A stretch of 64,000 nucleotides of DNA from an uncultured Ruminococcus sp. (lineage in GTDB: Bacteria; Bacillota; Clostridia; Oscillospirales; CAG-272), in NCBI GenBank assembly GCA_902778145.1, contig CACYWW010000003.1, positions 6,633 through 70,632 on the forward strand, in the 5' to 3' direction. A program made the translations under genes and the position numbers. Of this stretch, positions 1-64,000 are shown piece after piece. The notes beneath the pieces were generated by a model. The model made no database searches and was not told the DNA's origin. It saw only the letters and a program-made list of their open reading frames with translations. Position 1 is the first letter of the stretch. Each line of letters begins with the position of its first letter.

Positions 1-492
1 CTCGGACAGGATGTAGCAGTCGCCGCCCGCGGTCATATAGTATCTTCCGACGCCGTCCGTGACGGTTATTATAAGCTTGTCCGGTAATCTTTTTTCAATG
101 CTTATGCTGTCAAGCGACGGAAAAGACTCTCTGAGTCTGCTCTCAAGCCTTCCCTTTCCCGTCAGGAGCAGATTGGAATAGCGCGATAGTCCGAGCGACG
201 ATACGAGCTGTTCCTCCGAAAACTTTCCGGAGCCGGTCACCGTCACCTCGTCTATCCTGAAGAACAGGAGTATGACGACGGATACCACCATCAGGATCAC
301 CGCGGCGATCATGCACACCGCCACAGTCCGTCTTATAGCGATCTTCCTTGCCCTGCTCTCGCGGAATTCCTCGAGCATACGGTTGCTCTCCGTTCCGGGC
401 GTCAGGACGATCTCTTCCTTTTCGTCCCCGCTCTGTTTCCGTATGATCCTTCCGTCTTCGAATTCGAATCCGGAGCCCTTTCCGCTGTTCAT
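1..492 (-). CDS. Cell division protein FtsQ/DivIB-like (partial, 3' end beyond window edge)
   Basis: Hand translation from the ATG at 492: MNSGKGSGFEFEDG...RRTVAVCMIAAVILMVVSVVILLFF (single TM), then a POTRA-like IDEVTVTGSGKFSEEQL. ATGA overlap with the murG stop. Sits where ftsQ sits in dcw clusters. Absent from the ORF track because it runs off the edge. Confidence 0.6.
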   Translation of the reverse strand, partial: MNSGKGSGFEFEDGRIIRKQSGDEKEEIVLTPGTESNRMLEEFRESRARKIAIRRTVAVCMIAAVILMVVSVVILLFFRIDEVTVTGSGKFSEEQLVSSLGLSRYSNLLLTGKGRLESRLRESFPSLDSISIEKRLPDKLIITVTDGVGRYYMTAGGDCYILSE

Positions 493-1604
493 TTCCCGTC
501 CCCCGCGAGCTTCATCAGCTCCGCGTAGATCCGTTCGTTTGCGTCGGGAACGGAAAGAGCCGACACGTTTTTGCAGATCTGCGCTCTAAGCTGTCTGTCG
601 TCAAGCAGTCTGTTCACCGCCTCGTTCATCGTATCCGCGTTGAATTCCGCGTCGCGTATCAGAAGCGCCGCGTTCTTGTCGGCGAGCGCTTTTGCGTTCT
701 TATACTGCTGATCGTCCGTTACGTTCGGAGACGGAACGAATACAGCGGCGCGTCCGGCGTCCGCTATCTCGGACGTCGTCATGGCGCCGGAGCGGCAGAT
801 GATCACGTCGGCCGCCGCCTGACGGTCCGCCATGTCGTATATGTAATCGAGCAGGGTGACGTTCTCAAGATCCGCCGCCTCGCCGTATTTCGCCTTTACT
901 TCTTCGTAATTCGCGACGCCCGCCGCGTGCGTGAGACATACGTCGGAACGATCCTTCAGATACTTTTTCGCGTACTGTGCCGCCGCGTTGTTTATCGTGT
1001 CGGCACCGAGGGAGCCGCCGTAAACGAGGACGTTGTATCTGTACCCGTCAATACCGAGCTTCTTTTTCGCCTCCGCGGACGTCACGGCGCTTCCGCCGTG
1101 TCTGCCGGGATTGCCGACGCGTATGACCTTATGCCTGTATTTCGGCTTTATATATGACGCGGCTTCCTCGAAATTCGTGAATATGACGTCGATATACGGC
1201 GCAAGCATCCTCACGGCGAGCCCGGGGACCGCGTTCGACTCATGGACCGCGGACGGGATATGAAGCGCCGCCGCGGCGCGCAGGAGCGGATAGCTTACGT
1301 AACCGCCGGTCCCGACCACAAGATCGGGCTTATACTTTTTCAGAAGCTTCTTTGCGCGCGGGACGGACGTCAGAGTGAGATACGCCGTCTTTATATTCGA
1401 CAGAGAAAAGCTCCTCTTCAGACCTTGTATCTCTATATGCTCTATAGGGTATCCGGCGCGCGGGACGAGCCTGTTCTCCATCCCTTTTGACGTTCCGACG
1501 AATGTTATGTCGGCTGACGGATCGTGGTCCTTTATCGTATCGGCTATGGCGATCGCCGGGTTTATATGACCGCCCGTGCCGCCGCCTGTCATCATTACTT
1601 TCAT
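489..1604 (-). CDS. murG: UDP-GlcNAc:lipid I N-acetylglucosaminyltransferase MurG
   Basis: 371 aa. N-terminal GGTGGHINPAIA motif of the GT28 family. Lies directly after ftsW in the dcw cluster. Confidence 0.93.
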   Translation of the reverse strand: MKVMMTGGGTGGHINPAIAIADTIKDHDPSADITFVGTSKGMENRLVPRAGYPIEHIEIQGLKRSFSLSNIKTAYLTLTSVPRAKKLLKKYKPDLVVGTGGYVSYPLLRAAAALHIPSAVHESNAVPGLAVRMLAPYIDVIFTNFEEAASYIKPKYRHKVIRVGNPGRHGGSAVTSAEAKKKLGIDGYRYNVLVYGGSLGADTINNAAAQYAKKYLKDRSDVCLTHAAGVANYEEVKAKYGEAADLENVTLLDYIYDMADRQAAADVIICRSGAMTTSEIADAGRAAVFVPSPNVTDDQQYKNAKALADKNAALLIRDAEFNADTMNEAVNRLLDDRQLRAQICKNVSALSVPDANERIYAELMKLAGDGK

Positions 1605-1605
1605 A

Positions 1606-2877
1606 TCATTTACCTGTTTCTTTTCCGCGTGTGAATTTTGAAATACTCAAGAGTATGCCGCACTCAACAAGAAGGATTATAAGCGCCGTGCCTCCGTAGC
1701 TGATGAACGGCATCGATATGCCCGTCGGCGGGAACAGTCCCGTAACGACGAATATGTTCAGAAGCGCCTGAACGCCGACCTTGCACGTGATGCCGGCGGC
1801 AAGCAGCCTTGAGAAGCAGTCCGGCGCCTTTGACGCGATGACGAAGCCGCGCCAGACGAAAAGACCGAAGAGCACCAAAAGCCCGACGGCGCCGATGAAG
1901 CCGAACTCCTCGCAGACTATCGCAAATATGAAGTCGTTCTGAGGTTCGGGCAGATAAAGGTGTTTCAGCGTAGAATTGGTAAAGCCGACGCCGAACAGAC
2001 CGCCCGAGCCTATCGCGTTGAAGCCCTGTATGACCTGCCAGCCGCTGCCGAGCGGATCGTTATAGGGGTTCAGCCACGTGTCAAGACGCTCGCTCGTATA
2101 ATCGGTGAATATCGCCACGAACGCCGCGCCCGCGCCGCCCGCGCCGAGTATGCCGAGCAGCCACGGGAGCGATATGCGTCCCCACAGCATCACGATCCAT
2201 CCGATGAGGAAAAGGATTATCGTACCGGAAAGGTGGCGTTCTATCAGCGTTACGACGCAAACGACGCCGACGATCATGAACGGGACCGCGACCTCACGTA
2301 CGAACACGGGGAACCTGTCTCTCAGGCTCCGCTTGAAATAACTTTTGTTTTTCAGCGTTATGGTGCGGTCGTCAAGATCACGATAAGCGTCCACGTATTT
2401 CGAAATATACCACGCAAGCATCATAACGAGCGCGAGCTTCATTATATCCGTAGGCTGGAACGAGAAGATGCCGACGTCGATCCACCTTTTAGCGCCGTTG
2501 ACGCTCTTGCCTATCACGGGGACCGACGCGAGCAGAAGAAACGAAAAGGCAAAGAAAACGGGCGAGCCCCATTTCATATATACCTTGTAGTCGACGGACG
2601 ACGCGAGAAACATAGCGACAGCGCCGAGCGCGACGAATATGAGCTGACGGCGGACGTAATAGTAGCTGTTGCCGTAGTCGTGTTCCGCCCACGGATAGCT
2701 GGCGGAATACACCATCGCCGTGCCGAAGCCGATGAAGATAAGTATGATCACGAGCAGCGGTATGTCCGGCATGCCGCGGAGCCTGAATATGTTCCGCTCC
2801 CTGATCTGCTTTTTCGGCGCGGCGGCAACGGCGGTCTCCGCCTTTGCAAGCTGTCCCGTTTTTACTTTGTTATCCAT
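1606..2877 (-). CDS. ftsW: SEDS-family peptidoglycan polymerase FtsW/SpoVE
   Basis: 423 aa, polytopic. C-terminal SMPFISYGGTALI motif typical of the FtsW/RodA/SpoVE family. Lies between mraY and murG. Confidence 0.88.
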   Translation of the reverse strand: MDNKVKTGQLAKAETAVAAAPKKQIRERNIFRLRGMPDIPLLVIILIFIGFGTAMVYSASYPWAEHDYGNSYYYVRRQLIFVALGAVAMFLASSVDYKVYMKWGSPVFFAFSFLLLASVPVIGKSVNGAKRWIDVGIFSFQPTDIMKLALVMMLAWYISKYVDAYRDLDDRTITLKNKSYFKRSLRDRFPVFVREVAVPFMIVGVVCVVTLIERHLSGTIILFLIGWIVMLWGRISLPWLLGILGAGGAGAAFVAIFTDYTSERLDTWLNPYNDPLGSGWQVIQGFNAIGSGGLFGVGFTNSTLKHLYLPEPQNDFIFAIVCEEFGFIGAVGLLVLFGLFVWRGFVIASKAPDCFSRLLAAGITCKVGVQALLNIFVVTGLFPPTGISMPFISYGGTALIILLVECGILLSISKFTRGKETGK

Positions 2878-3888
2878 TTACATGATCCCTTTGAGTGAGA
2901 AGAACGCGACCGCGCACATGACCGCTGTAACGGCGCTGAACACGGAAACGATCTTTATCTCTGACCAGCCGCACATCTCGAAATGATGATGTATCGGCGC
3001 CATTTTGAATATGCGTTTACCGGTGAGCTTGAACGAGGCGACCTGAAGAATGACCGACGCCGTCTCGATGATATAGACGAGTCCGAAGAGGATGACCGTC
3101 AGAGGCGATCCGAGCATGAACGCGCCGCCCACGACGAGGCCTCCGAGGAAAAGCGACCCGGTGTCGCCCATGAATATCTTCGCGGGATAGAAATTATATA
3201 CGAGGAAGCCTCCGCACACGCCGGCAAGCGTGCCTCCGAGGAGCGCGAGATCCGCGCCGCCTAGCCTTGCCGTGAACGCCATGACAGAGAAGAAGACTCC
3301 GACGAGCAGCGTATTCGAAGCGGCGAGACCGTCGATACCGTCAGTGAGGTTCACGGCGTTCACGACGCCGGTGAGCAGCAGCACCGCGATCAGATAATAG
3401 AATATCCCGAGATCGGCGCTGATCTTCGTGAACGGGATATGCAGCGTCGTATCTATATTCCCGGTCAGTCTCATGCCGAGCAGGAACAGCACGGCGCATA
3501 CGAACTGAAGCGCGTATTTCTGCGGTGCGGTAAGACCTTCATTCTGCTTTTTGAGAAGCTTTACCCTGTCGTCGATTATACCGGTAAGACCGTTGAGCAT
3601 CGCGTAGCCGAAAACGAGTGCGACGCGCGACGAGACCGAACGGAGCGACGGCGAGATGAGACCGGCGACGAGAGCAAAAACGGTCACGAGGACGAGCGTT
3701 ATGATCATTGCTATGCCGCCCATCGTCGGAGTGCCCTCTTTGCCCTTATGCCAGCGGGGACCTATGTCAAGTATTTTCTGACCCATTTTCAGGCTTTTGA
3801 GCTTCGGGATCAGGTACCGCGTGATGAGCGCGCATGATATAAACGACAGTACGAAAGATATAAGTAAGATCAACAGCTCCGTGTTCAT
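2878..3888 (-). CDS. mraY: Phospho-N-acetylmuramoyl-pentapeptide transferase MraY
   Basis: 336 aa, polytopic. Motifs NAVNLTDGIDGLA, MGDTGSL and PIHHHFE. ATGA overlap with the murF stop. Confidence 0.95.
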   Translation of the reverse strand: MNTELLILLISFVLSFISCALITRYLIPKLKSLKMGQKILDIGPRWHKGKEGTPTMGGIAMIITLVLVTVFALVAGLISPSLRSVSSRVALVFGYAMLNGLTGIIDDRVKLLKKQNEGLTAPQKYALQFVCAVLFLLGMRLTGNIDTTLHIPFTKISADLGIFYYLIAVLLLTGVVNAVNLTDGIDGLAASNTLLVGVFFSVMAFTARLGGADLALLGGTLAGVCGGFLVYNFYPAKIFMGDTGSLFLGGLVVGGAFMLGSPLTVILFGLVYIIETASVILQVASFKLTGKRIFKMAPIHHHFEMCGWSEIKIVSVFSAVTAVMCAVAFFSLKGIM

Positions 3889-5312
3889 GTGTTCTTCTCC
3901 TCAATGATCTTTTCAAAAGCCTCAACGGCGCCCTCAAGTCCGACGGATCTGCTCGCCTTGAACATTATCACGTCCCCCGGCAGACACCTCTCGAGTATCG
4001 AACGCGCGACGTCGCAGAACGGCGTCCCGTCGTCGAAGCAGACCATCCTGTCCTCATCCATGCCTTTTACAAGTGCGCCCGCGGCGTATTCCTTCGCCGC
4101 CTCGCCGTATGTGTAAAGATAGTCGATACCCATCTCTCCGGCTGCGCAGCCCACCTCGCGGTGCAGCGCGGAGGAGCCGTCTCCGAGCTCCAGCATCTGT
4201 CCGAGGACCGCGTGCGTTCTGCCGCCGCTTTCGTTTCCGAGCATCATGAGCGCGGAAAGCGACGCCCTCATCGATTCGGGCGCGGCGTTATAGCAGTCGC
4301 AGAGTATCGTAAAATCGCCTTTTTTATAAACCTTCTGGCGCATTCCGGTGTTTTCGAATGACGATATGCCCGCTTTGATCAGTTCGTCGCTCATGCCGGA
4401 AACCGTGCCGCAGATATAAGCCGCGGCGGCATTGTACACGTTGTGCATGCCGATCGTCGGCGCGGTGATATCGCGGCAGACGGCGCCGTCCGGACGCCTC
4501 AGATCGAATCTGAGCGTACCGTGCGGGAACGACGGATCCTGTATCACATAGTCAGCCTCGCCGTTTATGAAGGCATAGTACAAAACGTTGTATTTTTCAC
4601 GGAGAGCGTCGCGTACGCCCCAGAGCATGCGGTCGTCGCCGTTCAGCACGAGCGTGGAGCCCGGCGCCATGCCCGCTGTTATCTCGAGCTTTGCGCGGAG
4701 GATGTTTTCCCTGCTCCCCAGGATCTCCATGTGTGACGTCCCTATGTTCGTTATGACGCCGACCGACGGCTTCGCGATCTGCGACATAACCTCTATTTCG
4801 TGAAGTCCGCTCATCCCCATTTCGAGCACGAGCGCCTCAGTATCCTCCCTGACGTCGAGAACCGTCAGCGGCAGGCCTATGATGCTGTTGTAATTGCCGA
4901 TCGTCTTCTGCGTGCGGAAACCCTTCGATATGACGGAATACACGAATTCCTTCGTCGTCGTCTTACCGACGGATCCGGTCACGGCGAACACCTTCGGCGA
5001 CGTGCGGGAAAGGAATTTTTCCGCCATGGTCTGAAGCGCTTTGAGCGCGTCTTCGACTATCACCGCGCTGCCGTATTCCGGCTCACGCTCGCAGAGCACG
5101 CACGACGCGCCGTTATCGATCGCCGATTCGAGATATTTGTTTCCGTCCGTGTTCTCGCCCTTGAGAGCGACAAACATCGATCCCGGGGTCGCCTTTCTCG
5201 AGTCGACCGTAAAGGAGCTGATCTCAGCCCCCGGATCGCCCTTGAGTCTGCCTCCGCAAAGCTCCGCCGCTTCCGCCGCTGTCATTATCGTCATAGTCCT
5301 GTCCTCCGTCAT
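3885..5312 (-). CDS. murF: UDP-MurNAc-tripeptide:D-Ala-D-Ala ligase MurF
   Basis: 475 aa. Mur-ligase P-loop VTGSVGKTTTKE and N-terminal FTVDSRK. The start is uncertain: in-frame ATGs at 5312, 5294 and 5285 all lie inside the 3' end of murE. Confidence 0.9.
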   Translation of the reverse strand: MTEDRTMTIMTAAEAAELCGGRLKGDPGAEISSFTVDSRKATPGSMFVALKGENTDGNKYLESAIDNGASCVLCEREPEYGSAVIVEDALKALQTMAEKFLSRTSPKVFAVTGSVGKTTTKEFVYSVISKGFRTQKTIGNYNSIIGLPLTVLDVREDTEALVLEMGMSGLHEIEVMSQIAKPSVGVITNIGTSHMEILGSRENILRAKLEITAGMAPGSTLVLNGDDRMLWGVRDALREKYNVLYYAFINGEADYVIQDPSFPHGTLRFDLRRPDGAVCRDITAPTIGMHNVYNAAAAYICGTVSGMSDELIKAGISSFENTGMRQKVYKKGDFTILCDCYNAAPESMRASLSALMMLGNESGGRTHAVLGQMLELGDGSSALHREVGCAAGEMGIDYLYTYGEAAKEYAAGALVKGMDEDRMVCFDDGTPFCDVARSILERCLPGDVIMFKASRSVGLEGAVEAFEKIIEEKNT

Positions 5313-6717
5313 TGAATTCCCGTATTATCGAAGCCTCTGAAAAATACCGGCTTCCGTTTCTGTTTATTTCATAATCCTCGTGTCCCTTGCCCGCAAGCAG
5401 GATCACGTCGTGCCCGGATGAGAGTCCGAGCGCGTATAGAATCGCTTCTCTTCTGTCGTATATGACTTTATAAGACGACGTCTTATCCACTCCGCGCAGG
5501 ATATCCCCGATTATCGACTCCGGATCCTCGCTTCTGCTGTTGTCACATGTTATGACAGTCAGGTCGGCGAGACGGGATGAGACGCCGCCCATCAGATGCC
5601 TTTTGTTTCTGTCCCTGTCTCCGCCGCAGCCGAAAACACAGATCAGTCTTCCGCGGCAGAGCTGCCTCGCCGCGGCAAGTGCGTTTTCAAGCGCGTCGGG
5701 CGTATGCGCATAATCGATTATCGCCGTCGCGCCGTTTTTGAGCCCGTACCGTGTGAAGCGCCCTTCGGCTCCCTTGAAGTCGGATAACGCGCGGGCGGCG
5801 TCCTCCGCGTCAAATCCCAGAAGCTCCGAGAGCGAAAGCGCGGTCAGAGCGTTATACACGTTGAATTTACCGCATATCGGAACACGGCAATGCGCCGCGC
5901 CGTATCCCCGGTAGTCAAAAGATATCCCTCTGTCCGAAAGCTCCGTGATCCGCGCGGTAAAATCACCGCCGTCAAGCGAAAAATGCAGACAGTCGAGCGT
6001 CCTCGCGTACACGTCGTCGCCGTTTGAGACGAAGCTTTTACAAAGCGGCACAAGCTTCTTTTTCGCGTCGAAATACGCGTCCATCGTTTTATGGTAGTCG
6101 AGGTGATCCTCGGTCAGATTCGTCAGCGCCCCCGCCTCGAACCGGCACGGGGAGAGCTTGCGAAGCTCCAGCGCGTGCGACGAGGCTTCCGTCACGGCGT
6201 ACCGTGCGCCGGCGTCCGCCGCCTCTGCGAGGTATCCGTAAAACACCGCGGGGTCCGGCGTCGTCATGGACGACGGATAAACGTTTGTCCCTATCCTGTT
6301 TTTCACGCCGCCTATCAGCGCGCACGAGCCCTTGCCTTCAATATGCTCGATCACATGATAAAGCATCGACGTAACTGTCGTCTTGCCGTTCGTTCCCGTC
6401 ACAGCCGAAAGGCGGAGCCTCCTCTGCGGGTCTCCCCTCAGCGCCGACGACGCGAAGGCGTACGCCTCATGAGCGTTGCCGACAAGAACGTACGGACATC
6501 CGATATCGGGCTTTCTGTCACAGATCACCGCGGCGCATCCGCGCGCCAGGGCGTCTTTTATATGATCCATCCCGTCCTGCCGCTCACCCTTAAGGGCGGC
6601 GAAAACGGTGTTTTTACCGGCTTTTTCGGAATTATTTACAACATCCTTTACATCGAGCCCGACGGGTGCGTGGTATTCAAGCACCGCCGCGCCTGAAAGA
6701 ATATCGCATAATCTCAA
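5224..6717 (-). CDS. murE: UDP-MurNAc-L-Ala-D-Glu:diamino-acid ligase MurE
   Basis: 497 aa. P-loop VTGTNGKTT. Has a DNSRSEDP motif where, from memory, DAP-type enzymes have DNPR. TTG start at 6717 with a GAGGTG SD 4-5 nt upstream. The Gly/Arg-rich C-terminal tail overlaps murF. Confidence 0.9.
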   Translation of the reverse strand: MRLCDILSGAAVLEYHAPVGLDVKDVVNNSEKAGKNTVFAALKGERQDGMDHIKDALARGCAAVICDRKPDIGCPYVLVGNAHEAYAFASSALRGDPQRRLRLSAVTGTNGKTTVTSMLYHVIEHIEGKGSCALIGGVKNRIGTNVYPSSMTTPDPAVFYGYLAEAADAGARYAVTEASSHALELRKLSPCRFEAGALTNLTEDHLDYHKTMDAYFDAKKKLVPLCKSFVSNGDDVYARTLDCLHFSLDGGDFTARITELSDRGISFDYRGYGAAHCRVPICGKFNVYNALTALSLSELLGFDAEDAARALSDFKGAEGRFTRYGLKNGATAIIDYAHTPDALENALAAARQLCRGRLICVFGCGGDRDRNKRHLMGGVSSRLADLTVITCDNSRSEDPESIIGDILRGVDKTSSYKVIYDRREAILYALGLSSGHDVILLAGKGHEDYEINRNGSRYFSEASIIREFNDGGQDYDDNDSGGSGGALRRQTQGRSGG

Positions 6718-6726
6718 TAAGTCACC

Positions 6727-8979
6727 TCATTCGGAGAGCAATGAATGATCATCGGATTCGGAGATCCTGAATTCGACCGTTACGACGGTCCCTTCCTTGA
6801 CGTTCATACCGGCCTCCGGATACTGTTTGACGGCGTAGCAGGACGCGCTTGCCGAAACAGTGCCGCTGAGATTTGCGTTGAGTCCCCTGCCCGAAAGCAG
6901 TTCTCTGCATTCCTCCGCTCCCTTGCCCGCGAGATCGGGTACGGTGACGGTCTTTTCGTTATTATCATCTGTTGCGTAAAGCAGGACCTTGCCGCCGCTC
7001 ACCGTCATTTCGGTACCTGGCGCGGGCATCTGCGAAAGCACTGTTGAGCCTTCTCCCAGCACCTCGACCGACAGTCCGAGCTTCTTTATCGCGGCCTTCG
7101 CCGTGTCGATATCCTGTCCGGCGTAGGTGCCGACAGATACGGTCCTGTATTTTTCATCGTCCGCGGAATACTCCGGCAGATAGCCGAGATACGGAAGCAC
7201 TTCAGCCATTATCTTGCTGTTATACGGCGCGGCGATCATAGAGCCTTCTTCTCTTGAAAGCGTAGGTTCGTCTACGATCACGATCATCGATACCGCGGCG
7301 TCGTCCGCCGGGGCGATCGATATGCAGGACGCGACGCGGAGCGAAAATCCGCCGTCCTTGTCCTTTTTGTCTCTTTTTTCACTCGTGCCGGTCTTTGCCG
7401 CGACCTTATAGCCTTTGACGCCGGCGTTCGACGAACCGCGTTTTTCCGCGACGCCTTCCTCGAGCACACTCATGACCTCGTTCGCTATCTGTGATGATAT
7501 GACCTGTCTTTTCACGTTCGTTTCATAGTCGACTATAACGTTGCCGTTGTCGTCCTCTATGCGTTTGACAAGGTGCGGTGTTACGAGATTGCCGTCGTTC
7601 GCGAGGCTTGAAACAGCGGTGAGCTGCTGTATAGCCGTCGTCTTGAAGGTCTGACCGAACGAATACACGGCGAGCTCGACGTTATTGAAATCGCGCCTTG
7701 CGTGGAAAATGCCCGCCGCCTCGCCCGGGAGGTCAATCCCCGTGAGTCCGGTATAACCGAACGCTTCGAAGTAGTCGTAAAATCTTTCGTCGCCGATCTT
7801 CTCCGCGGTCATCATCATGACCGGGTTGCATGACTGCTGAAGTCCGAGATCGAGAGTGAGCGCGCCGTGTCCCTCCGTCTTGTGGCAGTGTACGCGCCCG
7901 TATCCCGCGACAAGATGATAACCGGGGCAGTAGAACGACGTCCCGTGTGAGACGAGCGCCTCCTCGAGCGCGGTTGCGACGGTGAGCGGTTTGAACGTGG
8001 AGCCCGGCTCATACGTGTCGTTTATCGCCTTGTTCTTCCACATCGTCATGAGGAGCTCGGTGTTGTACTTCATGTACTCCTCGCTCCCGGGATCGTATCC
8101 GCTTTTATCGAGCAGCGCCTGAGACTTTTCGTCAAGAACGTACGGTTCATTGCAGTTGAAATCCGGTTTTGTCGCCATGGCAAGGATACCGCCCGTGGCG
8201 GGATCCATGATTATGCCGGTCACGCGGTTGTCCGCGCCGGATTCCTCAAGACATTCCTCAAGATATTTTTCAAGTATGGACTGTATCGTCTGGTCGATCG
8301 TCAGAACGAGCTTATAACCGTTCTGAGGCTCGATATACTGTTCGTAGTCGTACGGCATATCCTGCCCCAAGCCGTTCTTCGCCGTGATGATCTTTCCGTC
8401 GACGCCCGTCAGATACTCGTTGTACTGATATTCTATACCGTAAAGCCCCTGGTTGTCACTTCCGACGAAGCCGAGAACGTGAGAAAGAAGGTTTGAGAAC
8501 GGATAATAACGCGTCGTTGACGTCACAAGGTGTACGGATCTCAGGTTATATTTCGCGACAAACGCGCGGACCAGATCCGCCTCCTGCCGCTCGACATTTT
8601 TCTTTATCGTCTCGTCCTTGCGCTTTTTGAGCAGTGTTTTTTGATACACCGTCTCGTAATCGACGTCAAGTATGCGCGACAGATTGTCCGCGACGAGCCG
8701 TCTCTCCGCGTCGCTCTCCATATCGGCGGGCGATATGAAAACGCGCTCCACCGTCCTGTTGTCCGCAAGGACGACGCCGTTCGCGTCCACGATAAGTCCG
8801 CGTGACGCTTTTATTCCGGTCTCGGAGGAGATGGCGCCCGATGTGTCGTTCTTGAATTTGCTGTAGCTGACTATCTGAAGATAGAAAAGTCTGCCCACCG
8901 CGATCACGGCGACAAGCGCGAAGGCGGCGACCGTCAGGATCTCCCGCATATGTATTTTTCTCGGTTTTATCGACGCCAT
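6727..8979 (-). CDS. Class B penicillin-binding protein (FtsI/SpoVD/PBP2B-like) with two C-terminal PASTA domains
   Basis: Motifs STFK, SCN and KTGTS, plus two roughly 60-aa PASTA-like repeats at the C-terminus. The ORF-track start at 9000 is a TTG without an SD. The ATG at 8979 (MASIKPRK...) has a GAGGAAAGG SD about 10 nt upstream. Confidence 0.9.
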   Translation of the reverse strand: MASIKPRKIHMREILTVAAFALVAVIAVGRLFYLQIVSYSKFKNDTSGAISSETGIKASRGLIVDANGVVLADNRTVERVFISPADMESDAERRLVADNLSRILDVDYETVYQKTLLKKRKDETIKKNVERQEADLVRAFVAKYNLRSVHLVTSTTRYYPFSNLLSHVLGFVGSDNQGLYGIEYQYNEYLTGVDGKIITAKNGLGQDMPYDYEQYIEPQNGYKLVLTIDQTIQSILEKYLEECLEESGADNRVTGIIMDPATGGILAMATKPDFNCNEPYVLDEKSQALLDKSGYDPGSEEYMKYNTELLMTMWKNKAINDTYEPGSTFKPLTVATALEEALVSHGTSFYCPGYHLVAGYGRVHCHKTEGHGALTLDLGLQQSCNPVMMMTAEKIGDERFYDYFEAFGYTGLTGIDLPGEAAGIFHARRDFNNVELAVYSFGQTFKTTAIQQLTAVSSLANDGNLVTPHLVKRIEDDNGNVIVDYETNVKRQVISSQIANEVMSVLEEGVAEKRGSSNAGVKGYKVAAKTGTSEKRDKKDKDGGFSLRVASCISIAPADDAAVSMIVIVDEPTLSREEGSMIAAPYNSKIMAEVLPYLGYLPEYSADDEKYRTVSVGTYAGQDIDTAKAAIKKLGLSVEVLGEGSTVLSQMPAPGTEMTVSGGKVLLYATDDNNEKTVTVPDLAGKGAEECRELLSGRGLNANLSGTVSASASCYAVKQYPEAGMNVKEGTVVTVEFRISESDDHSLLSE

Positions 8980-9011
8980 ACCGAACAAGCCTTTCCTCAA
9001 CTAATCAAACA

Positions 9012-9039
9012 GGGTCCGCCGCCATACGGCGGCTGACCC
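9012..9039 (-). terminator. GC-rich hairpin (possible attenuator or RNA-stability element) between ftsL and the PBP gene
   Basis: gggtc-cgccgcc-atac-ggcggc-t-gaccc forms an 11-bp stem with one mismatch. On the transcribed strand it is followed by a U-poor tail (UGUUUGAUU). Confidence 0.35.
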
Positions 9040-9100
9040 GTGCGCAGCCTCTGTCGCAAGCCGAACACAAACCAACACTTTGGCTTATTATATTCAGCTT

Positions 9101-9631
9101 TTATCTCATGTATTCTATGAATGAATTTATACTGTCGCCGAACGCCGAGAGCAGCGCCGCAAAGCCGAACGTTGTTTCCTTCTCTTCCTCCGCCACGACG
9201 GTTATCCTGTCCTCCGACTCTACGATTATGTAGTGAGAGGGGAGATATTCGGAGCGGACCATGCCCATTTCCTCCGCGCTCTTGCGGATGAGGGTTATAT
9301 CCTTTTTCTCAAAGATGTCGGCTTTCGCCTCCGCCGTCTTCTCCCTGATGTCCGCAAGCTGAGTGTTGAGCGCTGAGATCTCGTTGTTGACCTCGTTCAC
9401 GCGGACGCTCAGGAACGTAATGAATATCGCGGCAAAGGTGAATATGCATATCATGAACAGAAGACCGTACGGAACGCTTTTGCGGACAGTCTGTTCTCTT
9501 GTGAAGACGCTTGAAACTATGCGCGTCTTCGGCAGGGTGCGGATATCCGTCTCGTTTGCCCTTGCCCTTATTTCCCTTTTCTCGGCCGCTGCGACCTGTT
9601 TTTTTGTGTATTTTACAACAGCGTTATTCAT
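9101..9631 (-). CDS. ftsL: FtsL-like cell division protein (single TM plus coiled coil)
   Basis: 176 aa. TM segment LLFMICIFTFAAIFITFLSV followed by a heptad-like NEVNNEISALNTQLADIREKTAEAK. AGAGGTG SD. Lies between rsmH and the PBP gene. Confidence 0.7.
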   Translation of the reverse strand: MNNAVVKYTKKQVAAAEKREIRARANETDIRTLPKTRIVSSVFTREQTVRKSVPYGLLFMICIFTFAAIFITFLSVRVNEVNNEISALNTQLADIREKTAEAKADIFEKKDITLIRKSAEEMGMVRSEYLPSHYIIVESEDRITVVAEEEKETTFGFAALLSAFGDSINSFIEYMR

Positions 9632-9641
9632 TCAGCACCTC

Positions 9642-10604
9642 TTATTCCGTGCAGACGCGCCTGCATGCCCGGAGCTTTGCGCTCCTGCTTCTCGGATTTT
9701 CTTCAAGCTCTGCTTCTCCCGGCAGTACGGGTTTCTTTGTTATTACCTTTACTTTTTCTTTTCTTCCGCATACGCAGACCGGGAACGACGGCGGGCATAC
9801 GCAGCCCTTCGCCGCGTCGTTGAACACGGTCTTGACGATCCTGTCCTCAAGCGAATGGAACGATATGACCGCGAGGACTCCGCCGGGCGCCAGTCTGTCT
9901 ATCGTCTTGCCGAGCATATCGCTCAGTCTGTCAAGCTCTCCGTTCACGGCGATCCTGATCGCCTGGAAGGACCGTTTGGCGGGGTGATGCCCGCCGTTCT
10001 TCGCCTTTTCCGGCATTGCCGATTTGATCGCGTCCGAAAGCTCGAACGTTGTTTTTATCGGCGATACGGCGCGTCTTCTGCAGATCTCAGCCGCTATACG
10101 CGGAGCGAAGCTCTCTTCGCCGTATATATATAAGATCTTTTTTATTTCCTCTTCACTGCGGCGGTTGACGATATCGTATGCCGTGAGAGGGGACGATCTG
10201 TCCATCCTCATATCGAGCGGCGCGTCCTGCATGTATGAGAAGCCGCGTTCCGCGTTATCGAGCTGGAACGAAGAAACGCCGAGATCGGCGACCGCGCCGT
10301 CAAGCTTTTCTATCCCGAGCTCATCGAGTATCTCATCTATCCTGTCATTGAAGCTGTGGACAAAAGTCACGCGGTCGGCGTACGGTGCAAGTCTTATTTT
10401 CGAAGCCTCGATCGCCGTTTCGTCCGCGTCGACGCAGATGAGTCTGCCCGTCGTCAGCCGTTTCGCTATCTGTTCGCTGTGTCCGCCGCCTCCGAGGGTG
10501 AGATCGGCGTAGATCCCGTCCTCCTTCACGCCGAGGACGGATACTGTCTCCTCAAGCAGAACGGAATAGTGAGTGAAGTCTTCCGCGCCCGTATTTTTGC
10601 TCAT
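9642..10604 (-). CDS. rsmH: 16S rRNA (cytosine1402-N4)-methyltransferase RsmH (MraW)
   Basis: 320 aa. Motifs LTLGGGGHSE and ISFHSLEDRIVK. ATGA overlap with mraZ. Confidence 0.95.
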   Translation of the reverse strand: MSKNTGAEDFTHYSVLLEETVSVLGVKEDGIYADLTLGGGGHSEQIAKRLTTGRLICVDADETAIEASKIRLAPYADRVTFVHSFNDRIDEILDELGIEKLDGAVADLGVSSFQLDNAERGFSYMQDAPLDMRMDRSSPLTAYDIVNRRSEEEIKKILYIYGEESFAPRIAAEICRRRAVSPIKTTFELSDAIKSAMPEKAKNGGHHPAKRSFQAIRIAVNGELDRLSDMLGKTIDRLAPGGVLAVISFHSLEDRIVKTVFNDAAKGCVCPPSFPVCVCGRKEKVKVITKKPVLPGEAELEENPRSRSAKLRACRRVCTE

Positions 10605-11026
10605 GTCGGTATACCGGCTTCATTGATATATCCCATGATGGCGTCCTGATCCTCCTGCTCGACGTAATGTTCGAACGTCTCGGCATCCCAGATCTCGGCG
10701 AGGGTGTTCCTGCCTATTATCACGACGTCCTTTTTGATACCGGCGTGCTCACGCAGCTTTTCGGGTATCAGAAGACGGCCGCTCGAATCGAGCTCGACCT
10801 CGTACGCGTATCTGAAGATGAAACGGCTCGATCTCGTATTCTTTTCGCCGGGGATATTCTCAAATCTTGCGCAGAACTTGTCCCACTCGGGTTTTGAGTA
10901 GAGCTTGACGCATTTGTCCTCGGTACGGGAGACGTAGAACTTGCCGACAAGCTGGTCACGGTAGCAGGCGGGTACAAACATTCTGCCTTTGTTATCCACT
11001 GTATGATTGAATTCACCCAAAAACAC
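10601..11026 (-). CDS. mraZ: Transcriptional regulator MraZ
   Basis: 141 aa. Duplicated SpoVT/AbrB-like halves (DNKGRMFVPA... and DSSGRLLIPEKLRE). GTG start with an AAGGAGGG SD 9 nt upstream. Confidence 0.93.
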   Translation of the reverse strand: MFLGEFNHTVDNKGRMFVPACYRDQLVGKFYVSRTEDKCVKLYSKPEWDKFCARFENIPGEKNTRSSRFIFRYAYEVELDSSGRLLIPEKLREHAGIKKDVVIIGRNTLAEIWDAETFEHYVEQEDQDAIMGYINEAGIPT

Positions 11027-11047
11027 GGTTTGTCACCCTCCTTTCTC

Positions 11048-11102
11048 TCCACTTCCGTGAAAGTAATCCACCTTTTCCACATAGTTCTCCACAATTATCC
11101 AC
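11048..11102 (-). promoter_or_regulatory. Five direct GTGGA repeats (candidate MraZ operator) in the mraZ leader
   Basis: TCCAC occurs on the plus strand at 11048, 11067, 11076, 11088 and 11098, all in the same orientation. Spacings are 19, 9, 12 and 10 nt. The repeats lie between the -10 element and the mraZ start. Confidence 0.55.
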
Positions 11103-11148
11103 TACTGGTTGCCGCATTAAGAACATCTGCCCCACTCGGTGTAGTTCT

Positions 11149-11176
11149 ATTATATATCACAGATAAAAAATGTCAA
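11149..11176 (-). promoter_or_regulatory. Sigma-A type promoter of the dcw operon (TTGACA-N16-TATAAT)
   Basis: The reverse complement reads ccccTTGACAttttttatctgtgataTATAATag. Both hexamers match the consensus. Confidence 0.7.
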
Positions 11177-11219
11177 GGGGTTTTTTTTGATTTACAAAAA
11201 GTTTACATTTTTCGACAAC

Positions 11220-11269
11220 AAAAAAACGCCCCTCAGGGCGTAAAAAAGCCCGGCGGACAACCGCCGGGC
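11220..11269 (-). terminator. Tandem rho-independent terminators after coaD
   Basis: On the minus strand: GCCCGGCGG-uugu-CCGCCGGGC followed by U6, then ACGCCC-cuga-GGGCGU followed by U7. Confidence 0.8.
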
Positions 11270-11286
11270 CGGATAATTCCTTGAAT

Positions 11287-11748
11287 TCACATTTTGCTTC
11301 TGATCGCCTTCGGGACGTACTGCGAGCAGTCGACGCCGTACCTGATCATCTCCCTCACCATGGTCGACGAGACGAAGGACAGCTCGGGCGAGGCGGGCAG
11401 CAGGATAGTCTCGATATCGGGATCGAGCTCGCGGTTGATCAGCGCCTGCTCGTATTCATCCTCGAAATTGAGACCGCTGCGGCAGCCCTTGACGATGACG
11501 TCGCATCCGTTTTCCTTTGCGTACGCTGTGACGAGCGAGTTCGACACGTCGGCGGAGACGTTGTCGTAGCCGTCCGCCACGGCGATCAGGAATTCGAGAC
11601 GTTCGTCCTCCGTGAACATGTAACTCTTGTTTGCGTTGATGAACGCGCAGACGATCACCTCGTCGAAAAGCGACGACGCGCGCGCGATGATATCCTCGTG
11701 CCCTACCGTCACGGGGTCGAAGCTTCCGGGAACAAGTGCTCTTTTCAT
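11287..11748 (-). CDS. coaD: Phosphopantetheine adenylyltransferase CoaD
   Basis: 153 aa. Nucleotidyltransferase signature PGSFDPVTVGHEDII. Confidence 0.93.
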   Translation of the reverse strand: MKRALVPGSFDPVTVGHEDIIARASSLFDEVIVCAFINANKSYMFTEDERLEFLIAVADGYDNVSADVSNSLVTAYAKENGCDVIVKGCRSGLNFEDEYEQALINRELDPDIETILLPASPELSFVSSTMVREMIRYGVDCSQYVPKAIRSKM

Positions 11749-11784
11749 ACTGTGACTTTTCCTTTCTTCACATCCGGATGACGT

Positions 11785-12369
11785 TCAGTCCTCCGGATCC
11801 GTCTCCTTTGATTTCGGCGTCAGCTTATAGAAATATATCCTTCCGGATTTATAGACCTTTGAAACGTCGTAAAGAGATGAAAGCGACGGCTCCTCTTCAA
11901 AAAGCGAATCCTTTTCCCATTCCGCGCAGACGATCGCCGTATCCGACAGGACGTTCGCCTCATAAAGCAGCTTCAGTGCGGGAGCGAGAAGCCCCGAGGC
12001 GTACGGCGGATCGAGGAATACTATGTCGAACACGGCGCCTGAGCGCTTCGCCGTTCTCAGGTATTCCGCGTGATCCGTGTTGACGATGCGGCAATTTTTA
12101 TAAAGATGTGTTTTCTGTGCGTTTGACTTGATGATCCCGAACGCCTCGGGCGAGCGGTCAACGAAAACACAGTGCTCCGCCCCGCGTGAGAGCGCCTCGA
12201 GTCCGAGCTGTCCACTGCCGGCGAACAGGTCGAGTACGCGTCTGCCCTCTATATCGAACTGTATCGCCGAAAAGATCACTTCTTTTGCTCTCTGCAGCGT
12301 CGGGCGCGTCGCCTCGCCCTCGAGCGTCGCGAGCTTTGTCCCTCTTGCCGTACCTGTGATTATATTCAT
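11785..12369 (-). CDS. rsmD: 16S rRNA (guanine966-N2)-methyltransferase RsmD
   Basis: 194 aa. SAM motif VLDLFAGSGQLGLEALSRGA and FLDPPY. Classic rsmD-coaD pairing. Confidence 0.88.
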   Translation of the reverse strand: MNIITGTARGTKLATLEGEATRPTLQRAKEVIFSAIQFDIEGRRVLDLFAGSGQLGLEALSRGAEHCVFVDRSPEAFGIIKSNAQKTHLYKNCRIVNTDHAEYLRTAKRSGAVFDIVFLDPPYASGLLAPALKLLYEANVLSDTAIVCAEWEKDSLFEEEPSLSSLYDVSKVYKSGRIYFYKLTPKSKETDPED

Positions 12370-14198
12370 TCCGTTTTTCCCTCTTTAAAATGTTCGATGA
12401 TGTTTTTTGCAATCCCGTCAGTTATGCCGGGCAGCGCGGTAAGCTCCTCAAGCGTCGCTTCCTTTACCGCGCGGAGCGAGCCGAGGCGCGAAAGCAGAAG
12501 CTTTGCCTTCGCCGGTCCGATCCCGGGGATCTTTTCGAGCGAGGACGTCTTCAGTGTTTTGCGCTTTGCCTGACTCATGCGTGTTATCGCAAAACGGTGG
12601 ACTTCCTCCTGTATCCTGTAAATGAACATGAAAAGCTGTCTGTCGTGCGAGATATCGACGTCTCTCTCGTCGTCGCACAGGGCTCTCGTCTTGTGGTAAT
12701 CGTCCTTGACCATGCCGAACACCGGCAGATCGACGCCCTCTTCCTCAAGCACCGCGCGTACGGCGGCGACGTGAGTTTTACCGCCGTCCAGAAGGATGAG
12801 ATCTGGAAGCATCGGAAACGCGGGTGATTTTTTCACCGTGGTGTTTCTGATCCTGCGCCTGATCGTCTCGCGCATAGACGCGTAATCGTCCTCGTATTCC
12901 GTGCTTTTGATGTTAAACACGCGGTAATCGGATTTCTTAAATTTCGTACCGTCGAGCACGATCATCCCGGCGGTTATGTTGTCGTTGCCGAAATTGGAGA
13001 TATCGTACGATTCTATCCTGTCCGGTACAACTTCGAGCCTCAGCACCTGCGCGAGACGCCCGAGTATCTGCGTTTCTTTATCGTTGCTTTCACGCAAGAG
13101 CTTTGCGCGGTACGCGGCGTTTTCCTTCGCCATAGCGCAAAGCGCCCTGTATTTTCCGCGCTGCGTGACCCTGACCTCGACCTTTTTTCCGGAAAGCTTC
13201 GAAAGATGATCCGAAAGCGCCTCGGCCTCGGACGGCGGCAGCTCATCCGAGACGAGTATCTCCTTCGGCGCCTCGCGGACGTCGTAGACGGACGCGATAA
13301 AAGACGAAAGCTCCTCGCTTCCTATGTGGCCGCCCGTGAATTCATGCGCTTCCGTATCCGTTATCATGCCGGACCGGATGAAGAAGAACGATATCACCGT
13401 AATCGCATCGTCGGAATATATACCGACGGCGTCAAGCGAGGTGTCGGGTGAGGAGACGACCTTCTGTTTGTCGAACAAGGCTTTGAGCGCGTTTATCCTG
13501 TCGCGGTAATTCGCGGCAAGCTCGAAATTCAGATCGTCTGATGCCTGCTCCATCAGGGACGTCAGCCGTTTTATCTCGTCGGTGCCCGTGCCCTTGAGTA
13601 TGTTCTCCGCGCTTCTGACGTATTCGCCGTATTGCTCCGCCGAAAGCTCTCCCGTGCACGGGGCGCAGCATCTGCCGATCTGGCGGTAGATACACGGCCG
13701 CGTTCTGCCGATATCCTTCGGGAAAGTTTTGCCGCACGTCGGCAGAGTCGCCGCCTGACTTACGGAGCGGATTATGCCTCGGCAGGTCGCCGAGCTCGTA
13801 TACGGGCCGAAATACTGCCCGCCGTCCTGCTCGCGCTTCCGCACGGTGATCAGGCGCGGGAATTCCTCACGCGTGATCTTTATATACGGATAATTCTTAT
13901 CATCCTTCAGCTTTATGTTGTATCTCGGCTCGAACTGCTTGATCTTGACGTTTTCGAGCGCGAGCGCCTCTGTCTCCGTGTCGCACAGGATATAGTCGAA
14001 ATCATAGACGTTCTCGACCATACGCGCCGTCTTCGCGTTCTTGGCGGAGCCTGAAAAATACTGTGACACACGGTTCTTCAGCGACGCGGATTTTCCGACG
14101 TATATGACGTCTCCGCGGCTGTTTTTCATAATATAGACGCCCGGAGTCAGAGGCAGACGGAGCGCCTTTTTTCTCAGATATTCTATTCTGTCGTTCAT
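12366..14198 (-). CDS. uvrC: Excinuclease ABC subunit C UvrC
   Basis: 610 aa. N-terminal GIY-YIG domain (PGVYIMKNSRGDVIYVGKS...LKNRVSQYF) and C-terminal HhH (IPGIGPAKAKLLL). Confidence 0.95.
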   Translation of the reverse strand: MNDRIEYLRKKALRLPLTPGVYIMKNSRGDVIYVGKSASLKNRVSQYFSGSAKNAKTARMVENVYDFDYILCDTETEALALENVKIKQFEPRYNIKLKDDKNYPYIKITREEFPRLITVRKREQDGGQYFGPYTSSATCRGIIRSVSQAATLPTCGKTFPKDIGRTRPCIYRQIGRCCAPCTGELSAEQYGEYVRSAENILKGTGTDEIKRLTSLMEQASDDLNFELAANYRDRINALKALFDKQKVVSSPDTSLDAVGIYSDDAITVISFFFIRSGMITDTEAHEFTGGHIGSEELSSFIASVYDVREAPKEILVSDELPPSEAEALSDHLSKLSGKKVEVRVTQRGKYRALCAMAKENAAYRAKLLRESNDKETQILGRLAQVLRLEVVPDRIESYDISNFGNDNITAGMIVLDGTKFKKSDYRVFNIKSTEYEDDYASMRETIRRRIRNTTVKKSPAFPMLPDLILLDGGKTHVAAVRAVLEEEGVDLPVFGMVKDDYHKTRALCDDERDVDISHDRQLFMFIYRIQEEVHRFAITRMSQAKRKTLKTSSLEKIPGIGPAKAKLLLSRLGSLRAVKEATLEELTALPGITDGIAKNIIEHFKEGKTE

Positions 14199-14204
14199 AC
14201 CAAC

Positions 14205-14253
14205 AAAAAAGCGGATAAAATACCCTGTCCGTCCGGGCAGGTATATTATCCGC
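14205..14253 (-). terminator. Rho-independent terminator after ptsH
   Basis: Minus strand: GCGGAUAA...inner stem...UUAUCCGC followed by U6. It ends 7 nt before the uvrC ATG. Confidence 0.75.
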
Positions 14254-14271
14254 TCTGTTCTCAGGATCAGA

Positions 14272-14535
14272 TCAGTCGGTGAGACCTGTTTCTATAAGCT
14301 CTTCAAGACCGTTGAGCGCGTCTATCTCGTCAACTCCGTCTGCTATGAGCGTGATCTCGGTATCCTTCGTTATGCCGAGAGAAAGGACGCCCAGAAGACT
14401 CTTGGCGTTGACGCGCCTGTCACCCTTTTCGACCCAAATGGAGCTCTTGAAGGAGTTGGCCTTCTGAATAAAGAACGTAGCGGGACGTGCGTGGAGTCCT
14501 ACCGGTATTCTGACAGTCACATTGCGATAAATCAT
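14272..14535 (-). CDS. ptsH: Phosphocarrier protein HPr
   Basis: 87 aa. His15 context GLHARPA and Ser46 context VNAKSLLGVLSLG. Confidence 0.93.
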   Translation of the reverse strand: MIYRNVTVRIPVGLHARPATFFIQKANSFKSSIWVEKGDRRVNAKSLLGVLSLGITKDTEITLIADGVDEIDALNGLEELIETGLTD

Positions 14536-14579
14536 TTATTTTCTCCTTAATATCGAAAAACACCCTTGATATCATATGA

Positions 14580-14608
14580 ATTATACCAAAACGCGAAAGT
14601 AAAATCAA
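14580..14608 (-). promoter_or_regulatory. Sigma-A type promoter of ptsH (TTGATT-N17-TATAAT, TGn extended -10)
   Basis: The reverse complement reads TTGATTttactttcgcgttttggTATAAT. Confidence 0.6.
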
Positions 14609-14690
14609 TGGTAATTGTGCATAATTTTTGTTCTCCGCCGCTTTGTCTTGTATAGTATTTTGACATAAAACACGGCTTTGACCGGGAGTT

Positions 14691-15104
14691 TCAGCGTTTT
14701 TCGATAAAATCTGTTATCTCCGCCGAAAGTCTGATATCCTTGCCCTCAAGCTCCAGTATGTCGGCCTTGTGGTAAAATTTTCCGCCGCTTTCAAAGCCGG
14801 ATTCAGTTATCCTGCCCTTCATCACAAGCTCTCCGTACAGCACGGGTGCGCCGTCCTCCGTTTTTATCCAGTAGCCCTCGAGCAGTCTGAGCGTGACGCC
14901 CGCCGATTCTTTGAATTCGGTGCCCGCGGTGATCTTCTCAAGCGTTTCCGCGTCCGTCTTCGCCGTGAACTGTATCCTGTATTCCTTATCCGATACGGAC
15001 GGCAGAAGCGGCAGTCTGAAGGCTCTTATGACTATGCCCGCGGCGCAAAGAACGAGGATGAGGATAAGCATGATATCCGCGGCGTTAAGTTTTTTATTTT
15101 TCAT
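14691..15104 (-). CDS. Membrane-anchored hypothetical protein (DUF4330-like, paralog 2)
   Basis: 137 aa. N-terminal KLNAADIMLILILVLCAAGIV anchor and a beta-rich ectodomain. 11-nt overlap with the upstream paralog. The family name is from memory of the N-terminal signature and is unverified. Confidence 0.6.
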   Translation of the reverse strand: MKNKKLNAADIMLILILVLCAAGIVIRAFRLPLLPSVSDKEYRIQFTAKTDAETLEKITAGTEFKESAGVTLRLLEGYWIKTEDGAPVLYGELVMKGRITESGFESGGKFYHKADILELEGKDIRLSAEITDFIEKR

Positions 15105-15474
15105 TTGCGACCTCCGTTATCCTGTGAAGAATCCCCGTGAGCTTCTTTTCCCCGCACGACAGCTCGTATTTGCCGCCGTCACGCAGAAGGACGTTCTCCG
15201 AAAAATACATTCCGTGATGATACTCCGCCTCCGTCATGAACTCGACGTATCCGTCACCCGAGGTGACGACGGTGCCGAGGACTCCGCCGTCCCCGACGAC
15301 CGCGGTATCCGACGGAGAAAACGAAAGCGCGTCCCCTTCCGTCACGGCGACCGTGAAGGTGACCGTCCGTGTTTCGCCCCGCGGCGTCGCAAGAAAGATC
15401 AGGATGCAGGCGGCAGCCGCGAAGAACAGGATCATCAGAAGATCGTATGCGTTGACAAAAGCTTTTTTCCGCAT
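15094..15474 (-). CDS. Membrane-anchored hypothetical protein (DUF4330-like, paralog 1)
   Basis: The start was moved to the ATG at 15474 (MRKKAFVNAYDLLMILFF...), which has an AGGAGG SD 6 nt upstream. The gap to the preceding stop is 1 nt. Same architecture as the downstream gene. Confidence 0.6.
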   Translation of the reverse strand: MRKKAFVNAYDLLMILFFAAAACILIFLATPRGETRTVTFTVAVTEGDALSFSPSDTAVVGDGGVLGTVVTSGDGYVEFMTEAEYHHGMYFSENVLLRDGGKYELSCGEKKLTGILHRITEVANEK

Positions 15475-15475
15475 C

Positions 15476-17347
15476 TCACACCTCCTGACTCTCAAGCACG
15501 GATACGGCGTAATCGTGTTCGCGCCGACAGATCTCCGAGGACGCGGCGCATATGCCCATCATCGCGAGCATCAGCATACAGATCACGGGAGATCCGAAAA
15601 TATTCTCGGTCAGCCCATAGAGCGCCGCGGACATGACCGCCGCGAGCGGGGCGTATATGTTCGCCTTGTTCGCTGTCCTGCCGCATTTCAATATACACGT
15701 GAGGCAGAACGAGACCGTGAGGCAAAGCGCGGCGGCGAACATGACGGAAAGCATTATGCCGCCCTCCGCCGCAAGCTCCAGATAAACGCTTTTCGCGCCG
15801 TTCTGAGTCGTAAATCCCTGCAAGGCGCAGATCGGATAAACGCTCTTGAAGGAGCCGATACCGCTCCCCCCGAGCGGAGATCTCGCTATCATTTTAACGA
15901 CTCCGCGCCATACTCCGCCGATGAGCGCGTTTTCACCGTAGAGCGCGGCGAAAAACGCGTCGTAAGCCTTGCCGGGGATTAACAGGCACGCGAGCGTCAC
16001 GACCGGCGCCGATACGGCGGCGACAGAAACGAAGCGTCTGTTATAGACGGAAAGGACGATAAACGTCGCGACGGCACAGGAGATGACCGCGTAGATCCTG
16101 CCGGTCAGACAGAGCGCGGCGAAGGACGCGGCGTACGCGATATAATAACCGGCTTTTCTCTGTGCACTGTTGAGCCCGAAGAAAAGCAGCAGAGGCGACG
16201 TGAGAAGCAGATAAACGGCGAGAGCCTGAGACGAGCTGAAGAAAACGCTCATCTCGCCGCCGGCCCCGGCAAACAGGGAATGCGCGGCGATCATCTGCGC
16301 GGGTGTCCCGCAGAAATGGAACAGTAGCCCGAAGAAGCTGACGGCGGCGGACGACAACGCGACCGCATGGAGCGCGCGTTCGAGCCATTCACGCTTACAG
16401 AGCAGATTGCGGCATATGAAATACGCCGCGGCGGCGATCAGGTAAAGCGAATCCGCGCTCTTCACTCCCTTCACGGTAATTAGCTTTCCGAAGAGGATCA
16501 GCCCGGACATGATCATAACAGCCAGATCGAGCGGCCCCGCCCGCAGTTCGCGTTTTCTTCTCACGGTCTTCAGGACATACGACGCGCAGGTGACAGAGCA
16601 CATGACGAGCACCTCACGCAGAGGCAGGAACGGTATGACCGTGAGTGTGAGGATAGCACCGGCTTCCGGTGTGAAGAACACCACGCAAAGGATCACAAGA
16701 CATATTATGAGCAAAAGCACTCTGTGCGGCGGAAAAACGAACGCGAGCACCCCGGTCAGCATGCCGAGAAGGAGCGAAAGGCTCGCGTTTTTGATACGGA
16801 CCTCACCGCCGCTCAGCCTGTTTCTGTCCGCGCCGAGCAGGTCGAACACGAGAAACGACAGTACAGATCTTCTGTTTACCGTGTCACAGAGCGATCTTTT
16901 CGAGAAGAAGAACAGCGAGAGCAGCATCATCCCGATACCGCCGTAAAGCACTATATCATCAAGATCGCGGCTGACGAGAGCGAATTTTATGATGATATAC
17001 TCCATCACCGCGTAAAGTCCGGAAGCGAAAAGATATATACCGATATCCGCGGTCCTGACGTACATCAGGTCCGAGAGAAACGACGTCGTCCTGTTTTTGA
17101 GCGGGCTGTCGGTGAACACGCGGCAGATACCGTCTCTCAGGGATCCGACCGCGTTTCCGACCGGGCCGCGGCGCCGTATAAGCCCCGCGCTGAAGGACGA
17201 GGCGAGTTTTTTCTCAGCGGAAAAATAGCCGCAGAACAGTCTTGCGATAAGACTGCCGCGCGCTTTTTCAGCCATTTTATCGGCAAACGCGTTGAACATC
17301 CTGACGAATGAACTTCGTTTAGCCGCGTTTCTTCCCTTTTCCGCCAC
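15476..17347 (-). CDS. O-antigen ligase/polymerase-like polytopic membrane protein
   Basis: 623 aa with at least 10 predicted TM segments. Loop motif SPLGGSGIGSF resembles Wzy_C/O-antigen-ligase proteins. GTG start with a GGAGAGGA SD. Overlaps the trmD 3' end by 29 nt. Confidence 0.6.
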   Translation of the reverse strand: MAEKGRNAAKRSSFVRMFNAFADKMAEKARGSLIARLFCGYFSAEKKLASSFSAGLIRRRGPVGNAVGSLRDGICRVFTDSPLKNRTTSFLSDLMYVRTADIGIYLFASGLYAVMEYIIIKFALVSRDLDDIVLYGGIGMMLLSLFFFSKRSLCDTVNRRSVLSFLVFDLLGADRNRLSGGEVRIKNASLSLLLGMLTGVLAFVFPPHRVLLLIICLVILCVVFFTPEAGAILTLTVIPFLPLREVLVMCSVTCASYVLKTVRRKRELRAGPLDLAVMIMSGLILFGKLITVKGVKSADSLYLIAAAAYFICRNLLCKREWLERALHAVALSSAAVSFFGLLFHFCGTPAQMIAAHSLFAGAGGEMSVFFSSSQALAVYLLLTSPLLLFFGLNSAQRKAGYYIAYAASFAALCLTGRIYAVISCAVATFIVLSVYNRRFVSVAAVSAPVVTLACLLIPGKAYDAFFAALYGENALIGGVWRGVVKMIARSPLGGSGIGSFKSVYPICALQGFTTQNGAKSVYLELAAEGGIMLSVMFAAALCLTVSFCLTCILKCGRTANKANIYAPLAAVMSAALYGLTENIFGSPVICMLMLAMMGICAASSEICRREHDYAVSVLESQEV

Positions 17348-18050
17348 TTTTTTCCTCTCCGTCGGCGTCCTTGAGCAGATCCGGGCGAAGCTCCCGCGTC
17401 AGCTCAAGAGACCTTTCGTATCTCCATTTCGATATATTTCCGTGGTGACCGGACAAGAGTACGTCCGGCACCTTTTTGCCCTTGTATTCATAAGGCCTCG
17501 TATACTGCGGATATTCAAGCAGCCCGGAGGCTATGCTCTCGTCCTCATAGCAGGACGGATCCGGCAGCACTCCCGGGATCAGACGTGAAACGCAGTCCAC
17601 AAGGATGCACGCGGGAAGCTCTCCGCCGGTGAGCACATAGTCGCCGATCGAGATCTGCTCGTCCGCGACCTCTTCTATCGCCCTCTCGTCAATGCCCTCA
17701 TAGTGTCCGCAGAGTATGATCAGGTCGTCGTAGCGCGAGAGCCTAACGGCGGTACCGTGATCGAGGATCCTCCCCTTCGGGCTGACGTAGACGGTCCTGC
17801 GCGAGTTCCCTATCGGTATCCCGTACAGGACGGCGTTGTGACATTCACATACCGGAGGCGCCGCCATCACCATGCCCATACCCCCGCCGTACGGGGTATC
17901 GTCCACTTTGTTATGCTTGTTGTTGGCGTGGTCGCGGATATCGTATTCCTTCACGGTGATGAAGCCCGCCTCGCGCGCTCTGCCGATTATGCTCTCGGAA
18001 AGGACCGCCTCGACCATGCCGGGGAACAGCGTCATTATATGGAAATTCAT
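17319..18050 (-). CDS. trmD: tRNA (guanine37-N1)-methyltransferase TrmD
   Basis: 243 aa. Motifs MTLFPGM... and CGHYEGIDERA. ATGA overlap with rimM. Confidence 0.95.
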   Translation of the reverse strand: MNFHIMTLFPGMVEAVLSESIIGRAREAGFITVKEYDIRDHANNKHNKVDDTPYGGGMGMVMAAPPVCECHNAVLYGIPIGNSRRTVYVSPKGRILDHGTAVRLSRYDDLIILCGHYEGIDERAIEEVADEQISIGDYVLTGGELPACILVDCVSRLIPGVLPDPSCYEDESIASGLLEYPQYTRPYEYKGKKVPDVLLSGHHGNISKWRYERSLELTRELRPDLLKDADGEEKSGGKGKKRG

Positions 18051-18547
18051 TCGAACATGCCCTCAATGGGTTTTATATATATCGCGTCCTCCGTGAGTTT
18101 TTTCACAAACTGAGGCACGTCCGGCACCTGTGCGACGCCCGACTCTGTCCTTACCATGTATATATCCGACGCCGGGTATTCCTCAACGCTTTCAAGTATC
18201 CCGTACCGCGTCCCGTCGTCCGCGTCGAGCACGGGCAGACCTATAAGATCGCTTATGAGGATTCTGTCCTCCGGGATATCGAGATCGGCGCGGTCGACGT
18301 AGAACGTCGTACCCTTGAGCCTCGCCGCGTCCTCCACGGTATCGATTCCGTCAAGCTTAACGACTGCGGAACTCTTGCTGCCGCGGCTCGATGTGACGGT
18401 GTATTTTTTTTCGCCGTTTTCATCGGCGTAAAGCGTTTTGATCCTTGTGAAACCGGAGATGTCGTCACACCAGACGACCATCTTCACCTCGCCTCTGACG
18501 CCGTGCGTTCCGGAGACGTATCCCTGTTCGATATACTTCTTTTTCAA
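18047..18547 (-). CDS. rimM: Ribosome maturation factor RimM
   Basis: 166 aa. GTHGVRGEVK motif. TTG start with a GAGGA SD 7 nt upstream. Confidence 0.9.
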   Translation of the reverse strand: MKKKYIEQGYVSGTHGVRGEVKMVVWCDDISGFTRIKTLYADENGEKKYTVTSSRGSKSSAVVKLDGIDTVEDAARLKGTTFYVDRADLDIPEDRILISDLIGLPVLDADDGTRYGILESVEEYPASDIYMVRTESGVAQVPDVPQFVKKLTEDAIYIKPIEGMFE

Positions 18548-18627
18548 TCATCCATCCTCAACGTGAAGCTATTTGCCGGGCGTGTCCGCAAAAGCGTATC
18601 GGCGTGATCCGACAATAATTCTTTTAT

Positions 18628-18656
18628 ATCATACCATACTTTTTTTCGAATTTCAA
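18628..18656 (-). promoter_or_regulatory. Sigma-A type promoter of rimM (TTGAAA-N17-TATGAT, TGn extended)
   Basis: The reverse complement reads cTTGAAAttcgaaaaaaagtatggTATGATa. Confidence 0.55.
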
Positions 18657-18705
18657 GACGTCGTGAAAAAATATTTGCAAAAAGAGAATTTTTAACGGCA
18701 AACGT

Positions 18706-18734
18706 TTGACATTTGGCTCCTCTTGTATTATAAT
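18706..18734 (+). promoter_or_regulatory. Sigma-A consensus promoter (TTGACA-N17-TATAAT) of the dppA-like operon
   Basis: gtTTGACAtttggctcctcttgtatTATAATat, 29 nt before the ATG at 18763. Confidence 0.7.
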
Positions 18735-18762
18735 ATAGAAAATACGGTATAAGGAGATTAAG

Positions 18763-19563
18763 ATGAAGCTTTTCATATCGGCCGATATAGAGGGTACGGC
18801 GGGGATAACCTGCTGGGACGAAACGGAGTACGGCCATCCGAGATACGCATATTTCGCCGAACAGATGACGCGCGAGGTATCCGCGGCGTGTGCCGCGGCG
18901 GATCGCGCCGGATACGATATTCTGGTCAAGGACGCGCACGACAGCGCGAGGAACATCCTGCCCGATAAGCTGCATCCGTCCGCGACTCTCCTCCGCGGCT
19001 GGGCGAGAGATATAAACTGCATGATGTCCGGTATCGACAGCGACAAATTCGACGCCGTCGCCTTCACGGGGTATCATTCCGCAGCGATGAGCGAGGGCAA
19101 CTCCCTCTCTCACACGATGACGACGGCGGCTCACAGCGTGAAGATAAACGGCAAATACGCGTCCGAATTCGTGATCAACGCGTATACCGCCGCCATGTAC
19201 GGAGTACCGGTCGTATTTCTCTCCGGAGACGAGGCTCTCTGTGAATCCGCAAAGGAGCTGATACCCGGGATAACCACCGTCGCTACGAAACGCGGCGTCG
19301 GCTCAGCCTGTATGTCGGCTCACCCCGACAAGGTCTGCAAAATGATCTCCGAGGGCATGGACAAGGCGCTTTCGGGAGATTACAAAAAGAGATGCAAACT
19401 CACCCTTCCGCAGTCTTTTTCCGTCGAGATCTGCTATCGCGACATAAACGACGCGACGCGTTACGCCTGCTACCCCGGTGTCGTCCGTCTCGACGGCAAG
19501 ACGCTTCTGTTCGAGAACGACTCATACAAGGAAGTCCTTCGTATGATCCATTTCATTCTGTGA
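18763..19563 (+). CDS. D-aminopeptidase DppA-like (peptidase M55)
   Basis: 266 aa. The N-terminal MKLFISADIEGTAGI signature is typical of the M55/DppA family. Confidence 0.8.
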   Translation: MKLFISADIEGTAGITCWDETEYGHPRYAYFAEQMTREVSAACAAADRAGYDILVKDAHDSARNILPDKLHPSATLLRGWARDINCMMSGIDSDKFDAVAFTGYHSAAMSEGNSLSHTMTTAAHSVKINGKYASEFVINAYTAAMYGVPVVFLSGDEALCESAKELIPGITTVATKRGVGSACMSAHPDKVCKMISEGMDKALSGDYKKRCKLTLPQSFSVEICYRDINDATRYACYPGVVRLDGKTLLFENDSYKEVLRMIHFIL

Positions 19564-19572
19564 GGTGCAATT

Positions 19573-21114
19573 ATGGAACTCTTTACAAGATCGAGCGCTC
19601 ATGACGTGTTCAGAAACACAAGAAAAAGAAGGTGCGACGACGCGCGTCTTACGCTTTACGGCGCGAAAAACGCCGTCTGCTCCGGGCAGATCGTCCTGCG
19701 CGAGCACGGAGAATTCGATATAACCGGCATTGAATTCAGCGGCTTCTCCGCCCCGTTCATCGTATCGGAGAACGACGTCGGATATTATTTCCAGGACTAT
19801 ATAAAGTACAATGACGGAGAGTATCCGGATCCGCTGTCAGACGCCGTGTCCGTTCACGTTCCCGCGGAAAGCTCGCAGAGCGTATGGATAACCGTGAACG
19901 TTAAGCCGGAGGCTCTGTCCGGGCTGTGCACGTTCACCGTAACGGTCAAAACGAGCGTCAGCGACTTCACGGTCCCCGCTTCGGTACGCGTTTTCGGAGT
20001 CACCGTGCCCGACGCCGACAAGTCTGAATTCTCACTTGAGTATTTTCTCGATCCGTTTACCTCGCTCGCCGGGGAAAGATGGGGAGACGACCGCGAAAAA
20101 TTCCTGTCGTCATACTGTGAGTCGCTTGCGATGATCCGCAACAACAGCCTCGACGTTCAGATAATACCGCTCCTCTGCGACGCGAAGAGTAAAAGAATCT
20201 CGGAAACGGAATGGGATCTCGACTTTTCATACGTCGGAAAATATGTTGATTTCATGACGGCGCGCGTACCGACGAAATATATCGCGATACGCTCGACCAT
20301 CGCGTCCGTCAACGGCGATACTCTGCCAGTCATCGGATACGACGGCAAGGTCACGTGGGAAAAATACGGCACTAAGGATACGAACGCCTGGTTTTACGCG
20401 TATATACACGGAATATACGAGTATTTCAGATCGAGGGGCATGGAAAAAATGCTCCTGATAAGACTTCAGGATGAGCCGCATTATACGGAATGCTGGAAAT
20501 GGGCGAGACAGATCTGCCGCGAGGCGGCGCCCGGCGTACATTGCGGCGAGCCGCTTGACGAGCATCCGTCCGGTCTCGGGCTGCAGGGGTACATAGATCA
20601 GTACATACCGCGCATCAACGTATATGAGGAAGGCGCGGACTACTATGACAGGATGAGGAAGCAGGGGTCGACGCTCTGGGTATATTCCTGCTGCTTCCCC
20701 GAGGAGCCGTGGTTCATCAATAAATTCATAGATCATCCGCACGTTCACAGCCGTCTGATGAGCTGGGGCTGCTACGCCCGCGGCATCACAGGCTTCCTGC
20801 ACTGGGGCTATAACTACTGGTCGGATACGAGCCTTTACGGAACCGCTCCGGGCGCCCGCTTCAAGGGCGACGGGTTTATAGTATACCCCGACAAGGAAAA
20901 TCTGCGCGTAAAGCCGTCGACGCGGCTTCTGGCGACGGCTGAGGGCATCGTCGACTACGAGCTTCTGAAGATCGTGGAAAAGAAAGACCCGGCAGCCGCC
21001 ATGGCGATATGCGAAAGCCTTGTCCGCCGCTTCAATGAGTATGACGACGACCCGGACGCCGTGGACGCGGCGCACGTCAGACTGCTTTCCGCCGCCGAGG
21101 AGGCTTCGTTATGA
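19573..21114 (+). CDS. DUF4091 / GH123-like domain protein
   Basis: 513 aa. The RLQDEPH and GFLHWGYNYW motifs recall DUF4091. No signal peptide. GAGGTG SD. Confidence 0.6.
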   Translation: MELFTRSSAHDVFRNTRKRRCDDARLTLYGAKNAVCSGQIVLREHGEFDITGIEFSGFSAPFIVSENDVGYYFQDYIKYNDGEYPDPLSDAVSVHVPAESSQSVWITVNVKPEALSGLCTFTVTVKTSVSDFTVPASVRVFGVTVPDADKSEFSLEYFLDPFTSLAGERWGDDREKFLSSYCESLAMIRNNSLDVQIIPLLCDAKSKRISETEWDLDFSYVGKYVDFMTARVPTKYIAIRSTIASVNGDTLPVIGYDGKVTWEKYGTKDTNAWFYAYIHGIYEYFRSRGMEKMLLIRLQDEPHYTECWKWARQICREAAPGVHCGEPLDEHPSGLGLQGYIDQYIPRINVYEEGADYYDRMRKQGSTLWVYSCCFPEEPWFINKFIDHPHVHSRLMSWGCYARGITGFLHWGYNYWSDTSLYGTAPGARFKGDGFIVYPDKENLRVKPSTRLLATAEGIVDYELLKIVEKKDPAAAMAICESLVRRFNEYDDDPDAVDAAHVRLLSAAEEASL

Positions 21115-21629
21115 GCCGCAGCGGCAGGATAACGTACGTTGTTATTTCGCTTCTGCTCGTCGCGCTGACGGCTCTGCTCTTCGGCCGCGGCGCGGTCGGG
21201 CTCGCGGTGTCGGTCGCGCTGTGCTCGGCGTTCGCACTGACGCTCAACCTGTGCGGATATACTGTCTACGCCTTCACTTTCGCCTGTGCGGCGTTCGCCT
21301 TCTCGGGTATTTCCGGCGAGCGCGAGCCTTCCGTGATGATAATCGTCCTCGTGTCGCTTGCGCTGTCGTTCACAGCCGTATGGCTCACGACGAAATACGA
21401 ATACGGACTTCTCATATCCGACAGTCTCGGAGTCCTGCTCGGATATATCCCCGTATATCTCGGAATAAGGTACATCGCCGTACATTTTATTGAGACGGAA
21501 AAATTTGAGGCAATACTCGGACTCGCTCACTACCCCGCTATGATCGGTGCCGTTATCGGCGGCGTTCTCGCGTTCTTCGCGGTTCCCGCCGTGCGCGTGA
21601 TCAAAAGATACCGTGAGGAGGAGAATTAA
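21111..21629 (+). CDS. Hypothetical polytopic membrane protein
   Basis: 172 aa with about 5 hydrophobic segments. ATGA overlap with the upstream gene and a GAGGAGG SD. Confidence 0.55.
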   Translation: MSRSGRITYVVISLLLVALTALLFGRGAVGLAVSVALCSAFALTLNLCGYTVYAFTFACAAFAFSGISGEREPSVMIIVLVSLALSFTAVWLTTKYEYGLLISDSLGVLLGYIPVYLGIRYIAVHFIETEKFEAILGLAHYPAMIGAVIGGVLAFFAVPAVRVIKRYREEEN

Positions 21630-21707
21630 CAAAATCCCTCTATATATATTTATAAAAAAGGGGTAAAATTGATTTTATAGTTTTCATAAAGAGGTACAAC
21701 CGCAAAA

Positions 21708-24044
21708 ATGTCATCAAAAGATAAGTACTTACAGCCGCTGCCCGGCACGCTCCTTCCGTGCATACCGGTCAGAGGATCTGTCTCGTTCCCGGGTATAACC
21801 GTAAATCTCGAGCTCACCCGGGATATATGCAAAAACGCGTTCGATCTCGCAAACGGCTCGGACGGGCTCGTTTTTCTCGTTTACCAGAACGACGTCTCGC
21901 CGGACAAACCCGGTGAGGAAGATCTTTTCCACATCGGAACGGTAGCGAAGATAAAACAGTCAGTCAAGGGAGCGGACGGCACGGTCAGAGCCCTGTTCGA
22001 GGGCGGATACCGCGCGGTCACCGGTCAGTTCATATTCGCGCGTCAGATGATACGCGCACAGCTCATAGCTCGCGAGCTCATGCCGGACGGAGCTGTCAGC
22101 AAGAACGACGAGGCGCTCCGCCGTGCGCTTATCGACGCCGCCGGTGAGACGGCTCAGTTCAACGCAAAGCTTTCAAATCAGATTACAATGATCATGTCGT
22201 CCGTCACCTCGCTCCCGCAGCTATGCGACTTCATAGCGGCGAACATTCTCGCCACGTCAAAGGACAAGCAGCTTGTCCTGAGCGAATTCGATCCCGTCAG
22301 CCGCGCCAAGCTTCTGATCGGTCTGCTCGACACGGAGCGCGATATCCTCGAAACGGAGATGAAGATCCGCGCGAAGGTGAAGGAGCAGATGGACAAGAAC
22401 CAGCGCGATTACTATCTGCGCGAGCAGATGAAGGCGATCGAGGAGGAGCTTGACGAGGAGGACGAGGAGATCGCGGAATACACCGAGATGCTCGAGAAGT
22501 CCAATCTCGAGGGCGACAACCGCGAGAAGATAAAGAAAGAGATCAAAAAGCTTTCAAAATCACCGTACACGTCCGCGGAAAGCTCGGTCCTGCGCAACTA
22601 TCTCGACACGGTCTTCGACATTCCGTGGGGAGTTTATACGAAGGACAGGGTCGATATCGAGTACGCGAGAAAGATCCTCGACCGGGATCACAGCGGTATG
22701 GAAAAGGTAAAGGCGAGGATACTTGAATTCCTTGCGATAAAGCAGCTCAATCCGAACGCGAAGAGCCCGATCCTCTGCTTCGTCGGACCTCCCGGGGTCG
22801 GAAAGACGTCTATCGCATCGTCCGTCGCCGAGGCGACCGGGCGCAGCTTCGTCCGCGCGTCGCTCGGCGGCATACGCGACGAGGCTGACATAAGAGGTCA
22901 CAGAAAGACGTACATAGGCGCCATGCCCGGCAGGATAATCAACGCGCTGATCTCCGCAAAGTCGATGAATCCGCTCATCCTGCTCGACGAGATAGACAAG
23001 ATGGCGTCGGATATGCACGGAGACCCGGCGTCCGCCATGCTTGAGGTGCTCGACGGTGAGCAGAACAACACCTTCCGCGATCATTTCATCGAAATGCCCG
23101 TGGATCTTTCGCAGTGCCTTTTCATCTGCACCGCCAACACGCTCGACACAGTCCCGCGTCCTCTGATAGACAGGATGGACGTTATAGAGCTTGACACGTA
23201 TACGAGAAACGAAAAATTCACCATAGCGAAAAAGCACCTGATCCCGAAGCAGCGCAAGCGCCACGGGCTCAAGGCTTCGCAGTTCGCGCTGTCGGATGAG
23301 GCTCTGTATGAGCTGATCGACAACTATACGCGCGAGGCGGGTGTCCGCAATCTCGAAAGGCTGATCGGCGCGCTGATGCGCCGCGCGGCGGTGGATCTCG
23401 CGGGAGGGACAAAAAAGGTCACCGTCAAGCCCGATATGCTGGAGAAATATCTCTCCGAACACAAGCTCCCGCCCGAGAAGATAGACGACCGGGACGAGAT
23501 AGGCTGTGTGAACGGTCTGGCCTACACATCGGTCGGCGGCGACCTTCTCAAGGTCGAGGCGGCTGTGACGGAGGGCACCGGAAAGCTTGAGCTGACCGGT
23601 TCTCTCGGTGACGTCATGAAGGAATCCGCCCACGCGGCGATAACGTATATCCGCACCGTCGCCGACAAGCTCAAAATATCCAATGACTTTTACAAAACGA
23701 AGGACATACACGTACATGTTCCCGAAGGCGCGACACCGAAGGACGGGCCGAGCGCAGGCGTCACGATGATGACGGCGGTGGCGTCCGCGCTGTCCGGTCA
23801 CCCCGTGCGCCGCGACACCGCGATGACGGGCGAGATCACGCTCCGCGGCAGGGTCCTGCCGATCGGCGGACTCAAGGAAAAGACGATGGCGGCGTACACC
23901 GCCGGTGTAAAGCGCGTGCTGATACCGTACGACAACATATCCGATCTGCGCGATATCGATCCGCTCGTCCGTGACTCTCTTGAATTCATACCGTGCAAAA
24001 CGGCTGACGACGTATTCGGCAACGCGTTCGTACAGAACAGCTGA
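21708..24044 (+). CDS. lon: ATP-dependent Lon protease
   Basis: 778 aa. Walker A GPPGVGKTS and protease serine motif KDGPSAGVTM. Confidence 0.96.
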   Translation: MSSKDKYLQPLPGTLLPCIPVRGSVSFPGITVNLELTRDICKNAFDLANGSDGLVFLVYQNDVSPDKPGEEDLFHIGTVAKIKQSVKGADGTVRALFEGGYRAVTGQFIFARQMIRAQLIARELMPDGAVSKNDEALRRALIDAAGETAQFNAKLSNQITMIMSSVTSLPQLCDFIAANILATSKDKQLVLSEFDPVSRAKLLIGLLDTERDILETEMKIRAKVKEQMDKNQRDYYLREQMKAIEEELDEEDEEIAEYTEMLEKSNLEGDNREKIKKEIKKLSKSPYTSAESSVLRNYLDTVFDIPWGVYTKDRVDIEYARKILDRDHSGMEKVKARILEFLAIKQLNPNAKSPILCFVGPPGVGKTSIASSVAEATGRSFVRASLGGIRDEADIRGHRKTYIGAMPGRIINALISAKSMNPLILLDEIDKMASDMHGDPASAMLEVLDGEQNNTFRDHFIEMPVDLSQCLFICTANTLDTVPRPLIDRMDVIELDTYTRNEKFTIAKKHLIPKQRKRHGLKASQFALSDEALYELIDNYTREAGVRNLERLIGALMRRAAVDLAGGTKKVTVKPDMLEKYLSEHKLPPEKIDDRDEIGCVNGLAYTSVGGDLLKVEAAVTEGTGKLELTGSLGDVMKESAHAAITYIRTVADKLKISNDFYKTKDIHVHVPEGATPKDGPSAGVTMMTAVASALSGHPVRRDTAMTGEITLRGRVLPIGGLKEKTMAAYTAGVKRVLIPYDNISDLRDIDPLVRDSLEFIPCKTADDVFGNAFVQNS

Positions 24045-24045
24045 C

Positions 24046-24630
24046 ATGCTCGATCTTAATAAAACGACACTTCTGATCTCGGCGGGACGCCCGGATCAGT
24101 TTCCGTCGGGCGGAGTGCCGCAGATAGTGTTCTCCGGGCGCTCAAACGTCGGAAAAAGCTCGCTTATAAACACGCTGCTGAACAGAAAATCGCTCGCGCG
24201 TGTGAGCGGCTCGCCCGGCAAGACCGTGACGGTCAATTTCTACGGGATCGACGGAAAGCTTATATTCGCGGATCTTCCGGGCTACGGCTTTGCGAAGCGC
24301 TCATACGAGCGCAAGGAAGGGTTCTCGACGCTGACAGACTCATATCTCACGAAATGCCGGGATATCGCTCTCGTATTGCAGCTGATCGACGTAAAGGTCG
24401 GCGTGACGGAAGACGACAGGATGATGCTCGCGTGGCTTTCGCATTCCGGCATCCCGTTCTGCGTCGTCGCGACGAAAGCCGACAAGCTCAACAAGACGGA
24501 GCTGACGAACAGCGTGGCGCGGCTCTGCTCCGACCCCGATATCGGCGCCGCGCCGGTGATCCCCTTTTCGTCTCTGAAAGGCACCGGCAAGGACGACGTA
24601 TGGCACCAGATCAATAAATTCATACAGTAG
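24046..24630 (+). CDS. engB: Ribosome biogenesis GTPase EngB/YsxC
   Basis: The start was moved to the ATG at 24046 (MLDLNKTTLL...), 1 nt after the lon stop. G1 motif GRSNVGKSSLIN. Classic lon-ysxC pairing. Confidence 0.92.
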   Translation: MLDLNKTTLLISAGRPDQFPSGGVPQIVFSGRSNVGKSSLINTLLNRKSLARVSGSPGKTVTVNFYGIDGKLIFADLPGYGFAKRSYERKEGFSTLTDSYLTKCRDIALVLQLIDVKVGVTEDDRMMLAWLSHSGIPFCVVATKADKLNKTELTNSVARLCSDPDIGAAPVIPFSSLKGTGKDDVWHQINKFIQ

Positions 24631-24658
24631 CCGGCAACGGTAAAAAGAGGAAAACCAA

Positions 24659-25954
24659 ATGCTGCACGACAATTACGGAATAAACGAAAAAGGTCATCTG
24701 ACCGTGGGCGGCGCCGACGCGGTGAGTCTTGCCGAAAAATACGGAACGCCGCTCTACATACTCGACACGGACGAAATCAGGGCAAAGTGCCGCGAGTACA
24801 AAAACGCGATGCGTGAATATCTGCCGGAGGGCTCCATGCCGTTTTTCGCGAGCAAAGCCCTGTCGTTCGTCGGCATTTACAGGCTTATAAACGAGGAAGG
24901 GCTCGGATCCGACATCGTTTCCTCGGGCGAGATGTATACCGCGATGAAAGCCGGCTTCCCGATGGAAAAAACGTGTTTTCACGGCAATAATAAAACGGAT
25001 GAGGATATAGAAAACGGGCTGTCCGCGGGCGTAGGATACTTCGTCGTCGACAACACTGAGGAGCTTCAGGCACTTGGCGAGGCGGCGTGCCGCCGCGGCG
25101 TCGTGCAGGATATACTTCTGCGTATCACGCCCGGGATAGATCCGCACACCTTTGCCGCCGTCAACACCGGAAGAGTCGACAGCAAATTCGGCTCTCCGAT
25201 CGCGACCGGTGCCGCGGAAAGTATCGTCGCCCGCGCGCTGTCGACCGAAGGAGTCAGGCTTTGCGGTTATCACTGCCATATCGGTTCGCAGATATTCGAA
25301 GCCGACCCGTTTTTACGCGCCGTCGGCATTATGGTCGACTTTGCCGCGGATATAAGAAACAAGTACGGCTTCTCCCCCGCGATCCTCAATCTCGGAGGCG
25401 GTTTCGGCGTCAGGTATTACGACGGTCAGGATGAGCCGGATATAACCGGAATGATAAAGCTGACAGGTGAAAGGCTCGGCGAAAAATGCGCCGAAAGGGA
25501 TATCCCGGCGCCGGTCGTTTTCATGGAGCCGGGGCGCAGTATCGTCGGCGCAGCGGGCGTCACGGTCTATACCGTCGGTTCGGTAAAGGAGATACCCGGG
25601 TTCCGCTCCTACGTTTCGATCGACGGCGGCATGCCGGACGATCCGAGATACGCGCTTTACGCCTCCCGCTACACAGCGCTGATCGCGAACAAGGCTGACG
25701 AGCCGTGTACGGAGGAATACACCGTGGCGGGCCGCTGCTGTGAATCCGGCGACCTCATAGGCGAAGGCATGCGCATGCAGAAGGCGGAGCGCGGTGATAA
25801 ATTAGCCGTTCTTGTAACAGGCGCCTACAATTATTCCATGGCGTCGAATTACAACAGGATCCCGCGTCCCCCGATCGTCACGGTCTCGGACGGCAAGGAC
25901 GCTCTCGCCGTTAAGCGCGAAAGCTATGAAGATCTTATACGGAATGAATTTTAA
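24659..25954 (+). CDS. lysA: Diaminopimelate decarboxylase LysA
   Basis: 431 aa. Motifs HCHIGSQI, GGGFGVRY, EPGRSIVG and CESGD. Confidence 0.94.
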   Translation: MLHDNYGINEKGHLTVGGADAVSLAEKYGTPLYILDTDEIRAKCREYKNAMREYLPEGSMPFFASKALSFVGIYRLINEEGLGSDIVSSGEMYTAMKAGFPMEKTCFHGNNKTDEDIENGLSAGVGYFVVDNTEELQALGEAACRRGVVQDILLRITPGIDPHTFAAVNTGRVDSKFGSPIATGAAESIVARALSTEGVRLCGYHCHIGSQIFEADPFLRAVGIMVDFAADIRNKYGFSPAILNLGGGFGVRYYDGQDEPDITGMIKLTGERLGEKCAERDIPAPVVFMEPGRSIVGAAGVTVYTVGSVKEIPGFRSYVSIDGGMPDDPRYALYASRYTALIANKADEPCTEEYTVAGRCCESGDLIGEGMRMQKAERGDKLAVLVTGAYNYSMASNYNRIPRPPIVTVSDGKDALAVKRESYEDLIRNEF

Positions 25955-25963
25955 GGTGACTAT

Positions 25964-26641
25964 ATGCTATTTAATTTGAGCAATTTTACAAATCCATACT
26001 ATATAGTGCAGCTTTTACTCAGCATACCGATAGTTTTGTTTTCTCTCTCATTTCACGAGGCGTCTCACGCTTACGCCGCACATAAACTGGGAGACGATAC
26101 GGCGAAAAACCTTGGCAGACTAACGCTGAACCCCCTGAAACACTTGGATCCAATAGGCGCATTAGCGATGTTGTTTTTCGGTATAGGCTGGGCAAAACCT
26201 GTGCCTATTCTCACAAGAAATTTCGATCACCCAAAACGCGGTATGATAATTTCCGCAGCCGCGGGACCTTTATCGAATCTGATATTATCCGTCGTTGGTG
26301 TGTTGTTATACGTACCTTTTGCCTACTTTTTAGGCAGCAGCAATGCCTTTACATCTGCTGTCAGCACATTCTTATATCTGTTTCATTATATGAATCTTGC
26401 TCTCGCGGTCTTCAATCTTCTTCCGATACCGCCACTTGATGGGTCTCGCGTGCTCTTCGGCTTCCTCCCCGACAGACTTTACTTTGGCATTATGAAATAT
26501 GAGCGGTATATACAGATCGGTTTCATTGCGCTGATACTGATACTGCACAACTTCTTCAATTTCAGCATAGTCAGCTTTGTTTGTAAACCGATGTCAGACG
26601 GGATGATCTGGCTTATCAGATTAATACCGATTTTCAGATAA
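25964..26641 (+). CDS. Site-2 protease family (peptidase M50) membrane metalloprotease
   Basis: 225 aa. HEASHAYAAHKLGD contains the HExxH motif. Polytopic. Codon and GC composition is clearly AT-shifted relative to the flanking genes. Confidence 0.8.
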   Translation: MLFNLSNFTNPYYIVQLLLSIPIVLFSLSFHEASHAYAAHKLGDDTAKNLGRLTLNPLKHLDPIGALAMLFFGIGWAKPVPILTRNFDHPKRGMIISAAAGPLSNLILSVVGVLLYVPFAYFLGSSNAFTSAVSTFLYLFHYMNLALAVFNLLPIPPLDGSRVLFGFLPDRLYFGIMKYERYIQIGFIALILILHNFFNFSIVSFVCKPMSDGMIWLIRLIPIFR

Positions 26642-26642
26642 T

Positions 26643-27410
26643 ATGGAACCTACTTACAAGATCGAGATCTTTGAAGGTCCGCTCGACTTACTTCTGTCTC
26701 TGATATATAAAAATAAAGTCGACATCACCGACATACCGATAGCGCTCATCTTCGATCAGTATATGGAATATCTCGACCGGATGCGCGAAATGGACATGGA
26801 CATAGCCGGTGAATTCATAGTTATGGCGTCGGAGCTGATGCTCATCAAGAGCCGCATGCTGCTGCCGAAGCCCGAGGGCGAGGAAAACGCGGAGGATCCG
26901 AGAACGAAGCTCGCCAACGCCCTGATAGAGTACAAGCACGCCAAGGAAGTCGCGGAGGAGCTTGACGAAATGGTCAGGGTCTACAGCGGCAGGCTCGCGA
27001 AGGATACTGAGGAGATCCCCGCCGACGATTCCTTTATCGCGGAGCACAGCGTCGCGTTGCTTCAGCGAGCGATGACGCGTATGCTCCTCAACCGGAGCAA
27101 AGAGGAAATGCTCCGTCAGGAGGAGCAGATGGTCCGCCCTATCGTGCGGCGGAAGATCGTGCCGGTCGGTGTGAAGGTCATTTCAGTGCTCAAAACGGTG
27201 CTCCGCAAAAAGCGGGCGAAATTCGACGAGCTGTTCGATCACTGCACGTCGCGCTCGGAGCTCGTCGCCACGTTCATGGCGGTGCTCGAGCTTCTGAAGG
27301 TCAGCCGAATCAACGTATCGGAGCCGGACGATCACGACGATATCTACATAACAATAAACGAAAACTACGTTAAACCTGCCGAGGCAACGGAGGAAACAGA
27401 TGGAAACTAA
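26643..27410 (+). CDS. scpA: Segregation and condensation protein A
   Basis: 255 aa. FEGPLDLLLSLIYKNKVDITDIPIA signature. Confidence 0.92.
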   Translation: MEPTYKIEIFEGPLDLLLSLIYKNKVDITDIPIALIFDQYMEYLDRMREMDMDIAGEFIVMASELMLIKSRMLLPKPEGEENAEDPRTKLANALIEYKHAKEVAEELDEMVRVYSGRLAKDTEEIPADDSFIAEHSVALLQRAMTRMLLNRSKEEMLRQEEQMVRPIVRRKIVPVGVKVISVLKTVLRKKRAKFDELFDHCTSRSELVATFMAVLELLKVSRINVSEPDDHDDIYITINENYVKPAEATEETDGN

Positions 27411-27942
27411 AGAACTTGCCGCCGCGATAGAGGCGATACTTTTTGCGGCGGGATATCCGGTGGAGATAATAAAGCTGATGGAGACGCTCGGCTGCGACAA
27501 GGATCAGTTCGAGGACGCCATCGGCATCCTCAACGAAAAATACGGAGAGGACAGCGGCGTACGTCTGATCTTTCTCGACGGCAAATATCAGCTCTGCACG
27601 TCTGAAAAAAAGCTCGACTGCGTCCGTGAGGCGCTCGGGATACGGCGCGGAGGCAACCTCTCCCGCGCGTCGCTCGAGGTGCTCGCCGTGATCGCGTACA
27701 ATCAGCCAACGACGCGTTCCTTCATAGAACAGGTGCGCGGTGTCGACTGCACGTACACGGTCTCTTCCCTGCTCGAAAAGGGATTGATCGAGGTCTGCGG
27801 CAAGCTTGACTCGCCCGGCAGACCTTCACTGTACAAGACCTCGTCCGATTTTCTGCGTGTGTTCGGACTTTCTTCGGTCCACGATCTGCCTCCGTTCGAG
27901 GTATTCGACGAGAACGGACAGGTGACCGTCAAGCCGCTATGA
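27400..27942 (+). CDS. scpB: Segregation and condensation protein B
   Basis: 180 aa. Motifs AAIEAILFAAGYPV and SLEVLAVIAYNQP. 11-nt overlap with scpA. Confidence 0.92.
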   Translation: METKELAAAIEAILFAAGYPVEIIKLMETLGCDKDQFEDAIGILNEKYGEDSGVRLIFLDGKYQLCTSEKKLDCVREALGIRRGGNLSRASLEVLAVIAYNQPTTRSFIEQVRGVDCTYTVSSLLEKGLIEVCGKLDSPGRPSLYKTSSDFLRVFGLSSVHDLPPFEVFDENGQVTVKPL

Positions 27943-28631
27943 TCGCGCTTTACATCATCGGCGGCATACTGCTTCTGATCCTTATTCTGTGTCTCTTACC
28001 GGTCGGCATCAGGATAAAGTATTCGGATGATCTCAGCCTCTCGGTAACGGTGGGACCGGTCAGACGGCAGATAGTCCCGAAGAAAGAAAAAAAGATAAAG
28101 CTGTCCGATTACAGCGAGAAGGCGCTTGAGAAAAAGCGCCGGAAGCAGGCGAAAAAGGACGCGAAAAAGAAGAAAAAAAAGAACGCTCCCGCGCATGGAA
28201 AGCCGGAGGAAAAAAAGGATTCCGTGCTCGTCTCAAGGCTGAAGCATATCGACACGGCGCCGGATATGATAGCGCGGCTTTACGACATACTGGTGATCGT
28301 CGTCGACAAGTTCGCGAAAAGGCTCCGCATAAAGATCTTTGAGCTTGACGCGATCATAGGCTCCGACAACGCGGCGAAGACCGCGATACTGTACGGCGGA
28401 GCGTGTTCGCTTGCGGGCGTGATATCGTCGTTTCTCGCTCAGCACACGGAGCTCAGTCAGAAAAAGAAAAGCATAAACATAGCGCCGGATTTCTTATCGG
28501 AAAAGACGGCGGTATCCGCGGACATCTCGCTTTACGTTTTCGTCGGCGGAGTGTTCTCGTATATATTTGAAATAAGAAAAGTAATATTTGAAATACTTGA
28601 CCTTTTGCAGGAGGAAAAAACAGATGGCTGA
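27939..28631 (+). CDS. YtfI-like (DUF2953) sporulation-associated membrane protein
   Basis: 230 aa. N-terminal TM segment and a Lys-rich tract. Lies immediately upstream of ytfJ, as in Bacillus ytfI-ytfJ. Confidence 0.6.
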   Translation: MIALYIIGGILLLILILCLLPVGIRIKYSDDLSLSVTVGPVRRQIVPKKEKKIKLSDYSEKALEKKRRKQAKKDAKKKKKKNAPAHGKPEEKKDSVLVSRLKHIDTAPDMIARLYDILVIVVDKFAKRLRIKIFELDAIIGSDNAAKTAILYGGACSLAGVISSFLAQHTELSQKKKSINIAPDFLSEKTAVSADISLYVFVGGVFSYIFEIRKVIFEILDLLQEEKTDG

Positions 28632-29112
28632 AAACAAGAATTTCAACGACGCCATGAGAGACGCGATCCAGAATCTTTCCGAGATCGCCGGTACGGATAC
28701 GATAATAGGCGATCCCATGACGACTCAGAACGGCACGATGATAATCCCGGTATCGAAGGTCTCCGTCGGCTTTGCCACGGGCGGATCTGATTTTGTAGGC
28801 AAGCACTCGAAGGAAACGAACGTCGCCAACAGCTTTTCCGGAGCCGGCGGCGGCGGTATAACCGTATCACCCGTCGCGTTCCTCGTGATCTCTCCCGAGG
28901 GCGACGCAAAGATCCTCAACATTAACAATCCGATGGATTCGAACGTCGATCTCGGAACGAGCGTGGTTTCGCTTCTCAACAAGACACCGACGATCATCGA
29001 CAAGATCAAATCCATATTCAAGAAGAACAAGGAAGAGTCGCAGAAGGAAGCCGAGCCCGAGGAGCTCGACCTTTCCGACGTCATAGAGGAACCGGAAGAA
29101 AAAAGCGAATGA
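28624..29112 (+). CDS. ytfJ: Sporulation protein YtfJ (GerW family)
   Basis: The start was moved to the ATG at 28624 (MAENKNFNDAM...). Motifs IIGDPMTTQNGTMIIPVSKVSVGFATGG and GGGGITVSPVAFLVI are typical. Confidence 0.85.
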   Translation: MAENKNFNDAMRDAIQNLSEIAGTDTIIGDPMTTQNGTMIIPVSKVSVGFATGGSDFVGKHSKETNVANSFSGAGGGGITVSPVAFLVISPEGDAKILNINNPMDSNVDLGTSVVSLLNKTPTIIDKIKSIFKKNKEESQKEAEPEELDLSDVIEEPEEKSE

Positions 29113-29165
29113 TCCCGGCGCCGCCCGCATAAGATCTTAACGGATAAACTCCGGGAGGTATCCTT

Positions 29166-30263
29166 ATGCGCAGGATCGCAGCGGTTTTACTGATCATGGT
29201 CATATCGGCGCTCACCGCCTTGTGCGCGGTGTGTACGGACGGCGTATATATTTCAGCCGAAACGGCGGTGCTGATCAACGCGTCGACCGGCGAGGAGCTT
29301 TTCTCGCGCGGAGCCGACAAACGTATGCAGCCGGCGAGCATGACGAAGATCATGACGGCGCTGGTAGCGCTCGAACAGCTCGGCACCGAAGCGGCGGTGA
29401 CCGTAACGCCGTCATCGGTCGGTATCGAAGGCTCGTCAGCTTATCTTGAGGCCGGTGAGGTATTCACGTCGGAGGAGCTGATGTACGCGCTTCTGCTCGG
29501 CAGCGCGAACGACGCTGCCGTCGCGCTCGCGGAAGCCTGCGGCGGAGTTGAGCGCTTTGTTGGTCTGATGAACGGAAAGGCTTCACTGCTCGGGCTTTAC
29601 GGTACGCACTTCAGCAATCCGCACGGCCTTTCCGACAAGGATCATTACAGCACCGCGCGGGACATCGCGCGTCTGCTCACCGTATGTATGAGGGATCCGC
29701 GTTTTGCCGCGATAAGCGGCGCCGTCCGGTACGATATAACGCCGTCTTTCAGGCACCACGGGATAAGCCTGACGAACCACAACAAACTGCTTCTCACAGC
29801 AGACGGCGTTATCTCCGGAAAGACCGGGTATACAAGATCGAGCGGTCGCTGTCTTTGCTCTTATTACGAAAAGGACGGACTTTGTCTCTGCGCCGTCACA
29901 ATGAACGATCCGCGCGACTGGGAAGACCATAAAGCGCTGTACGGATACGGAGAGTCGCTTTATCAGAGAGTGCGGTTCGACGTTGACGAGGTGTACGGGC
30001 TTCATATCGTCGGCGGGCTCGTCGATCATATTGACTGCACGCTTGAAAGATCGTTCACCGTCGCCGTCAGGCGCGGAGCGCGGATCGAAAAAACGATCAT
30101 GATGCGGCGTTTCGAATACGCGCCGGTCGCGGCGGGAGAACAGGTCGGTGTCGTCGTATGGACCGCGGACGGCGAGATATTACACACTGAAAAGCTATAT
30201 TCAGACAACAAGGCGGAAGCCGAAAAAAACGATTTCGGAGATATCTTCAGATGGAGAAAATAA
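29166..30263 (+). CDS. D-alanyl-D-alanine carboxypeptidase (peptidase S11, DacB-like)
   Basis: 365 aa with a signal peptide. Motifs SMTK, SAND and KTGYT. Confidence 0.88.
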   Translation: MRRIAAVLLIMVISALTALCAVCTDGVYISAETAVLINASTGEELFSRGADKRMQPASMTKIMTALVALEQLGTEAAVTVTPSSVGIEGSSAYLEAGEVFTSEELMYALLLGSANDAAVALAEACGGVERFVGLMNGKASLLGLYGTHFSNPHGLSDKDHYSTARDIARLLTVCMRDPRFAAISGAVRYDITPSFRHHGISLTNHNKLLLTADGVISGKTGYTRSSGRCLCSYYEKDGLCLCAVTMNDPRDWEDHKALYGYGESLYQRVRFDVDEVYGLHIVGGLVDHIDCTLERSFTVAVRRGARIEKTIMMRRFEYAPVAAGEQVGVVVWTADGEILHTEKLYSDNKAEAEKNDFGDIFRWRK

Positions 30264-30979
30264 GGATACAGAAGTATTTGTCCGACGCGGGCGTCGCCTC
30301 GCGCCGTGCCGCCGAGGCCGCAGTAGCCGAGGGAAAGGTCACCGTCAACGGCAGAGTCTGTGAGACCGGTCAGAAGGTCGGCGACGACGACGTTATCGTA
30401 TTCCGCGGCAAGCGCGTGAAACGGGAAAACAAGAAGAAAACATACATAATGCTCAACAAACCGCGCGGCTACGTAACGACGAATTCTGACGAGAACGGCA
30501 GAAAATGTACGGCGGATCTCGTGACGGATCTTGAGGACCGCGTTTATCCCGTCGGCAGGCTCGACCGCGACTCGGAAGGGCTTCTGATCCTCACGAACGA
30601 CGGTGAGCTTGCAAACAAGCTCATGCACCCGCGCCACGAAATACCGAAAATATACAACGTCCGTGTCCGCGGCGCGGTCACAGAGGAACAGCTTCAGATA
30701 CTGAGATCTCCGCTTGAGATCGACGGATATACGATAAAGCCGGTGAACGTCGACGTGATAGGTCAGACAGAGGTCAGTACGCTTCTCCGCTTCCGCTTAT
30801 TTGAGGGCAGGAACAGACAGATAAGAAAAATGTGTGAAAAGGCGTCGCTTCCCGTCTCTCGTCTGACGCGCGTGGCGATCGGAGACATCGCCATAGGCGA
30901 TCTCAAGCCGGGAAAATACAAGCACCTGACTCAGGCTCAGATCGATTATCTTCTGAAGCATGCGGAAAAAACGGAATAA
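30251..30979 (+). CDS. rluB: 23S rRNA pseudouridine synthase RluB-like (S4 domain plus RsuA/RluB catalytic domain)
   Basis: 242 aa. S4 motif IQKYLSDAGVASRR and catalytic GRLDRDSEGLLILTNDG. Confidence 0.9.
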   Translation: MEKIRIQKYLSDAGVASRRAAEAAVAEGKVTVNGRVCETGQKVGDDDVIVFRGKRVKRENKKKTYIMLNKPRGYVTTNSDENGRKCTADLVTDLEDRVYPVGRLDRDSEGLLILTNDGELANKLMHPRHEIPKIYNVRVRGAVTEEQLQILRSPLEIDGYTIKPVNVDVIGQTEVSTLLRFRLFEGRNRQIRKMCEKASLPVSRLTRVAIGDIAIGDLKPGKYKHLTQAQIDYLLKHAEKTE

Positions 30980-30980
30980 G

Positions 30981-31005
30981 AAAAACAGGCGAAACGCCTG
31001 TTTTT
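30981..31005. terminator. Bidirectional rho-independent terminator
   Basis: aaaaACAGGCGaaaCGCCTGTtttt lies between convergent rluB and the gene at 31011-32078. Confidence 0.85.
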
Positions 31006-31010
31006 CTTAT

Positions 31011-32078
31011 TCAAAGTCTATCGTTTGCGACGACCGTGACCGTCTTTTCCGTCTTATTGCCGGTAAGATCCGCCGCAGTGAGCGTCAGCGTGTGGGTACC
31101 TTTTGTGAGCCTTCCGGCGCGGTCGACCGCACCGTCTGACCAGGTCATGACCACCGACACGGGATCGTGATCGTCCTCCGCTTTGATATCGAGCATAACG
31201 TGTGCGCCCGCGAGCGTTTCGATCTTATCGGTATCGAAAAGAATAACGGGAGGTGTGGTGTCGCGTTCGCCGACGGTCACCGTAAGCGTTTTCTCCGCCT
31301 TGTTTCCGAAGCTGTCGCTTGCTCTGAGAGTCAGCTTATATTCCCCCTTGATCAGGTTGCCTTCACCGTCTGTCGCCTGTTTGTCCCAGACGTATTCCAC
31401 GGGGAACGCGGCTTTTTCCTGATCGTCATATGCGGAAACGTCTGCCGCAAACGGTTTTCCCTCAGTCGTTTCTATATGATCCGGACCGTCGTATACGATA
31501 CGCGGCGGTATATCGTCACCGTCGATAAGCTCTGCGCTGATCTCATCGATATAGGCGGTCGAGCCCCGTGTTCCGTCATGGTTGCGGAAACCGAAGCCGA
31601 ACACACCGAGCATTCCGTCATCGTTTGCCAGTTTTTTCAGCTCCGACGGGTTTGAGAGCACGACGTCCTCCCATTCGCCGGGCTTTTTCGCCTCATGCCG
31701 CATCACCCACGAGACGCCGGCATCGATCGTGATCCTGACCTCGCGTTGTTTGTCCGTATAATATACGCGCATATGCAGCGCCTTTACAACGGACAGCGGT
31801 ATGTTTCTGTCCGAGAAATCCACGGTTATACCGACGGCGGAATCACCGGTCAGACCCATAACGTATCCGGAATACCCGAACGGCACTCCGGCTTCAACAG
31901 CCTCCTCCTGTGAGTAAATATCCATTTTCGAATATCTGTAAGCCGACGTCTTTGGATCATGAGCCGTGATCGGGATCTCCCCTTTTATCTCCTCCTGCCC
32001 CGCCGCGGTCGCCGGGAAAAGTGACGTCATGGCGAGTGTCATACACATCAGAGTGCAAAGAAATCTTCTTATCCTCAT
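31011..32078 (-). CDS. Secreted protein: N-terminal CBM/discoidin-like module plus two Ig-like (DUF5011/HYR-like) repeats
   Basis: 355 aa. Signal peptide (...LFPATAAGQE). Two roughly 80-aa repeats (PPRIVYDGP...TLTVTV and PPVILFDTD...TVTVV). TGATATG-type 4-nt overlap with the upstream phosphatase gene. Confidence 0.65.
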   Translation of the reverse strand: MRIRRFLCTLMCMTLAMTSLFPATAAGQEEIKGEIPITAHDPKTSAYRYSKMDIYSQEEAVEAGVPFGYSGYVMGLTGDSAVGITVDFSDRNIPLSVVKALHMRVYYTDKQREVRITIDAGVSWVMRHEAKKPGEWEDVVLSNPSELKKLANDDGMLGVFGFGFRNHDGTRGSTAYIDEISAELIDGDDIPPRIVYDGPDHIETTEGKPFAADVSAYDDQEKAAFPVEYVWDKQATDGEGNLIKGEYKLTLRASDSFGNKAEKTLTVTVGERDTTPPVILFDTDKIETLAGAHVMLDIKAEDDHDPVSVVMTWSDGAVDRAGRLTKGTHTLTLTAADLTGNKTEKTVTVVANDRL

Positions 32079-33253
32079 GATATTTCCTCCAACAGGTTCG
32101 CTCTTATGGCGTCGAGCTCCGCGTCCGTGAGTCCGAGCTTCAGAAGATAGGCGCGCGTTTTGTCATGCAACGGCTTCTTTTTGCCGGGAGATACGATACT
32201 CTTGAGAGAATCGAGCTGCTGTACCATAAAAGACGGCGCTGTCTTGTCGTCATATCCGCCCATATCGGAGAAAAACGATACTTCATAATCCATATAGACC
32301 TGATCCTCTTCAACTCCGAGCAGCGCGAGAAGCACGAAGGCGAGCGTCCCGGTCCTGTCACGTCCGAGCGAACAGTGGAAATATACCGGCAGATTGTCAG
32401 GATCGGCAAACACGCGAAGCTCCTCGGCAAGCGCCGTTTTGCCGTCGGCGGATGATACTCCCGTATAATACGGCGCCGTTACGCTTACATATTTAACGTT
32501 ATCTCCGAGAGGCGACTTTCCGTTTTTGACGCTGCTCCTCAGGTCGAGCTCGGTCTTTATGCCGAGTATATCAACGGCTTTTTTCACGCCTTCATCCGTG
32601 AGGTGCGCGAAATCCGCGCCGCGAAACACAAGCCCGTATTTCACGCGCTTGCCGTCGGTCGTGGTCTTACCGCCGAGATCGCGCACGTTGGAAACGCCGG
32701 GGATATGTACGGTCCTGGGTGACTGCAGCGTTTCAAACGTGTGTATTTCGGAACGTTCTTTTTCCCCGTTCGCTCCGCTCACCGTCTGCCAGTAATATGT
32801 AGTTCCGGGCAGCAGGTCTTCTATCTCGATACCGTCGCCCGTGCAGAGATACACGTCCGGATCGGACATATCCGGCTTTTCGGATATCAGAAGATTCGTA
32901 TAATCCGCGCCGTCACCCCAGTAAAACCTTACGGGGACCGGCTCGCACTTCTCCGTAAAGTCACAGATACTGTCAAGCTGAGACCGCTTATAGTCCTTTA
33001 CCCATTCCGTCATCTGTTCGTTTAAAAGCGAGATCACGGCGCCGTCAGCCGGCTCGATCGCCGCAGGCTCGGGCAGTTTTTCCGTCACGGGCTCTGTTTG
33101 TTGTTCCATTGTCGTCTCCTCTCCTCCGGCTGTCGTTTCGGCTCCGGCGTCTTTTCCGCTGCACGCGCAGAAAGCGGCGAGGAGCGAAAGAACGAGCAGA
33201 AATATGACAGGTTTAAAATGATCCTTTTTCAATACGGCACCCAACCTTTTCAT
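32075..33253 (-). CDS. Lipoprotein protein-tyrosine phosphatase (CX5R, Y_phosphatase3-like) with an FN3-like N-domain
   Basis: Active site HCSLGRDRTG, SNVRDLGG motif and lipobox LLAAFCACSG. The start was moved to the ATG at 33253, because the track start at 33298 lies within the -35 hexamer (33293..33298). Confidence 0.75.
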   Translation of the reverse strand: MKRLGAVLKKDHFKPVIFLLVLSLLAAFCACSGKDAGAETTAGGEETTMEQQTEPVTEKLPEPAAIEPADGAVISLLNEQMTEWVKDYKRSQLDSICDFTEKCEPVPVRFYWGDGADYTNLLISEKPDMSDPDVYLCTGDGIEIEDLLPGTTYYWQTVSGANGEKERSEIHTFETLQSPRTVHIPGVSNVRDLGGKTTTDGKRVKYGLVFRGADFAHLTDEGVKKAVDILGIKTELDLRSSVKNGKSPLGDNVKYVSVTAPYYTGVSSADGKTALAEELRVFADPDNLPVYFHCSLGRDRTGTLAFVLLALLGVEEDQVYMDYEVSFFSDMGGYDDKTAPSFMVQQLDSLKSIVSPGKKKPLHDKTRAYLLKLGLTDAELDAIRANLLEEIS

Positions 33254-33269
33254 CTTGAATATTGTCTGT

Positions 33270-33298
33270 ATTGTAGCACAAAAAAAACGACGTGTCAA
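33270..33298 (-). promoter_or_regulatory. Sigma-A type promoter (TTGACA-N17-TACAAT) giving a very short leader
   Basis: The reverse complement reads cgTTGACAcgtcgttttttttgtgcTACAATacagacaatattcaagATG. Only 16 nt separate the -10 from the ATG, and no SD is present. Confidence 0.6.
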
Positions 33299-33320
33299 CG
33301 GGAATGTTTAAATTAACCCG

Positions 33321-33349
33321 TTGACAGGCGCCGGACGTTATGATATATT
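33321..33349 (+). promoter_or_regulatory. Sigma-A type promoter (TTGACA-N17-TATATT)
   Basis: cgTTGACAggcgccggacgttatgaTATATTtt, divergent from the phosphatase promoter. Confidence 0.55.
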
Positions 33350-33422
33350 TTATACAGAGTATGCGGAGGATCGAGCCATTGACAACGGTGCAGCGCATAC
33401 GAATGAAAAAAAGGAGAGGTCA

Positions 33423-34100
33423 ATGGATTACAACAAAAACAAAAACTACTTTGAAAACAAGAAGCTGATGCTTTACGGAAGCGGCGCTCTGCTCGTTCTC
33501 GGGCTCGTGCTTTGGTTCGGCCCGTTCTGGGGTCCGGATAACCACTACGTGATGTATATCCTGTCGGTTTTGTCGATCGTTCTCGGAGGCGTGATATTTG
33601 CGATCACGCTCGGCAAACGCTCGAACGATAAGAAAATAGACGAGCAGATAGAAGAAGCCTTCAGGCACTTCGATGAGGAGACGGACGAAAAATTCGATCT
33701 TTATGAACGACAGCTCAGTTTCGTGACTCCGGCGTTTTTTGAGGGGTACAAATACAGTGAAAACTCGATGCTCCGCCGCGACAGATCCGGTGTATACCGC
33801 ACGGACACCTACGTCAAAAACCGCGTCTGCTTCACCGAAGGCTCGGTCGTATTCGCCTCGCGCGAAATATCGCTCATCAAGGATGAGACGATCGACAAAA
33901 GCGAAGAGGTACCGTACCGGGACATAGACCGCGCGACGCTCGAGGACGCGGAGACCGATTACGGCAAGGTGAAGATCAGGTACGAGAACGTCAGGGTAAA
34001 GCTGAAGGACGGCAGAGAGCTCGTTTTTCAGGCGCAGGCGTCTCAGTCGATCGATCAGATGGTCGAGGATATAAACCACCTTGTCGAAAAAAAGAGCTGA
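33423..34100 (+). CDS. Hypothetical two-TM membrane protein with a C-terminal PH/GRAM-like soluble domain
   Basis: The start was moved to the ATG at 33423 (AAGGAGAGG SD). Two hydrophobic helices (aa 15-70) are followed by a charged soluble domain. The opposite-strand ORF 33420..34199 has an antisense-artifact composition. Confidence 0.6.
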   Translation: MDYNKNKNYFENKKLMLYGSGALLVLGLVLWFGPFWGPDNHYVMYILSVLSIVLGGVIFAITLGKRSNDKKIDEQIEEAFRHFDEETDEKFDLYERQLSFVTPAFFEGYKYSENSMLRRDRSGVYRTDTYVKNRVCFTEGSVVFASREISLIKDETIDKSEEVPYRDIDRATLEDAETDYGKVKIRYENVRVKLKDGRELVFQAQASQSIDQMVEDINHLVEKKS

Positions 34101-34142
34101 TATACTTTTCTCGGACACTTGCATGACCCGCAAAATCACGCA

Positions 34143-34180
34143 CCGGCACGGGGCAGGTTTTTCCTTCCCGGCCGGTTTTT
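34143..34180 (+). terminator. Probable rho-independent terminator
   Basis: ccggcacgggg-caggtttttcc-ttcccggccgg followed by ttttt. The stem contains one bulge. Confidence 0.5.
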
Positions 34181-34287
34181 CCGTACCCGCCGAGTGCAAT
34201 TTACATTTTGTTTACATCTAATTCTGTTACCTTTGAGTGCCCTGGACCGTTTTATATTATGAAGACGTAAAAAAGGAGGTCGGCGAT

Positions 34288-34827
34288 ATGCTTTTATTCA
34301 TACCGGATACGCTGCCTGACGACGATAAGCAGCTTATCTCGAAAATGTATGAAAAACACAGCAGAAGGATGTTTGCCGCGGCAAAACAGATCACAAACGA
34401 CAAAGGCGACGCCGAGGACGCCGTGCAGAATGCTTTCGTCTCGATCGTGAAGAACATCGGACGGATAAATATCGACGACGAGGAGGCAATGCGCGGATAT
34501 CTGCTTACCGTCGTTAAAAACGAGGCGGTAAACATTCTGCGCAAGCGCAAAGACAGCGAGCCGGTCGATGAAATGACCGGGATCGCCGACGGCTGCGACG
34601 TTGAATTTCTGACGGAAAAACGCGAGGTATTCGAGTACGCGGTAAAGATCATGTCGGCAATGGATGAGAAATACCGCGCGCCGCTTTATCTTAGTACCGT
34701 CATGGGATTTTCGATAAAAGAGGTTGCAAAGACACTCGGCAGAGATCATAAAACGGTAAAGGTACAGATAAGCAGGGCGAGAAAAATGCTCGCGGACGCG
34801 TTGACGGAGGCGGGATATGAGTTATAA
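34288..34827 (+). CDS. RNA polymerase sigma-70 family, ECF-type (group 4) sigma factor
   Basis: The start was moved to the ATG at 34288 (AAGGAGG SD 8 nt upstream). Region 2 is DAEDAVQNAFVSIVKN. Region 4 HTH is FSIKEVAKTLGRDHKTVKVQISRARKML. Confidence 0.85.
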   Translation: MLLFIPDTLPDDDKQLISKMYEKHSRRMFAAAKQITNDKGDAEDAVQNAFVSIVKNIGRINIDDEEAMRGYLLTVVKNEAVNILRKRKDSEPVDEMTGIADGCDVEFLTEKREVFEYAVKIMSAMDEKYRAPLYLSTVMGFSIKEVAKTLGRDHKTVKVQISRARKMLADALTEAGYEL

Positions 34828-37800
34828 ATATACGTTAAGAGACGTTTTGCTCGAAGAGAGCGAAAAAGAATTCTATTCGATCAAGCCTGACTTCGATTGG
34901 GAAAGATCGGAGAATCATAAAAAAGCAATAAACAAGTTATTTGAAGATAAGCCGTCCGTATTTGAAAAGATCGGATCGTCGCCTTTATACAAGGGACTTT
35001 CGATCGCCGCGGCTGTCGTGATAATCCTCGGCGCTCTGATCGCGATAAGGCCGGTGAGGGAGGCTGTGGCGTCGCTGTTCAAACGCACGCCCGACACCAC
35101 CGAGACCGGACCGCAGACGGAGCCCGGCGGTACGGATACGGTATCGGGCATTATCACGGAGCCGGCCGACACGACCGGGACGGATGTGACGGAGCCGGCC
35201 GATGAAAACGGCAAGCCGCCGGCGCATCTCTGCGTGACGTGCGGCGACGTTACGGTATATCCCGACGTATATCTGATGTGGACTGAGAAATATGACGACA
35301 AATCGGGGGGATGGTTGTCCGGCGACGGTTTCGGCACGGATGATCACATCCCGCTGCTGCACGGAAACAAGATCAGCATCGGGTATGAAGGATATGACGG
35401 CCGCGCGAGTGTAAGCGTACGTCTCGACGGCAATGACGAGCTCATATCGGCTTCCGTTGACGAGGTCAACACGTTCCTCGGTACCGCCGATAAAGGCGTA
35501 TACCGCTTCACCGTCTCGTATCTGTTGACCGGACGTCTGATAGACGGCAAATATGAAAAAACGTGTTTTCAGTACCTGTTCGACGTCGAGGTAAATAACG
35601 GGCAGGAAACGGTTTCGTTCGACGATAAAAGCGGTTCTTCTCCCGTCTATCTAAGCGTGAAAAGCGGTAATAACACGATCTATCCGGTGTCATATCCGGG
35701 CTTTTCGGAAATTTACGACGATGAAGAAAAAGTATGGCAGATGTGCGACCCGATCGGCATCGGAAACGCCGAAAACGTTCCGCTTATCAGATACACGGAC
35801 AGCGGCATTTTCATCGACTATGACGACAGATTTGACGGACCGCTCGACGTCAGCGGGATCAACGTTGTTTATTATATCAACGATGAAGAATACCGCATTA
35901 ACTACGACGATATAAACGCGTTCCTGAACAGCGCGGACGACGGGGTTTACCGTTTTGCCGTATCGTTTATAATCAACGGGCGTTATATCGACAATACGTA
36001 CGAAAGATCTGAGTGGATATACCCGTTTGACGTTGAAGTAAAAAAGGAAACGGAACCGGTGTTTGAAGACTGGGACAAACTCGATATACAGGGGCGCGTG
36101 GAGCGCGCGGTGTACGAGATAACGCATTACGGCATAAACTATCAGCGTTTCAGATACCTTTGCGGAGACGAGCATGAGGATCGCATTTACGACGACGGTG
36201 ACGGATATAATCTCACATATGAATCTCAGGATAATTTCACCTACGGTTATTTCCTTGATCTGTACGATACAGAGACCGATCCTATGCGCAAACAGCTTAT
36301 GTTCGTATATATTTCGTCTTTCCTCACCGGTACGTGGAACGACGAAGAGCACGCCGTACCGTACACTACGCATTATTACCCGCACTTTGACTATTTCAAA
36401 GCAGAATATCTGCCGCGCTTTGACGCGTCCTGGAATACAGAAGGTGACAAGTGGTTACACGAAAACTATTACGACGCACTCTGCAAATACGCGAGATATA
36501 TGACGGAGGACGAGGTAAAGACGAAATACGCGCCGTCATACAAGCTTTTGAAGAAATACGGCTTTAACGACTACGCCGATTCCGCAAAAACGTTTGAGCA
36601 GAAGGCGCAGCGCACGGTAAACGAATTTGTGAACATGGCTCTGTCCGTCAAATACGGCATAGCGGTAAGCGATCCGTCGTCAAACGTGTATTTCAGATTT
36701 GACGAAGGATCCGGCAGAGGAAGCGTATACGATATAGATGACGCCATATATACGGCTTTGCTGAAATACTATACGAAGGAAGAACTCAGCAGATTCGATT
36801 CCGCGCCTGCCGTATACGAGCAGCGTGAGGGAATAAAGAAGATTGACAAGTGGAAGGAATATTTCACTTCTCTTACGACAAAGAGCATAGCCGACGAGTT
36901 TGTAAAGGAAAGCAAATATTTCTTAACTACAAGCGACGGTCTGGTGCTGACGAGCGATCTGTACTATTTCTTCAACACGAACAATTTAAATGCACCGTAC
37001 TTAGGTCACATCGACTTTGAAACGAGCGGCGTTTGTATATACGACGTTGACGGGACCGGGTATTATACCGTACAGTTCAAAGAAGAAAACGGCAAAGTAA
37101 AGATTGTCGGCGGCACGCTCGTAACGGAATGGCTTTACAGAACATTATCACCGGATGAATGCGCAATAAAGGACGTTATAATGGACGCGGAAAAGCTGTT
37201 CCGCGTAATACGGTACGGCATAGTAAGCGATTTCAGATCCTACAGTCACGATATAACGTACAGCATCGAATACGGCAACAACAAAGACCTGCCCGACGGG
37301 CTTGAGGAAAAGCTCGATTTGATGTCAACGTACGAAACATCGGACGGAAAAAAGCATTATTTATCCAATCGGGTAATTCAGTTTTCATACGCGCTTTATA
37401 CGTACGATAACTGGATAAAATACTTTTCAAAAATACTGCCGGAAAAGCTCGTCCGGGAATATATAAAAGAAACTCCGTATTTTCTTATAGTCGGTGAAAG
37501 CGTTTACCTGCTTGACGGAGGGCTGCAGTCGTGGTATGAGATAGACTACGGTACGATGAAGTATCTGGGTGAAAAGGACGGTATAACGACGGTGGCGGCG
37601 GTACTTACCGGCGCTTACGGTCCCGAGATACCGCAGAACGGTTTTGAGGTGACTTTTGAGCTTGAAAAATCAGAAAATGGTTACAAGATTGTCGGCGGGA
37701 CGTTTATCGACGTATTCTTAGACAGCGGCGCGAACAAATCAAAGGCGGCGCACGCGGCATACGAGCTAATACGCGTATCCGATACCCTGCTCTGCGCGGA

Positions 37801-38284
37801 CACATCCGTTATATATATAACGGAATATATAAAAAATGACGAGGATGATCTGCCTGCGTCTTTCAAGGACGATAAAAGCAGACTGACCTTCCCTATATAC
37901 ACAGCGACTGATTTGCTTGATTTTGATCGTTATTCAAATATCCTGGACTTTTGGACGTCGGAGAAAATCAAAAACTCCGTTATGAAAGAAACGGACGTTA
38001 TGAAATGGGTGAAATTCGATCATGAATTATTCCCCGTTCTCATGCCGTCAAATTCGAAGTACACAATACGCCCAAAATTTGCCCAAACGAACGACATGAC
38101 GGTGTACGGGCTGATAAGCAATATGAAGAACTACAAGGAAACGGATGATACGATAGAGTTTTCACTTGATTTTATATTGAATTATAAAAACGGCACGCAA
38201 AAAAACGCAACTTATACGTTTTTATTTGACAAAACAGACTGCCGCATCATCGGCGGCACGTTCATCGAAGAACATATGAAATAA
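34817..38284 (+). CDS. Putative anti-sigma factor/sensor: short cytoplasmic N-domain, single TM, roughly 1070-aa repeat-built extracytoplasmic region
   Basis: 1155 aa. 11-nt overlap with the sigma gene and a GGAGGCGGG SD. TM at aa 60-78 (LSIAAAVVIILGALIAI), followed by a Thr/Pro/Glu linker. No zf-HC2 (HxxxCxxC) motif was seen. Confidence 0.6.
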   Translation: MSYKYTLRDVLLEESEKEFYSIKPDFDWERSENHKKAINKLFEDKPSVFEKIGSSPLYKGLSIAAAVVIILGALIAIRPVREAVASLFKRTPDTTETGPQTEPGGTDTVSGIITEPADTTGTDVTEPADENGKPPAHLCVTCGDVTVYPDVYLMWTEKYDDKSGGWLSGDGFGTDDHIPLLHGNKISIGYEGYDGRASVSVRLDGNDELISASVDEVNTFLGTADKGVYRFTVSYLLTGRLIDGKYEKTCFQYLFDVEVNNGQETVSFDDKSGSSPVYLSVKSGNNTIYPVSYPGFSEIYDDEEKVWQMCDPIGIGNAENVPLIRYTDSGIFIDYDDRFDGPLDVSGINVVYYINDEEYRINYDDINAFLNSADDGVYRFAVSFIINGRYIDNTYERSEWIYPFDVEVKKETEPVFEDWDKLDIQGRVERAVYEITHYGINYQRFRYLCGDEHEDRIYDDGDGYNLTYESQDNFTYGYFLDLYDTETDPMRKQLMFVYISSFLTGTWNDEEHAVPYTTHYYPHFDYFKAEYLPRFDASWNTEGDKWLHENYYDALCKYARYMTEDEVKTKYAPSYKLLKKYGFNDYADSAKTFEQKAQRTVNEFVNMALSVKYGIAVSDPSSNVYFRFDEGSGRGSVYDIDDAIYTALLKYYTKEELSRFDSAPAVYEQREGIKKIDKWKEYFTSLTTKSIADEFVKESKYFLTTSDGLVLTSDLYYFFNTNNLNAPYLGHIDFETSGVCIYDVDGTGYYTVQFKEENGKVKIVGGTLVTEWLYRTLSPDECAIKDVIMDAEKLFRVIRYGIVSDFRSYSHDITYSIEYGNNKDLPDGLEEKLDLMSTYETSDGKKHYLSNRVIQFSYALYTYDNWIKYFSKILPEKLVREYIKETPYFLIVGESVYLLDGGLQSWYEIDYGTMKYLGEKDGITTVAAVLTGAYGPEIPQNGFEVTFELEKSENGYKIVGGTFIDVFLDSGANKSKAAHAAYELIRVSDTLLCADTSVIYITEYIKNDEDDLPASFKDDKSRLTFPIYTATDLLDFDRYSNILDFWTSEKIKNSVMKETDVMKWVKFDHELFPVLMPSNSKYTIRPKFAQTNDMTVYGLISNMKNYKETDDTIEFSLDFILNYKNGTQKNATYTFLFDKTDCRIIGGTFIEEHMK
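35225..36043 (+). repeat. Tandem duplication of a roughly 125-aa module inside the anti-sigma-like gene (protein-level repeat A1/A2)
   Basis: A1 reads ...VTVYPDVY...VNTFLGTADKGVYRFTVSYLLTGRLIDGKYEKTCFQYLFDVEV. A2 reads ...NTIYPVSY...INAFLNSADDGVYRFAVSFIINGRYIDNTYERSEWIYPFDVEV. Confidence 0.8.
36590..38281 (+). repeat. Three divergent roughly 190-aa modules (B1-B3), each ending in K(I/V)(V/I)GGT(F/L)(I/V)
   Basis: The modules end at NGKVKIVGGTLVTEW (about 37130), NGYKIVGGTFIDVF (about 37715) and DCRIIGGTFIEEHM (38275). They share the E(F/Y)(V/I)KE(S/T)xYFL and WxxYF skeletons. Aligned by eye only. Confidence 0.55.
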
Positions 38285-38289
38285 ACAGG

Positions 38290-38330
38290 AACAACAAAAA
38301 CGCGCCGCAAGGCGCGTTTTTGTTGTTTTT
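38290..38330. terminator. Bidirectional rho-independent terminator
   Basis: aacaacaaaaaCGCGCCgcaaGGCGCGtttttgttgttttt lies between the convergent sigma/anti-sigma unit and the ABC operon. Confidence 0.88.
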
Positions 38331-38338
38331 ATGCGGTA

Positions 38339-39403
38339 TCAGTCCGCGGTCATACCGGAACGCTCGATACCCTGGATAAGGTATCTCTGGCAGAACAGGT
38401 ATATGATGACGAGCGGGAATATGATCATAAGTCCGCAGGTGTTCCTTATTGCCGCGTTGTACATAGTCGTACCGGCATACGTCATATTCAGTGACTCCGG
38501 TATGGCTATGACGTTCTTCATAAGCACTATCGACGTCCTTGTGAAGAACAGCGAGGTATAGAACGTATCAGTCCACTGCCATGAGAACGCGAACAGGAAG
38601 ATCGTTATCATCATAGGCACGGAGAGCGGCAGTATGATCTTCATAAAGGTCTTGAATATGCCGGAACCGTCTATATATGCGGATTCTTCAAGCTCGTTCG
38701 GAACGCCGCGGTAGAACTGGCGCATCATGAATATGTACAGACCGTTCTTGAACGCAAGTCCCGTTGCCGAGAGAAGTGCGAGAGGCCAGTATGTATTCGT
38801 GAGGTTGATGCTCGTTGCGCCGCCGGTAATATTAAGCTGGGGAAGGAGGCGTGAACCGCCGCCGAGCAGCTTCATTATGCCGAGCACGTCGAAATAACGG
38901 AACTTCATGAACAGGGACAGCTGCAGCGTCTGGTGCGGGATGATCATCGTGAAGATGACGAGCACGAACATGAGCTTGTTGCCCTTGAATTTGAACTTTG
39001 CAAGACCGTATCCGATCATTGCACAGACGAATGTCTGTATCAACGCGGCGGAGATGGACAGAAGAGCCGTATTTCCGACAGCCTGCATATACTTGTTCTC
39101 AAGGAATATGTATTTGTAGGTGTCGAACGTGAAGTTCTTCGGTATGAGCTTGACCGTCGCGTCAACAAAGTCCTCGGGACCCATGAACGACGAGGCGATT
39201 TTCGTGAAGAACGGGAACAGAATGATATAGGAGATACCGATCAGTATGACGTAGCGGAATATCGCCCAGATGACCTTCGTAAGAAAGTACTTGTTGAGGA
39301 ATTTCGCCTTCATTCTTTCCCAGAACGGTGTTCTGTCGAAATCCACCTTTATGGTGTTTTTCGTTTCTTTTCTTACTCTGGGTGTAGATTGTGTGTTATT
39401 CAT
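38339..39403 (-). CDS. Carbohydrate-type ABC transporter permease (MalG-like), pair 2
   Basis: The start was moved to the ATG at 39403 (AAGGAGG SD). EAA-loop motif ESAYIDGSGIFKTFMKIILP. About 6 TM segments. Confidence 0.85.
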   Translation of the reverse strand: MNNTQSTPRVRKETKNTIKVDFDRTPFWERMKAKFLNKYFLTKVIWAIFRYVILIGISYIILFPFFTKIASSFMGPEDFVDATVKLIPKNFTFDTYKYIFLENKYMQAVGNTALLSISAALIQTFVCAMIGYGLAKFKFKGNKLMFVLVIFTMIIPHQTLQLSLFMKFRYFDVLGIMKLLGGGSRLLPQLNITGGATSINLTNTYWPLALLSATGLAFKNGLYIFMMRQFYRGVPNELEESAYIDGSGIFKTFMKIILPLSVPMMITIFLFAFSWQWTDTFYTSLFFTRTSIVLMKNVIAIPESLNMTYAGTTMYNAAIRNTCGLMIIFPLVIIYLFCQRYLIQGIERSGMTAD

Positions 39404-39416
39404 GTGATCTGCCTCC

Positions 39417-40400
39417 TTAATCCCTTCTCTGATAGAAGACGAACGCGGACATGAACGCGGCGGCAAGCAAGACGAACACGATGACTATCGCAAAGTAGAT
39501 CCATGCCATAGCGACCGAGAGCGTGTCGTTGCCGGCTTCGCCGTACACCTGGTTGATGTACGACATGACCGAGTTGGTCGATGAGGTGAAAGCGTCGATT
39601 ATCGTGTAAATGAAGTTTACGAGGATCATCGGGCTTATCATCGGGAAGGTGATCTTCCAGAACGTCTCCCACGCGGATGCGCCTTCAACGTTGCAGGATT
39701 CGTAGATAGCCGGGGATATAGACTGCAGGCCCGCGAGGAATATCAGCATCTGTACGCCGGAACGGTTGACAATGTTGTAGATCTGGTTGACTATGTTCGT
39801 GACGTACTTTGCCAGTCCGCCGCCGATCTTCATACTTCCGAAGAGGTATTCTATATCCATGGCGGACACTATTTCAGCGACGCTTGTAGACTTTGCCGCG
39901 TTCGTACCTATACCGTCCGTATCGGACATATAAGTCATAAGACTGGTGTTGCTCAGGTCGATCTGAGCTATAAGACCGGTGGAAAGTATGACCGGTACGA
40001 AGAAGATCGCACGGAACGCCGCGCGTCCGACCATCTTCTGGTTAAGCAGAACGGCGATGAACAGCGAGAATATCAGGATCGCCGGGACGTCGAGCAGGAG
40101 CTGACGGAGACCCGCGGTGAGTATCTGGCTGTAGTTCGGGTCCGAGAACAGCGCCTTCTGGTAGTTGGAGATACCCGCCCAGACGAGCTGGTATGACTCG
40201 CCGGCGTTGATCCTTTCGATCGTCGTCACACTGTAGAGGAACGATTCGAATATGACCGGCAGATATATCACTATGAAGCCGATTATAAACGGAAGGGTGA
40301 ACAGGTAACCGCCGCGCGCCTGCTTCTTTTCAAGCGAATGTGACTTTCTGCGCTTTTTGGTGTTGCTCGTGACGAGCTTTACTTCAGCTTCTTTATTCAT
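39417..40400 (-). CDS. Carbohydrate-type ABC transporter permease (MalF/LplB-like), pair 2
   Basis: 327 aa, polytopic. Motif ESCNVEGASAWETFWKITFP. The start overlaps the upstream stop (TAATG). Confidence 0.82.
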   Translation of the reverse strand: MNKEAEVKLVTSNTKKRRKSHSLEKKQARGGYLFTLPFIIGFIVIYLPVIFESFLYSVTTIERINAGESYQLVWAGISNYQKALFSDPNYSQILTAGLRQLLLDVPAILIFSLFIAVLLNQKMVGRAAFRAIFFVPVILSTGLIAQIDLSNTSLMTYMSDTDGIGTNAAKSTSVAEIVSAMDIEYLFGSMKIGGGLAKYVTNIVNQIYNIVNRSGVQMLIFLAGLQSISPAIYESCNVEGASAWETFWKITFPMISPMILVNFIYTIIDAFTSSTNSVMSYINQVYGEAGNDTLSVAMAWIYFAIVIVFVLLAAAFMSAFVFYQRRD

Positions 40401-43400
40401 TATTCAGCTACCTCCTGCGCAAAATATGATACGAAATTGAGAGCGGGGATGACGCCGTCGTATCCGTCGACCGTAACGTCGTAGTTGTTATAGTTGAGGA
40501 TGAACGTCTTTCCGCCTTCGTAAGTCACGCGGACGATCTTGCCGTTTGCGACAACGTCTTCGGGATTGACCTTCGTTCCGGGATCTTCGCTCTGCTCGCC
40601 TTCGCCTTCCTCAGGCTCGCTCTCTTCCGCGCTGTCGGGTTCAGCTTCGGTCTCGGGTTCGGTCTCCTCCGTCACGGCCGCTTCCGTCACTTCCGTCGGC
40701 TCCGCGGTCTCGCCTTCGATCTCGGCGTCGGTCGTTTCGCCTTCGACTTCCGTTGTTACGGCATCCGCTGTCTTGGCGTCTTCAAGCGCCTTGGACGCGC
40801 TTTCCTCGTCAAGTCTTCTCTGCTCGTCCTCTTCACGTTCTCTGATCTCCTCAGCCGTGAGGACGCGTACGCCGTTCAGGAATTCGTGATTTACGATTAT
40901 CTTGTCCTGAACATCCTTGAGCGCTTCGTTCAGGATCTTGTATTTTTCAACAAGACCGGACTCTGCCCAGATCTTGAAGTTGACTGAATACATCTTCTTG
41001 TATTCGGTGTCTTTCTTGAGTATATCGGTGTTCTCATACGCGAGCATGAAGTACGGGACCGCGCCGTTCTCCACGGCCTTGAGTATCTCGTAATCAATAT
41101 CGCCCGCCATGTTGAGAGCCTCGCCCGAGAACTGAACGTATCCGTGGAGCACCATGCCCATGAAGGGTATCGCTTCACTCGTTCTGAGGTACTGGCTGGA
41201 ATCGAGCGGCGTTGCAAGTATGTAGTCGGCATACTGTACCGAATACATGTTGCCGCCGTTTATCATCACGTTGCCGAAGTCCTCACTGATCTGAGCGAGC
41301 AGATCCTTGATCAGGCTCTTTGAATCTTCTCTGTTGTACGGATCCTTCTTATCGAAGTCGGAGTTCAGATCCGATCCGAGCGTTCCGACGGATATGCCGG
41401 ACGGAGCGTATTTCAGAAGCTTGGGAGCGAAGTGCTCGTAGAAGTAGCTGAATACGGACGTGGATATGAGGTTGGGACCCCATCTTCTCGTCATCTGATA
41501 AGCGGGATCGTAATAGTAGGATCTCGGATAACGGTTATCCATCGTCTTCGCCGCGTGCTTCTTATAGGAGAAGCCGTCGAACATCGACGTGTTGTTGAGG
41601 TACGTGAATTCGAATTCGGGGAAGATCTCTATATCCTTCTCCTTGGCGAATTCCATCAGGTTTTTGAAGCCCTTGGCTCCGCCGACCTTCTTTTCCCATT
41701 TGAGATTGTAAGGTACGGTGGCGTACATACCGCCGTTTGCGTAGCCTGTGAGCTTGAACTTGATGTTCGTTATACCTTTTTCGGAAAGCGTTCCGTACAT
41801 CTCCTTGACGTCATCAAAGGATGTGAGCGGCTTCTTAACCGTTACAGGTACGCTGAGGATCTGGTCTTCGGTCTCTATCGTACCGAGCGTCTCAAGTACC
41901 AGCGGTATATCCGACTTGACGTCGCTTGATGTGAGCCTGTTGAGTACGCCGTTCGATTCAAGGTAATCACGGCAGGCGTTGACCATGCCCATGTAGCTTG
42001 CGGAATAGAATTTGGACTTTTCATCCTTTTCTCCGCTCTCCTCAAGTCCGGCGTAATACTCCGCGACCTTTTCGTCATCGGAAAGCATGAAGTATTTGAC
42101 TGTGTAGTTTCCGGTGTACTTTCTCTTTGCCGAGACTGTCCACATCGCGTCGTCAGCCGCCGCGCCCATAGCCTCACGCAGGCTGTAGGAGTCGGTAGGT
42201 CTGGGGAAGAATTTTGTCTGCACCGTGCTGTAAACGTGCGTCGCACCGGCACCGTTCACGGTGGAGATCTGCGCAAGCGCGTCGCCTTCGGTCAGGATAG
42301 CGAAGTAACCTCTGTTATCCGTGACTTCAGTCGCCTGCATGACCGTCTTTTCCTTGATCAGGAAGCCGAACTGGTCATAAAACCATTCTGATTCGGGAAG
42401 CGGGACCTTGACGGCTTTGACCGTCCTGCTGCTGAAGTTTTCAACAACGCCGTAGACCGGGAATCTCATCATCTGGCGGTGCGCCGGATCCGTGGTGTAG
42501 TATGCGTAGTCGGGTCCGTAGACGTTCGACGTGATGTTCAGAGGTCTGCTGACGTCCTCAAATCTCGTGAGCGTGCCGCTGCCGTCGGGTATCAGGGTGA
42601 AGCCCTTGCGTGTACCGTTGCCGCAGCCGAACCACGGGTTGACCTGCAGATAGTCGAGCGTGTATACGTTCTCGTCGAAGCTTATGCTCTTCGCAGACAG
42701 AGTCTGGTTGAGTCCCGTATCGGTGAGCGTGTACTCTATCGCCATTCTGAACAGAGGCTGAGAAGCCGCCGCCACCTCGAATTCGGTTATATCATGGTCG
42801 TAGTCAAGCTCTTCATAGCTGTAATCCGGGGCGTACATCTTAATGTAACCCTCGAGCATGTTGAACTCACGGTCCTTCGTATCGGTACCGAGGACCCAGA
42901 TGGACGAATACTTCTTCAGTATCGGCCACTGAGCGAGTATCGAATCGCGTCCGCTCTTGCTCAGCGTCGGGTCGTTGATGTTCTTCTCGGAATAGAAGCC
43001 GTTTGCAAACTTGTTGAGAATGAAGTCCCTGTCACGCTCCGAGAGATCCTTTGTGTTCTCACGGATCGGATCGAGGATCATTTCCTGGAAACGCTCGTCG
43101 GTGATCATCTGAGGAACGAGCCATCTCGTCTGAGTCTTGCCGAGTGTGTATTCGACACGGACGCCGTTCTTGATGTTCTTGACGATTATCTGTTCACGCT
43201 TCGCCGCTTCTGTATAGCTGTTGTAAACAGTCGTCTTCGAACCGGTGGTGAACTGAAGGACTATCTGCGACATCAGCTCCGCTTTTGTATCCGCGGAACC
43301 CTTGGTCGACGCTATGTCGTAGGGATTGCTGAACAGGATCTGACCCGTTCTCTTGTCTCTTATGGCGACCTCGCCGTATGTCGCTCTGACGTAAAGCTCG

Positions 43401-43624
43401 TAATTATCGTTTTCGGTACGGAGCTTCATGTCCTTGAGCTTATCCTCGGGCGTCTTGTAGACGACCTTGAGGATGTCTATGCTTTTGTCTTCCGGCTCAT
43501 CCTCTGTTTCGCTTGAGGCTTCGTCGGTCTTCGCCGCTTCGACTCTCATGCGGGGAGTGAGTATCGCCGTGAACACACTTGCCGCCATCAGGACAGCAAG
43601 CAAGGCTGAGAGTATTTTTTTCAT
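40400..43624 (-). CDS. Large secreted protein of unknown function (possibly DUF5696-like, unverified) with an acidic linker and a small C-terminal domain
   Basis: The start was moved to the ATG at 43624 (MKKILSALLAVLMAASVF..., GGGAGGA SD). Signal peptide present. A roughly 90-aa Glu/Thr/Asp-rich tract is encoded at about 40560-40850. Confidence 0.7.
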   Translation of the reverse strand: MKKILSALLAVLMAASVFTAILTPRMRVEAAKTDEASSETEDEPEDKSIDILKVVYKTPEDKLKDMKLRTENDNYELYVRATYGEVAIRDKRTGQILFSNPYDIASTKGSADTKAELMSQIVLQFTTGSKTTVYNSYTEAAKREQIIVKNIKNGVRVEYTLGKTQTRWLVPQMITDERFQEMILDPIRENTKDLSERDRDFILNKFANGFYSEKNINDPTLSKSGRDSILAQWPILKKYSSIWVLGTDTKDREFNMLEGYIKMYAPDYSYEELDYDHDITEFEVAAASQPLFRMAIEYTLTDTGLNQTLSAKSISFDENVYTLDYLQVNPWFGCGNGTRKGFTLIPDGSGTLTRFEDVSRPLNITSNVYGPDYAYYTTDPAHRQMMRFPVYGVVENFSSRTVKAVKVPLPESEWFYDQFGFLIKEKTVMQATEVTDNRGYFAILTEGDALAQISTVNGAGATHVYSTVQTKFFPRPTDSYSLREAMGAAADDAMWTVSAKRKYTGNYTVKYFMLSDDEKVAEYYAGLEESGEKDEKSKFYSASYMGMVNACRDYLESNGVLNRLTSSDVKSDIPLVLETLGTIETEDQILSVPVTVKKPLTSFDDVKEMYGTLSEKGITNIKFKLTGYANGGMYATVPYNLKWEKKVGGAKGFKNLMEFAKEKDIEIFPEFEFTYLNNTSMFDGFSYKKHAAKTMDNRYPRSYYYDPAYQMTRRWGPNLISTSVFSYFYEHFAPKLLKYAPSGISVGTLGSDLNSDFDKKDPYNREDSKSLIKDLLAQISEDFGNVMINGGNMYSVQYADYILATPLDSSQYLRTSEAIPFMGMVLHGYVQFSGEALNMAGDIDYEILKAVENGAVPYFMLAYENTDILKKDTEYKKMYSVNFKIWAESGLVEKYKILNEALKDVQDKIIVNHEFLNGVRVLTAEEIREREEDEQRRLDEESASKALEDAKTADAVTTEVEGETTDAEIEGETAEPTEVTEAAVTEETEPETEAEPDSAEESEPEEGEGEQSEDPGTKVNPEDVVANGKIVRVTYEGGKTFILNYNNYDVTVDGYDGVIPALNFVSYFAQEVAE

Positions 43625-43647
43625 ATTCTGTTTTCCTCCCATCCTTT

Positions 43648-45786
43648 CTAAATTCTGTATGAGATCTCGGTGACTATGTTAGCCACGAAACCTACGATCT
43701 TCTGTATAAGGTTGGTGAACAGGAGCGCCACGAACATTATGAACGCCATACCGATTATGGTGCCGAGCGTGGTGAAGATGTTCTTCATGAACGAATAGTC
43801 GTGAGTTACCTGTGATCCGAAGAACACGAGCATACCGACCCAGACCCACATGACGCCGGTGATCAGTCCGAGGACCTTGCCTTCGGAAAGGCTGAGCACG
43901 TGCGAGAGGATCGTCGCCGGGATGATGCACAGCGGGATCGGAACGAGGGAATAGCAGGTCGCTATGAAGATGTCCTTCAGGCTTCCTTCGCCCTCGAACA
44001 GCGTGGTCAGACACCAGTTCGCTATGACCCAGAGTCCTACCGGTACGACGATCGAGATGATCTGTCCGAATACGCTCTGATATCCTCTGCTCGGGTTGAA
44101 CAGATACGCGGTGCCGATTCCGTTATAGGTGAACGACGCTATCGCTATCGCGAGCCACGTGAGACCGCCTCTGATCGAACCTCTCTTCTCATGCTTGAGG
44201 TCCCAGAAACCGTCGAACGGGTGCATCATAAGGTGGAAGGCAAAGATGACTTCCTCGCCGTAGGATCTGCGTCCGCCGGGTCTCGTAGCGACTTCCTTGT
44301 TCCTCTTTCCGACGAATCTGAAGAAGAAGTACAGACCGACTATGACGACTACCACCACGAGCGGAACGATGAGCGCGTATTTGGCGACCCAGTTCTTTCT
44401 CTGCTGCTTGAAGGCGGTGGAGTAGTTTTCCGTCTCATAAGCCGCCTCGTACATTTCCATGGCGGATTTGTAATCGCCTTCTCTGTAGTACGCCTTGCCT
44501 ATACCGACGTACGCTTCGTCGAAGTTGTTGTTCCTCATGAGGATGCCGCGCCAGTTTTCGGCGGCTTCGTCATAGTTGAGGTTCTTCTGGTTTTCAAGAG
44601 CGCTTATAAGGATGTTGCCGTATTCCGTTCTCTTGAACACCGTTATGTTGTCAGCCGTGTTATCGAGCACGAGCAGGTCGTTGCCCATATATACGACGGC
44701 GTTGACCGTTTCCATGTTGCCGAGCTGGGAGCCCTGGTCACCGAAGATGAACAGAAGGCTTCCGTTTTCATCATAGGTGAATATCTTGGATCTCGTCTTG
44801 TCTATGATGCTCCACGTTCCCTGCGGACCGAGAGCAACGTCGACGATCTTGGACGGACCGTAGATGCTCGTGCTCGTGGATGCGGAGTTGCTTATCCTGA
44901 CCTCACCGGACGGCGGATAGAAGCCGTTGCGCTTCAGTATCTCGTTGCCCTGCGTGTTCAGCATTTTGACCGGAGCGTATTCACCGCTCTTCGATTTGCC
45001 CGTGATCGCCGCCTGCTGAGCGCCTTCATCAAGGTTGATATTCGTGACATAGATCATGCCGTTCTTATCGATCGTGATGTTTTCGTACTCGGACGCGACG
45101 TTCTGCTGCTGCTGGTCGAGCTGTTCCTTTGTCTGGAACCTGCGCCAGAATATCTGCCACGCGGAAAGCGGGGATTTCTGAGCGCCTATGAAGCCCTGGA
45201 AGACGCCGTCGCCGTCCATGGCGATGATGCCCTGATACGTTGAAGCGGAAACGACGTACATTCTTCCGGATCTGTCGACCGCGACCGCCTTGGGACGGTA
45301 GAGGTCGTCGACCGCGAATTCGTCCGCTATCGGCTTTTCGACGATCCTGACAAACTTAGCGTCACGGTCGAACACGACGATCCTGTTGTTGTCCGTATCG
45401 CAGACGTAGATGTTGTTCTCCGTTACGAATACGCCCTGCGGGTTGTTGAACGTGTCCGGGACTCCTTGGGAGTTCGTGAACTTTTCGATGTAGAAGCGGA
45501 GCTTGTAGCGCTTGTTGAGGACCACGATCCTGTTGTTGCCGGCGTCGGCAATGTAGACGTTCTGTTTGTCGTCCACGAACAGGTCTGTCGGGTTCTCGAG
45601 CGCCGGGGTGATGCCCATGGTCGCGCTTGTGACTATCTCATCCGGAACGTACGCGTCCGGAGACTCCATGTAGTTGCCGTTTATATCGTACGTGTACGTC
45701 TGATATGAATAGTATGCCGAGGCAAGCGGCGTTACCGCTAATATCAGCACGAACATGACCGCGGCGGCTCTTATAATATTTTTCAT
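43648..45786 (-). CDS. Signal peptide plus six NHL-repeat propeller plus TPR plus C-terminal Yip1-domain membrane protein
   Basis: 712 aa. NHL signatures (VYIADAGNNRIVVLN, IYVCDTDNNRIVVFD, MYVVSAS...). TPR segment (GIGKAYYREGDYKSAMEMYEAAYE). A TM segment and then a Yip1-like 5-TM block (HPFDGFWDLK...). GAGGAGG SD. Confidence 0.75.
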   Translation of the reverse strand: MKNIIRAAAVMFVLILAVTPLASAYYSYQTYTYDINGNYMESPDAYVPDEIVTSATMGITPALENPTDLFVDDKQNVYIADAGNNRIVVLNKRYKLRFYIEKFTNSQGVPDTFNNPQGVFVTENNIYVCDTDNNRIVVFDRDAKFVRIVEKPIADEFAVDDLYRPKAVAVDRSGRMYVVSASTYQGIIAMDGDGVFQGFIGAQKSPLSAWQIFWRRFQTKEQLDQQQQNVASEYENITIDKNGMIYVTNINLDEGAQQAAITGKSKSGEYAPVKMLNTQGNEILKRNGFYPPSGEVRISNSASTSTSIYGPSKIVDVALGPQGTWSIIDKTRSKIFTYDENGSLLFIFGDQGSQLGNMETVNAVVYMGNDLLVLDNTADNITVFKRTEYGNILISALENQKNLNYDEAAENWRGILMRNNNFDEAYVGIGKAYYREGDYKSAMEMYEAAYETENYSTAFKQQRKNWVAKYALIVPLVVVVVIVGLYFFFRFVGKRNKEVATRPGGRRSYGEEVIFAFHLMMHPFDGFWDLKHEKRGSIRGGLTWLAIAIASFTYNGIGTAYLFNPSRGYQSVFGQIISIVVPVGLWVIANWCLTTLFEGEGSLKDIFIATCYSLVPIPLCIIPATILSHVLSLSEGKVLGLITGVMWVWVGMLVFFGSQVTHDYSFMKNIFTTLGTIIGMAFIMFVALLFTNLIQKIVGFVANIVTEISYRI

Positions 45787-45801
45787 TTATTATATACCTC
45801 C

Positions 45802-46677
45802 TCAGTCTTTCATACCGGACGACGCCATCGTCTCGATTATGTTGCTCTGCGATATGATGAATACCGTGACAGGTACGATCATCATGATGACCATCGCGGC
45901 GGTACTTGCGCCCGCGCGGACGATACCGGCGGAAAGTATCTGCTGTATGGCGTAGTTGAACGTTTTGAGCTGCTCGGACTGGATGTAGATCGAGGAACCG
46001 GTGTTCCACAGACCCTGGAACGAGTAGACTATCAGAGTCAGCCACGCGGGCTTGACCATCGGCATTGCGATGGACCAGAAGACTCTGAACTCACCCGCGC
46101 CGTCAAGACGCGCGGATTCGAGCGCCTCGTTCGAGACCGAGGAGTCCATGAACTGCTTCATCAGGTACAGACCCAGGGTCGAGCAGCACGCCGGCAGGAT
46201 TATCGCCAGCAGGTTGTCAACGAGTCCGAGGAACGAGAACGTGATGAAGTTTGCGATACCGGTGACCGTGGAAACGAACATAAGGGACAGAACTATCATC
46301 TGGAATATGCCTTTTCTTCCGGGGAACGGTATCTTCGAAAGCGCGTATGCCGCAAGCGAACCGAGACACAGGTTGCCGAACGTTCCGGCTACGGTGATAA
46401 GCACCGTGTTGAATATGTATCTCGAGAACGGGACCCACGACGTACTCATGAGTTTGAACAGGTCTGCGTAGTTCTTAAGCGTCGGGTTGATGACGTAGAA
46501 CTTAGGCGGGAAGATCCAGAGCTCGTCAAGCGGCTTCAGTGAAGTCATGACCGAGAAGTACATCGGTATGAACATCAGAACACCGAGTATGACAAGCATT
46601 ACAGTGATACCCGCGTCGCCTCCGGCAGAACGGTTAAGGACGACTTTATGGTTTCTTACACGCATTTTTCTTGCCAT
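45802..46677 (-). CDS. Carbohydrate-type ABC transporter permease (MalG-like), pair 1
   Basis: 291 aa. EAA loop ESARLDGAGEFRVFWSIAMP. 1-nt gap to the upstream gene. Confidence 0.88.
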   Translation of the reverse strand: MARKMRVRNHKVVLNRSAGGDAGITVMLVILGVLMFIPMYFSVMTSLKPLDELWIFPPKFYVINPTLKNYADLFKLMSTSWVPFSRYIFNTVLITVAGTFGNLCLGSLAAYALSKIPFPGRKGIFQMIVLSLMFVSTVTGIANFITFSFLGLVDNLLAIILPACCSTLGLYLMKQFMDSSVSNEALESARLDGAGEFRVFWSIAMPMVKPAWLTLIVYSFQGLWNTGSSIYIQSEQLKTFNYAIQQILSAGIVRAGASTAAMVIMMIVPVTVFIISQSNIIETMASSGMKD

Positions 46678-46678
46678 A

Positions 46679-47638
46679 TCACTGTCCCACCTTTGATAAG
46701 AGTTTCTTGATCAGCATGTTGGATCCTATCATCATCAGGAACAGGATCGTAGCGATCGCTGATGAATAACCGACCTCGAATCGCTGTCCGCCGTAGTCCT
46801 CCAGGTGATGCATGATAGTCCATGCGCAGTAGTCGACCGAGGGGAAACCGGCGAGCGCCGTGACTATGCCGCCGAAGCCGAACGAACCGGTGATGCTCAT
46901 GACGGCACCGAACATCAGCTGTTCCTTCATTGAAGGCAGCGTGATGTACCACAGCTCCTGCCAACGGTTTCTGACGCCGTCGAGCGCGCCCGCTTCGTAC
47001 AGGCTGTTATCGACGATCTGAAGACCGGCGATGAAGGAAAGGAACGTTGTACCGAGCGACGTCCACAGAGCGACTATTATACACAGCGGCATAACGTATT
47101 TCGCGTTCTGGAAGAACTGTATCGGCTCGGTTATGAAGTTGTACTCGATCAGAAGCGCGTTGACGTAACCGTAACGGTCCGACGAGAAGAATATACCGAA
47201 TATCTGGTACATCGAGCCTGCGATGGACGGAGCGTAGAATATAAGAGTTACGAACGCTCTCATCTTCGGAGGAAGCTCGTTTATGAACCATGCGACGAAC
47301 AGCGAGAGCAGGTACGAGACAGGTCCCGTAATGACAGCGAATATCAGCGTGTTCTGTATGGCGGTAAGGAATATATCGTCGTCAAGGAACAGTCTGACGT
47401 AGTTGTCAAGTCCCACGAATTTCGGCCATTCGAGCAGGTTGAAGGATGTGAAGCTCAGTATCATCGAAAGGAAGACCGGCACCACGGTGAAGACGAAGAA
47501 CAGAATGAAGAACGGAGCTATCATTATATAGCCTGCCTTGTTCTTTTTCATTTCCTTCCACGTCCACTGCGCCCGCGTCATATCCTTACGTGCCACCGGC
47601 TTGGCTTTTCTTTCTTTTACTGCCGTATTCTGTGACAT
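46679..47638 (-). CDS. Carbohydrate-type ABC transporter permease (MalF/LplB-like), pair 1
   Basis: 319 aa. Motif YEAGALDGVRNRWQELWYITLP. AGGAGA SD. Confidence 0.88.
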   Translation of the reverse strand: MSQNTAVKERKAKPVARKDMTRAQWTWKEMKKNKAGYIMIAPFFILFFVFTVVPVFLSMILSFTSFNLLEWPKFVGLDNYVRLFLDDDIFLTAIQNTLIFAVITGPVSYLLSLFVAWFINELPPKMRAFVTLIFYAPSIAGSMYQIFGIFFSSDRYGYVNALLIEYNFITEPIQFFQNAKYVMPLCIIVALWTSLGTTFLSFIAGLQIVDNSLYEAGALDGVRNRWQELWYITLPSMKEQLMFGAVMSITGSFGFGGIVTALAGFPSVDYCAWTIMHHLEDYGGQRFEVGYSSAIATILFLMMIGSNMLIKKLLSKVGQ

Positions 47639-47697
47639 GTTAGATTATCTCCTGTTTAAGATTTTGCCGTAATACTATATGAATCTATATTATATTA

Positions 47698-50600
47698 TCA
47701 ATCGAACCACTCGGGATGAGCTTCCTCATTCTGAGCTTTATAGTCTTCATACGTTATCAGACCGAATTCTTTACGCTTACGCGACAGCTCATTGTTGATG
47801 TACTGTATCTGGTCAAGCAGTGAGTTCGTCGAATCGGCGTTGTTGTTGTAGCAGTTCAGGAACGCGAAGTCTACGTAACGGGTTATGATGTAACCGCCCG
47901 GGAATTCCGGCGTGCCCTTGAGGTGCTCGAACTGAGCTTCAAGGTTCTTTCTCTCGGAGTTCGTCCAGGACATGTTGCGGAGAGCCTCGGTGTTGGCAGT
48001 GTTGAATTTCGCCGCCATACCGACTATCGCTTCATACTGCTTCGCATACGTGGACTGAGCCTCGGCTCCCGTCCACCATTTCATGAATTCCCAGCAATTC
48101 TTACGGAGCTCATCGGATCTGCCCTTCTTGTCTCTCATAAGGACAGTCGCCGCAACAGAGCAGGGCGCGTTGCTGTTTATCTTGACGGTACCGTCGTCAT
48201 TGTACAGGGTCTTGCCGTTTTCATCGGTCTCGATCGTTCCGGGAAGCAGGGTGAATTCCCAGAGTCCGCGGAGCTCTGTCGCGTAGATCGTGAACTGGTT
48301 GTAGGTCAGGTAGTCAGCAACCGCGATCGGCATCTCGCCCATTCTGAAGTATGTTGCGAGGTCGTATGCGCGCGGGAACTTGAACACCTGGAACAGCGTT
48401 ACCAGCTCTTCGAAGCACTGCAGCGAGACTTTTGAGTCAATGTTTATCCGCATGCCGTCCATCACGCCGTCGCCGTTGATATCGGAATACAGGTCTTCAC
48501 CGCGCTGATACATCAGCATCTGAAGACCGCCGAGGCTCGACGGGAACCCGACCATACGGTAATTTATCTGAAGGGTGGGAACTATATCATAGAGATCACG
48601 CCACGTCTGCGGAACTTCGAGATCGAGCTCCGCGAATATGTCTTTGCGATAGAACAGCATCGAGAAACCGAGTCTTTCGGGGATGCCGTAATAAATGTAG
48701 TTTGTCGGGCTCTCCGGGTCTTCGAGCCTGAGTCCTACGAGCGCCTGATCACTGAAGCGCTGATCGCATATATCGAGATAGTCGGAATAAAGGTTATCGG
48801 CGCCGTCTGCGGTCTTGTACAGCGGTTCGACCGCGCTTCTTATCGCGTAGTTGATAACATCCGACTGACCCATAGCAAGTGAGATATCGGGACCGTCGCC
48901 CGCAAGCGTCGCGGGAAGCAGCGTGCCGCCGGCAACGAGCTTCAGGTTGACCTTTACGGGGCAGGTAAGGTCGATCATCTCACGCATGACCTGAGCCTCC
49001 TCACGGCTCGTGGAGATCCAGACCTCAACAGCCTCGGCGTCGTTGTTGTCCTCGACGGAGCCGAGTGAGTTGTAGTCCGTGAAGAAGCTTGCGAAGAACG
49101 CCTTGACCTCAAAGGCGAACGAACGCCAGAAGCCCGCCGTTCCTCTCGGATAAGCCTTCGTGCTCTTCGCCGCGGGCTGGAGAGTGATGTAGTCGACGTT
49201 CAGCGCCTGGAGCTTCGTGTTCATGATCCAGGTGCCGAGATAACCGGTGTTGACCTTGAGGTTCGCCAGGTTCTTCGCGATCTCGGATTCCTTGCTGCTC
49301 ATCTTGCCGAGCAGGTACGCTATCTTTTCAAGCGTCGCTATATCCGACGCGGATTTACCGCCGAGTATCTTCTTGAACTGATCCGCCACTTCCTGGATCT
49401 TGTTCTGCGTCGATCTCATGAGGATGATCGTATCGTAGATCGTCGCGGCGAAGTCGTACGACGTATATTCGTCGGGGTTCGGACCGGTGATCCTGATGAT
49501 GGACTGATATATGGAGTTCATATCGTTGATGCAGTCCTGGATCTGACGGAGCGTGCCGGACATATTGCCGTAACCGACCTCCATCTTTATCGAAACGTCC
49601 TTGCCCGCCTCAAAATAGAATTTGAGATCCTGCGTGCCGTCGTTCAGAGGCGTGCACTGCCAGTCGTCGGAATAGTTGAACTGTAACCTGGTGCAGTTTT
49701 CGAACGGGATCTTTCCGTTGATATAAAGCACACGGGAAACGTACAGACCTTCACGTATGGACTGCTTGAATCTCGGGACGATGTAATAATAACCGCTTTC
49801 GGTTATCTCGCTGCCCGGGATCGTCCATTCGATCCACTGACCGAACGTCTGCCATTTGCTGTCGCCAATGGTGTTCAGCAGCTGCTTGGAAGCGTGCTGC
49901 GGTTCCGTGATCGCCGACGTTCTGTCGTTTATGGCGTAGATCGTGAGGTCGGATTCGGAGGTGGGCGTCTCGGCCTGGACCTTCGGCGCGTTCGCGTTCG
50001 CGGAAGCGTCCTGCGAGCCGTTCGCCTGCAGGTATTCCTCGTAAGTGGGGAGCCCCGCGTACGGCTCAACGTAGATCTCCGAGATGATGATGTCGTTCAT
50101 CGTCGCGTTGAAGGAGATCGTGTGCTTGCCGGCGCTCAGCGCGTATTTGAGAGGCTGAAGCTCGAAGCCCTGCGAATCCATCAGATAAGATTCCGACCAC
50201 TCATAGACCTGTATCTTCTGCGGTTTCTTTTCGTTTCCGTTCTTGTCGGGTGTGAAGCCCTGCGTACCGTCGTCACGCTTCATATCCGCGTTATAATCGT
50301 CTACGAATTTTCTCGTAAATTCGTAATAATACGACTCACTGAACGGAGCCTTACCGTCAACGAAGAACTCACGTTTTATATTCGATGTGTTGATGTTCTT
50401 CGTTTCATACGGCTTGTAGACGATGCGTACGACGTAATACCCGGTCTCGGGAACGTCTATCTCCCACGTCGTCAAGCCGGCTTCGGGCATATGAAGGACG
50501 GCTCCCTTTTCGGGATCCTGCAAGACTTCGACCGTCATGTCGGCGTAATCGGCGTCGGGCTCAAACACATAGCCTTCAGCCGCCGTGACCTTGACGCCCG

Positions 50601-50811
50601 AGCCGGACGCATCCTTCCAGCCCTGCAAATCCTTCTCGTTCTTGTAGGTAAAGTAATTCTCGCTGTAAAGATATTCCTTTACCTGATCCATGGTCGTCTT
50701 TTCGGTCTTCTTCACCTCAGTGCCGGTGTCAGACGCGCAGACGCCCGTAGGGATCAGCATCAGTACCGCTAGAAGGACCGCGAGTACCTTTGCCGTTTTG
50801 GGTGATCTCAT
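47698..50811 (-). CDS. Giant extracellular solute-binding protein: signal peptide plus two CBM-like beta-sandwich modules plus helical spacer plus C-terminal family-1 SBP fold
   Basis: The start is probably the second ATG at 50811, because the AGGAGG SD lies only 2 nt from the first ATG at 50817. The C-terminal roughly 450 aa has SBP hallmarks (VEVWISTS..., GPDISLAMG, FMKWWTGAEAQ). The N-terminal half carries duplicated GYY(V/I)V...(V/I)(D/N)GK(A/I)PF modules. Confidence 0.75.
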   Translation of the reverse strand: MRSPKTAKVLAVLLAVLMLIPTGVCASDTGTEVKKTEKTTMDQVKEYLYSENYFTYKNEKDLQGWKDASGSGVKVTAAEGYVFEPDADYADMTVEVLQDPEKGAVLHMPEAGLTTWEIDVPETGYYVVRIVYKPYETKNINTSNIKREFFVDGKAPFSESYYYEFTRKFVDDYNADMKRDDGTQGFTPDKNGNEKKPQKIQVYEWSESYLMDSQGFELQPLKYALSAGKHTISFNATMNDIIISEIYVEPYAGLPTYEEYLQANGSQDASANANAPKVQAETPTSESDLTIYAINDRTSAITEPQHASKQLLNTIGDSKWQTFGQWIEWTIPGSEITESGYYYIVPRFKQSIREGLYVSRVLYINGKIPFENCTRLQFNYSDDWQCTPLNDGTQDLKFYFEAGKDVSIKMEVGYGNMSGTLRQIQDCINDMNSIYQSIIRITGPNPDEYTSYDFAATIYDTIILMRSTQNKIQEVADQFKKILGGKSASDIATLEKIAYLLGKMSSKESEIAKNLANLKVNTGYLGTWIMNTKLQALNVDYITLQPAAKSTKAYPRGTAGFWRSFAFEVKAFFASFFTDYNSLGSVEDNNDAEAVEVWISTSREEAQVMREMIDLTCPVKVNLKLVAGGTLLPATLAGDGPDISLAMGQSDVINYAIRSAVEPLYKTADGADNLYSDYLDICDQRFSDQALVGLRLEDPESPTNYIYYGIPERLGFSMLFYRKDIFAELDLEVPQTWRDLYDIVPTLQINYRMVGFPSSLGGLQMLMYQRGEDLYSDINGDGVMDGMRINIDSKVSLQCFEELVTLFQVFKFPRAYDLATYFRMGEMPIAVADYLTYNQFTIYATELRGLWEFTLLPGTIETDENGKTLYNDDGTVKINSNAPCSVAATVLMRDKKGRSDELRKNCWEFMKWWTGAEAQSTYAKQYEAIVGMAAKFNTANTEALRNMSWTNSERKNLEAQFEHLKGTPEFPGGYIITRYVDFAFLNCYNNNADSTNSLLDQIQYINNELSRKRKEFGLITYEDYKAQNEEAHPEWFD

Positions 50812-50908
50812 TAGCATTTCCTCCTGATGAATATCCGAAGTGCCGTCATTATGACGGTATCCGTTAACACGCGGCGCAACGAGAAATCGCGCGTGTAATT
50901 TTATATAT

Positions 50909-50937
50909 AATATAACACAAGATTTTTATGTTGTCAA
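50909..50937 (-). promoter_or_regulatory. Sigma-A type promoter (TTGACA-N17-TATATT) of the seven-gene ABC operon
   Basis: The reverse complement reads ctcTTGACAacataaaaatcttgtgtTATATTat. It leaves a roughly 85-nt leader containing two hairpins (ACACGCG/CGCGTGT and CCGTCA/TGACGG). Confidence 0.6.
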
Positions 50938-51197
50938 GAGAGGTTTTTTTAACACGATTTTCCTCTTTTTATCAGACTGCTTTCACATTTACGCCGTATT
51001 GCGGCATCATCCGGGTTTTGTGTATTTTTTCAAGTTAAAAAAATATGCGAAATTTTGAAGCAGAAAACAGGATTTTTGATCTTTCAGGCCGCCGCTTTGT
51101 ATCTTTTCACTGTCATCATATAAAACTTTTAAGTCTGATTTTATTAAATTATTTTAAAATCGGGTATGTCAATATGATAAAAACGCGAGTCGACTTT

Positions 51198-51254
51198 TTG
51201 TGCAACATGCACAAATTCGGCGTTGAAATTTCTCCATTTGTGAGTTTTGCACAA
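51198..51254. promoter_or_regulatory. Two TTGTGCA-N3-TGCACAA type palindromes (candidate operator pair)
   Basis: A perfect 7-3-7 palindrome, ttgtgcaacatgcacaa, lies at 51198..51214. An imperfect copy, ttgtgagttttgcacaa, lies at 51238..51254. The centres are 40 bp apart, just upstream of the GNAT promoter. Confidence 0.4.
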
Positions 51255-51290
51255 ATTTTTCATTTTTGCCCGTTTTTCGGCAAAAAAGGC

Positions 51291-51319
51291 TTTACAAAAC
51301 GCCCGTCCGGGGATATAAT
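51291..51319 (+). promoter_or_regulatory. Sigma-A type promoter (TTTACA-N17-TATAAT) of the GNAT gene
   Basis: cTTTACAaaacgcccgtccggggaTATAATg. It lies inside the long ORF-track frame, which argues for the downstream start at 51348. Confidence 0.6.
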
Positions 51320-51347
51320 GTTGAAAAACCATCGGATAAGAAACGGT

Positions 51348-51938
51348 ATGAAAAAAGAAGCTGTCATAAGAAGATTCAAACGGATACCGGACATAAACAC
51401 CGAACGGCTCCTGCTGCGCCGCATGCGCCCGGAGGACTGCGCGGACATGTACGAGTATTCGAAGCGCGACGACGTTACGGAATATCTCCTCTGGTCGCCG
51501 CACCCGAACAGGATACATACGAAAAAATATCTTGAATATATAAAAACGCGCTACGATGACGGCGAATTCTACGACTGGGCGATAGAGCTGAAATCGGAGG
51601 GAAAGATGATCGGCACCTGCGGCTTCTCTTCCTTCGATTTCGTCAACAACTCCGCCGAGGTCGGCTACGTCATAAATCCCGCGTATCAGAGGCACGGCTA
51701 CGCGCCGGAGGCCCTGCTTGAGGTCATGATGTTCGGCTTCATGGAGCTGAACCTCCACAGGATCGAGGCGAAGTACATGGACGGAAACGACGCGTCGCGC
51801 AAGGTCATGGACAAGCTCGGCATGAAATACGAGGGCTGCGCGCGCTCATCCATGTTCGTCAAGGGCAAGTACCGCTCTATCCACACATGCGCGATCCTGA
51901 GCGACGAATTCATTAAAAGATATTTAAAATCCGAGTAG
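51348..51938 (+). CDS. GNAT family N-acetyltransferase (RimJ/RimL-like)
   Basis: About 196 aa from MKKEAVIRRFKRIPDINTERLLLRRM.... Acetyl-CoA-binding region QRHGYAPEALLEVM. The alternative start is 51318. The 300-nt in-frame upstream extension was rejected. Confidence 0.8.
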   Translation: MKKEAVIRRFKRIPDINTERLLLRRMRPEDCADMYEYSKRDDVTEYLLWSPHPNRIHTKKYLEYIKTRYDDGEFYDWAIELKSEGKMIGTCGFSSFDFVNNSAEVGYVINPAYQRHGYAPEALLEVMMFGFMELNLHRIEAKYMDGNDASRKVMDKLGMKYEGCARSSMFVKGKYRSIHTCAILSDEFIKRYLKSE

Positions 51939-51974
51939 TGGAATTCTTAACACTATAGTGGTAGTATAAACAGG

Positions 51975-52080
51975 AAATAAATATTGGGGAGCTGGGGTGA
52001 GATACCCGGCTGAGAGGAAACGAAGTTTCGACCCTGCCTGATCCGGATAATGCCGGCGTAGGTAAATGAGTATCGGAAAC
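51975..52080 (+). promoter_or_regulatory. TPP (THI-box) riboswitch
   Basis: Conserved core GGGGAGC...GCTGAGAG...ACCC...CCTGATCCGGATAATGCCGGCGTAGG at 51986..52066. It lies upstream of a thiamine transporter gene. The outer boundaries are approximate. Confidence 0.9.
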
Positions 52081-52092
52081 CGAGAAAATAAA

Positions 52093-52120
52093 AACGCCGC
52101 GTATTCACGCGGCGTTTATT
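52093..52120 (+). terminator. Riboswitch expression-platform terminator
   Basis: AACGCCGCG-tattca-CGCGGCGTT followed by tattatt, 40 nt before the thiT ATG. Confidence 0.8.
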
Positions 52121-52160
52121 ATTCTCCGCCCTCTTTCTCCCGGAAGAAAGGAACAAAAAA

Positions 52161-52871
52161 ATGTCAGAACAAACACAGTCAACACATCCTCAGAACAAAG
52201 AGCGCACGCGCGTCCTCGTTGAATGCGCCGCGTTGATCGCGCTCGGCACGGTGCTTTCGCTCATCAAGATACCGATCGGTCATCTCGGCGGAAGCGTAAC
52301 GCTTTTCTCCGCCCTGCCGCTGGTGATAATCTGCTACCGCCACGGCGTGAAGTGGGGCTTTGCGTCAACTCTGATCTATTCGATCCTTCAGATGCTCGTG
52401 GACATTCCCACCGTCGTCAAGCTTTTCGCCCCGGGCGAAGGGCTCAAATGGTATCTGGCGCTCGTCTCCATCATGCTCGATTATCTCGTCGCGTTCACCG
52501 TTATCGGCGTCGCCTCGCTGTTCTCGAAAATGAAGCATCCGACGGCGGCTTTGACTGTAGGCGCGCTCGTCGGTATGGTCTGCCGCTATATCTCCCATTT
52601 CTTCTCCGGATGGATCCTTTACGGCGCGTGGGCAGGCTGGTACTTCGACGCCGCCGAGGAGGGCAGCTTTGCGAGTCAGAGCGAAGGAGCGGCGAAATTC
52701 AGCGCGTGGGTGCTTGAGCATTTCGGCTCCGGTCAGGGACTCGCGGCATTCTACTCGGCGTTCTACAACGGTCTTTACATGATCCCGGAGATCATCCTCA
52801 CTGTGATCGGCGCCGCGGCGGTGTCCGCCATCCCGTTCATCGCTAACCGTGAAAGCAGACTGAAGATCTGA
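52161..52871 (+). CDS. thiT: Thiamine transporter ThiT/YuaJ-like (ECF S-component type)
   Basis: 236 aa, about 6 TM segments. Preceded by the TPP riboswitch. The N-terminal ...ECAALIALGTVLSLIKIP... segment is typical of this family. Confidence 0.8.
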   Translation: MSEQTQSTHPQNKERTRVLVECAALIALGTVLSLIKIPIGHLGGSVTLFSALPLVIICYRHGVKWGFASTLIYSILQMLVDIPTVVKLFAPGEGLKWYLALVSIMLDYLVAFTVIGVASLFSKMKHPTAALTVGALVGMVCRYISHFFSGWILYGAWAGWYFDAAEEGSFASQSEGAAKFSAWVLEHFGSGQGLAAFYSAFYNGLYMIPEIILTVIGAAAVSAIPFIANRESRLKI

Positions 52872-52874
52872 TGA

Positions 52875-53432
52875 TCATTTGAAGAAATCAACGATCCCGT
52901 TATATATGCCCTGCGCATATGAGGCGGGATCGTTGTTCATTTTCGCCGCCTCTCCGGGGTTCGTGATAAAGCCCATTTCAATCAGCGTCGCCGGCATCGC
53001 GGTCTTTCTGAGAACATACAGCGTCGGACGCGCGAAAACCCCTCTTGACACGGTGCCGGTCATGTTGTATAATCCTTTCAGGATACTTTGAGAAAATGCG
53101 TACGCGGGCGAGGAAAGCGAGTAGACGTAGCCCTCGCTGCCGGTCGCCCCGGCATTATCCGACGCGTTGCAGTGAAGGCTGATGAACCAGTCGGCGCCCC
53201 ATTCGTTCGCCGCGCGGGTTCGGGCGGATAACGACGAAGCGTTGCTCGTTCCGAGTATCTCGTCGGGCGAGGTGCGCGAGGTGATGCTGTCGAAGCCCGG
53301 ATCGGCATTGAGAAGATCCCTTACTCTTATCCCGATCTTATAAGTCAGATCCGCCTCCTGCAGACCGTTCCCCTCCGCGCCGGAGTTCGGGTTTCTCGGA
53401 TTGTGTCCCTGATCTATGAATATTTTTATCAT
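52875..53432 (-). CDS. N-acetylmuramoyl-L-alanine amidase (Amidase_3), catalytic domain only
   Basis: The start was moved to the third of three tandem ATGs (53432), 6 nt after a GGAGA SD. Motifs MIKIFIDQGHN, ISLHCNA and LIEMGFITN. No signal peptide or wall-binding domain. Confidence 0.82.
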   Translation of the reverse strand: MIKIFIDQGHNPRNPNSGAEGNGLQEADLTYKIGIRVRDLLNADPGFDSITSRTSPDEILGTSNASSLSARTRAANEWGADWFISLHCNASDNAGATGSEGYVYSLSSPAYAFSQSILKGLYNMTGTVSRGVFARPTLYVLRKTAMPATLIEMGFITNPGEAAKMNNDPASYAQGIYNGIVDFFK

Positions 53433-53482
53433 CATCATTCTCCGTTTGTTTTTTACCATTATATGTAAAAGGAGCTTTTGCC

Positions 53483-54175
53483 GTGAGTACGAAAACTGAT
53501 ATTCTTTTGTCGGATCTGCGCAAATGCGCGGAAAAATACGGTATGATACGGGAAGGCGACCGCGTGCTCTGCGCCGTATCCGGCGGCAAGGATTCGCTCG
53601 CACTTTCGTACGGGCTGAAACGGCTTTCCGCGTTCTATCCGCAAAGCTTCAGCGTCGCCGCCGTTACGGTGGATATGGGCTTTGACGTCGATCTCTCCCC
53701 TCTTCGCGATTTTATGGAACGCGAGGACATACCTTACGAAATAATAAGGACCGATATAGGCAAGGCGATAGACGGACTTGAAAAGCCGTGTTCCCTCTGC
53801 GCCAGACTGCGCCGCGCCGCGCTCTGCAATTACGCCTCCGAAAACGGTTTTGCAAAGCTGGCGCTCGGTCACACCGAGGACGACGCGGCGGAAACGGCGC
53901 TCATGAATCTGCTTTTCGGCGGACGTATATACACGCTCGAACCGACGACGGTATACGAGGATAAGGCGTTGACGCTGATACGCCCGCTCCTTCTGACGAA
54001 CGAGAGGCTGATCTCTTCCCTGTCAAAAGAGCTCAGTCTTCCCGTATTGAAAAATCCCTGCGGACGCGAGAGCGATTCCGCAAGGGATTACGTCAGGGAT
54101 TTAATAAAAAACACTGACAAAACCTGCCGCGGTACCGCGCACAGGATCGCGAAGGCTTACGGTCTGTCCGGATGA
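53483..54175 (+). CDS. PP-loop ATPase, TtcA-family tRNA thiolation protein
   Basis: 230 aa. GTG start with an AAAAGGAG SD. PP-loop SGGKDS and CSLCARLRR motif. Confidence 0.75.
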   Translation: MSTKTDILLSDLRKCAEKYGMIREGDRVLCAVSGGKDSLALSYGLKRLSAFYPQSFSVAAVTVDMGFDVDLSPLRDFMEREDIPYEIIRTDIGKAIDGLEKPCSLCARLRRAALCNYASENGFAKLALGHTEDDAAETALMNLLFGGRIYTLEPTTVYEDKALTLIRPLLLTNERLISSLSKELSLPVLKNPCGRESDSARDYVRDLIKNTDKTCRGTAHRIAKAYGLSG

Positions 54176-54348
54176 TCCGTCTCCTTCGAGCCGCAGTTCT
54201 CACGGCAGATATGCGAGGACATACAGGTGAATCCGCCGTCCGTCCCGAGCTTTCGCCGCATTACTACGTTGCCGTCGAGCTTTGAACAGTATCTCTGCTT
54301 TATCTCGTAAAAGGGTACGCTTTCTTCTCTTTTTTCCGCGTTTTGCAT
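54157..54348 (-). CDS. Possible small Cys-containing protein (63 aa), uncertain
   Basis: ATG preceded by GAGGAGA-U7, but this SD is the 3' arm of the upstream terminator stem. Four Cys residues (YCSK..., FTCM, HICRENCG). Overlaps the ttcA-like 3' end by 19 nt in convergent orientation. Confidence 0.35.
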   Translation of the reverse strand: MQNAEKREESVPFYEIKQRYCSKLDGNVVMRRKLGTDGGFTCMSSHICRENCGSKETDHPDRP

Positions 54349-54400
54349 AAAAAAATCTCCTCATACCGGTTTTATACTATTTTACCCGGTGAGGAGATTT
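54349..54400. terminator. Strong bidirectional hairpin terminator
   Basis: aaatctcctca(ta)ccgg...ccggtgaggagattt forms a 15-bp stem. T/A runs flank it on both sides. It lies 15 nt after the stop of the nucleotidyltransferase-GalE gene. Confidence 0.8.
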
Positions 54401-54415
54401 TCAGTTACTGTTTTT

Positions 54416-56302
54416 TCAGTTTTTGAACGCAAAATTCGCGCTGTCACGGCACATATCGTCAATATCGTATTTTGCCGTCCATCCGAAGACCTCTTTCGCC
54501 TTCGATACGTCCGCGTAGCATTCGGCTATATCGCCGGCGCGGCGCAAAGCTATTACGTACGGCACCTTTTTGCCCGACGCTTTTTCAAACGCCGTGACGA
54601 GCTCGAGCACGGAGGTGCCTTTGCCCGTTCCGAGGTTCACCGCCTCGGCTCCGGTGTGAGATCTCGCGTATCCGAGCGCGGCGGCGTGACCGTCCGCCAG
54701 ATCGACCACGTGGATATAATCGCGGACGCCGGTGCCGTCTTCCGTATCGTAATCGTCGCCGAAAACGTCGAGGTGAGGAAGCTCGCCGCATGCGACCTTC
54801 ATAATATAAGGCATGAGGTTGTTCGGTATGCCGTTCGGACGCTCTCCGATAAGACCCGAGGGATGAGCGCCGATCGGGTTGAAATACCGCAGTAAAACGG
54901 CGGAGAAGCCGGGATCGGATGTGCAGACGCCTTCAAGAATATGCTCTATGAACACCTTGGTCCATCCGTACGGATTCGTTGCGGACGTTTTCATATCCTC
55001 GGTAAACGGTGCGCGGTTGTCGTTCCCGTATACCGTCGCGGAGGATGAGAATATCATCCTTCTGCAGCCGTGATCACGCATGGCTTCAAGCAGCGTCACG
55101 GTGCCGCCTATATTGTTGTCGTAATATTCAAGCGGTTTTTCGACCGATTCGCCGACGGCTTTCAGCCCTGCGAAATGGATCACCGCCTCTATATCGTTTT
55201 CGTTGAATATCCTGTCAAGGACGGCGCGGTCGCGCATGTCGCCTTCGTAAAGCTTTACGTCCTTTCCGCTGATCGTCTTTATTTTATCTATGACGTCGGG
55301 CGAGCTGTTGCAGAAATTGTCGAGGATCACTATATCCTCGTTGTCTTCAAGCAGTCTTACGACCGTATGGGAGCCGATGTAGCCGGCGCCTCCGGTAACA
55401 AGGATCGAGCCGCGCCACAGGGGACACGGATACTCGCCTTTTTCCGACAGCGCGCCGATCGACGAGACGACGGCTTCCCTGTCCTCGCGGTAGGTGACGC
55501 CGAACCATTTTGCGCCGGTTTTGAGCACCTTTACGGTCGCGCCCGCGTCCATCGCCTCTTTGACAGCGGCGGGCAGATAATATTCGCATTTCAGCGGATT
55601 ATCGGACGATGCGGCGTTTCTTACGAATTTTTCGAAGCCTTTCGCAAGCACGTCCTTGAAATCCGGCGTGAAGCCCCAGAGGTTCATCGAAACGGTCGTG
55701 TCAGCCTTGAGCGGGAATCTCTCCCCGTTTTCAAGATACGCGATGCCGTCGGCTCCGGTCTCGATCTTCGTGCGCTCGGTTATGCCGGTGAGCATCCCGT
55801 CGGCGTTAACCTCGCAGACTCCGCGGGACACCGTGCCATGCTCGGTGACGGTGTTTTCGAGTCTGAAGCCCGCCATGCAGTACCGGCCGCGCGACGCGTT
55901 TTTCAGATATTCGCCGACCACCTCGAACGATTCTCTGCCGTAGAAATCGTCAGCGTTGATCACCGCGAAATTGTCGTCTATCAGATCTCTTGCCGCATAT
56001 ACCGCGTGTCCGGTACCCCACGGCTTGACTCTGCCCTCCGGGATCACGGCGCCGGCCGGTACGTCGTCAAGCGTCTGATACGCGTACATTACCTTCACGC
56101 CGCGCACGCGCGAGCCGACGGTACGCTCGAAATCGGCACGCATTTCCGGCTTTATAACGAATATGACTTTATCAAATCCCGCCCGCTTTGCGTCAAAGAT
56201 CGAGTAATCGACGATGAATTCACCGCTTTTTCCCACGGGATCTATCTGTTTCATACCGCCGTAACGGGAACCCATCCCGGCAGCCATGATCAAAAGTATC
56301 AT
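54416..56302 (-). CDS. Fusion protein: N-terminal sugar-1-phosphate nucleotidyltransferase domain plus C-terminal UDP-glucose 4-epimerase (GalE)
   Basis: The N-domain has MAAGMGSRYGGMKQIDPVG and KPWGTGHAV. The C-domain starts at ILVTGGAGYIGSH and has YFNPIGAHPSG. The ATG at 56302 is preferred (GAAAGG SD). The ORF-track start at 56326 is a TTG. Confidence 0.85.
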   Translation of the reverse strand: MILLIMAAGMGSRYGGMKQIDPVGKSGEFIVDYSIFDAKRAGFDKVIFVIKPEMRADFERTVGSRVRGVKVMYAYQTLDDVPAGAVIPEGRVKPWGTGHAVYAARDLIDDNFAVINADDFYGRESFEVVGEYLKNASRGRYCMAGFRLENTVTEHGTVSRGVCEVNADGMLTGITERTKIETGADGIAYLENGERFPLKADTTVSMNLWGFTPDFKDVLAKGFEKFVRNAASSDNPLKCEYYLPAAVKEAMDAGATVKVLKTGAKWFGVTYREDREAVVSSIGALSEKGEYPCPLWRGSILVTGGAGYIGSHTVVRLLEDNEDIVILDNFCNSSPDVIDKIKTISGKDVKLYEGDMRDRAVLDRIFNENDIEAVIHFAGLKAVGESVEKPLEYYDNNIGGTVTLLEAMRDHGCRRMIFSSSATVYGNDNRAPFTEDMKTSATNPYGWTKVFIEHILEGVCTSDPGFSAVLLRYFNPIGAHPSGLIGERPNGIPNNLMPYIMKVACGELPHLDVFGDDYDTEDGTGVRDYIHVVDLADGHAAALGYARSHTGAEAVNLGTGKGTSVLELVTAFEKASGKKVPYVIALRRAGDIAECYADVSKAKEVFGWTAKYDIDDMCRDSANFAFKN

Positions 56303-56349
56303 AATAATTGCCTTTCTTTCGTCCAAACACCGCCACGGTGCGGTATTTA

Positions 56350-58431
56350 TCAGAGTTTGAGCGTTATTTTATGGTTATCGAGCAGCGCTTTGAGGAATTT
56401 CTTTTCCACGTCCGCGATCTCCTCGAAGCCGAGCGTACGCGTCGGATCGTTGTATTCCACTCTTACGAGCACGGATGTGAAGCCCTTCGGTACGCCGATG
56501 CCGGTGTATACGTCGCGCGGGGAGACGTTGACGATAATGTCCGACGCTCCGGTTATATCCTTCACATAATCCGTAAAGTGTATCCCGTTCTTTACGAGCA
56601 GGTTATATTCTCTCGTGACGCTCGGATAATCGCTGTCGAACTCTATGCTCCTCTTCGATTCGCCGAAGCCCTCGAAGCAGAATTCGAGATACGCGACGTC
56701 GTCGCGGGCGAGCTTGCCGTTTTCGAATTCCATAAGGACGGCGCGGCTGATCTTTCCGATATATCCTATCCTGCGTCCGCCGACGTAAATGTCGCCGCCG
56801 GCGCCTTCCTCGAACATGCCGAGCTCATCCGTCTGTCTGATCTCATATTTTATGTTGTACTCGCGCATTATCGCGTCAAGCAGGCTGACGGCGTCGTAAA
56901 CGCTGAATTTCGCGTCCTTGACTATGCCGAAGCCGCGTCCGAGCTTGACGCCCGTCATAAGCGCCGCGAAAACGTTCTTTTCGTTATATCCGTCCTCGTG
57001 ATCCTTCTGACGGAAGAAGCGCTTGCCGACCTCGAAAATCCGCAGATCGTTTTTGCCGACAGACATATTCGCGATAGCCGTCTGGATGAGTCCGAAGCAG
57101 AGCGACGGTCTCATCAGCTCATAGAAGTTGTTCAGCGGATTGAGTATCTTTATATCGCCGTAGTATTCGGAATCCTCTTTGATATGGAGCATCTGCATGG
57201 CGTTTCCGGGTATGAAGCCGTACGTCAGCACCTCGATAAAGCCGAAGCCGACCATCATATCGCGGAGCTTGTTCGCGTTTTTGTTTACGGGATTCTCAAC
57301 GTACGGGGCGTAGAGCTTGACCGGCTGCGGCTCGATGTTCTGATAACCGTACATACGCCCGACCTCTTCGATGACGTCCACGTCGTATTCGATATCGAGA
57401 CGGAAGTCCGGAACGGTGACGACGATGTTTTCGCCGTCTTCACATACCGTGCCGAAGAAGCAGTCGTTGAGGTACTTGCAGATCTGCTCAACGGAAAGCT
57501 CGGAGCCGAGCAGGGCGTTTATGCGTTTTTTGGTGACGGTGAGCTTCTGCGGCTCTGCCGAGGTGCCGTCCGTGTAGAGATATCCCGTCTTATTGTATTC
57601 GCCGCCGCAGAGCTTCGTTATCATATCTATGCAGATAAGTGCGCCGGGGACCGCCGTGGCGACGGAAACGCCGCGCTCGAAGCGGTATGACGCCGCGGTC
57701 TGAACATGCGTCTTTTTGCTTGTGACGCGTTCGATCACGTGGTCGAAGTTGGCGGATTCTATTATGATGTTCTTCGTTTCCGCTGTGACCTCGGGAGCGT
57801 GGCCGCCGATTATACCGGCGACGCAGAGCGGGTTCTCGTCGTCGGAGATGAGCAGCGCGCCCTTCGGCAGCTCTATTTCCGTCGACGCGAGCGTCGTGAA
57901 CTTCGTCGGCGCGGGGACGTTTTCTATGCGGATGTCGCCTTTTACCTTGTCTGCGTCGAAAATGTGTATCGGCTGACCGATCTGCAGAAGCACGTAGTTG
58001 CTGATATCGACTATCGGGTTGATGCAGGCGACGCCGGATTTCGTGAGTCTGTCTTTGATATACGCGGGGGTCTCGCCCGTGTTGTCGACGCCGCGGATCT
58101 CGACGGCGCAGTATCTGTGAACGTCGGGCGTTTTTACGTCGATCTTATGGCTGAGGACGCCGTTGTCGTCAACGAGAGTAAGCGGAACGTCAGGGGTGAA
58201 GTTTTTGAGCTGTCTTCTTCCCTTGCCCGCGTAAAACTCACGCAGGACGCCGGCAACGGACAGCATGTCGGGTCTGTTTGCCTTTACCTCTATTTCGACC
58301 GCCTTATCGTCGCCGTAATCCTCGATCGAGGCGATCTCGAAGCCCTGGATGTCGAGCCAGTGAAGCAGCTCGTCATAATCGGCGCCTATTTCTGATTCGG
58401 CTTTGAGCCAGTTATATGAAAATTTGAACAT
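56350..58431 (-). CDS. pheT: Phenylalanine--tRNA ligase beta subunit (short form, no N-terminal OB-fold tRNA-binding domain)
   Basis: 693 aa. N-terminal MFKFSYNWLK..., B3/4, B5 and C-terminal FDX-ACB-like regions. AGAGGAGG SD. Follows pheS. Confidence 0.92.
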   Translation of the reverse strand: MFKFSYNWLKAESEIGADYDELLHWLDIQGFEIASIEDYGDDKAVEIEVKANRPDMLSVAGVLREFYAGKGRRQLKNFTPDVPLTLVDDNGVLSHKIDVKTPDVHRYCAVEIRGVDNTGETPAYIKDRLTKSGVACINPIVDISNYVLLQIGQPIHIFDADKVKGDIRIENVPAPTKFTTLASTEIELPKGALLISDDENPLCVAGIIGGHAPEVTAETKNIIIESANFDHVIERVTSKKTHVQTAASYRFERGVSVATAVPGALICIDMITKLCGGEYNKTGYLYTDGTSAEPQKLTVTKKRINALLGSELSVEQICKYLNDCFFGTVCEDGENIVVTVPDFRLDIEYDVDVIEEVGRMYGYQNIEPQPVKLYAPYVENPVNKNANKLRDMMVGFGFIEVLTYGFIPGNAMQMLHIKEDSEYYGDIKILNPLNNFYELMRPSLCFGLIQTAIANMSVGKNDLRIFEVGKRFFRQKDHEDGYNEKNVFAALMTGVKLGRGFGIVKDAKFSVYDAVSLLDAIMREYNIKYEIRQTDELGMFEEGAGGDIYVGGRRIGYIGKISRAVLMEFENGKLARDDVAYLEFCFEGFGESKRSIEFDSDYPSVTREYNLLVKNGIHFTDYVKDITGASDIIVNVSPRDVYTGIGVPKGFTSVLVRVEYNDPTRTLGFEEIADVEKKFLKALLDNHKITLKL

Positions 58432-58446
58432 TTTACAAGCCTCCTC

Positions 58447-59445
58447 TTACAGCTGTTCCCAGAGCGAGATCTCGTTCTCGAAAAGCTTGCGCATCTCTTT
58501 TATCTTGAAGTAAAGCATCGGAAGACGGTTCAGGCCCCAGCCGAACGCGAAGCCGACAGTGTCACGCGAGTACCCTACCGCTTCGAACACGTTCGGGTGT
58601 ACCATTCCGGCGCCGGCGACTCTCATCCAGCCCGTGCCCTTGCACGTGCGGCAGCCCTTGCCTCCGCACATGATGCAGCCCATGTCGACCGCGGCGGACG
58701 GCTCTGTGTACGGATAGTAGCACGGCGAGAACTTTACCTTGTATTCCGGGCCGAAAACGCGCTTGACGCTCTCCATGACAGCCCATTTGAGGTTTGCGAG
58801 GTTAATGCCCTCTCCGACCACAAGTCCCTCGACCTGGTAGAAGCACGGGGTGTGCTGGGGGTCGATCTCGTCAACGCGGTAGACGACGCCAGGTGAGATT
58901 ATCATGAAAGGCGGCTTGTGCTCGAGCATATAACGCACCTGCACGCAGGACGTGTGCGAGCGCAGAAGCACCTTCGGATATTCAAGATAGAACGTATCCT
59001 GCATGTCTCTTGCCGGATGGTAATACGGCATATTGAGCATTTCGTAATTGTGACGGTCGTTCTCTATCTCGGGACCGTAGGCGATGCTGAAGCCCATGTC
59101 CTTGTAGACCTCCTCGAACATACGTCCGACTCTTATGAGCGGATGTATCTTGCCGCGTATGAACTCGGGCGACGGGACGGTGAGGTCGATCACCGCGTCG
59201 TTTTTCTGTATTTCGGAGAGCTTCTTCTTTGCCGCGGCGATCCTCTCTTCAAACTCCTTTTTGAATTCGTTTATAGCCGCACCGACGTCCTTTTTCTGAT
59301 CGTTCGGAAGCGTTTTCATCTCCGCAAACAACTCCTTCATTACTTTCTTGAAGGATGATTCAACTCCCTGGAGCTTGTCCGCGGCGTCGCTTTGGCAGAG
59401 CTTTTCTTCCAGCTCTTTTCTCTTTTCATCGATGAACTGTGCCAT
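58447..59445 (-). CDS. pheS: Phenylalanine--tRNA ligase alpha subunit
   Basis: The start was moved to the ATG at 59445 (MAQFIDEKRKELE..., AAAGGAG SD). Class II motifs (HPARDMQDTFY, FRVDEIDPQHTPCFYQVEG, GWGLNRL). Confidence 0.94.
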   Translation of the reverse strand: MAQFIDEKRKELEEKLCQSDAADKLQGVESSFKKVMKELFAEMKTLPNDQKKDVGAAINEFKKEFEERIAAAKKKLSEIQKNDAVIDLTVPSPEFIRGKIHPLIRVGRMFEEVYKDMGFSIAYGPEIENDRHNYEMLNMPYYHPARDMQDTFYLEYPKVLLRSHTSCVQVRYMLEHKPPFMIISPGVVYRVDEIDPQHTPCFYQVEGLVVGEGINLANLKWAVMESVKRVFGPEYKVKFSPCYYPYTEPSAAVDMGCIMCGGKGCRTCKGTGWMRVAGAGMVHPNVFEAVGYSRDTVGFAFGWGLNRLPMLYFKIKEMRKLFENEISLWEQL

Positions 59446-59507
59446 AACGTGCACTCCTTTTGAAATGTTGATACGTATTAAATACAATGAGAATTGTTCA
59501 ATTTACT

Positions 59508-59536
59508 ATGATACCACACAACCGGCGCCGTGTCAA
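59508..59536 (-). promoter_or_regulatory. Sigma-A type promoter of pheST (TTGACA-N17-TATCAT, TGn extended)
   Basis: The reverse complement reads cTTGACAcggcgccggttgtgtggTATCATag. It leaves a leader of only about 60 nt. Confidence 0.6.
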
Positions 59537-59575
59537 GCGTAAAATTTAAAACAAATCAAAAAAAGCGGCGGCATA

Positions 59576-59604
59576 TTGACAAAAACGCCGCGGTGCGCTA
59601 TAAT
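59576..59604 (+). promoter_or_regulatory. Sigma-A consensus promoter (TTGACA-N17-TATAAT) of ylmH-like gene
   Basis: aTTGACAaaaacgccgcggtgcgcTATAATcc, 19 nt before the ATG at 59624. Confidence 0.7.
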
Positions 59605-59623
59605 CCGCAAAGGAGGCGCGTTT

Positions 59624-60346
59624 ATGGAAGAAAAAGACCTGATAAACAGATTTGATGAGCTGTATGAAAGATCGTATACGGAAAACCGCGCGGTCTTCAC
59701 GGATTTTCTCGACCTTCAGTCGCAGGATATACTTGAAAGACAGCGCTATTATCCCGCTCCGGTACTGTACGGCGGGTATGAAGGCGCCGAGCGCCGCGCG
59801 GCGCGGTTCGGCGATGACGGGGATTTTCCGCTTGAATGCATCCGTATAAGTCCGAAAGATATGAAATTCGCGGAGGAGCTGACTCACAGGGATATGCTCG
59901 GCGCGATCCTTTCGCTCGGGATCGAGCGCAGGACCGTCGGAGATATCGTAATGCACGCGGGCAGCGGATACGTTTTCGTTCTGTCGTCGGTACGCGATCT
60001 CATACTTGACGAGCTCGACCGCGTCAGACACACCGCCGTCGTATGCTCCGTCTCTTCTCTGCCCGAGGGGGCGTCGTCCGTAAAGGAGGAACGCACGGCG
60101 GTCGCGTCCTCGGAGCGGCTCGACGCGGTGGTGTCCGCCGTTTTCGGCATGAGCCGCGCCGACGGCAAAAGCGCGGTCGACGAGGGACGCGTCTTCATAC
60201 GCGGTTCGGAATGCCGGGAGCCCTCGAGAACGCTGAAGGCGGGAGACGTCGTATCCGTCAGGGGGCACGGAAAGTTCCTTTACGCGGGAGAGTCCGGCGT
60301 GACCGGCAAAGGGCGGCTTCGGGTGAAGTACGCCTTATATAAATAG
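59624..60346 (+). CDS. ylmH: YlmH-like RNA-binding protein (S4 domain)
   Basis: The start was moved to the ATG at 59624 (AAAGGAGG SD). MEEKDLINRFDELYERSY...TDFLDLQSQ is typical of YlmH. Confidence 0.75.
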   Translation: MEEKDLINRFDELYERSYTENRAVFTDFLDLQSQDILERQRYYPAPVLYGGYEGAERRAARFGDDGDFPLECIRISPKDMKFAEELTHRDMLGAILSLGIERRTVGDIVMHAGSGYVFVLSSVRDLILDELDRVRHTAVVCSVSSLPEGASSVKEERTAVASSERLDAVVSAVFGMSRADGKSAVDEGRVFIRGSECREPSRTLKAGDVVSVRGHGKFLYAGESGVTGKGRLRVKYALYK

Positions 60347-60457
60347 TTGAAATACGCGTCACACTGCAATATTTTAAAATTAAAAGTTCCGTCTTATTTT
60401 GTGCACTTTAGCCAAAATCGGGCGGTATTTTTTTACAGCCCGAAAATTTTATCCCAC

Positions 60458-60486
60458 TTGATTTGATCAGATTTTTGATCTATAAT
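60458..60486 (+). promoter_or_regulatory. Sigma-A type promoter (TTGATT-N17-TATAAT) of the MBOAT-DHHW operon
   Basis: cTTGATTtgatcagatttttgatcTATAATta. Confidence 0.6.
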
Positions 60487-60546
60487 TAACGGGATAGCTG
60501 AAAAGCATAAATAATAAGGAGAGCCGTTTTTACGGCGGATCAGCTT

Positions 60547-61965
60547 ATGGTTTTCTCAACACTGGAGTTTTTGTTCCTCTATCTTATCGTCGCGCTCGGG
60601 TTCTATTACCTGTTCCCGCGTAAATGGAGGAACGTCTGGCTGCTCGTCATCAGCCTCGTGTTCTACGGCTGGGGAGAGCCGATCTATCTGTTCCTGATGA
60701 TATTCACGATCATAGTCGACTATATATGCGGCTTTATGGTGGACAAATACAGGGACGATAAGAAAAAGGCGAAGACCGCTCTCGTCGTCAGCGTAATTCT
60801 CAATCTGGCGATACTCGGATTCTTCAAATACTATGACTTCATAGTCGGCAGCATCATTAACAAGATCCCCGGCGTCAACATACCGTTGCTCGGTCTGTCG
60901 CTGCCTATAGGCATTTCGTTCTACACGTTCCAGGCGCTTTCCTACGTCATCGACGTTTACAGGGGCGACGCGTCGGTGCAGAAGAAGATAACCTCCTTCG
61001 GCGCCTACGTCACGCTTTTCCCGCAGCTCATAGCCGGGCCGATAGTCCGCTACAAGGACGTTGACGACGCCCTGAACGAACGTACCGAGACGGTCGATCT
61101 TTTCGCCTCCGGCATCAGAACGTTCATGGCGGGCCTTGCCAAAAAGATCCTGCTCGCAAACGTGGTGGGCGAGTTGTGGAGCAACATCCGCGCCGTTCCG
61201 ATGGGAGAGCGCACGGTGCTTGCCGCGTGGGTCGGTATAATCTTCTATTCGCTTCAGCTCTATTTCGACTTCTCGGCGTATTCGGATATGGCGATAGGTC
61301 TCGGCAAGATGATGGGCTTCCGTTTCCTCGAAAACTTCAACTATCCCTACATCGCCGACTCGATCACGGATTTCTGGCGCAGATGGCATATGTCGCTTTC
61401 CACCTGGTTCCGCGACAACGTATACTTCCCTCTCGGCGGCTCGCGCTGCTCTCTCTTCAAGACGTACCGCAACCTGTTCGTCGTATGGATGCTGACGGGC
61501 ATCTGGCACGGCGCGTACTGGAACTACATTCTCTGGGGCGTCTTCTACGGCGTGATCCTGATGATGGAAAAGGGATTCCTTCTCAAATGGCTTGAAAAGA
61601 TACCGAAATTCTTCCGCCATGTATACACGCTCATAATCGTTCTGTTCGGCTGGCTCATATTCGTATTCGAAAACACGAGCGAGGGCTGGGCTTACGTTAA
61701 AAACATGTTCGGCGTCGGCGCCGCGGGCTTCGCGAATTCCGCGGACGCGTATCTTATCCTGCGCAATCTGCTGTTCATAGCGATCATGATACTCGCCTGC
61801 ACGCCGCTGCCGAAGAAGCTGTTCTACAAGCTTTATTTCAACGAAAACAAAACGGGAAAGATCTGGCGCGTTCTCGTACCCGTCGGATGCGCGGCGCTCC
61901 TCGTCGTCTGTACCGCGTATATGGTCGACAGCAGCTTCAACCCGTTCCTGTACTTCAGATTTTAG
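60547..61965 (+). CDS. MBOAT family O-acyltransferase (AlgI/DltB/PatA-like)
   Basis: 472 aa, polytopic. N-terminal MVFSTLEFLF and catalytic-His region WRRWHMSLSTWFRDNVYFPLGG. Confidence 0.9.
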   Translation: MVFSTLEFLFLYLIVALGFYYLFPRKWRNVWLLVISLVFYGWGEPIYLFLMIFTIIVDYICGFMVDKYRDDKKKAKTALVVSVILNLAILGFFKYYDFIVGSIINKIPGVNIPLLGLSLPIGISFYTFQALSYVIDVYRGDASVQKKITSFGAYVTLFPQLIAGPIVRYKDVDDALNERTETVDLFASGIRTFMAGLAKKILLANVVGELWSNIRAVPMGERTVLAAWVGIIFYSLQLYFDFSAYSDMAIGLGKMMGFRFLENFNYPYIADSITDFWRRWHMSLSTWFRDNVYFPLGGSRCSLFKTYRNLFVVWMLTGIWHGAYWNYILWGVFYGVILMMEKGFLLKWLEKIPKFFRHVYTLIIVLFGWLIFVFENTSEGWAYVKNMFGVGAAGFANSADAYLILRNLLFIAIMILACTPLPKKLFYKLYFNENKTGKIWRVLVPVGCAALLVVCTAYMVDSSFNPFLYFRF

Positions 61966-61977
61966 GAGGCGATATAA

Positions 61978-63465
61978 ATGGAAAACAAAGAAAACATGAC
62001 AAAAGTCGCCCCGAAACCGAAGAAAAAGCCCGAGGCGGAGATCCTGCTCGACCGTCAGATCGAAATGAGGAAAAAGTCACGCGGCACGGATATAACGATA
62101 ATATCCGTCTTCTGCGCGTTCATCCTCTTCTTCGGCATAGCGTTCTTCGTCATTCCCGACAAGGCGATCTCAAAGACCGAGAACAGAGCGCTTAAGCAGG
62201 CGCCCGATCTGAGCTTTTCCCGCATCGTATCCGATCTCAAACGCGACCTGCGGATGATGACGATGACCGAATCCGAGAAGGCGGAATACAGATCCGAGGC
62301 GAACTGGGACAATGTCAAAGCCGCGGTCGGGACCGACAAGAGTTACAACGATTATTTCGCCGTGTTCTCAGATGAGATAGGAGACTACTACGCCGATCAG
62401 TTCCCGTTCCGCGATCAGCTCCGCGCCGTCAAGGCGGCGACCGAGATAGCGCTTCTGAAGCGTGAGAGCAACGACGTGCTTTTCGCCGGGAAATACCTCG
62501 TCAAGAAGGATACCGTTTCCGGCGTAGTTATCGAAGAGGACGGCTCGACCCGGGCAAGGACGTCCGAGGACGCGAAGGAAACGATAAAAGAAAACGTAAG
62601 GATGATATCCGGCATCGAAAAATATCTGCCCGATAATATCGATATCCGCACGGCGATCGCCGGAAGGACGGTCGACGTGGCGCGCTCGGCGCTGCCCGCG
62701 ATATTCCCGTACGCGACAACGCACGCCGACGAATACTGGCAAACTCTGAAGGAGGCAGCGGAGGGATCCGGCGTCACCACGGTCGATATAAGGGATACTC
62801 TTCAGAACCGTTTTGCCGCGGGTGAATACGTCTGCTACAAGACCGACCACCACTGGACGTCGCTCGGCGCTTATTACGCCTACTGCGATATAATCAGATC
62901 GTTCGGCGGCGAGCCATACGCTCTCGATCAGTTCAGGCGCGAGGTATTCACTAAAAAATTCACCGGAACGACGTATGCGAAGGCCGGCGCGTGCTTCGGC
63001 GGCATGGATACGATAGAGCTGTTCAGATTTGACGGCGACGAAAACTACACGAGCACGATAACGGACAGCTACGGCAACGTACTGACGACTCTCAGGGCGT
63101 TCTACAATCAGGACGTTTACAGAGACATAAACGATAAATACGGCGTATTCATAGGAAGCGACAGATCGGGCGACGGCGGAAATAACGCCGTGACGATAGT
63201 GACCGACAACGGGCAGACGCAGAGGGAAAAGATGATCCTGATAAAGGACAGCTTCGGCAACAGTCTTGTCCCCTTCCTCGCCCGCCATTATGACCTCATA
63301 GTCCTTGACATGAGAGTTTATACGGGCGATATGGAGGAATTCTTATCGGATCCGGCGCTTTCGCACATACTCGTGGCGTACAACATGGAGACTTTCATGA
63401 ACGATGAGAACATCTCAAACGCCGCGCTGCGGATCATCCCGTATTTCAGAAGCCAATCAAACTGA
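61978..63465 (+). CDS. DHHW family protein (AlgJ/AlgX-like SGNH partner of MBOAT)
   Basis: 495 aa. N-terminal TM anchor and a literal KTDHHWTSLGAYYAY motif. TAGGAGG SD 12 nt after the MBOAT stop. Confidence 0.85.
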   Translation: MENKENMTKVAPKPKKKPEAEILLDRQIEMRKKSRGTDITIISVFCAFILFFGIAFFVIPDKAISKTENRALKQAPDLSFSRIVSDLKRDLRMMTMTESEKAEYRSEANWDNVKAAVGTDKSYNDYFAVFSDEIGDYYADQFPFRDQLRAVKAATEIALLKRESNDVLFAGKYLVKKDTVSGVVIEEDGSTRARTSEDAKETIKENVRMISGIEKYLPDNIDIRTAIAGRTVDVARSALPAIFPYATTHADEYWQTLKEAAEGSGVTTVDIRDTLQNRFAAGEYVCYKTDHHWTSLGAYYAYCDIIRSFGGEPYALDQFRREVFTKKFTGTTYAKAGACFGGMDTIELFRFDGDENYTSTITDSYGNVLTTLRAFYNQDVYRDINDKYGVFIGSDRSGDGGNNAVTIVTDNGQTQREKMILIKDSFGNSLVPFLARHYDLIVLDMRVYTGDMEEFLSDPALSHILVAYNMETFMNDENISNAALRIIPYFRSQSN

Positions 63466-63474
63466 ACATTCAGG

Positions 63475-63502
63475 GCGCCCGGTCATCGTACCGGGCGCTT
63501 TT
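63475..63502 (+). terminator. Rho-independent terminator
   Basis: GCGCCCGGT-catcgt-ACCGGGCGC followed by tttt. Confidence 0.8.
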
Positions 63503-63544
63503 ACGGTTCACAAAATGTTTACACTATAAAATCCGGAATACCTA

Positions 63545-63575
63545 TTGACTGTCACCCGGGGTCATAGTTTATGAT
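63545..63575 (+). promoter_or_regulatory. MerR-type promoter with a 19-nt spacer and a dyad across -35 and spacer
   Basis: TTGACT-gtcacccggggtcatagtt(19)-TATGAT. Imperfect inverted repeat CTATTGAC...GTCATAG. Confidence 0.5.
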
Positions 63576-63598
63576 CATTTACGGAAGGGGGAGATTTG

Positions 63599-64000
63599 AT
63601 GCGTATAAGAGACGTGGAACGGCTGACGGGGCTGAACAGAAAAGCCGTCCGCCTTTACGAAGCGAAGGGACTGCTCACCGTCGAGCGTTCGGACAACGAT
63701 TACAGAGAGTACGGCGACGAGGACGTCGCGCGACTGCAAAGGATAGCGATGCTCCGCCGCGCCGGCGTATCGATACAGGACATACAGCTCTGGCAGAACG
63801 GCGTGATCTCCGGCACCGAGATGGTAGAAAAGCGCCTGGCGGAGCTGCGCGATGAGGCGGATAACGCCGAAAGCCAGCGTCTGCTCTGTCAAAGGCTCGC
63901 CGAGCTTATAGACGAGCCGGGCTTCGCGGCGGATCCCGCGGCGGGCGCGCTCCTCTGTTCTCTGCCCGAAAGCGGAGACGGCGGGGAGGATCAGGCGGCG
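63599..64000 (+). CDS. MerR family transcriptional regulator (partial, continues beyond window)
   Basis: Hand translation: MRIRDVERLTGLNRKAVRLYEAKGLLTVERSDNDYREYGDEDVARLQRIAMLRRAGVSIQDIQLW.... GGAAGGGGGA SD. The frame stays open to position 64000. Confidence 0.85.
   Translation, partial: MRIRDVERLTGLNRKAVRLYEAKGLLTVERSDNDYREYGDEDVARLQRIAMLRRAGVSIQDIQLWQNGVISGTEMVEKRLAELRDEADNAESQRLLCQRLAELIDEPGFAADPAAGALLCSLPESGDGGEDQAA

Follow-up and report, generated by a model that had tools for sequence, protein, structure and literature searches.

The locus examined here raises the question of what is encoded by an operon that contains four permease genes, one recognisable solute-binding protein (SBP) gene, a gene for an NHL-TPR-Yip1 membrane protein and one for a large DUF5696 protein, but no ATPase or regulator gene. 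The original prediction was a cell-surface machine for the capture, processing and import of a complex polymer, with a composition for which no experimentally characterised precedent was known. The available evidence is that the operon probably does encode one multi-component machine, acting in glycan capture, processing and import at the outer face of the membrane. This proposal is supported by carbohydrate-binding module (CBM) matches in orthologues, the MalE-like fold predicted for the SBP, the glycosidase fold predicted for the DUF5696 protein, and glycanase genes neighbouring the operon in other lineages. No characterised homologue was found, and the literature yielded no paper naming DUF5696 or PF18952, nor one describing this gene combination.

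Organization of the operon

ORF analysis identified seven genes at 38339-50817 on the minus strand of the window (i.e. the whole 64-kb stretch of DNA analysed), with the sizes, order and junctions originally described all being reproduced. In order, they encode the SBP (ORF 47698-50817, with an ATG at 50811, so 47698-50811; 1037 residues), the first permease pair, P1a (46679-47638; 319 residues) and P1b (45802-46677; 291 residues), the NHL-TPR-Yip1 protein (43648-45786; 712 residues), the DUF5696 protein (ORF 40400-43642; 40400-43624 and 1074 residues from the ATG at 43624, which is the start that orthologues use), and the second permease pair, P2a (39417-40400; 327 residues) and P2b (38339-39403; 354 residues counted from the ATG). 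The junctions, from the SBP gene to that for P2b, are 59, 1, 15, 23, -1 and 13 nt, the start of P2a overlapping the stop of the DUF5696 gene (TAATG), and a GGAGG-type ribosome-binding site precedes each of the seven genes. All the domains anticipated were matched in Pfam, i.e. SBP_bac_8, BPD_transp_1 (in four proteins), NHL, TPR, Yip1 and DUF5696; the single SBP_bac_8 match agrees with the assignment of only one recognisable binding protein to the two permease pairs. The operon is adjoined by a divergent GNAT gene and by a convergent ECF-sigma gene, then a 1155-residue ORF.

A sigma-70-type promoter-like site (50909-50937, minus strand), comprising TTGACA, 17 nt and a TG-extended TATATT with 11 of 12 consensus positions, and a terminator-like hairpin with a 17-bp stem (38290-38327, minus strand), common to the convergent gene for the 1155-residue protein, bracket the seven genes where one promoter and one terminator had been proposed; both are consensus motif matches only, and such matches are not above those in shuffled sequence for the region as a whole. 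When aligned with six relatives, the site shows no variation in either hexamer (-35 or -10) or in the TG. The 5' leader (50812-50905, minus strand) includes a hairpin (50868-50895), the loop of which, TTTCTCGTT (50878-50886), is invariant in seven sequences, while its stem varies with compensating changes; the leader has no match in Rfam and its fold energy is ordinary (z = -0.76). The spacing of the genes, together with these motifs, suggests that they form one transcription unit.

Permeases and the ATPase

All four permeases contain a BPD_transp_1 domain. In the first pair, P1a is a UgpA/MalF-like subunit (best NCBIfam match UgpA) and P1b a UgpE/MalG-like subunit (best NCBIfam match UgpE); in the second, P2a is UgpA/MalF-like and 27% identical to P1a, and P2b is UgpE/MalG/GlcU-like and 23% identical to P1b, with both P2a and P2b being enlarged by loops of about 100 residues. 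The EAA loop, which is the ATPase docking/coupling site of such permeases, is present in each, as EAGALDG in P1a, ESARLDG in P1b, ESCNVEG in P2a and ESAYIDG in P2b (each in 58 of 58 orthologues), and is also kept in the permeases of cultured orthologues. The two complete permease pairs first described are thus heterodimeric channels of type-I ABC importers, belonging to the CUT1 sugar family.

The assignment of the operon as lacking an ATPase gene also held, with a Walker A motif plus an ABC signature being found in no ORF of the 64-kb window, and no ABC ATPase ORF being present beside the cluster in 78 of 80 related loci. Operons without an ATPase gene are usual for this transporter family in Firmicutes, in which CUT1 importers, e.g. 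the GanSPQ galactan system, share an orphan ATPase, such as MsmX in Bacillus subtilis or MsmK in streptococci. In Paenibacillus cellulosilyticus, a ugpC/msmX-type gene is located directly upstream of the module on the same strand.

The giant solute-binding protein

The SBP is a giant secreted protein, in which a signal peptide is followed by two β-sandwich domains, a four-helix bundle and a MalE-like SBP domain, with the Pfam match to SBP_bac_8 covering residues 633-928. In an AF2 model (pLDDT 84) the β-sandwich domains comprise about residues 70-252 and 279-415, and a Foldseek search with this model returned oligosaccharide SBPs and transporter-complexed MalE (target-normalised TM-scores of 0.7-0.8). 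The C-terminal half is accordingly predicted, from its modelled fold, to be a MalE-type oligosaccharide binder. The window SBP itself has no CBM match in Pfam, but among 27 orthologous SBPs there are matches to Golvesin_C (in 11), CBM_35 (in 5), GH115_C (in 4) and CBM_6 (in 1), scores by which the two β-sandwich modules of the N-terminal half are CBM35/CBM6-like in orthologues.

In monoderm bacteria SBPs are usually anchored as lipoproteins, and the ordinary SBPs in related loci carry LTAC lipoboxes. The signal peptide cleavage site of the giant SBP is, however, of the Ala-x-Ala type, and a lipobox cysteine is not conserved among the 27 orthologues; the giant SBP is not a lipoprotein. A conserved lipobox is likewise absent from the DUF5696 protein.

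The DUF5696 protein

The large protein originally noted as occupying the position expected for a second SBP does so, in that its gene lies directly 5' of the P2 pair. It is secreted or signal-anchored, is matched to DUF5696 in Pfam (E 1e-136) and, in an AF2 model (pLDDT 73), has an N-terminal β-sandwich, a (β/α)8 barrel, an acidic disordered insert and a conserved C-terminal β segment. The top Foldseek match is the GH129 structure 5opq (E 2e-22, target-normalised TM-score 0.65), with NagBb (5wzn, E 1e-18) and 5wzp (E 1e-18) also being returned, the target-normalised TM-scores for GH129 being 0.62-0.67; GH101 (E about 1e-10), then GH36 and GH31, appear further down. The predicted fold is that of the retaining α-glycosidases, i.e. 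GH129/GH101/GH36-like. At the sequence level, the best profile match among PDB entries is to NagBb, where the barrel begins, but it is marginal (E 0.29), a phmmer search against the PDB gave nothing, and Pfam at E values of up to 10 gave DUF5696 only and no GH family.

The residues D353, D378, D762, R771, N798, Y800, N844 and E858 (numbered for the 1080-residue ORF from 43642; subtract 6 for the 1074-residue protein) are invariant across the family, and H833 is nearly so (90% or more). The invariant residues, which are located in and before the barrel, hold across clades at 25% identity. In GH129 and GH101 enzymes the catalytic nucleophile is an Asp after strand 4 and the acid/base residue follows strand 6. 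D762, after the predicted fourth strand, is part of the most conserved motif, yet is in a low-confidence loop of the model; there is no invariant acid after predicted strand 6, E858 being the only other invariant acid of the barrel. The role of a processing enzyme is not obvious for DUF5696, because its fold relatives are α-glycosidases and the partner enzymes found with the module elsewhere attack β-linked mannan, galactan or glucan.

Covariation of evolutionary rates, as calculated from pairwise distances that are non-independent and may be inflated by a shared rate class, places the Yip1 protein, DUF5696, P2a and P2b apart from P1a, P1b and the SBP; this grouping also holds when the distant clade is taken by itself, and the pattern is unclear in the 13 closest loci. 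Within it, the strongest covariation of DUF5696 is with P2a, P2b and the Yip1 protein. It can be argued from this, though we regard the proposal as unlikely, that DUF5696 is a non-enzyme receptor for the second translocator, the SBP role having been taken by a glycosidase fold that binds P2a and P2b at their enlarged loops and controls the gating of transport, with the NHL-Yip1 protein as its tether. The location of the gene directly before the second pair, with its stop overlapping or nearly abutting the P2a start, the extra loops of about 100 residues, and the lack of a second SBP in the operon of the window lineage are all consistent with such a role, and the persistence of the invariant residues across clades tied to different glycans is explained as well by a common partner or ligand as by catalysis. 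On the other hand, we know of no type-I ABC importer with a non-SBP fold as its receptor, the one or two extra ordinary lipoprotein SBPs that are encoded beside the module in other lineages could serve the second pair, and strict retention of Asp and Glu residues in a (β/α)8 barrel would be expected of an active glycosidase.

The NHL-TPR-Yip1 protein

The membrane protein described originally as an NHL/TPR/Yip1 protein embedded in an importer operon is matched to all these domains in Pfam, with Yip1 (PF04893) at residues 518-687 (47.9 bits versus a cut-off of 28.6, E 1.9e-12), NHL (42.8 bits versus a cut-off of 20, E 4e-11) and TPR. Its sequence matches in the PDB are NHL propellers, including Thin, NHLRC2, PknD and TRIM71 (E 1e-18 to 1e-13). 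The protein is a candidate membrane scaffold, with a signal peptide, an extracellular NHL β-propeller and TPR region, one TM helix, a basic cytoplasmic loop and the multi-pass Yip1 domain, a topology with which the hydropathy and charge pattern agree. In Butyrivibrio, Paenibacillus, Cohnella and other Lachnospiraceae it is encoded by two overlapping genes, one for the NHL part and TM helix and the other for Yip1; the combination of NHL and Yip1, whether fused or in overlapping genes, was seen only in this module. In Bacillus, the Yip1-family protein YknW modulates assembly of the YknXYZ ABC transporter (PMC4887032).

Conservation and genomic context

The same seven genes occur in the same order in all 80 of 80 related loci from gut and rumen Clostridia, as far as the contigs reach, an outcome that speaks for the composition first described being that of a genuine unit. 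In 57 complete loci the junctions are 25 nt or less, except for that between the SBP and P1a genes (median 59 nt) and that between the Yip1 and DUF5696 genes, which is longer in three instances (up to 45 nt). This gene order is shared by cultured Butyrivibrio fibrisolvens, Paenibacillus and Cohnella, although DUF5696 identity is only 23% there. Each of the seven proteins has a one-to-one orthologue in Butyrivibrio fibrisolvens D1 and in Paenibacillus cellulosilyticus, and the module occurs in other Paenibacillus, Cohnella, Roseburia, Acetatifactor and metagenome loci. The operon is an ancient, uncharacterised module with a distribution that takes in Firmicutes of the gut, rumen and soil, and in which the seven genes have stayed together, ordered and tightly packed, since before the split of Clostridia and Bacilli.

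The conservation bears on a less probable explanation than the receptor proposal, i.e. that the operon encodes two independent ordinary sugar importers, a glycosidase that is secreted freely and a membrane protein unrelated to the others, co-transcribed for regulatory convenience and with no joint assembly. Each permease pair is complete and canonical, and clusters of transporter and hydrolase genes are common in Gram-positive glycan utilisation loci. However, the seven genes have the same identity, order and tight spacing in lineages as far apart as rumen Clostridia and Paenibacillus (23-58% identity), in which all that surrounds them differs, and clustering for convenience is not normally kept over such a distance; further, NHL and Yip1 are fused or overlapping in this context only, and the giant SBP, because it is without a lipid anchor, would alone be lost from a monoderm cell.

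In other lineages the genes adjoining the module encode glycanases, including GH26/GH113 (endo-mannanases), GH53 (galactanases), GH43, GH35/GH42 and GH16/GH3 enzymes, and regulators of the LacI, AraC or histidine kinase types. The absence of a LacI, AraC or two-component regulator from the window operon, as originally stated, is therefore a trait of this lineage. It is very improbable that the module has here become one of envelope housekeeping, recovering fragments of the cell's own wall or capsular glycopolymer rather than feeding, since, although the window operon and those of its closest relatives lack both a regulator and a partner hydrolase and have a strong, conserved promoter-like site, with neighbours that include the dcw cluster, pheST, an amidase gene and dacB (in the window) or iscS/nifU, alaS and vanY (in relatives), these neighbours differ between relatives and therefore carry no functional signal, and every other sampled lineage has the module in regulated loci with plant or algal glycan enzymes.

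Proposed mechanism

In the preferred model, that of a single surface machine, the CBM-like modules of the giant SBP would retain polymer or long oligosaccharides at the cell surface, and its MalE-like domain would pass oligosaccharides to the first permease pair. DUF5696, at the membrane, may be a glycosidase or a glycan-handling partner of the second pair. The NHL-TPR-Yip1 protein could position DUF5696 at the membrane and, by analogy with YknW and YknXYZ, organise assembly; it may also retain the giant SBP, which has no lipid anchor of its own. Both channels would depend on the same MsmX/UgpC-type ATPase, the gene for which would lie at another place in the genome. In this lineage the module appears to stand alone under its strong, conserved promoter, and the locus does not name the substrate.

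A more far-reaching proposal, which we make tentatively and consider improbable, is that the module represents a class of ABC import machine that has so far gone unrecognised and is of ancient origin in the Bacillota, in which a scaffold-held, glycosidase-fold DUF5696 protein is the extracellular partner of a type-I translocator. If so, translocation via the second channel would be directly linked to the cleavage or recognition of the glycan, while a CBM-bearing, non-lipidated giant SBP feeds the first, giving a Gram-positive counterpart of the Sus-like systems. The role of the module as a whole is testable in cultured hosts.

Comparison with known systems

The closest relatives of the transporter components are the CUT1 systems, such as GanSPQ, with which the module shares MalF/UgpA- and MalG/UgpE-like permeases with EAA loops, a MalE-type domain, the lack of an ATPase gene in the operon and, in other lineages, association with endo-glycanases (e.g. 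GH53) and LacI-type regulators. It differs from them in having two permease pairs in one conserved unit, in its SBP of about 1000 residues, which is a non-lipoprotein with CBM-like modules and a helical bundle, and in having the NHL-Yip1 and DUF5696 proteins as obligatory core members.

The GH129 family includes the α-N-acetylgalactosaminidase NagBb and the 3,6-anhydro-D-galactosidase ZgGH129, and GH101 the endo-α-N-acetylgalactosaminidases. DUF5696 resembles these in its predicted N-terminal β-sandwich and (β/α)8 barrel (best Foldseek matches E 2e-22 to 1e-9). By contrast, it does not belong to either family at the sequence level, its gene is always located between the Yip1 gene and a permease pair, and the glycanases associated with the module in other lineages act on β-linked polymers.

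With respect to the scaffold, the YknWXYZ system (PMC4887032) is a precedent, in that a Yip1-family protein is encoded with an ABC transporter, for which it is needed as an accessory. However, YknYZ is a MacB-type exporter, whereas the module here is a type-I importer, and YknW lacks the NHL or TPR ectodomain of the Yip1 protein of the module.

Finally, the Sus-like systems of Bacteroidota are built from unrelated parts, using a TonB-dependent transporter and SusD lipoproteins at an outer membrane, whereas the module uses ABC translocators in a monoderm membrane. The likeness is in working principle only, i.e. that genes for binding glycans at the surface, for an enzyme acting there and for a transporter dedicated to the products are grouped, and that the combination is reused for many glycans.

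Operon organisation and candidate expression signals

Seven consecutive ORFs occupy the minus strand at 38339-50817 and, taking the starts used by their orthologues, encode the giant solute-binding protein (SBP; 47698-50811, 1037 aa), a first permease pair, P1a (46679-47638, 319 aa) and P1b (45802-46677, 291 aa), an NHL/TPR/Yip1 membrane protein (43648-45786, 712 aa), a secreted DUF5696 protein (40400-43624, 1074 aa), and a second permease pair, P2a (39417-40400, 327 aa) and P2b (38339-39403, 354 aa). The seven-gene minus-strand operon of the original prediction is thereby borne out, and its junctions of 59, 1, 15, 23, -1 and 13 nt were recovered with identical values; a GGAGG-type ribosome-binding site lies 5' of all seven genes.

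The sigma-A promoter (50909-50937) and terminator also proposed for the operon stand only in part. A near-consensus minus-strand promoter-like site (TTGACA, 17 nt, TG-extended TATATT) at 50937-50909 and a terminator-like 17-bp hairpin at 38327-38290 on the same strand are the top motif matches in the region, and the promoter hexamers are unchanged across six relatives amid variable sequence. However, such motifs show no excess over shuffled sequence in the scanned region, so the two matches alone prove little. The leader (50812-50905) contains a minus-strand hairpin (50868-50895) with a 9-nt loop, TTTCTCGTT, at 50878-50886, which is identical in seven related loci and is carried on a stem whose substitutions compensate; it may serve in regulation or stabilise the mRNA. 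A riboswitch or other known RNA was rejected for the leader, there being zero Rfam matches window-wide and an ordinary fold energy, and by-eye inspection of the leader for a catabolite-responsive (cre) site gave, as its closest candidate, one with three mismatches. A second promoter-like match on the minus strand (TTGATA, 16 nt, TATAGT; 10/12 positions) at 47674-47701 overlaps the 3' end of the SBP gene and runs into the 59-nt gap 5' of P1a. This gap is the sole long and variable junction in relatives (17-448 nt), and the match within it may enable separate expression levels for the SBP versus the membrane parts.

On one side the operon has a divergent GNAT gene and on the other a convergent ECF-sigma gene with a 1155-aa ORF after it; the rest of the window is core chromosome (dcw cluster, uvrC, lon, lysA, scpA, dacB, pheST). 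The ECF-sigma gene (34237-34827, plus strand) overlaps the start of the 1155-aa ORF (34817-38284, plus strand), which lacks any Pfam match and may encode an anti-sigma or surface protein; the pair runs towards the operon, and both end at the hairpin at 38290-38327. The sole recognisable glycoside hydrolase found outside the operon in the window is an ORF at 19573-21114 (plus strand) whose catalytic domain is assigned to GH123 (E 1e-32), a beta-N-acetylgalactosaminidase family.

Conservation and genomic context

In a scan sampling one genome per species, at least 477 loci encode a DUF5696 relative, and the best 80 of these were analysed; they derive from metagenome-assembled genomes of rumen and gut Clostridia, with one record labelled Methanocorpusculum. 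All 80 carry the seven genes in identical order up to contig ends, and in the complete loci (n=57) the junctions past the SBP gap are at most 25 nt, except for three gaps of up to 45 nt between the NHL/TPR/Yip1 and DUF5696 genes. A matching seven-gene locus is present in a prevalent human-gut species. Genes look broken in two of the 80 loci, both metagenome assemblies, i.e. the NHL-Yip1 gene in L028 (in two ORFs, 7862-9996) and P1a in L027 (shortened, 5988-6734); these may be assembly errors, not pseudogenes. The extracellular proteins are far less conserved than the permeases, mean identity to the window protein being about 74% for the P1 pair and 61-67% for the P2 pair, compared with 49% for DUF5696 and 47% for the SBP.

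A protein-level search of plasmid records also placed the module in cultured bacteria, namely Butyrivibrio fibrisolvens D1 and Paenibacillus cellulosilyticus KACC 14175, in which the seven proteins are one-to-one orthologous to their window counterparts (P1a to P1a, P2a to P2a etc.), with identities to the window of 23% for DUF5696 and 43-58% for P1a. Thus, the full module was assembled before the Clostridia/Bacilli split. The same order recurs in other Paenibacillus, Cohnella nanjingensis, a Roseburia metagenome-assembled genome, Acetatifactor and metagenome contigs, cultured carriers also including P. alkalitolerans, P. catalpae and C. nanjingensis; the conservation of the cluster, which the original prediction had left to be checked, therefore extends from 80/80 loci to distant cultured lineages.

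In the window clade the module is flanked by housekeeping genes that differ among relatives (iscS/nifU, alaS, ROK, vanY), and the flanks were discarded as a functional hint on these grounds. In other lineages the module lies within typical regulated glycan-utilisation loci. Its neighbours are LacI, a lipoprotein SBP and GH26 and/or GH113 mannanases in Paenibacillus and Cohnella; LacI and GH53 galactanases in the Roseburia genome; GH43 enzymes in Lachnospiraceae (locus L091, Butyrivibrio and Acetatifactor), accompanied by GH35, GH42 and LacI in L091 and by a histidine kinase in Butyrivibrio and Acetatifactor; and AraC, GH16 and GH3 in metagenome contig L094. These varied endo-glycanase neighbours argue that the module is a general transport platform combined with different endo-glycanases, and the likely substrate in cultured carriers can be guessed from the adjoining enzymes.

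Domain content of the encoded proteins

Pfam matched all the domains sought in the operon proteins, i.e. SBP_bac_8, four BPD_transp_1, NHL, TPR, Yip1 and DUF5696. BPD_transp_1 was found in 4/4 permeases (Pfam, NCBIfam), the first of each pair being UgpA/MalF-like and the second UgpE/MalG-like. P1 and P2 counterparts share 23-27% identity, and the pairs are old paralogues; P2a and P2b have loops larger by about 100 aa. Each of the four permeases keeps the EAA coupling loop, in 58/58 orthologues as well as in cultured relatives, and docking of an ATPase dimer is therefore expected at both pairs. ABC ATPase motifs are absent from every ORF in the 64-kb window, in agreement with the claim that the operon encodes no nucleotide-binding subunit. 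None was found near related loci either, two of the 80 having given ORFs that are unrelated, and an ABC gene upstream at the human-gut locus was rejected as the subunit, its domain pattern being that of ABC-F, not of a transporter subunit. P. cellulosilyticus has a ugpC/msmX-type ATPase gene immediately upstream of the module, on the same strand, and the module probably uses an ATPase of the MalK/MsmX type.

In the giant SBP, the SBP_bac_8 match is restricted to aa 633-928. Its AlphaFold model (pLDDT 84) has, from N to C terminus, a signal peptide, beta-sandwiches at about aa 70-252 and 279-415, a four-helix bundle (419-535) and a MalE-like domain (540-1039). The latter resembles oligosaccharide-binding proteins of known structure (target TM-scores 0.7-0.8), among them cycloisomaltooligosaccharide, cycloalternan, sophoro-oligosaccharide and maltose binders, and the N-terminal half of orthologues gives matches to Golvesin_C, CBM_35, GH115_C or CBM_6. 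Lipoprotein anchoring was ruled out for both the SBP and DUF5696, because the cysteine varies among orthologues; the extra SBPs in loci of other lineages have canonical lipoboxes, and the giant SBP has none in any such locus.

The 712-aa NHL/TPR/Yip1 protein reads as a signal peptide, an extracellular propeller plus TPR, one TM helix, a basic cytoplasmic loop and Yip1 helices. Separate genes, overlapping by 10-20 nt, encode Yip1 and the NHL part, the latter with a TM helix at its C terminus, in Butyrivibrio, Paenibacillus, Cohnella and other Lachnospiraceae (loci L084, 6813-8908, and L086, 7915-9985; also L087, L088, L089, L090, L091, L092 and L094). P. cellulosilyticus and the window lineage have a single fused gene. 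The occurrence of both arrangements points to a functional tie between the two parts.

The large secreted protein was assigned to DUF5696 by Pfam (E 1e-136), a family with 5558 representatives at 50% identity, many of them (e.g. P0402, P0413, P0418 and P0457) of 1300-2500 aa with big additions past the barrel. The top structural matches of its predicted model (pLDDT 73) are GH129 enzymes (5opq, E 2e-22; NagBb, ~1e-18; target TM-score ~0.65), with GH101, GH36 and GH31 ranking after these. A sequence search against solved structures gave no usable match, a profile search gave a single marginal match, to NagBb at the barrel start, and Pfam at E up to 10 gave no weak GH family matches for the barrel or four distant members; judged by sequence, DUF5696 falls outside all GH families. 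Residues invariant or nearly so across clades at ~25% identity are D353, D378, D762, R771, N798, Y800, H833, N844 and E858 (numbered in the 1080-aa ORF starting at 43642; minus 6 for the 1074-aa protein). In GH129-like folds the nucleophile is positioned after the fourth barrel strand; D762 follows the predicted fourth strand in the model and may occupy the putative nucleophile position. A conserved C-terminal beta segment, which follows an acidic linker, was rejected as a flexible docking tether, the segment of other clades adjoining the barrel linker-free.

Discussion

From the observed domain content, conservation and genomic associations, we infer interactions, enzymatic activity and substrate for what is most likely one surface machine. 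In the giant SBP, the CBM-like modules would retain polymer or long oligosaccharides, and the MalE-like domain would pass oligosaccharides to the P1 pair. DUF5696 would act at the membrane together with the P2 pair, and a shared MsmX-type ATPase would drive both channels. [quoted passage not shown]

Rate covariation across 57 loci, with the common signal removed, places DUF5696, NHL-Yip1, P2a and P2b together (mutually 0.5-0.7) and P1a, P1b and the SBP in a separate second group, a pattern built on non-independent distances and indistinct in the 13 closest loci; a division into two sub-modules is suggestive only. The covariation of DUF5696 with P2, together with its position and the lack of a second SBP in the window lineage, would also fit a rival in which DUF5696 is a non-catalytic receptor replacing a second SBP, but other lineages have additional SBPs and the acidic residues of DUF5696 are conserved. 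Reading the operon as two ordinary importers with unrelated genes alongside fits poorly with how rigidly the module is kept in different classes. A role in envelope recycling in the window lineage is suggested only by the unregulated housekeeping surroundings there.

For Gram-positives of the gut and rumen, uptake of complex glycans is usually pictured as a single SBP working with two permeases and a shared ATPase. To this, the module adds three obligatory parts, i.e. the second permease pair, NHL-Yip1 and DUF5696, and it is redeployed by lineage beside mannanases, galactanases, GH43 enzymes and beta-glucanases. Solving its role would give DUF5696 a function, could reveal how monoderms retain and import large oligosaccharides, and would improve substrate prediction in many uncultured Clostridia; its presence in cultured strains makes it experimentally accessible.

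A full-text literature search, including papers on Paenibacillus carbohydrate utilisation, did not find the module described, in line with the original prediction, in which no characterised system is known to have this composition. The nearest known likenesses are the MsmX-dependent importers of the carbohydrate uptake transporter 1 (CUT1) family for the channels, GH129/GH101 for the DUF5696 fold, YknWXYZ for the Yip1 accessory and Sus-like systems for the overall logic. All of these, however, are without a second translocator, NHL-Yip1 or DUF5696 as fixed partners, and there is a real chance that the mechanism of the module is more unusual than a variant of known systems.
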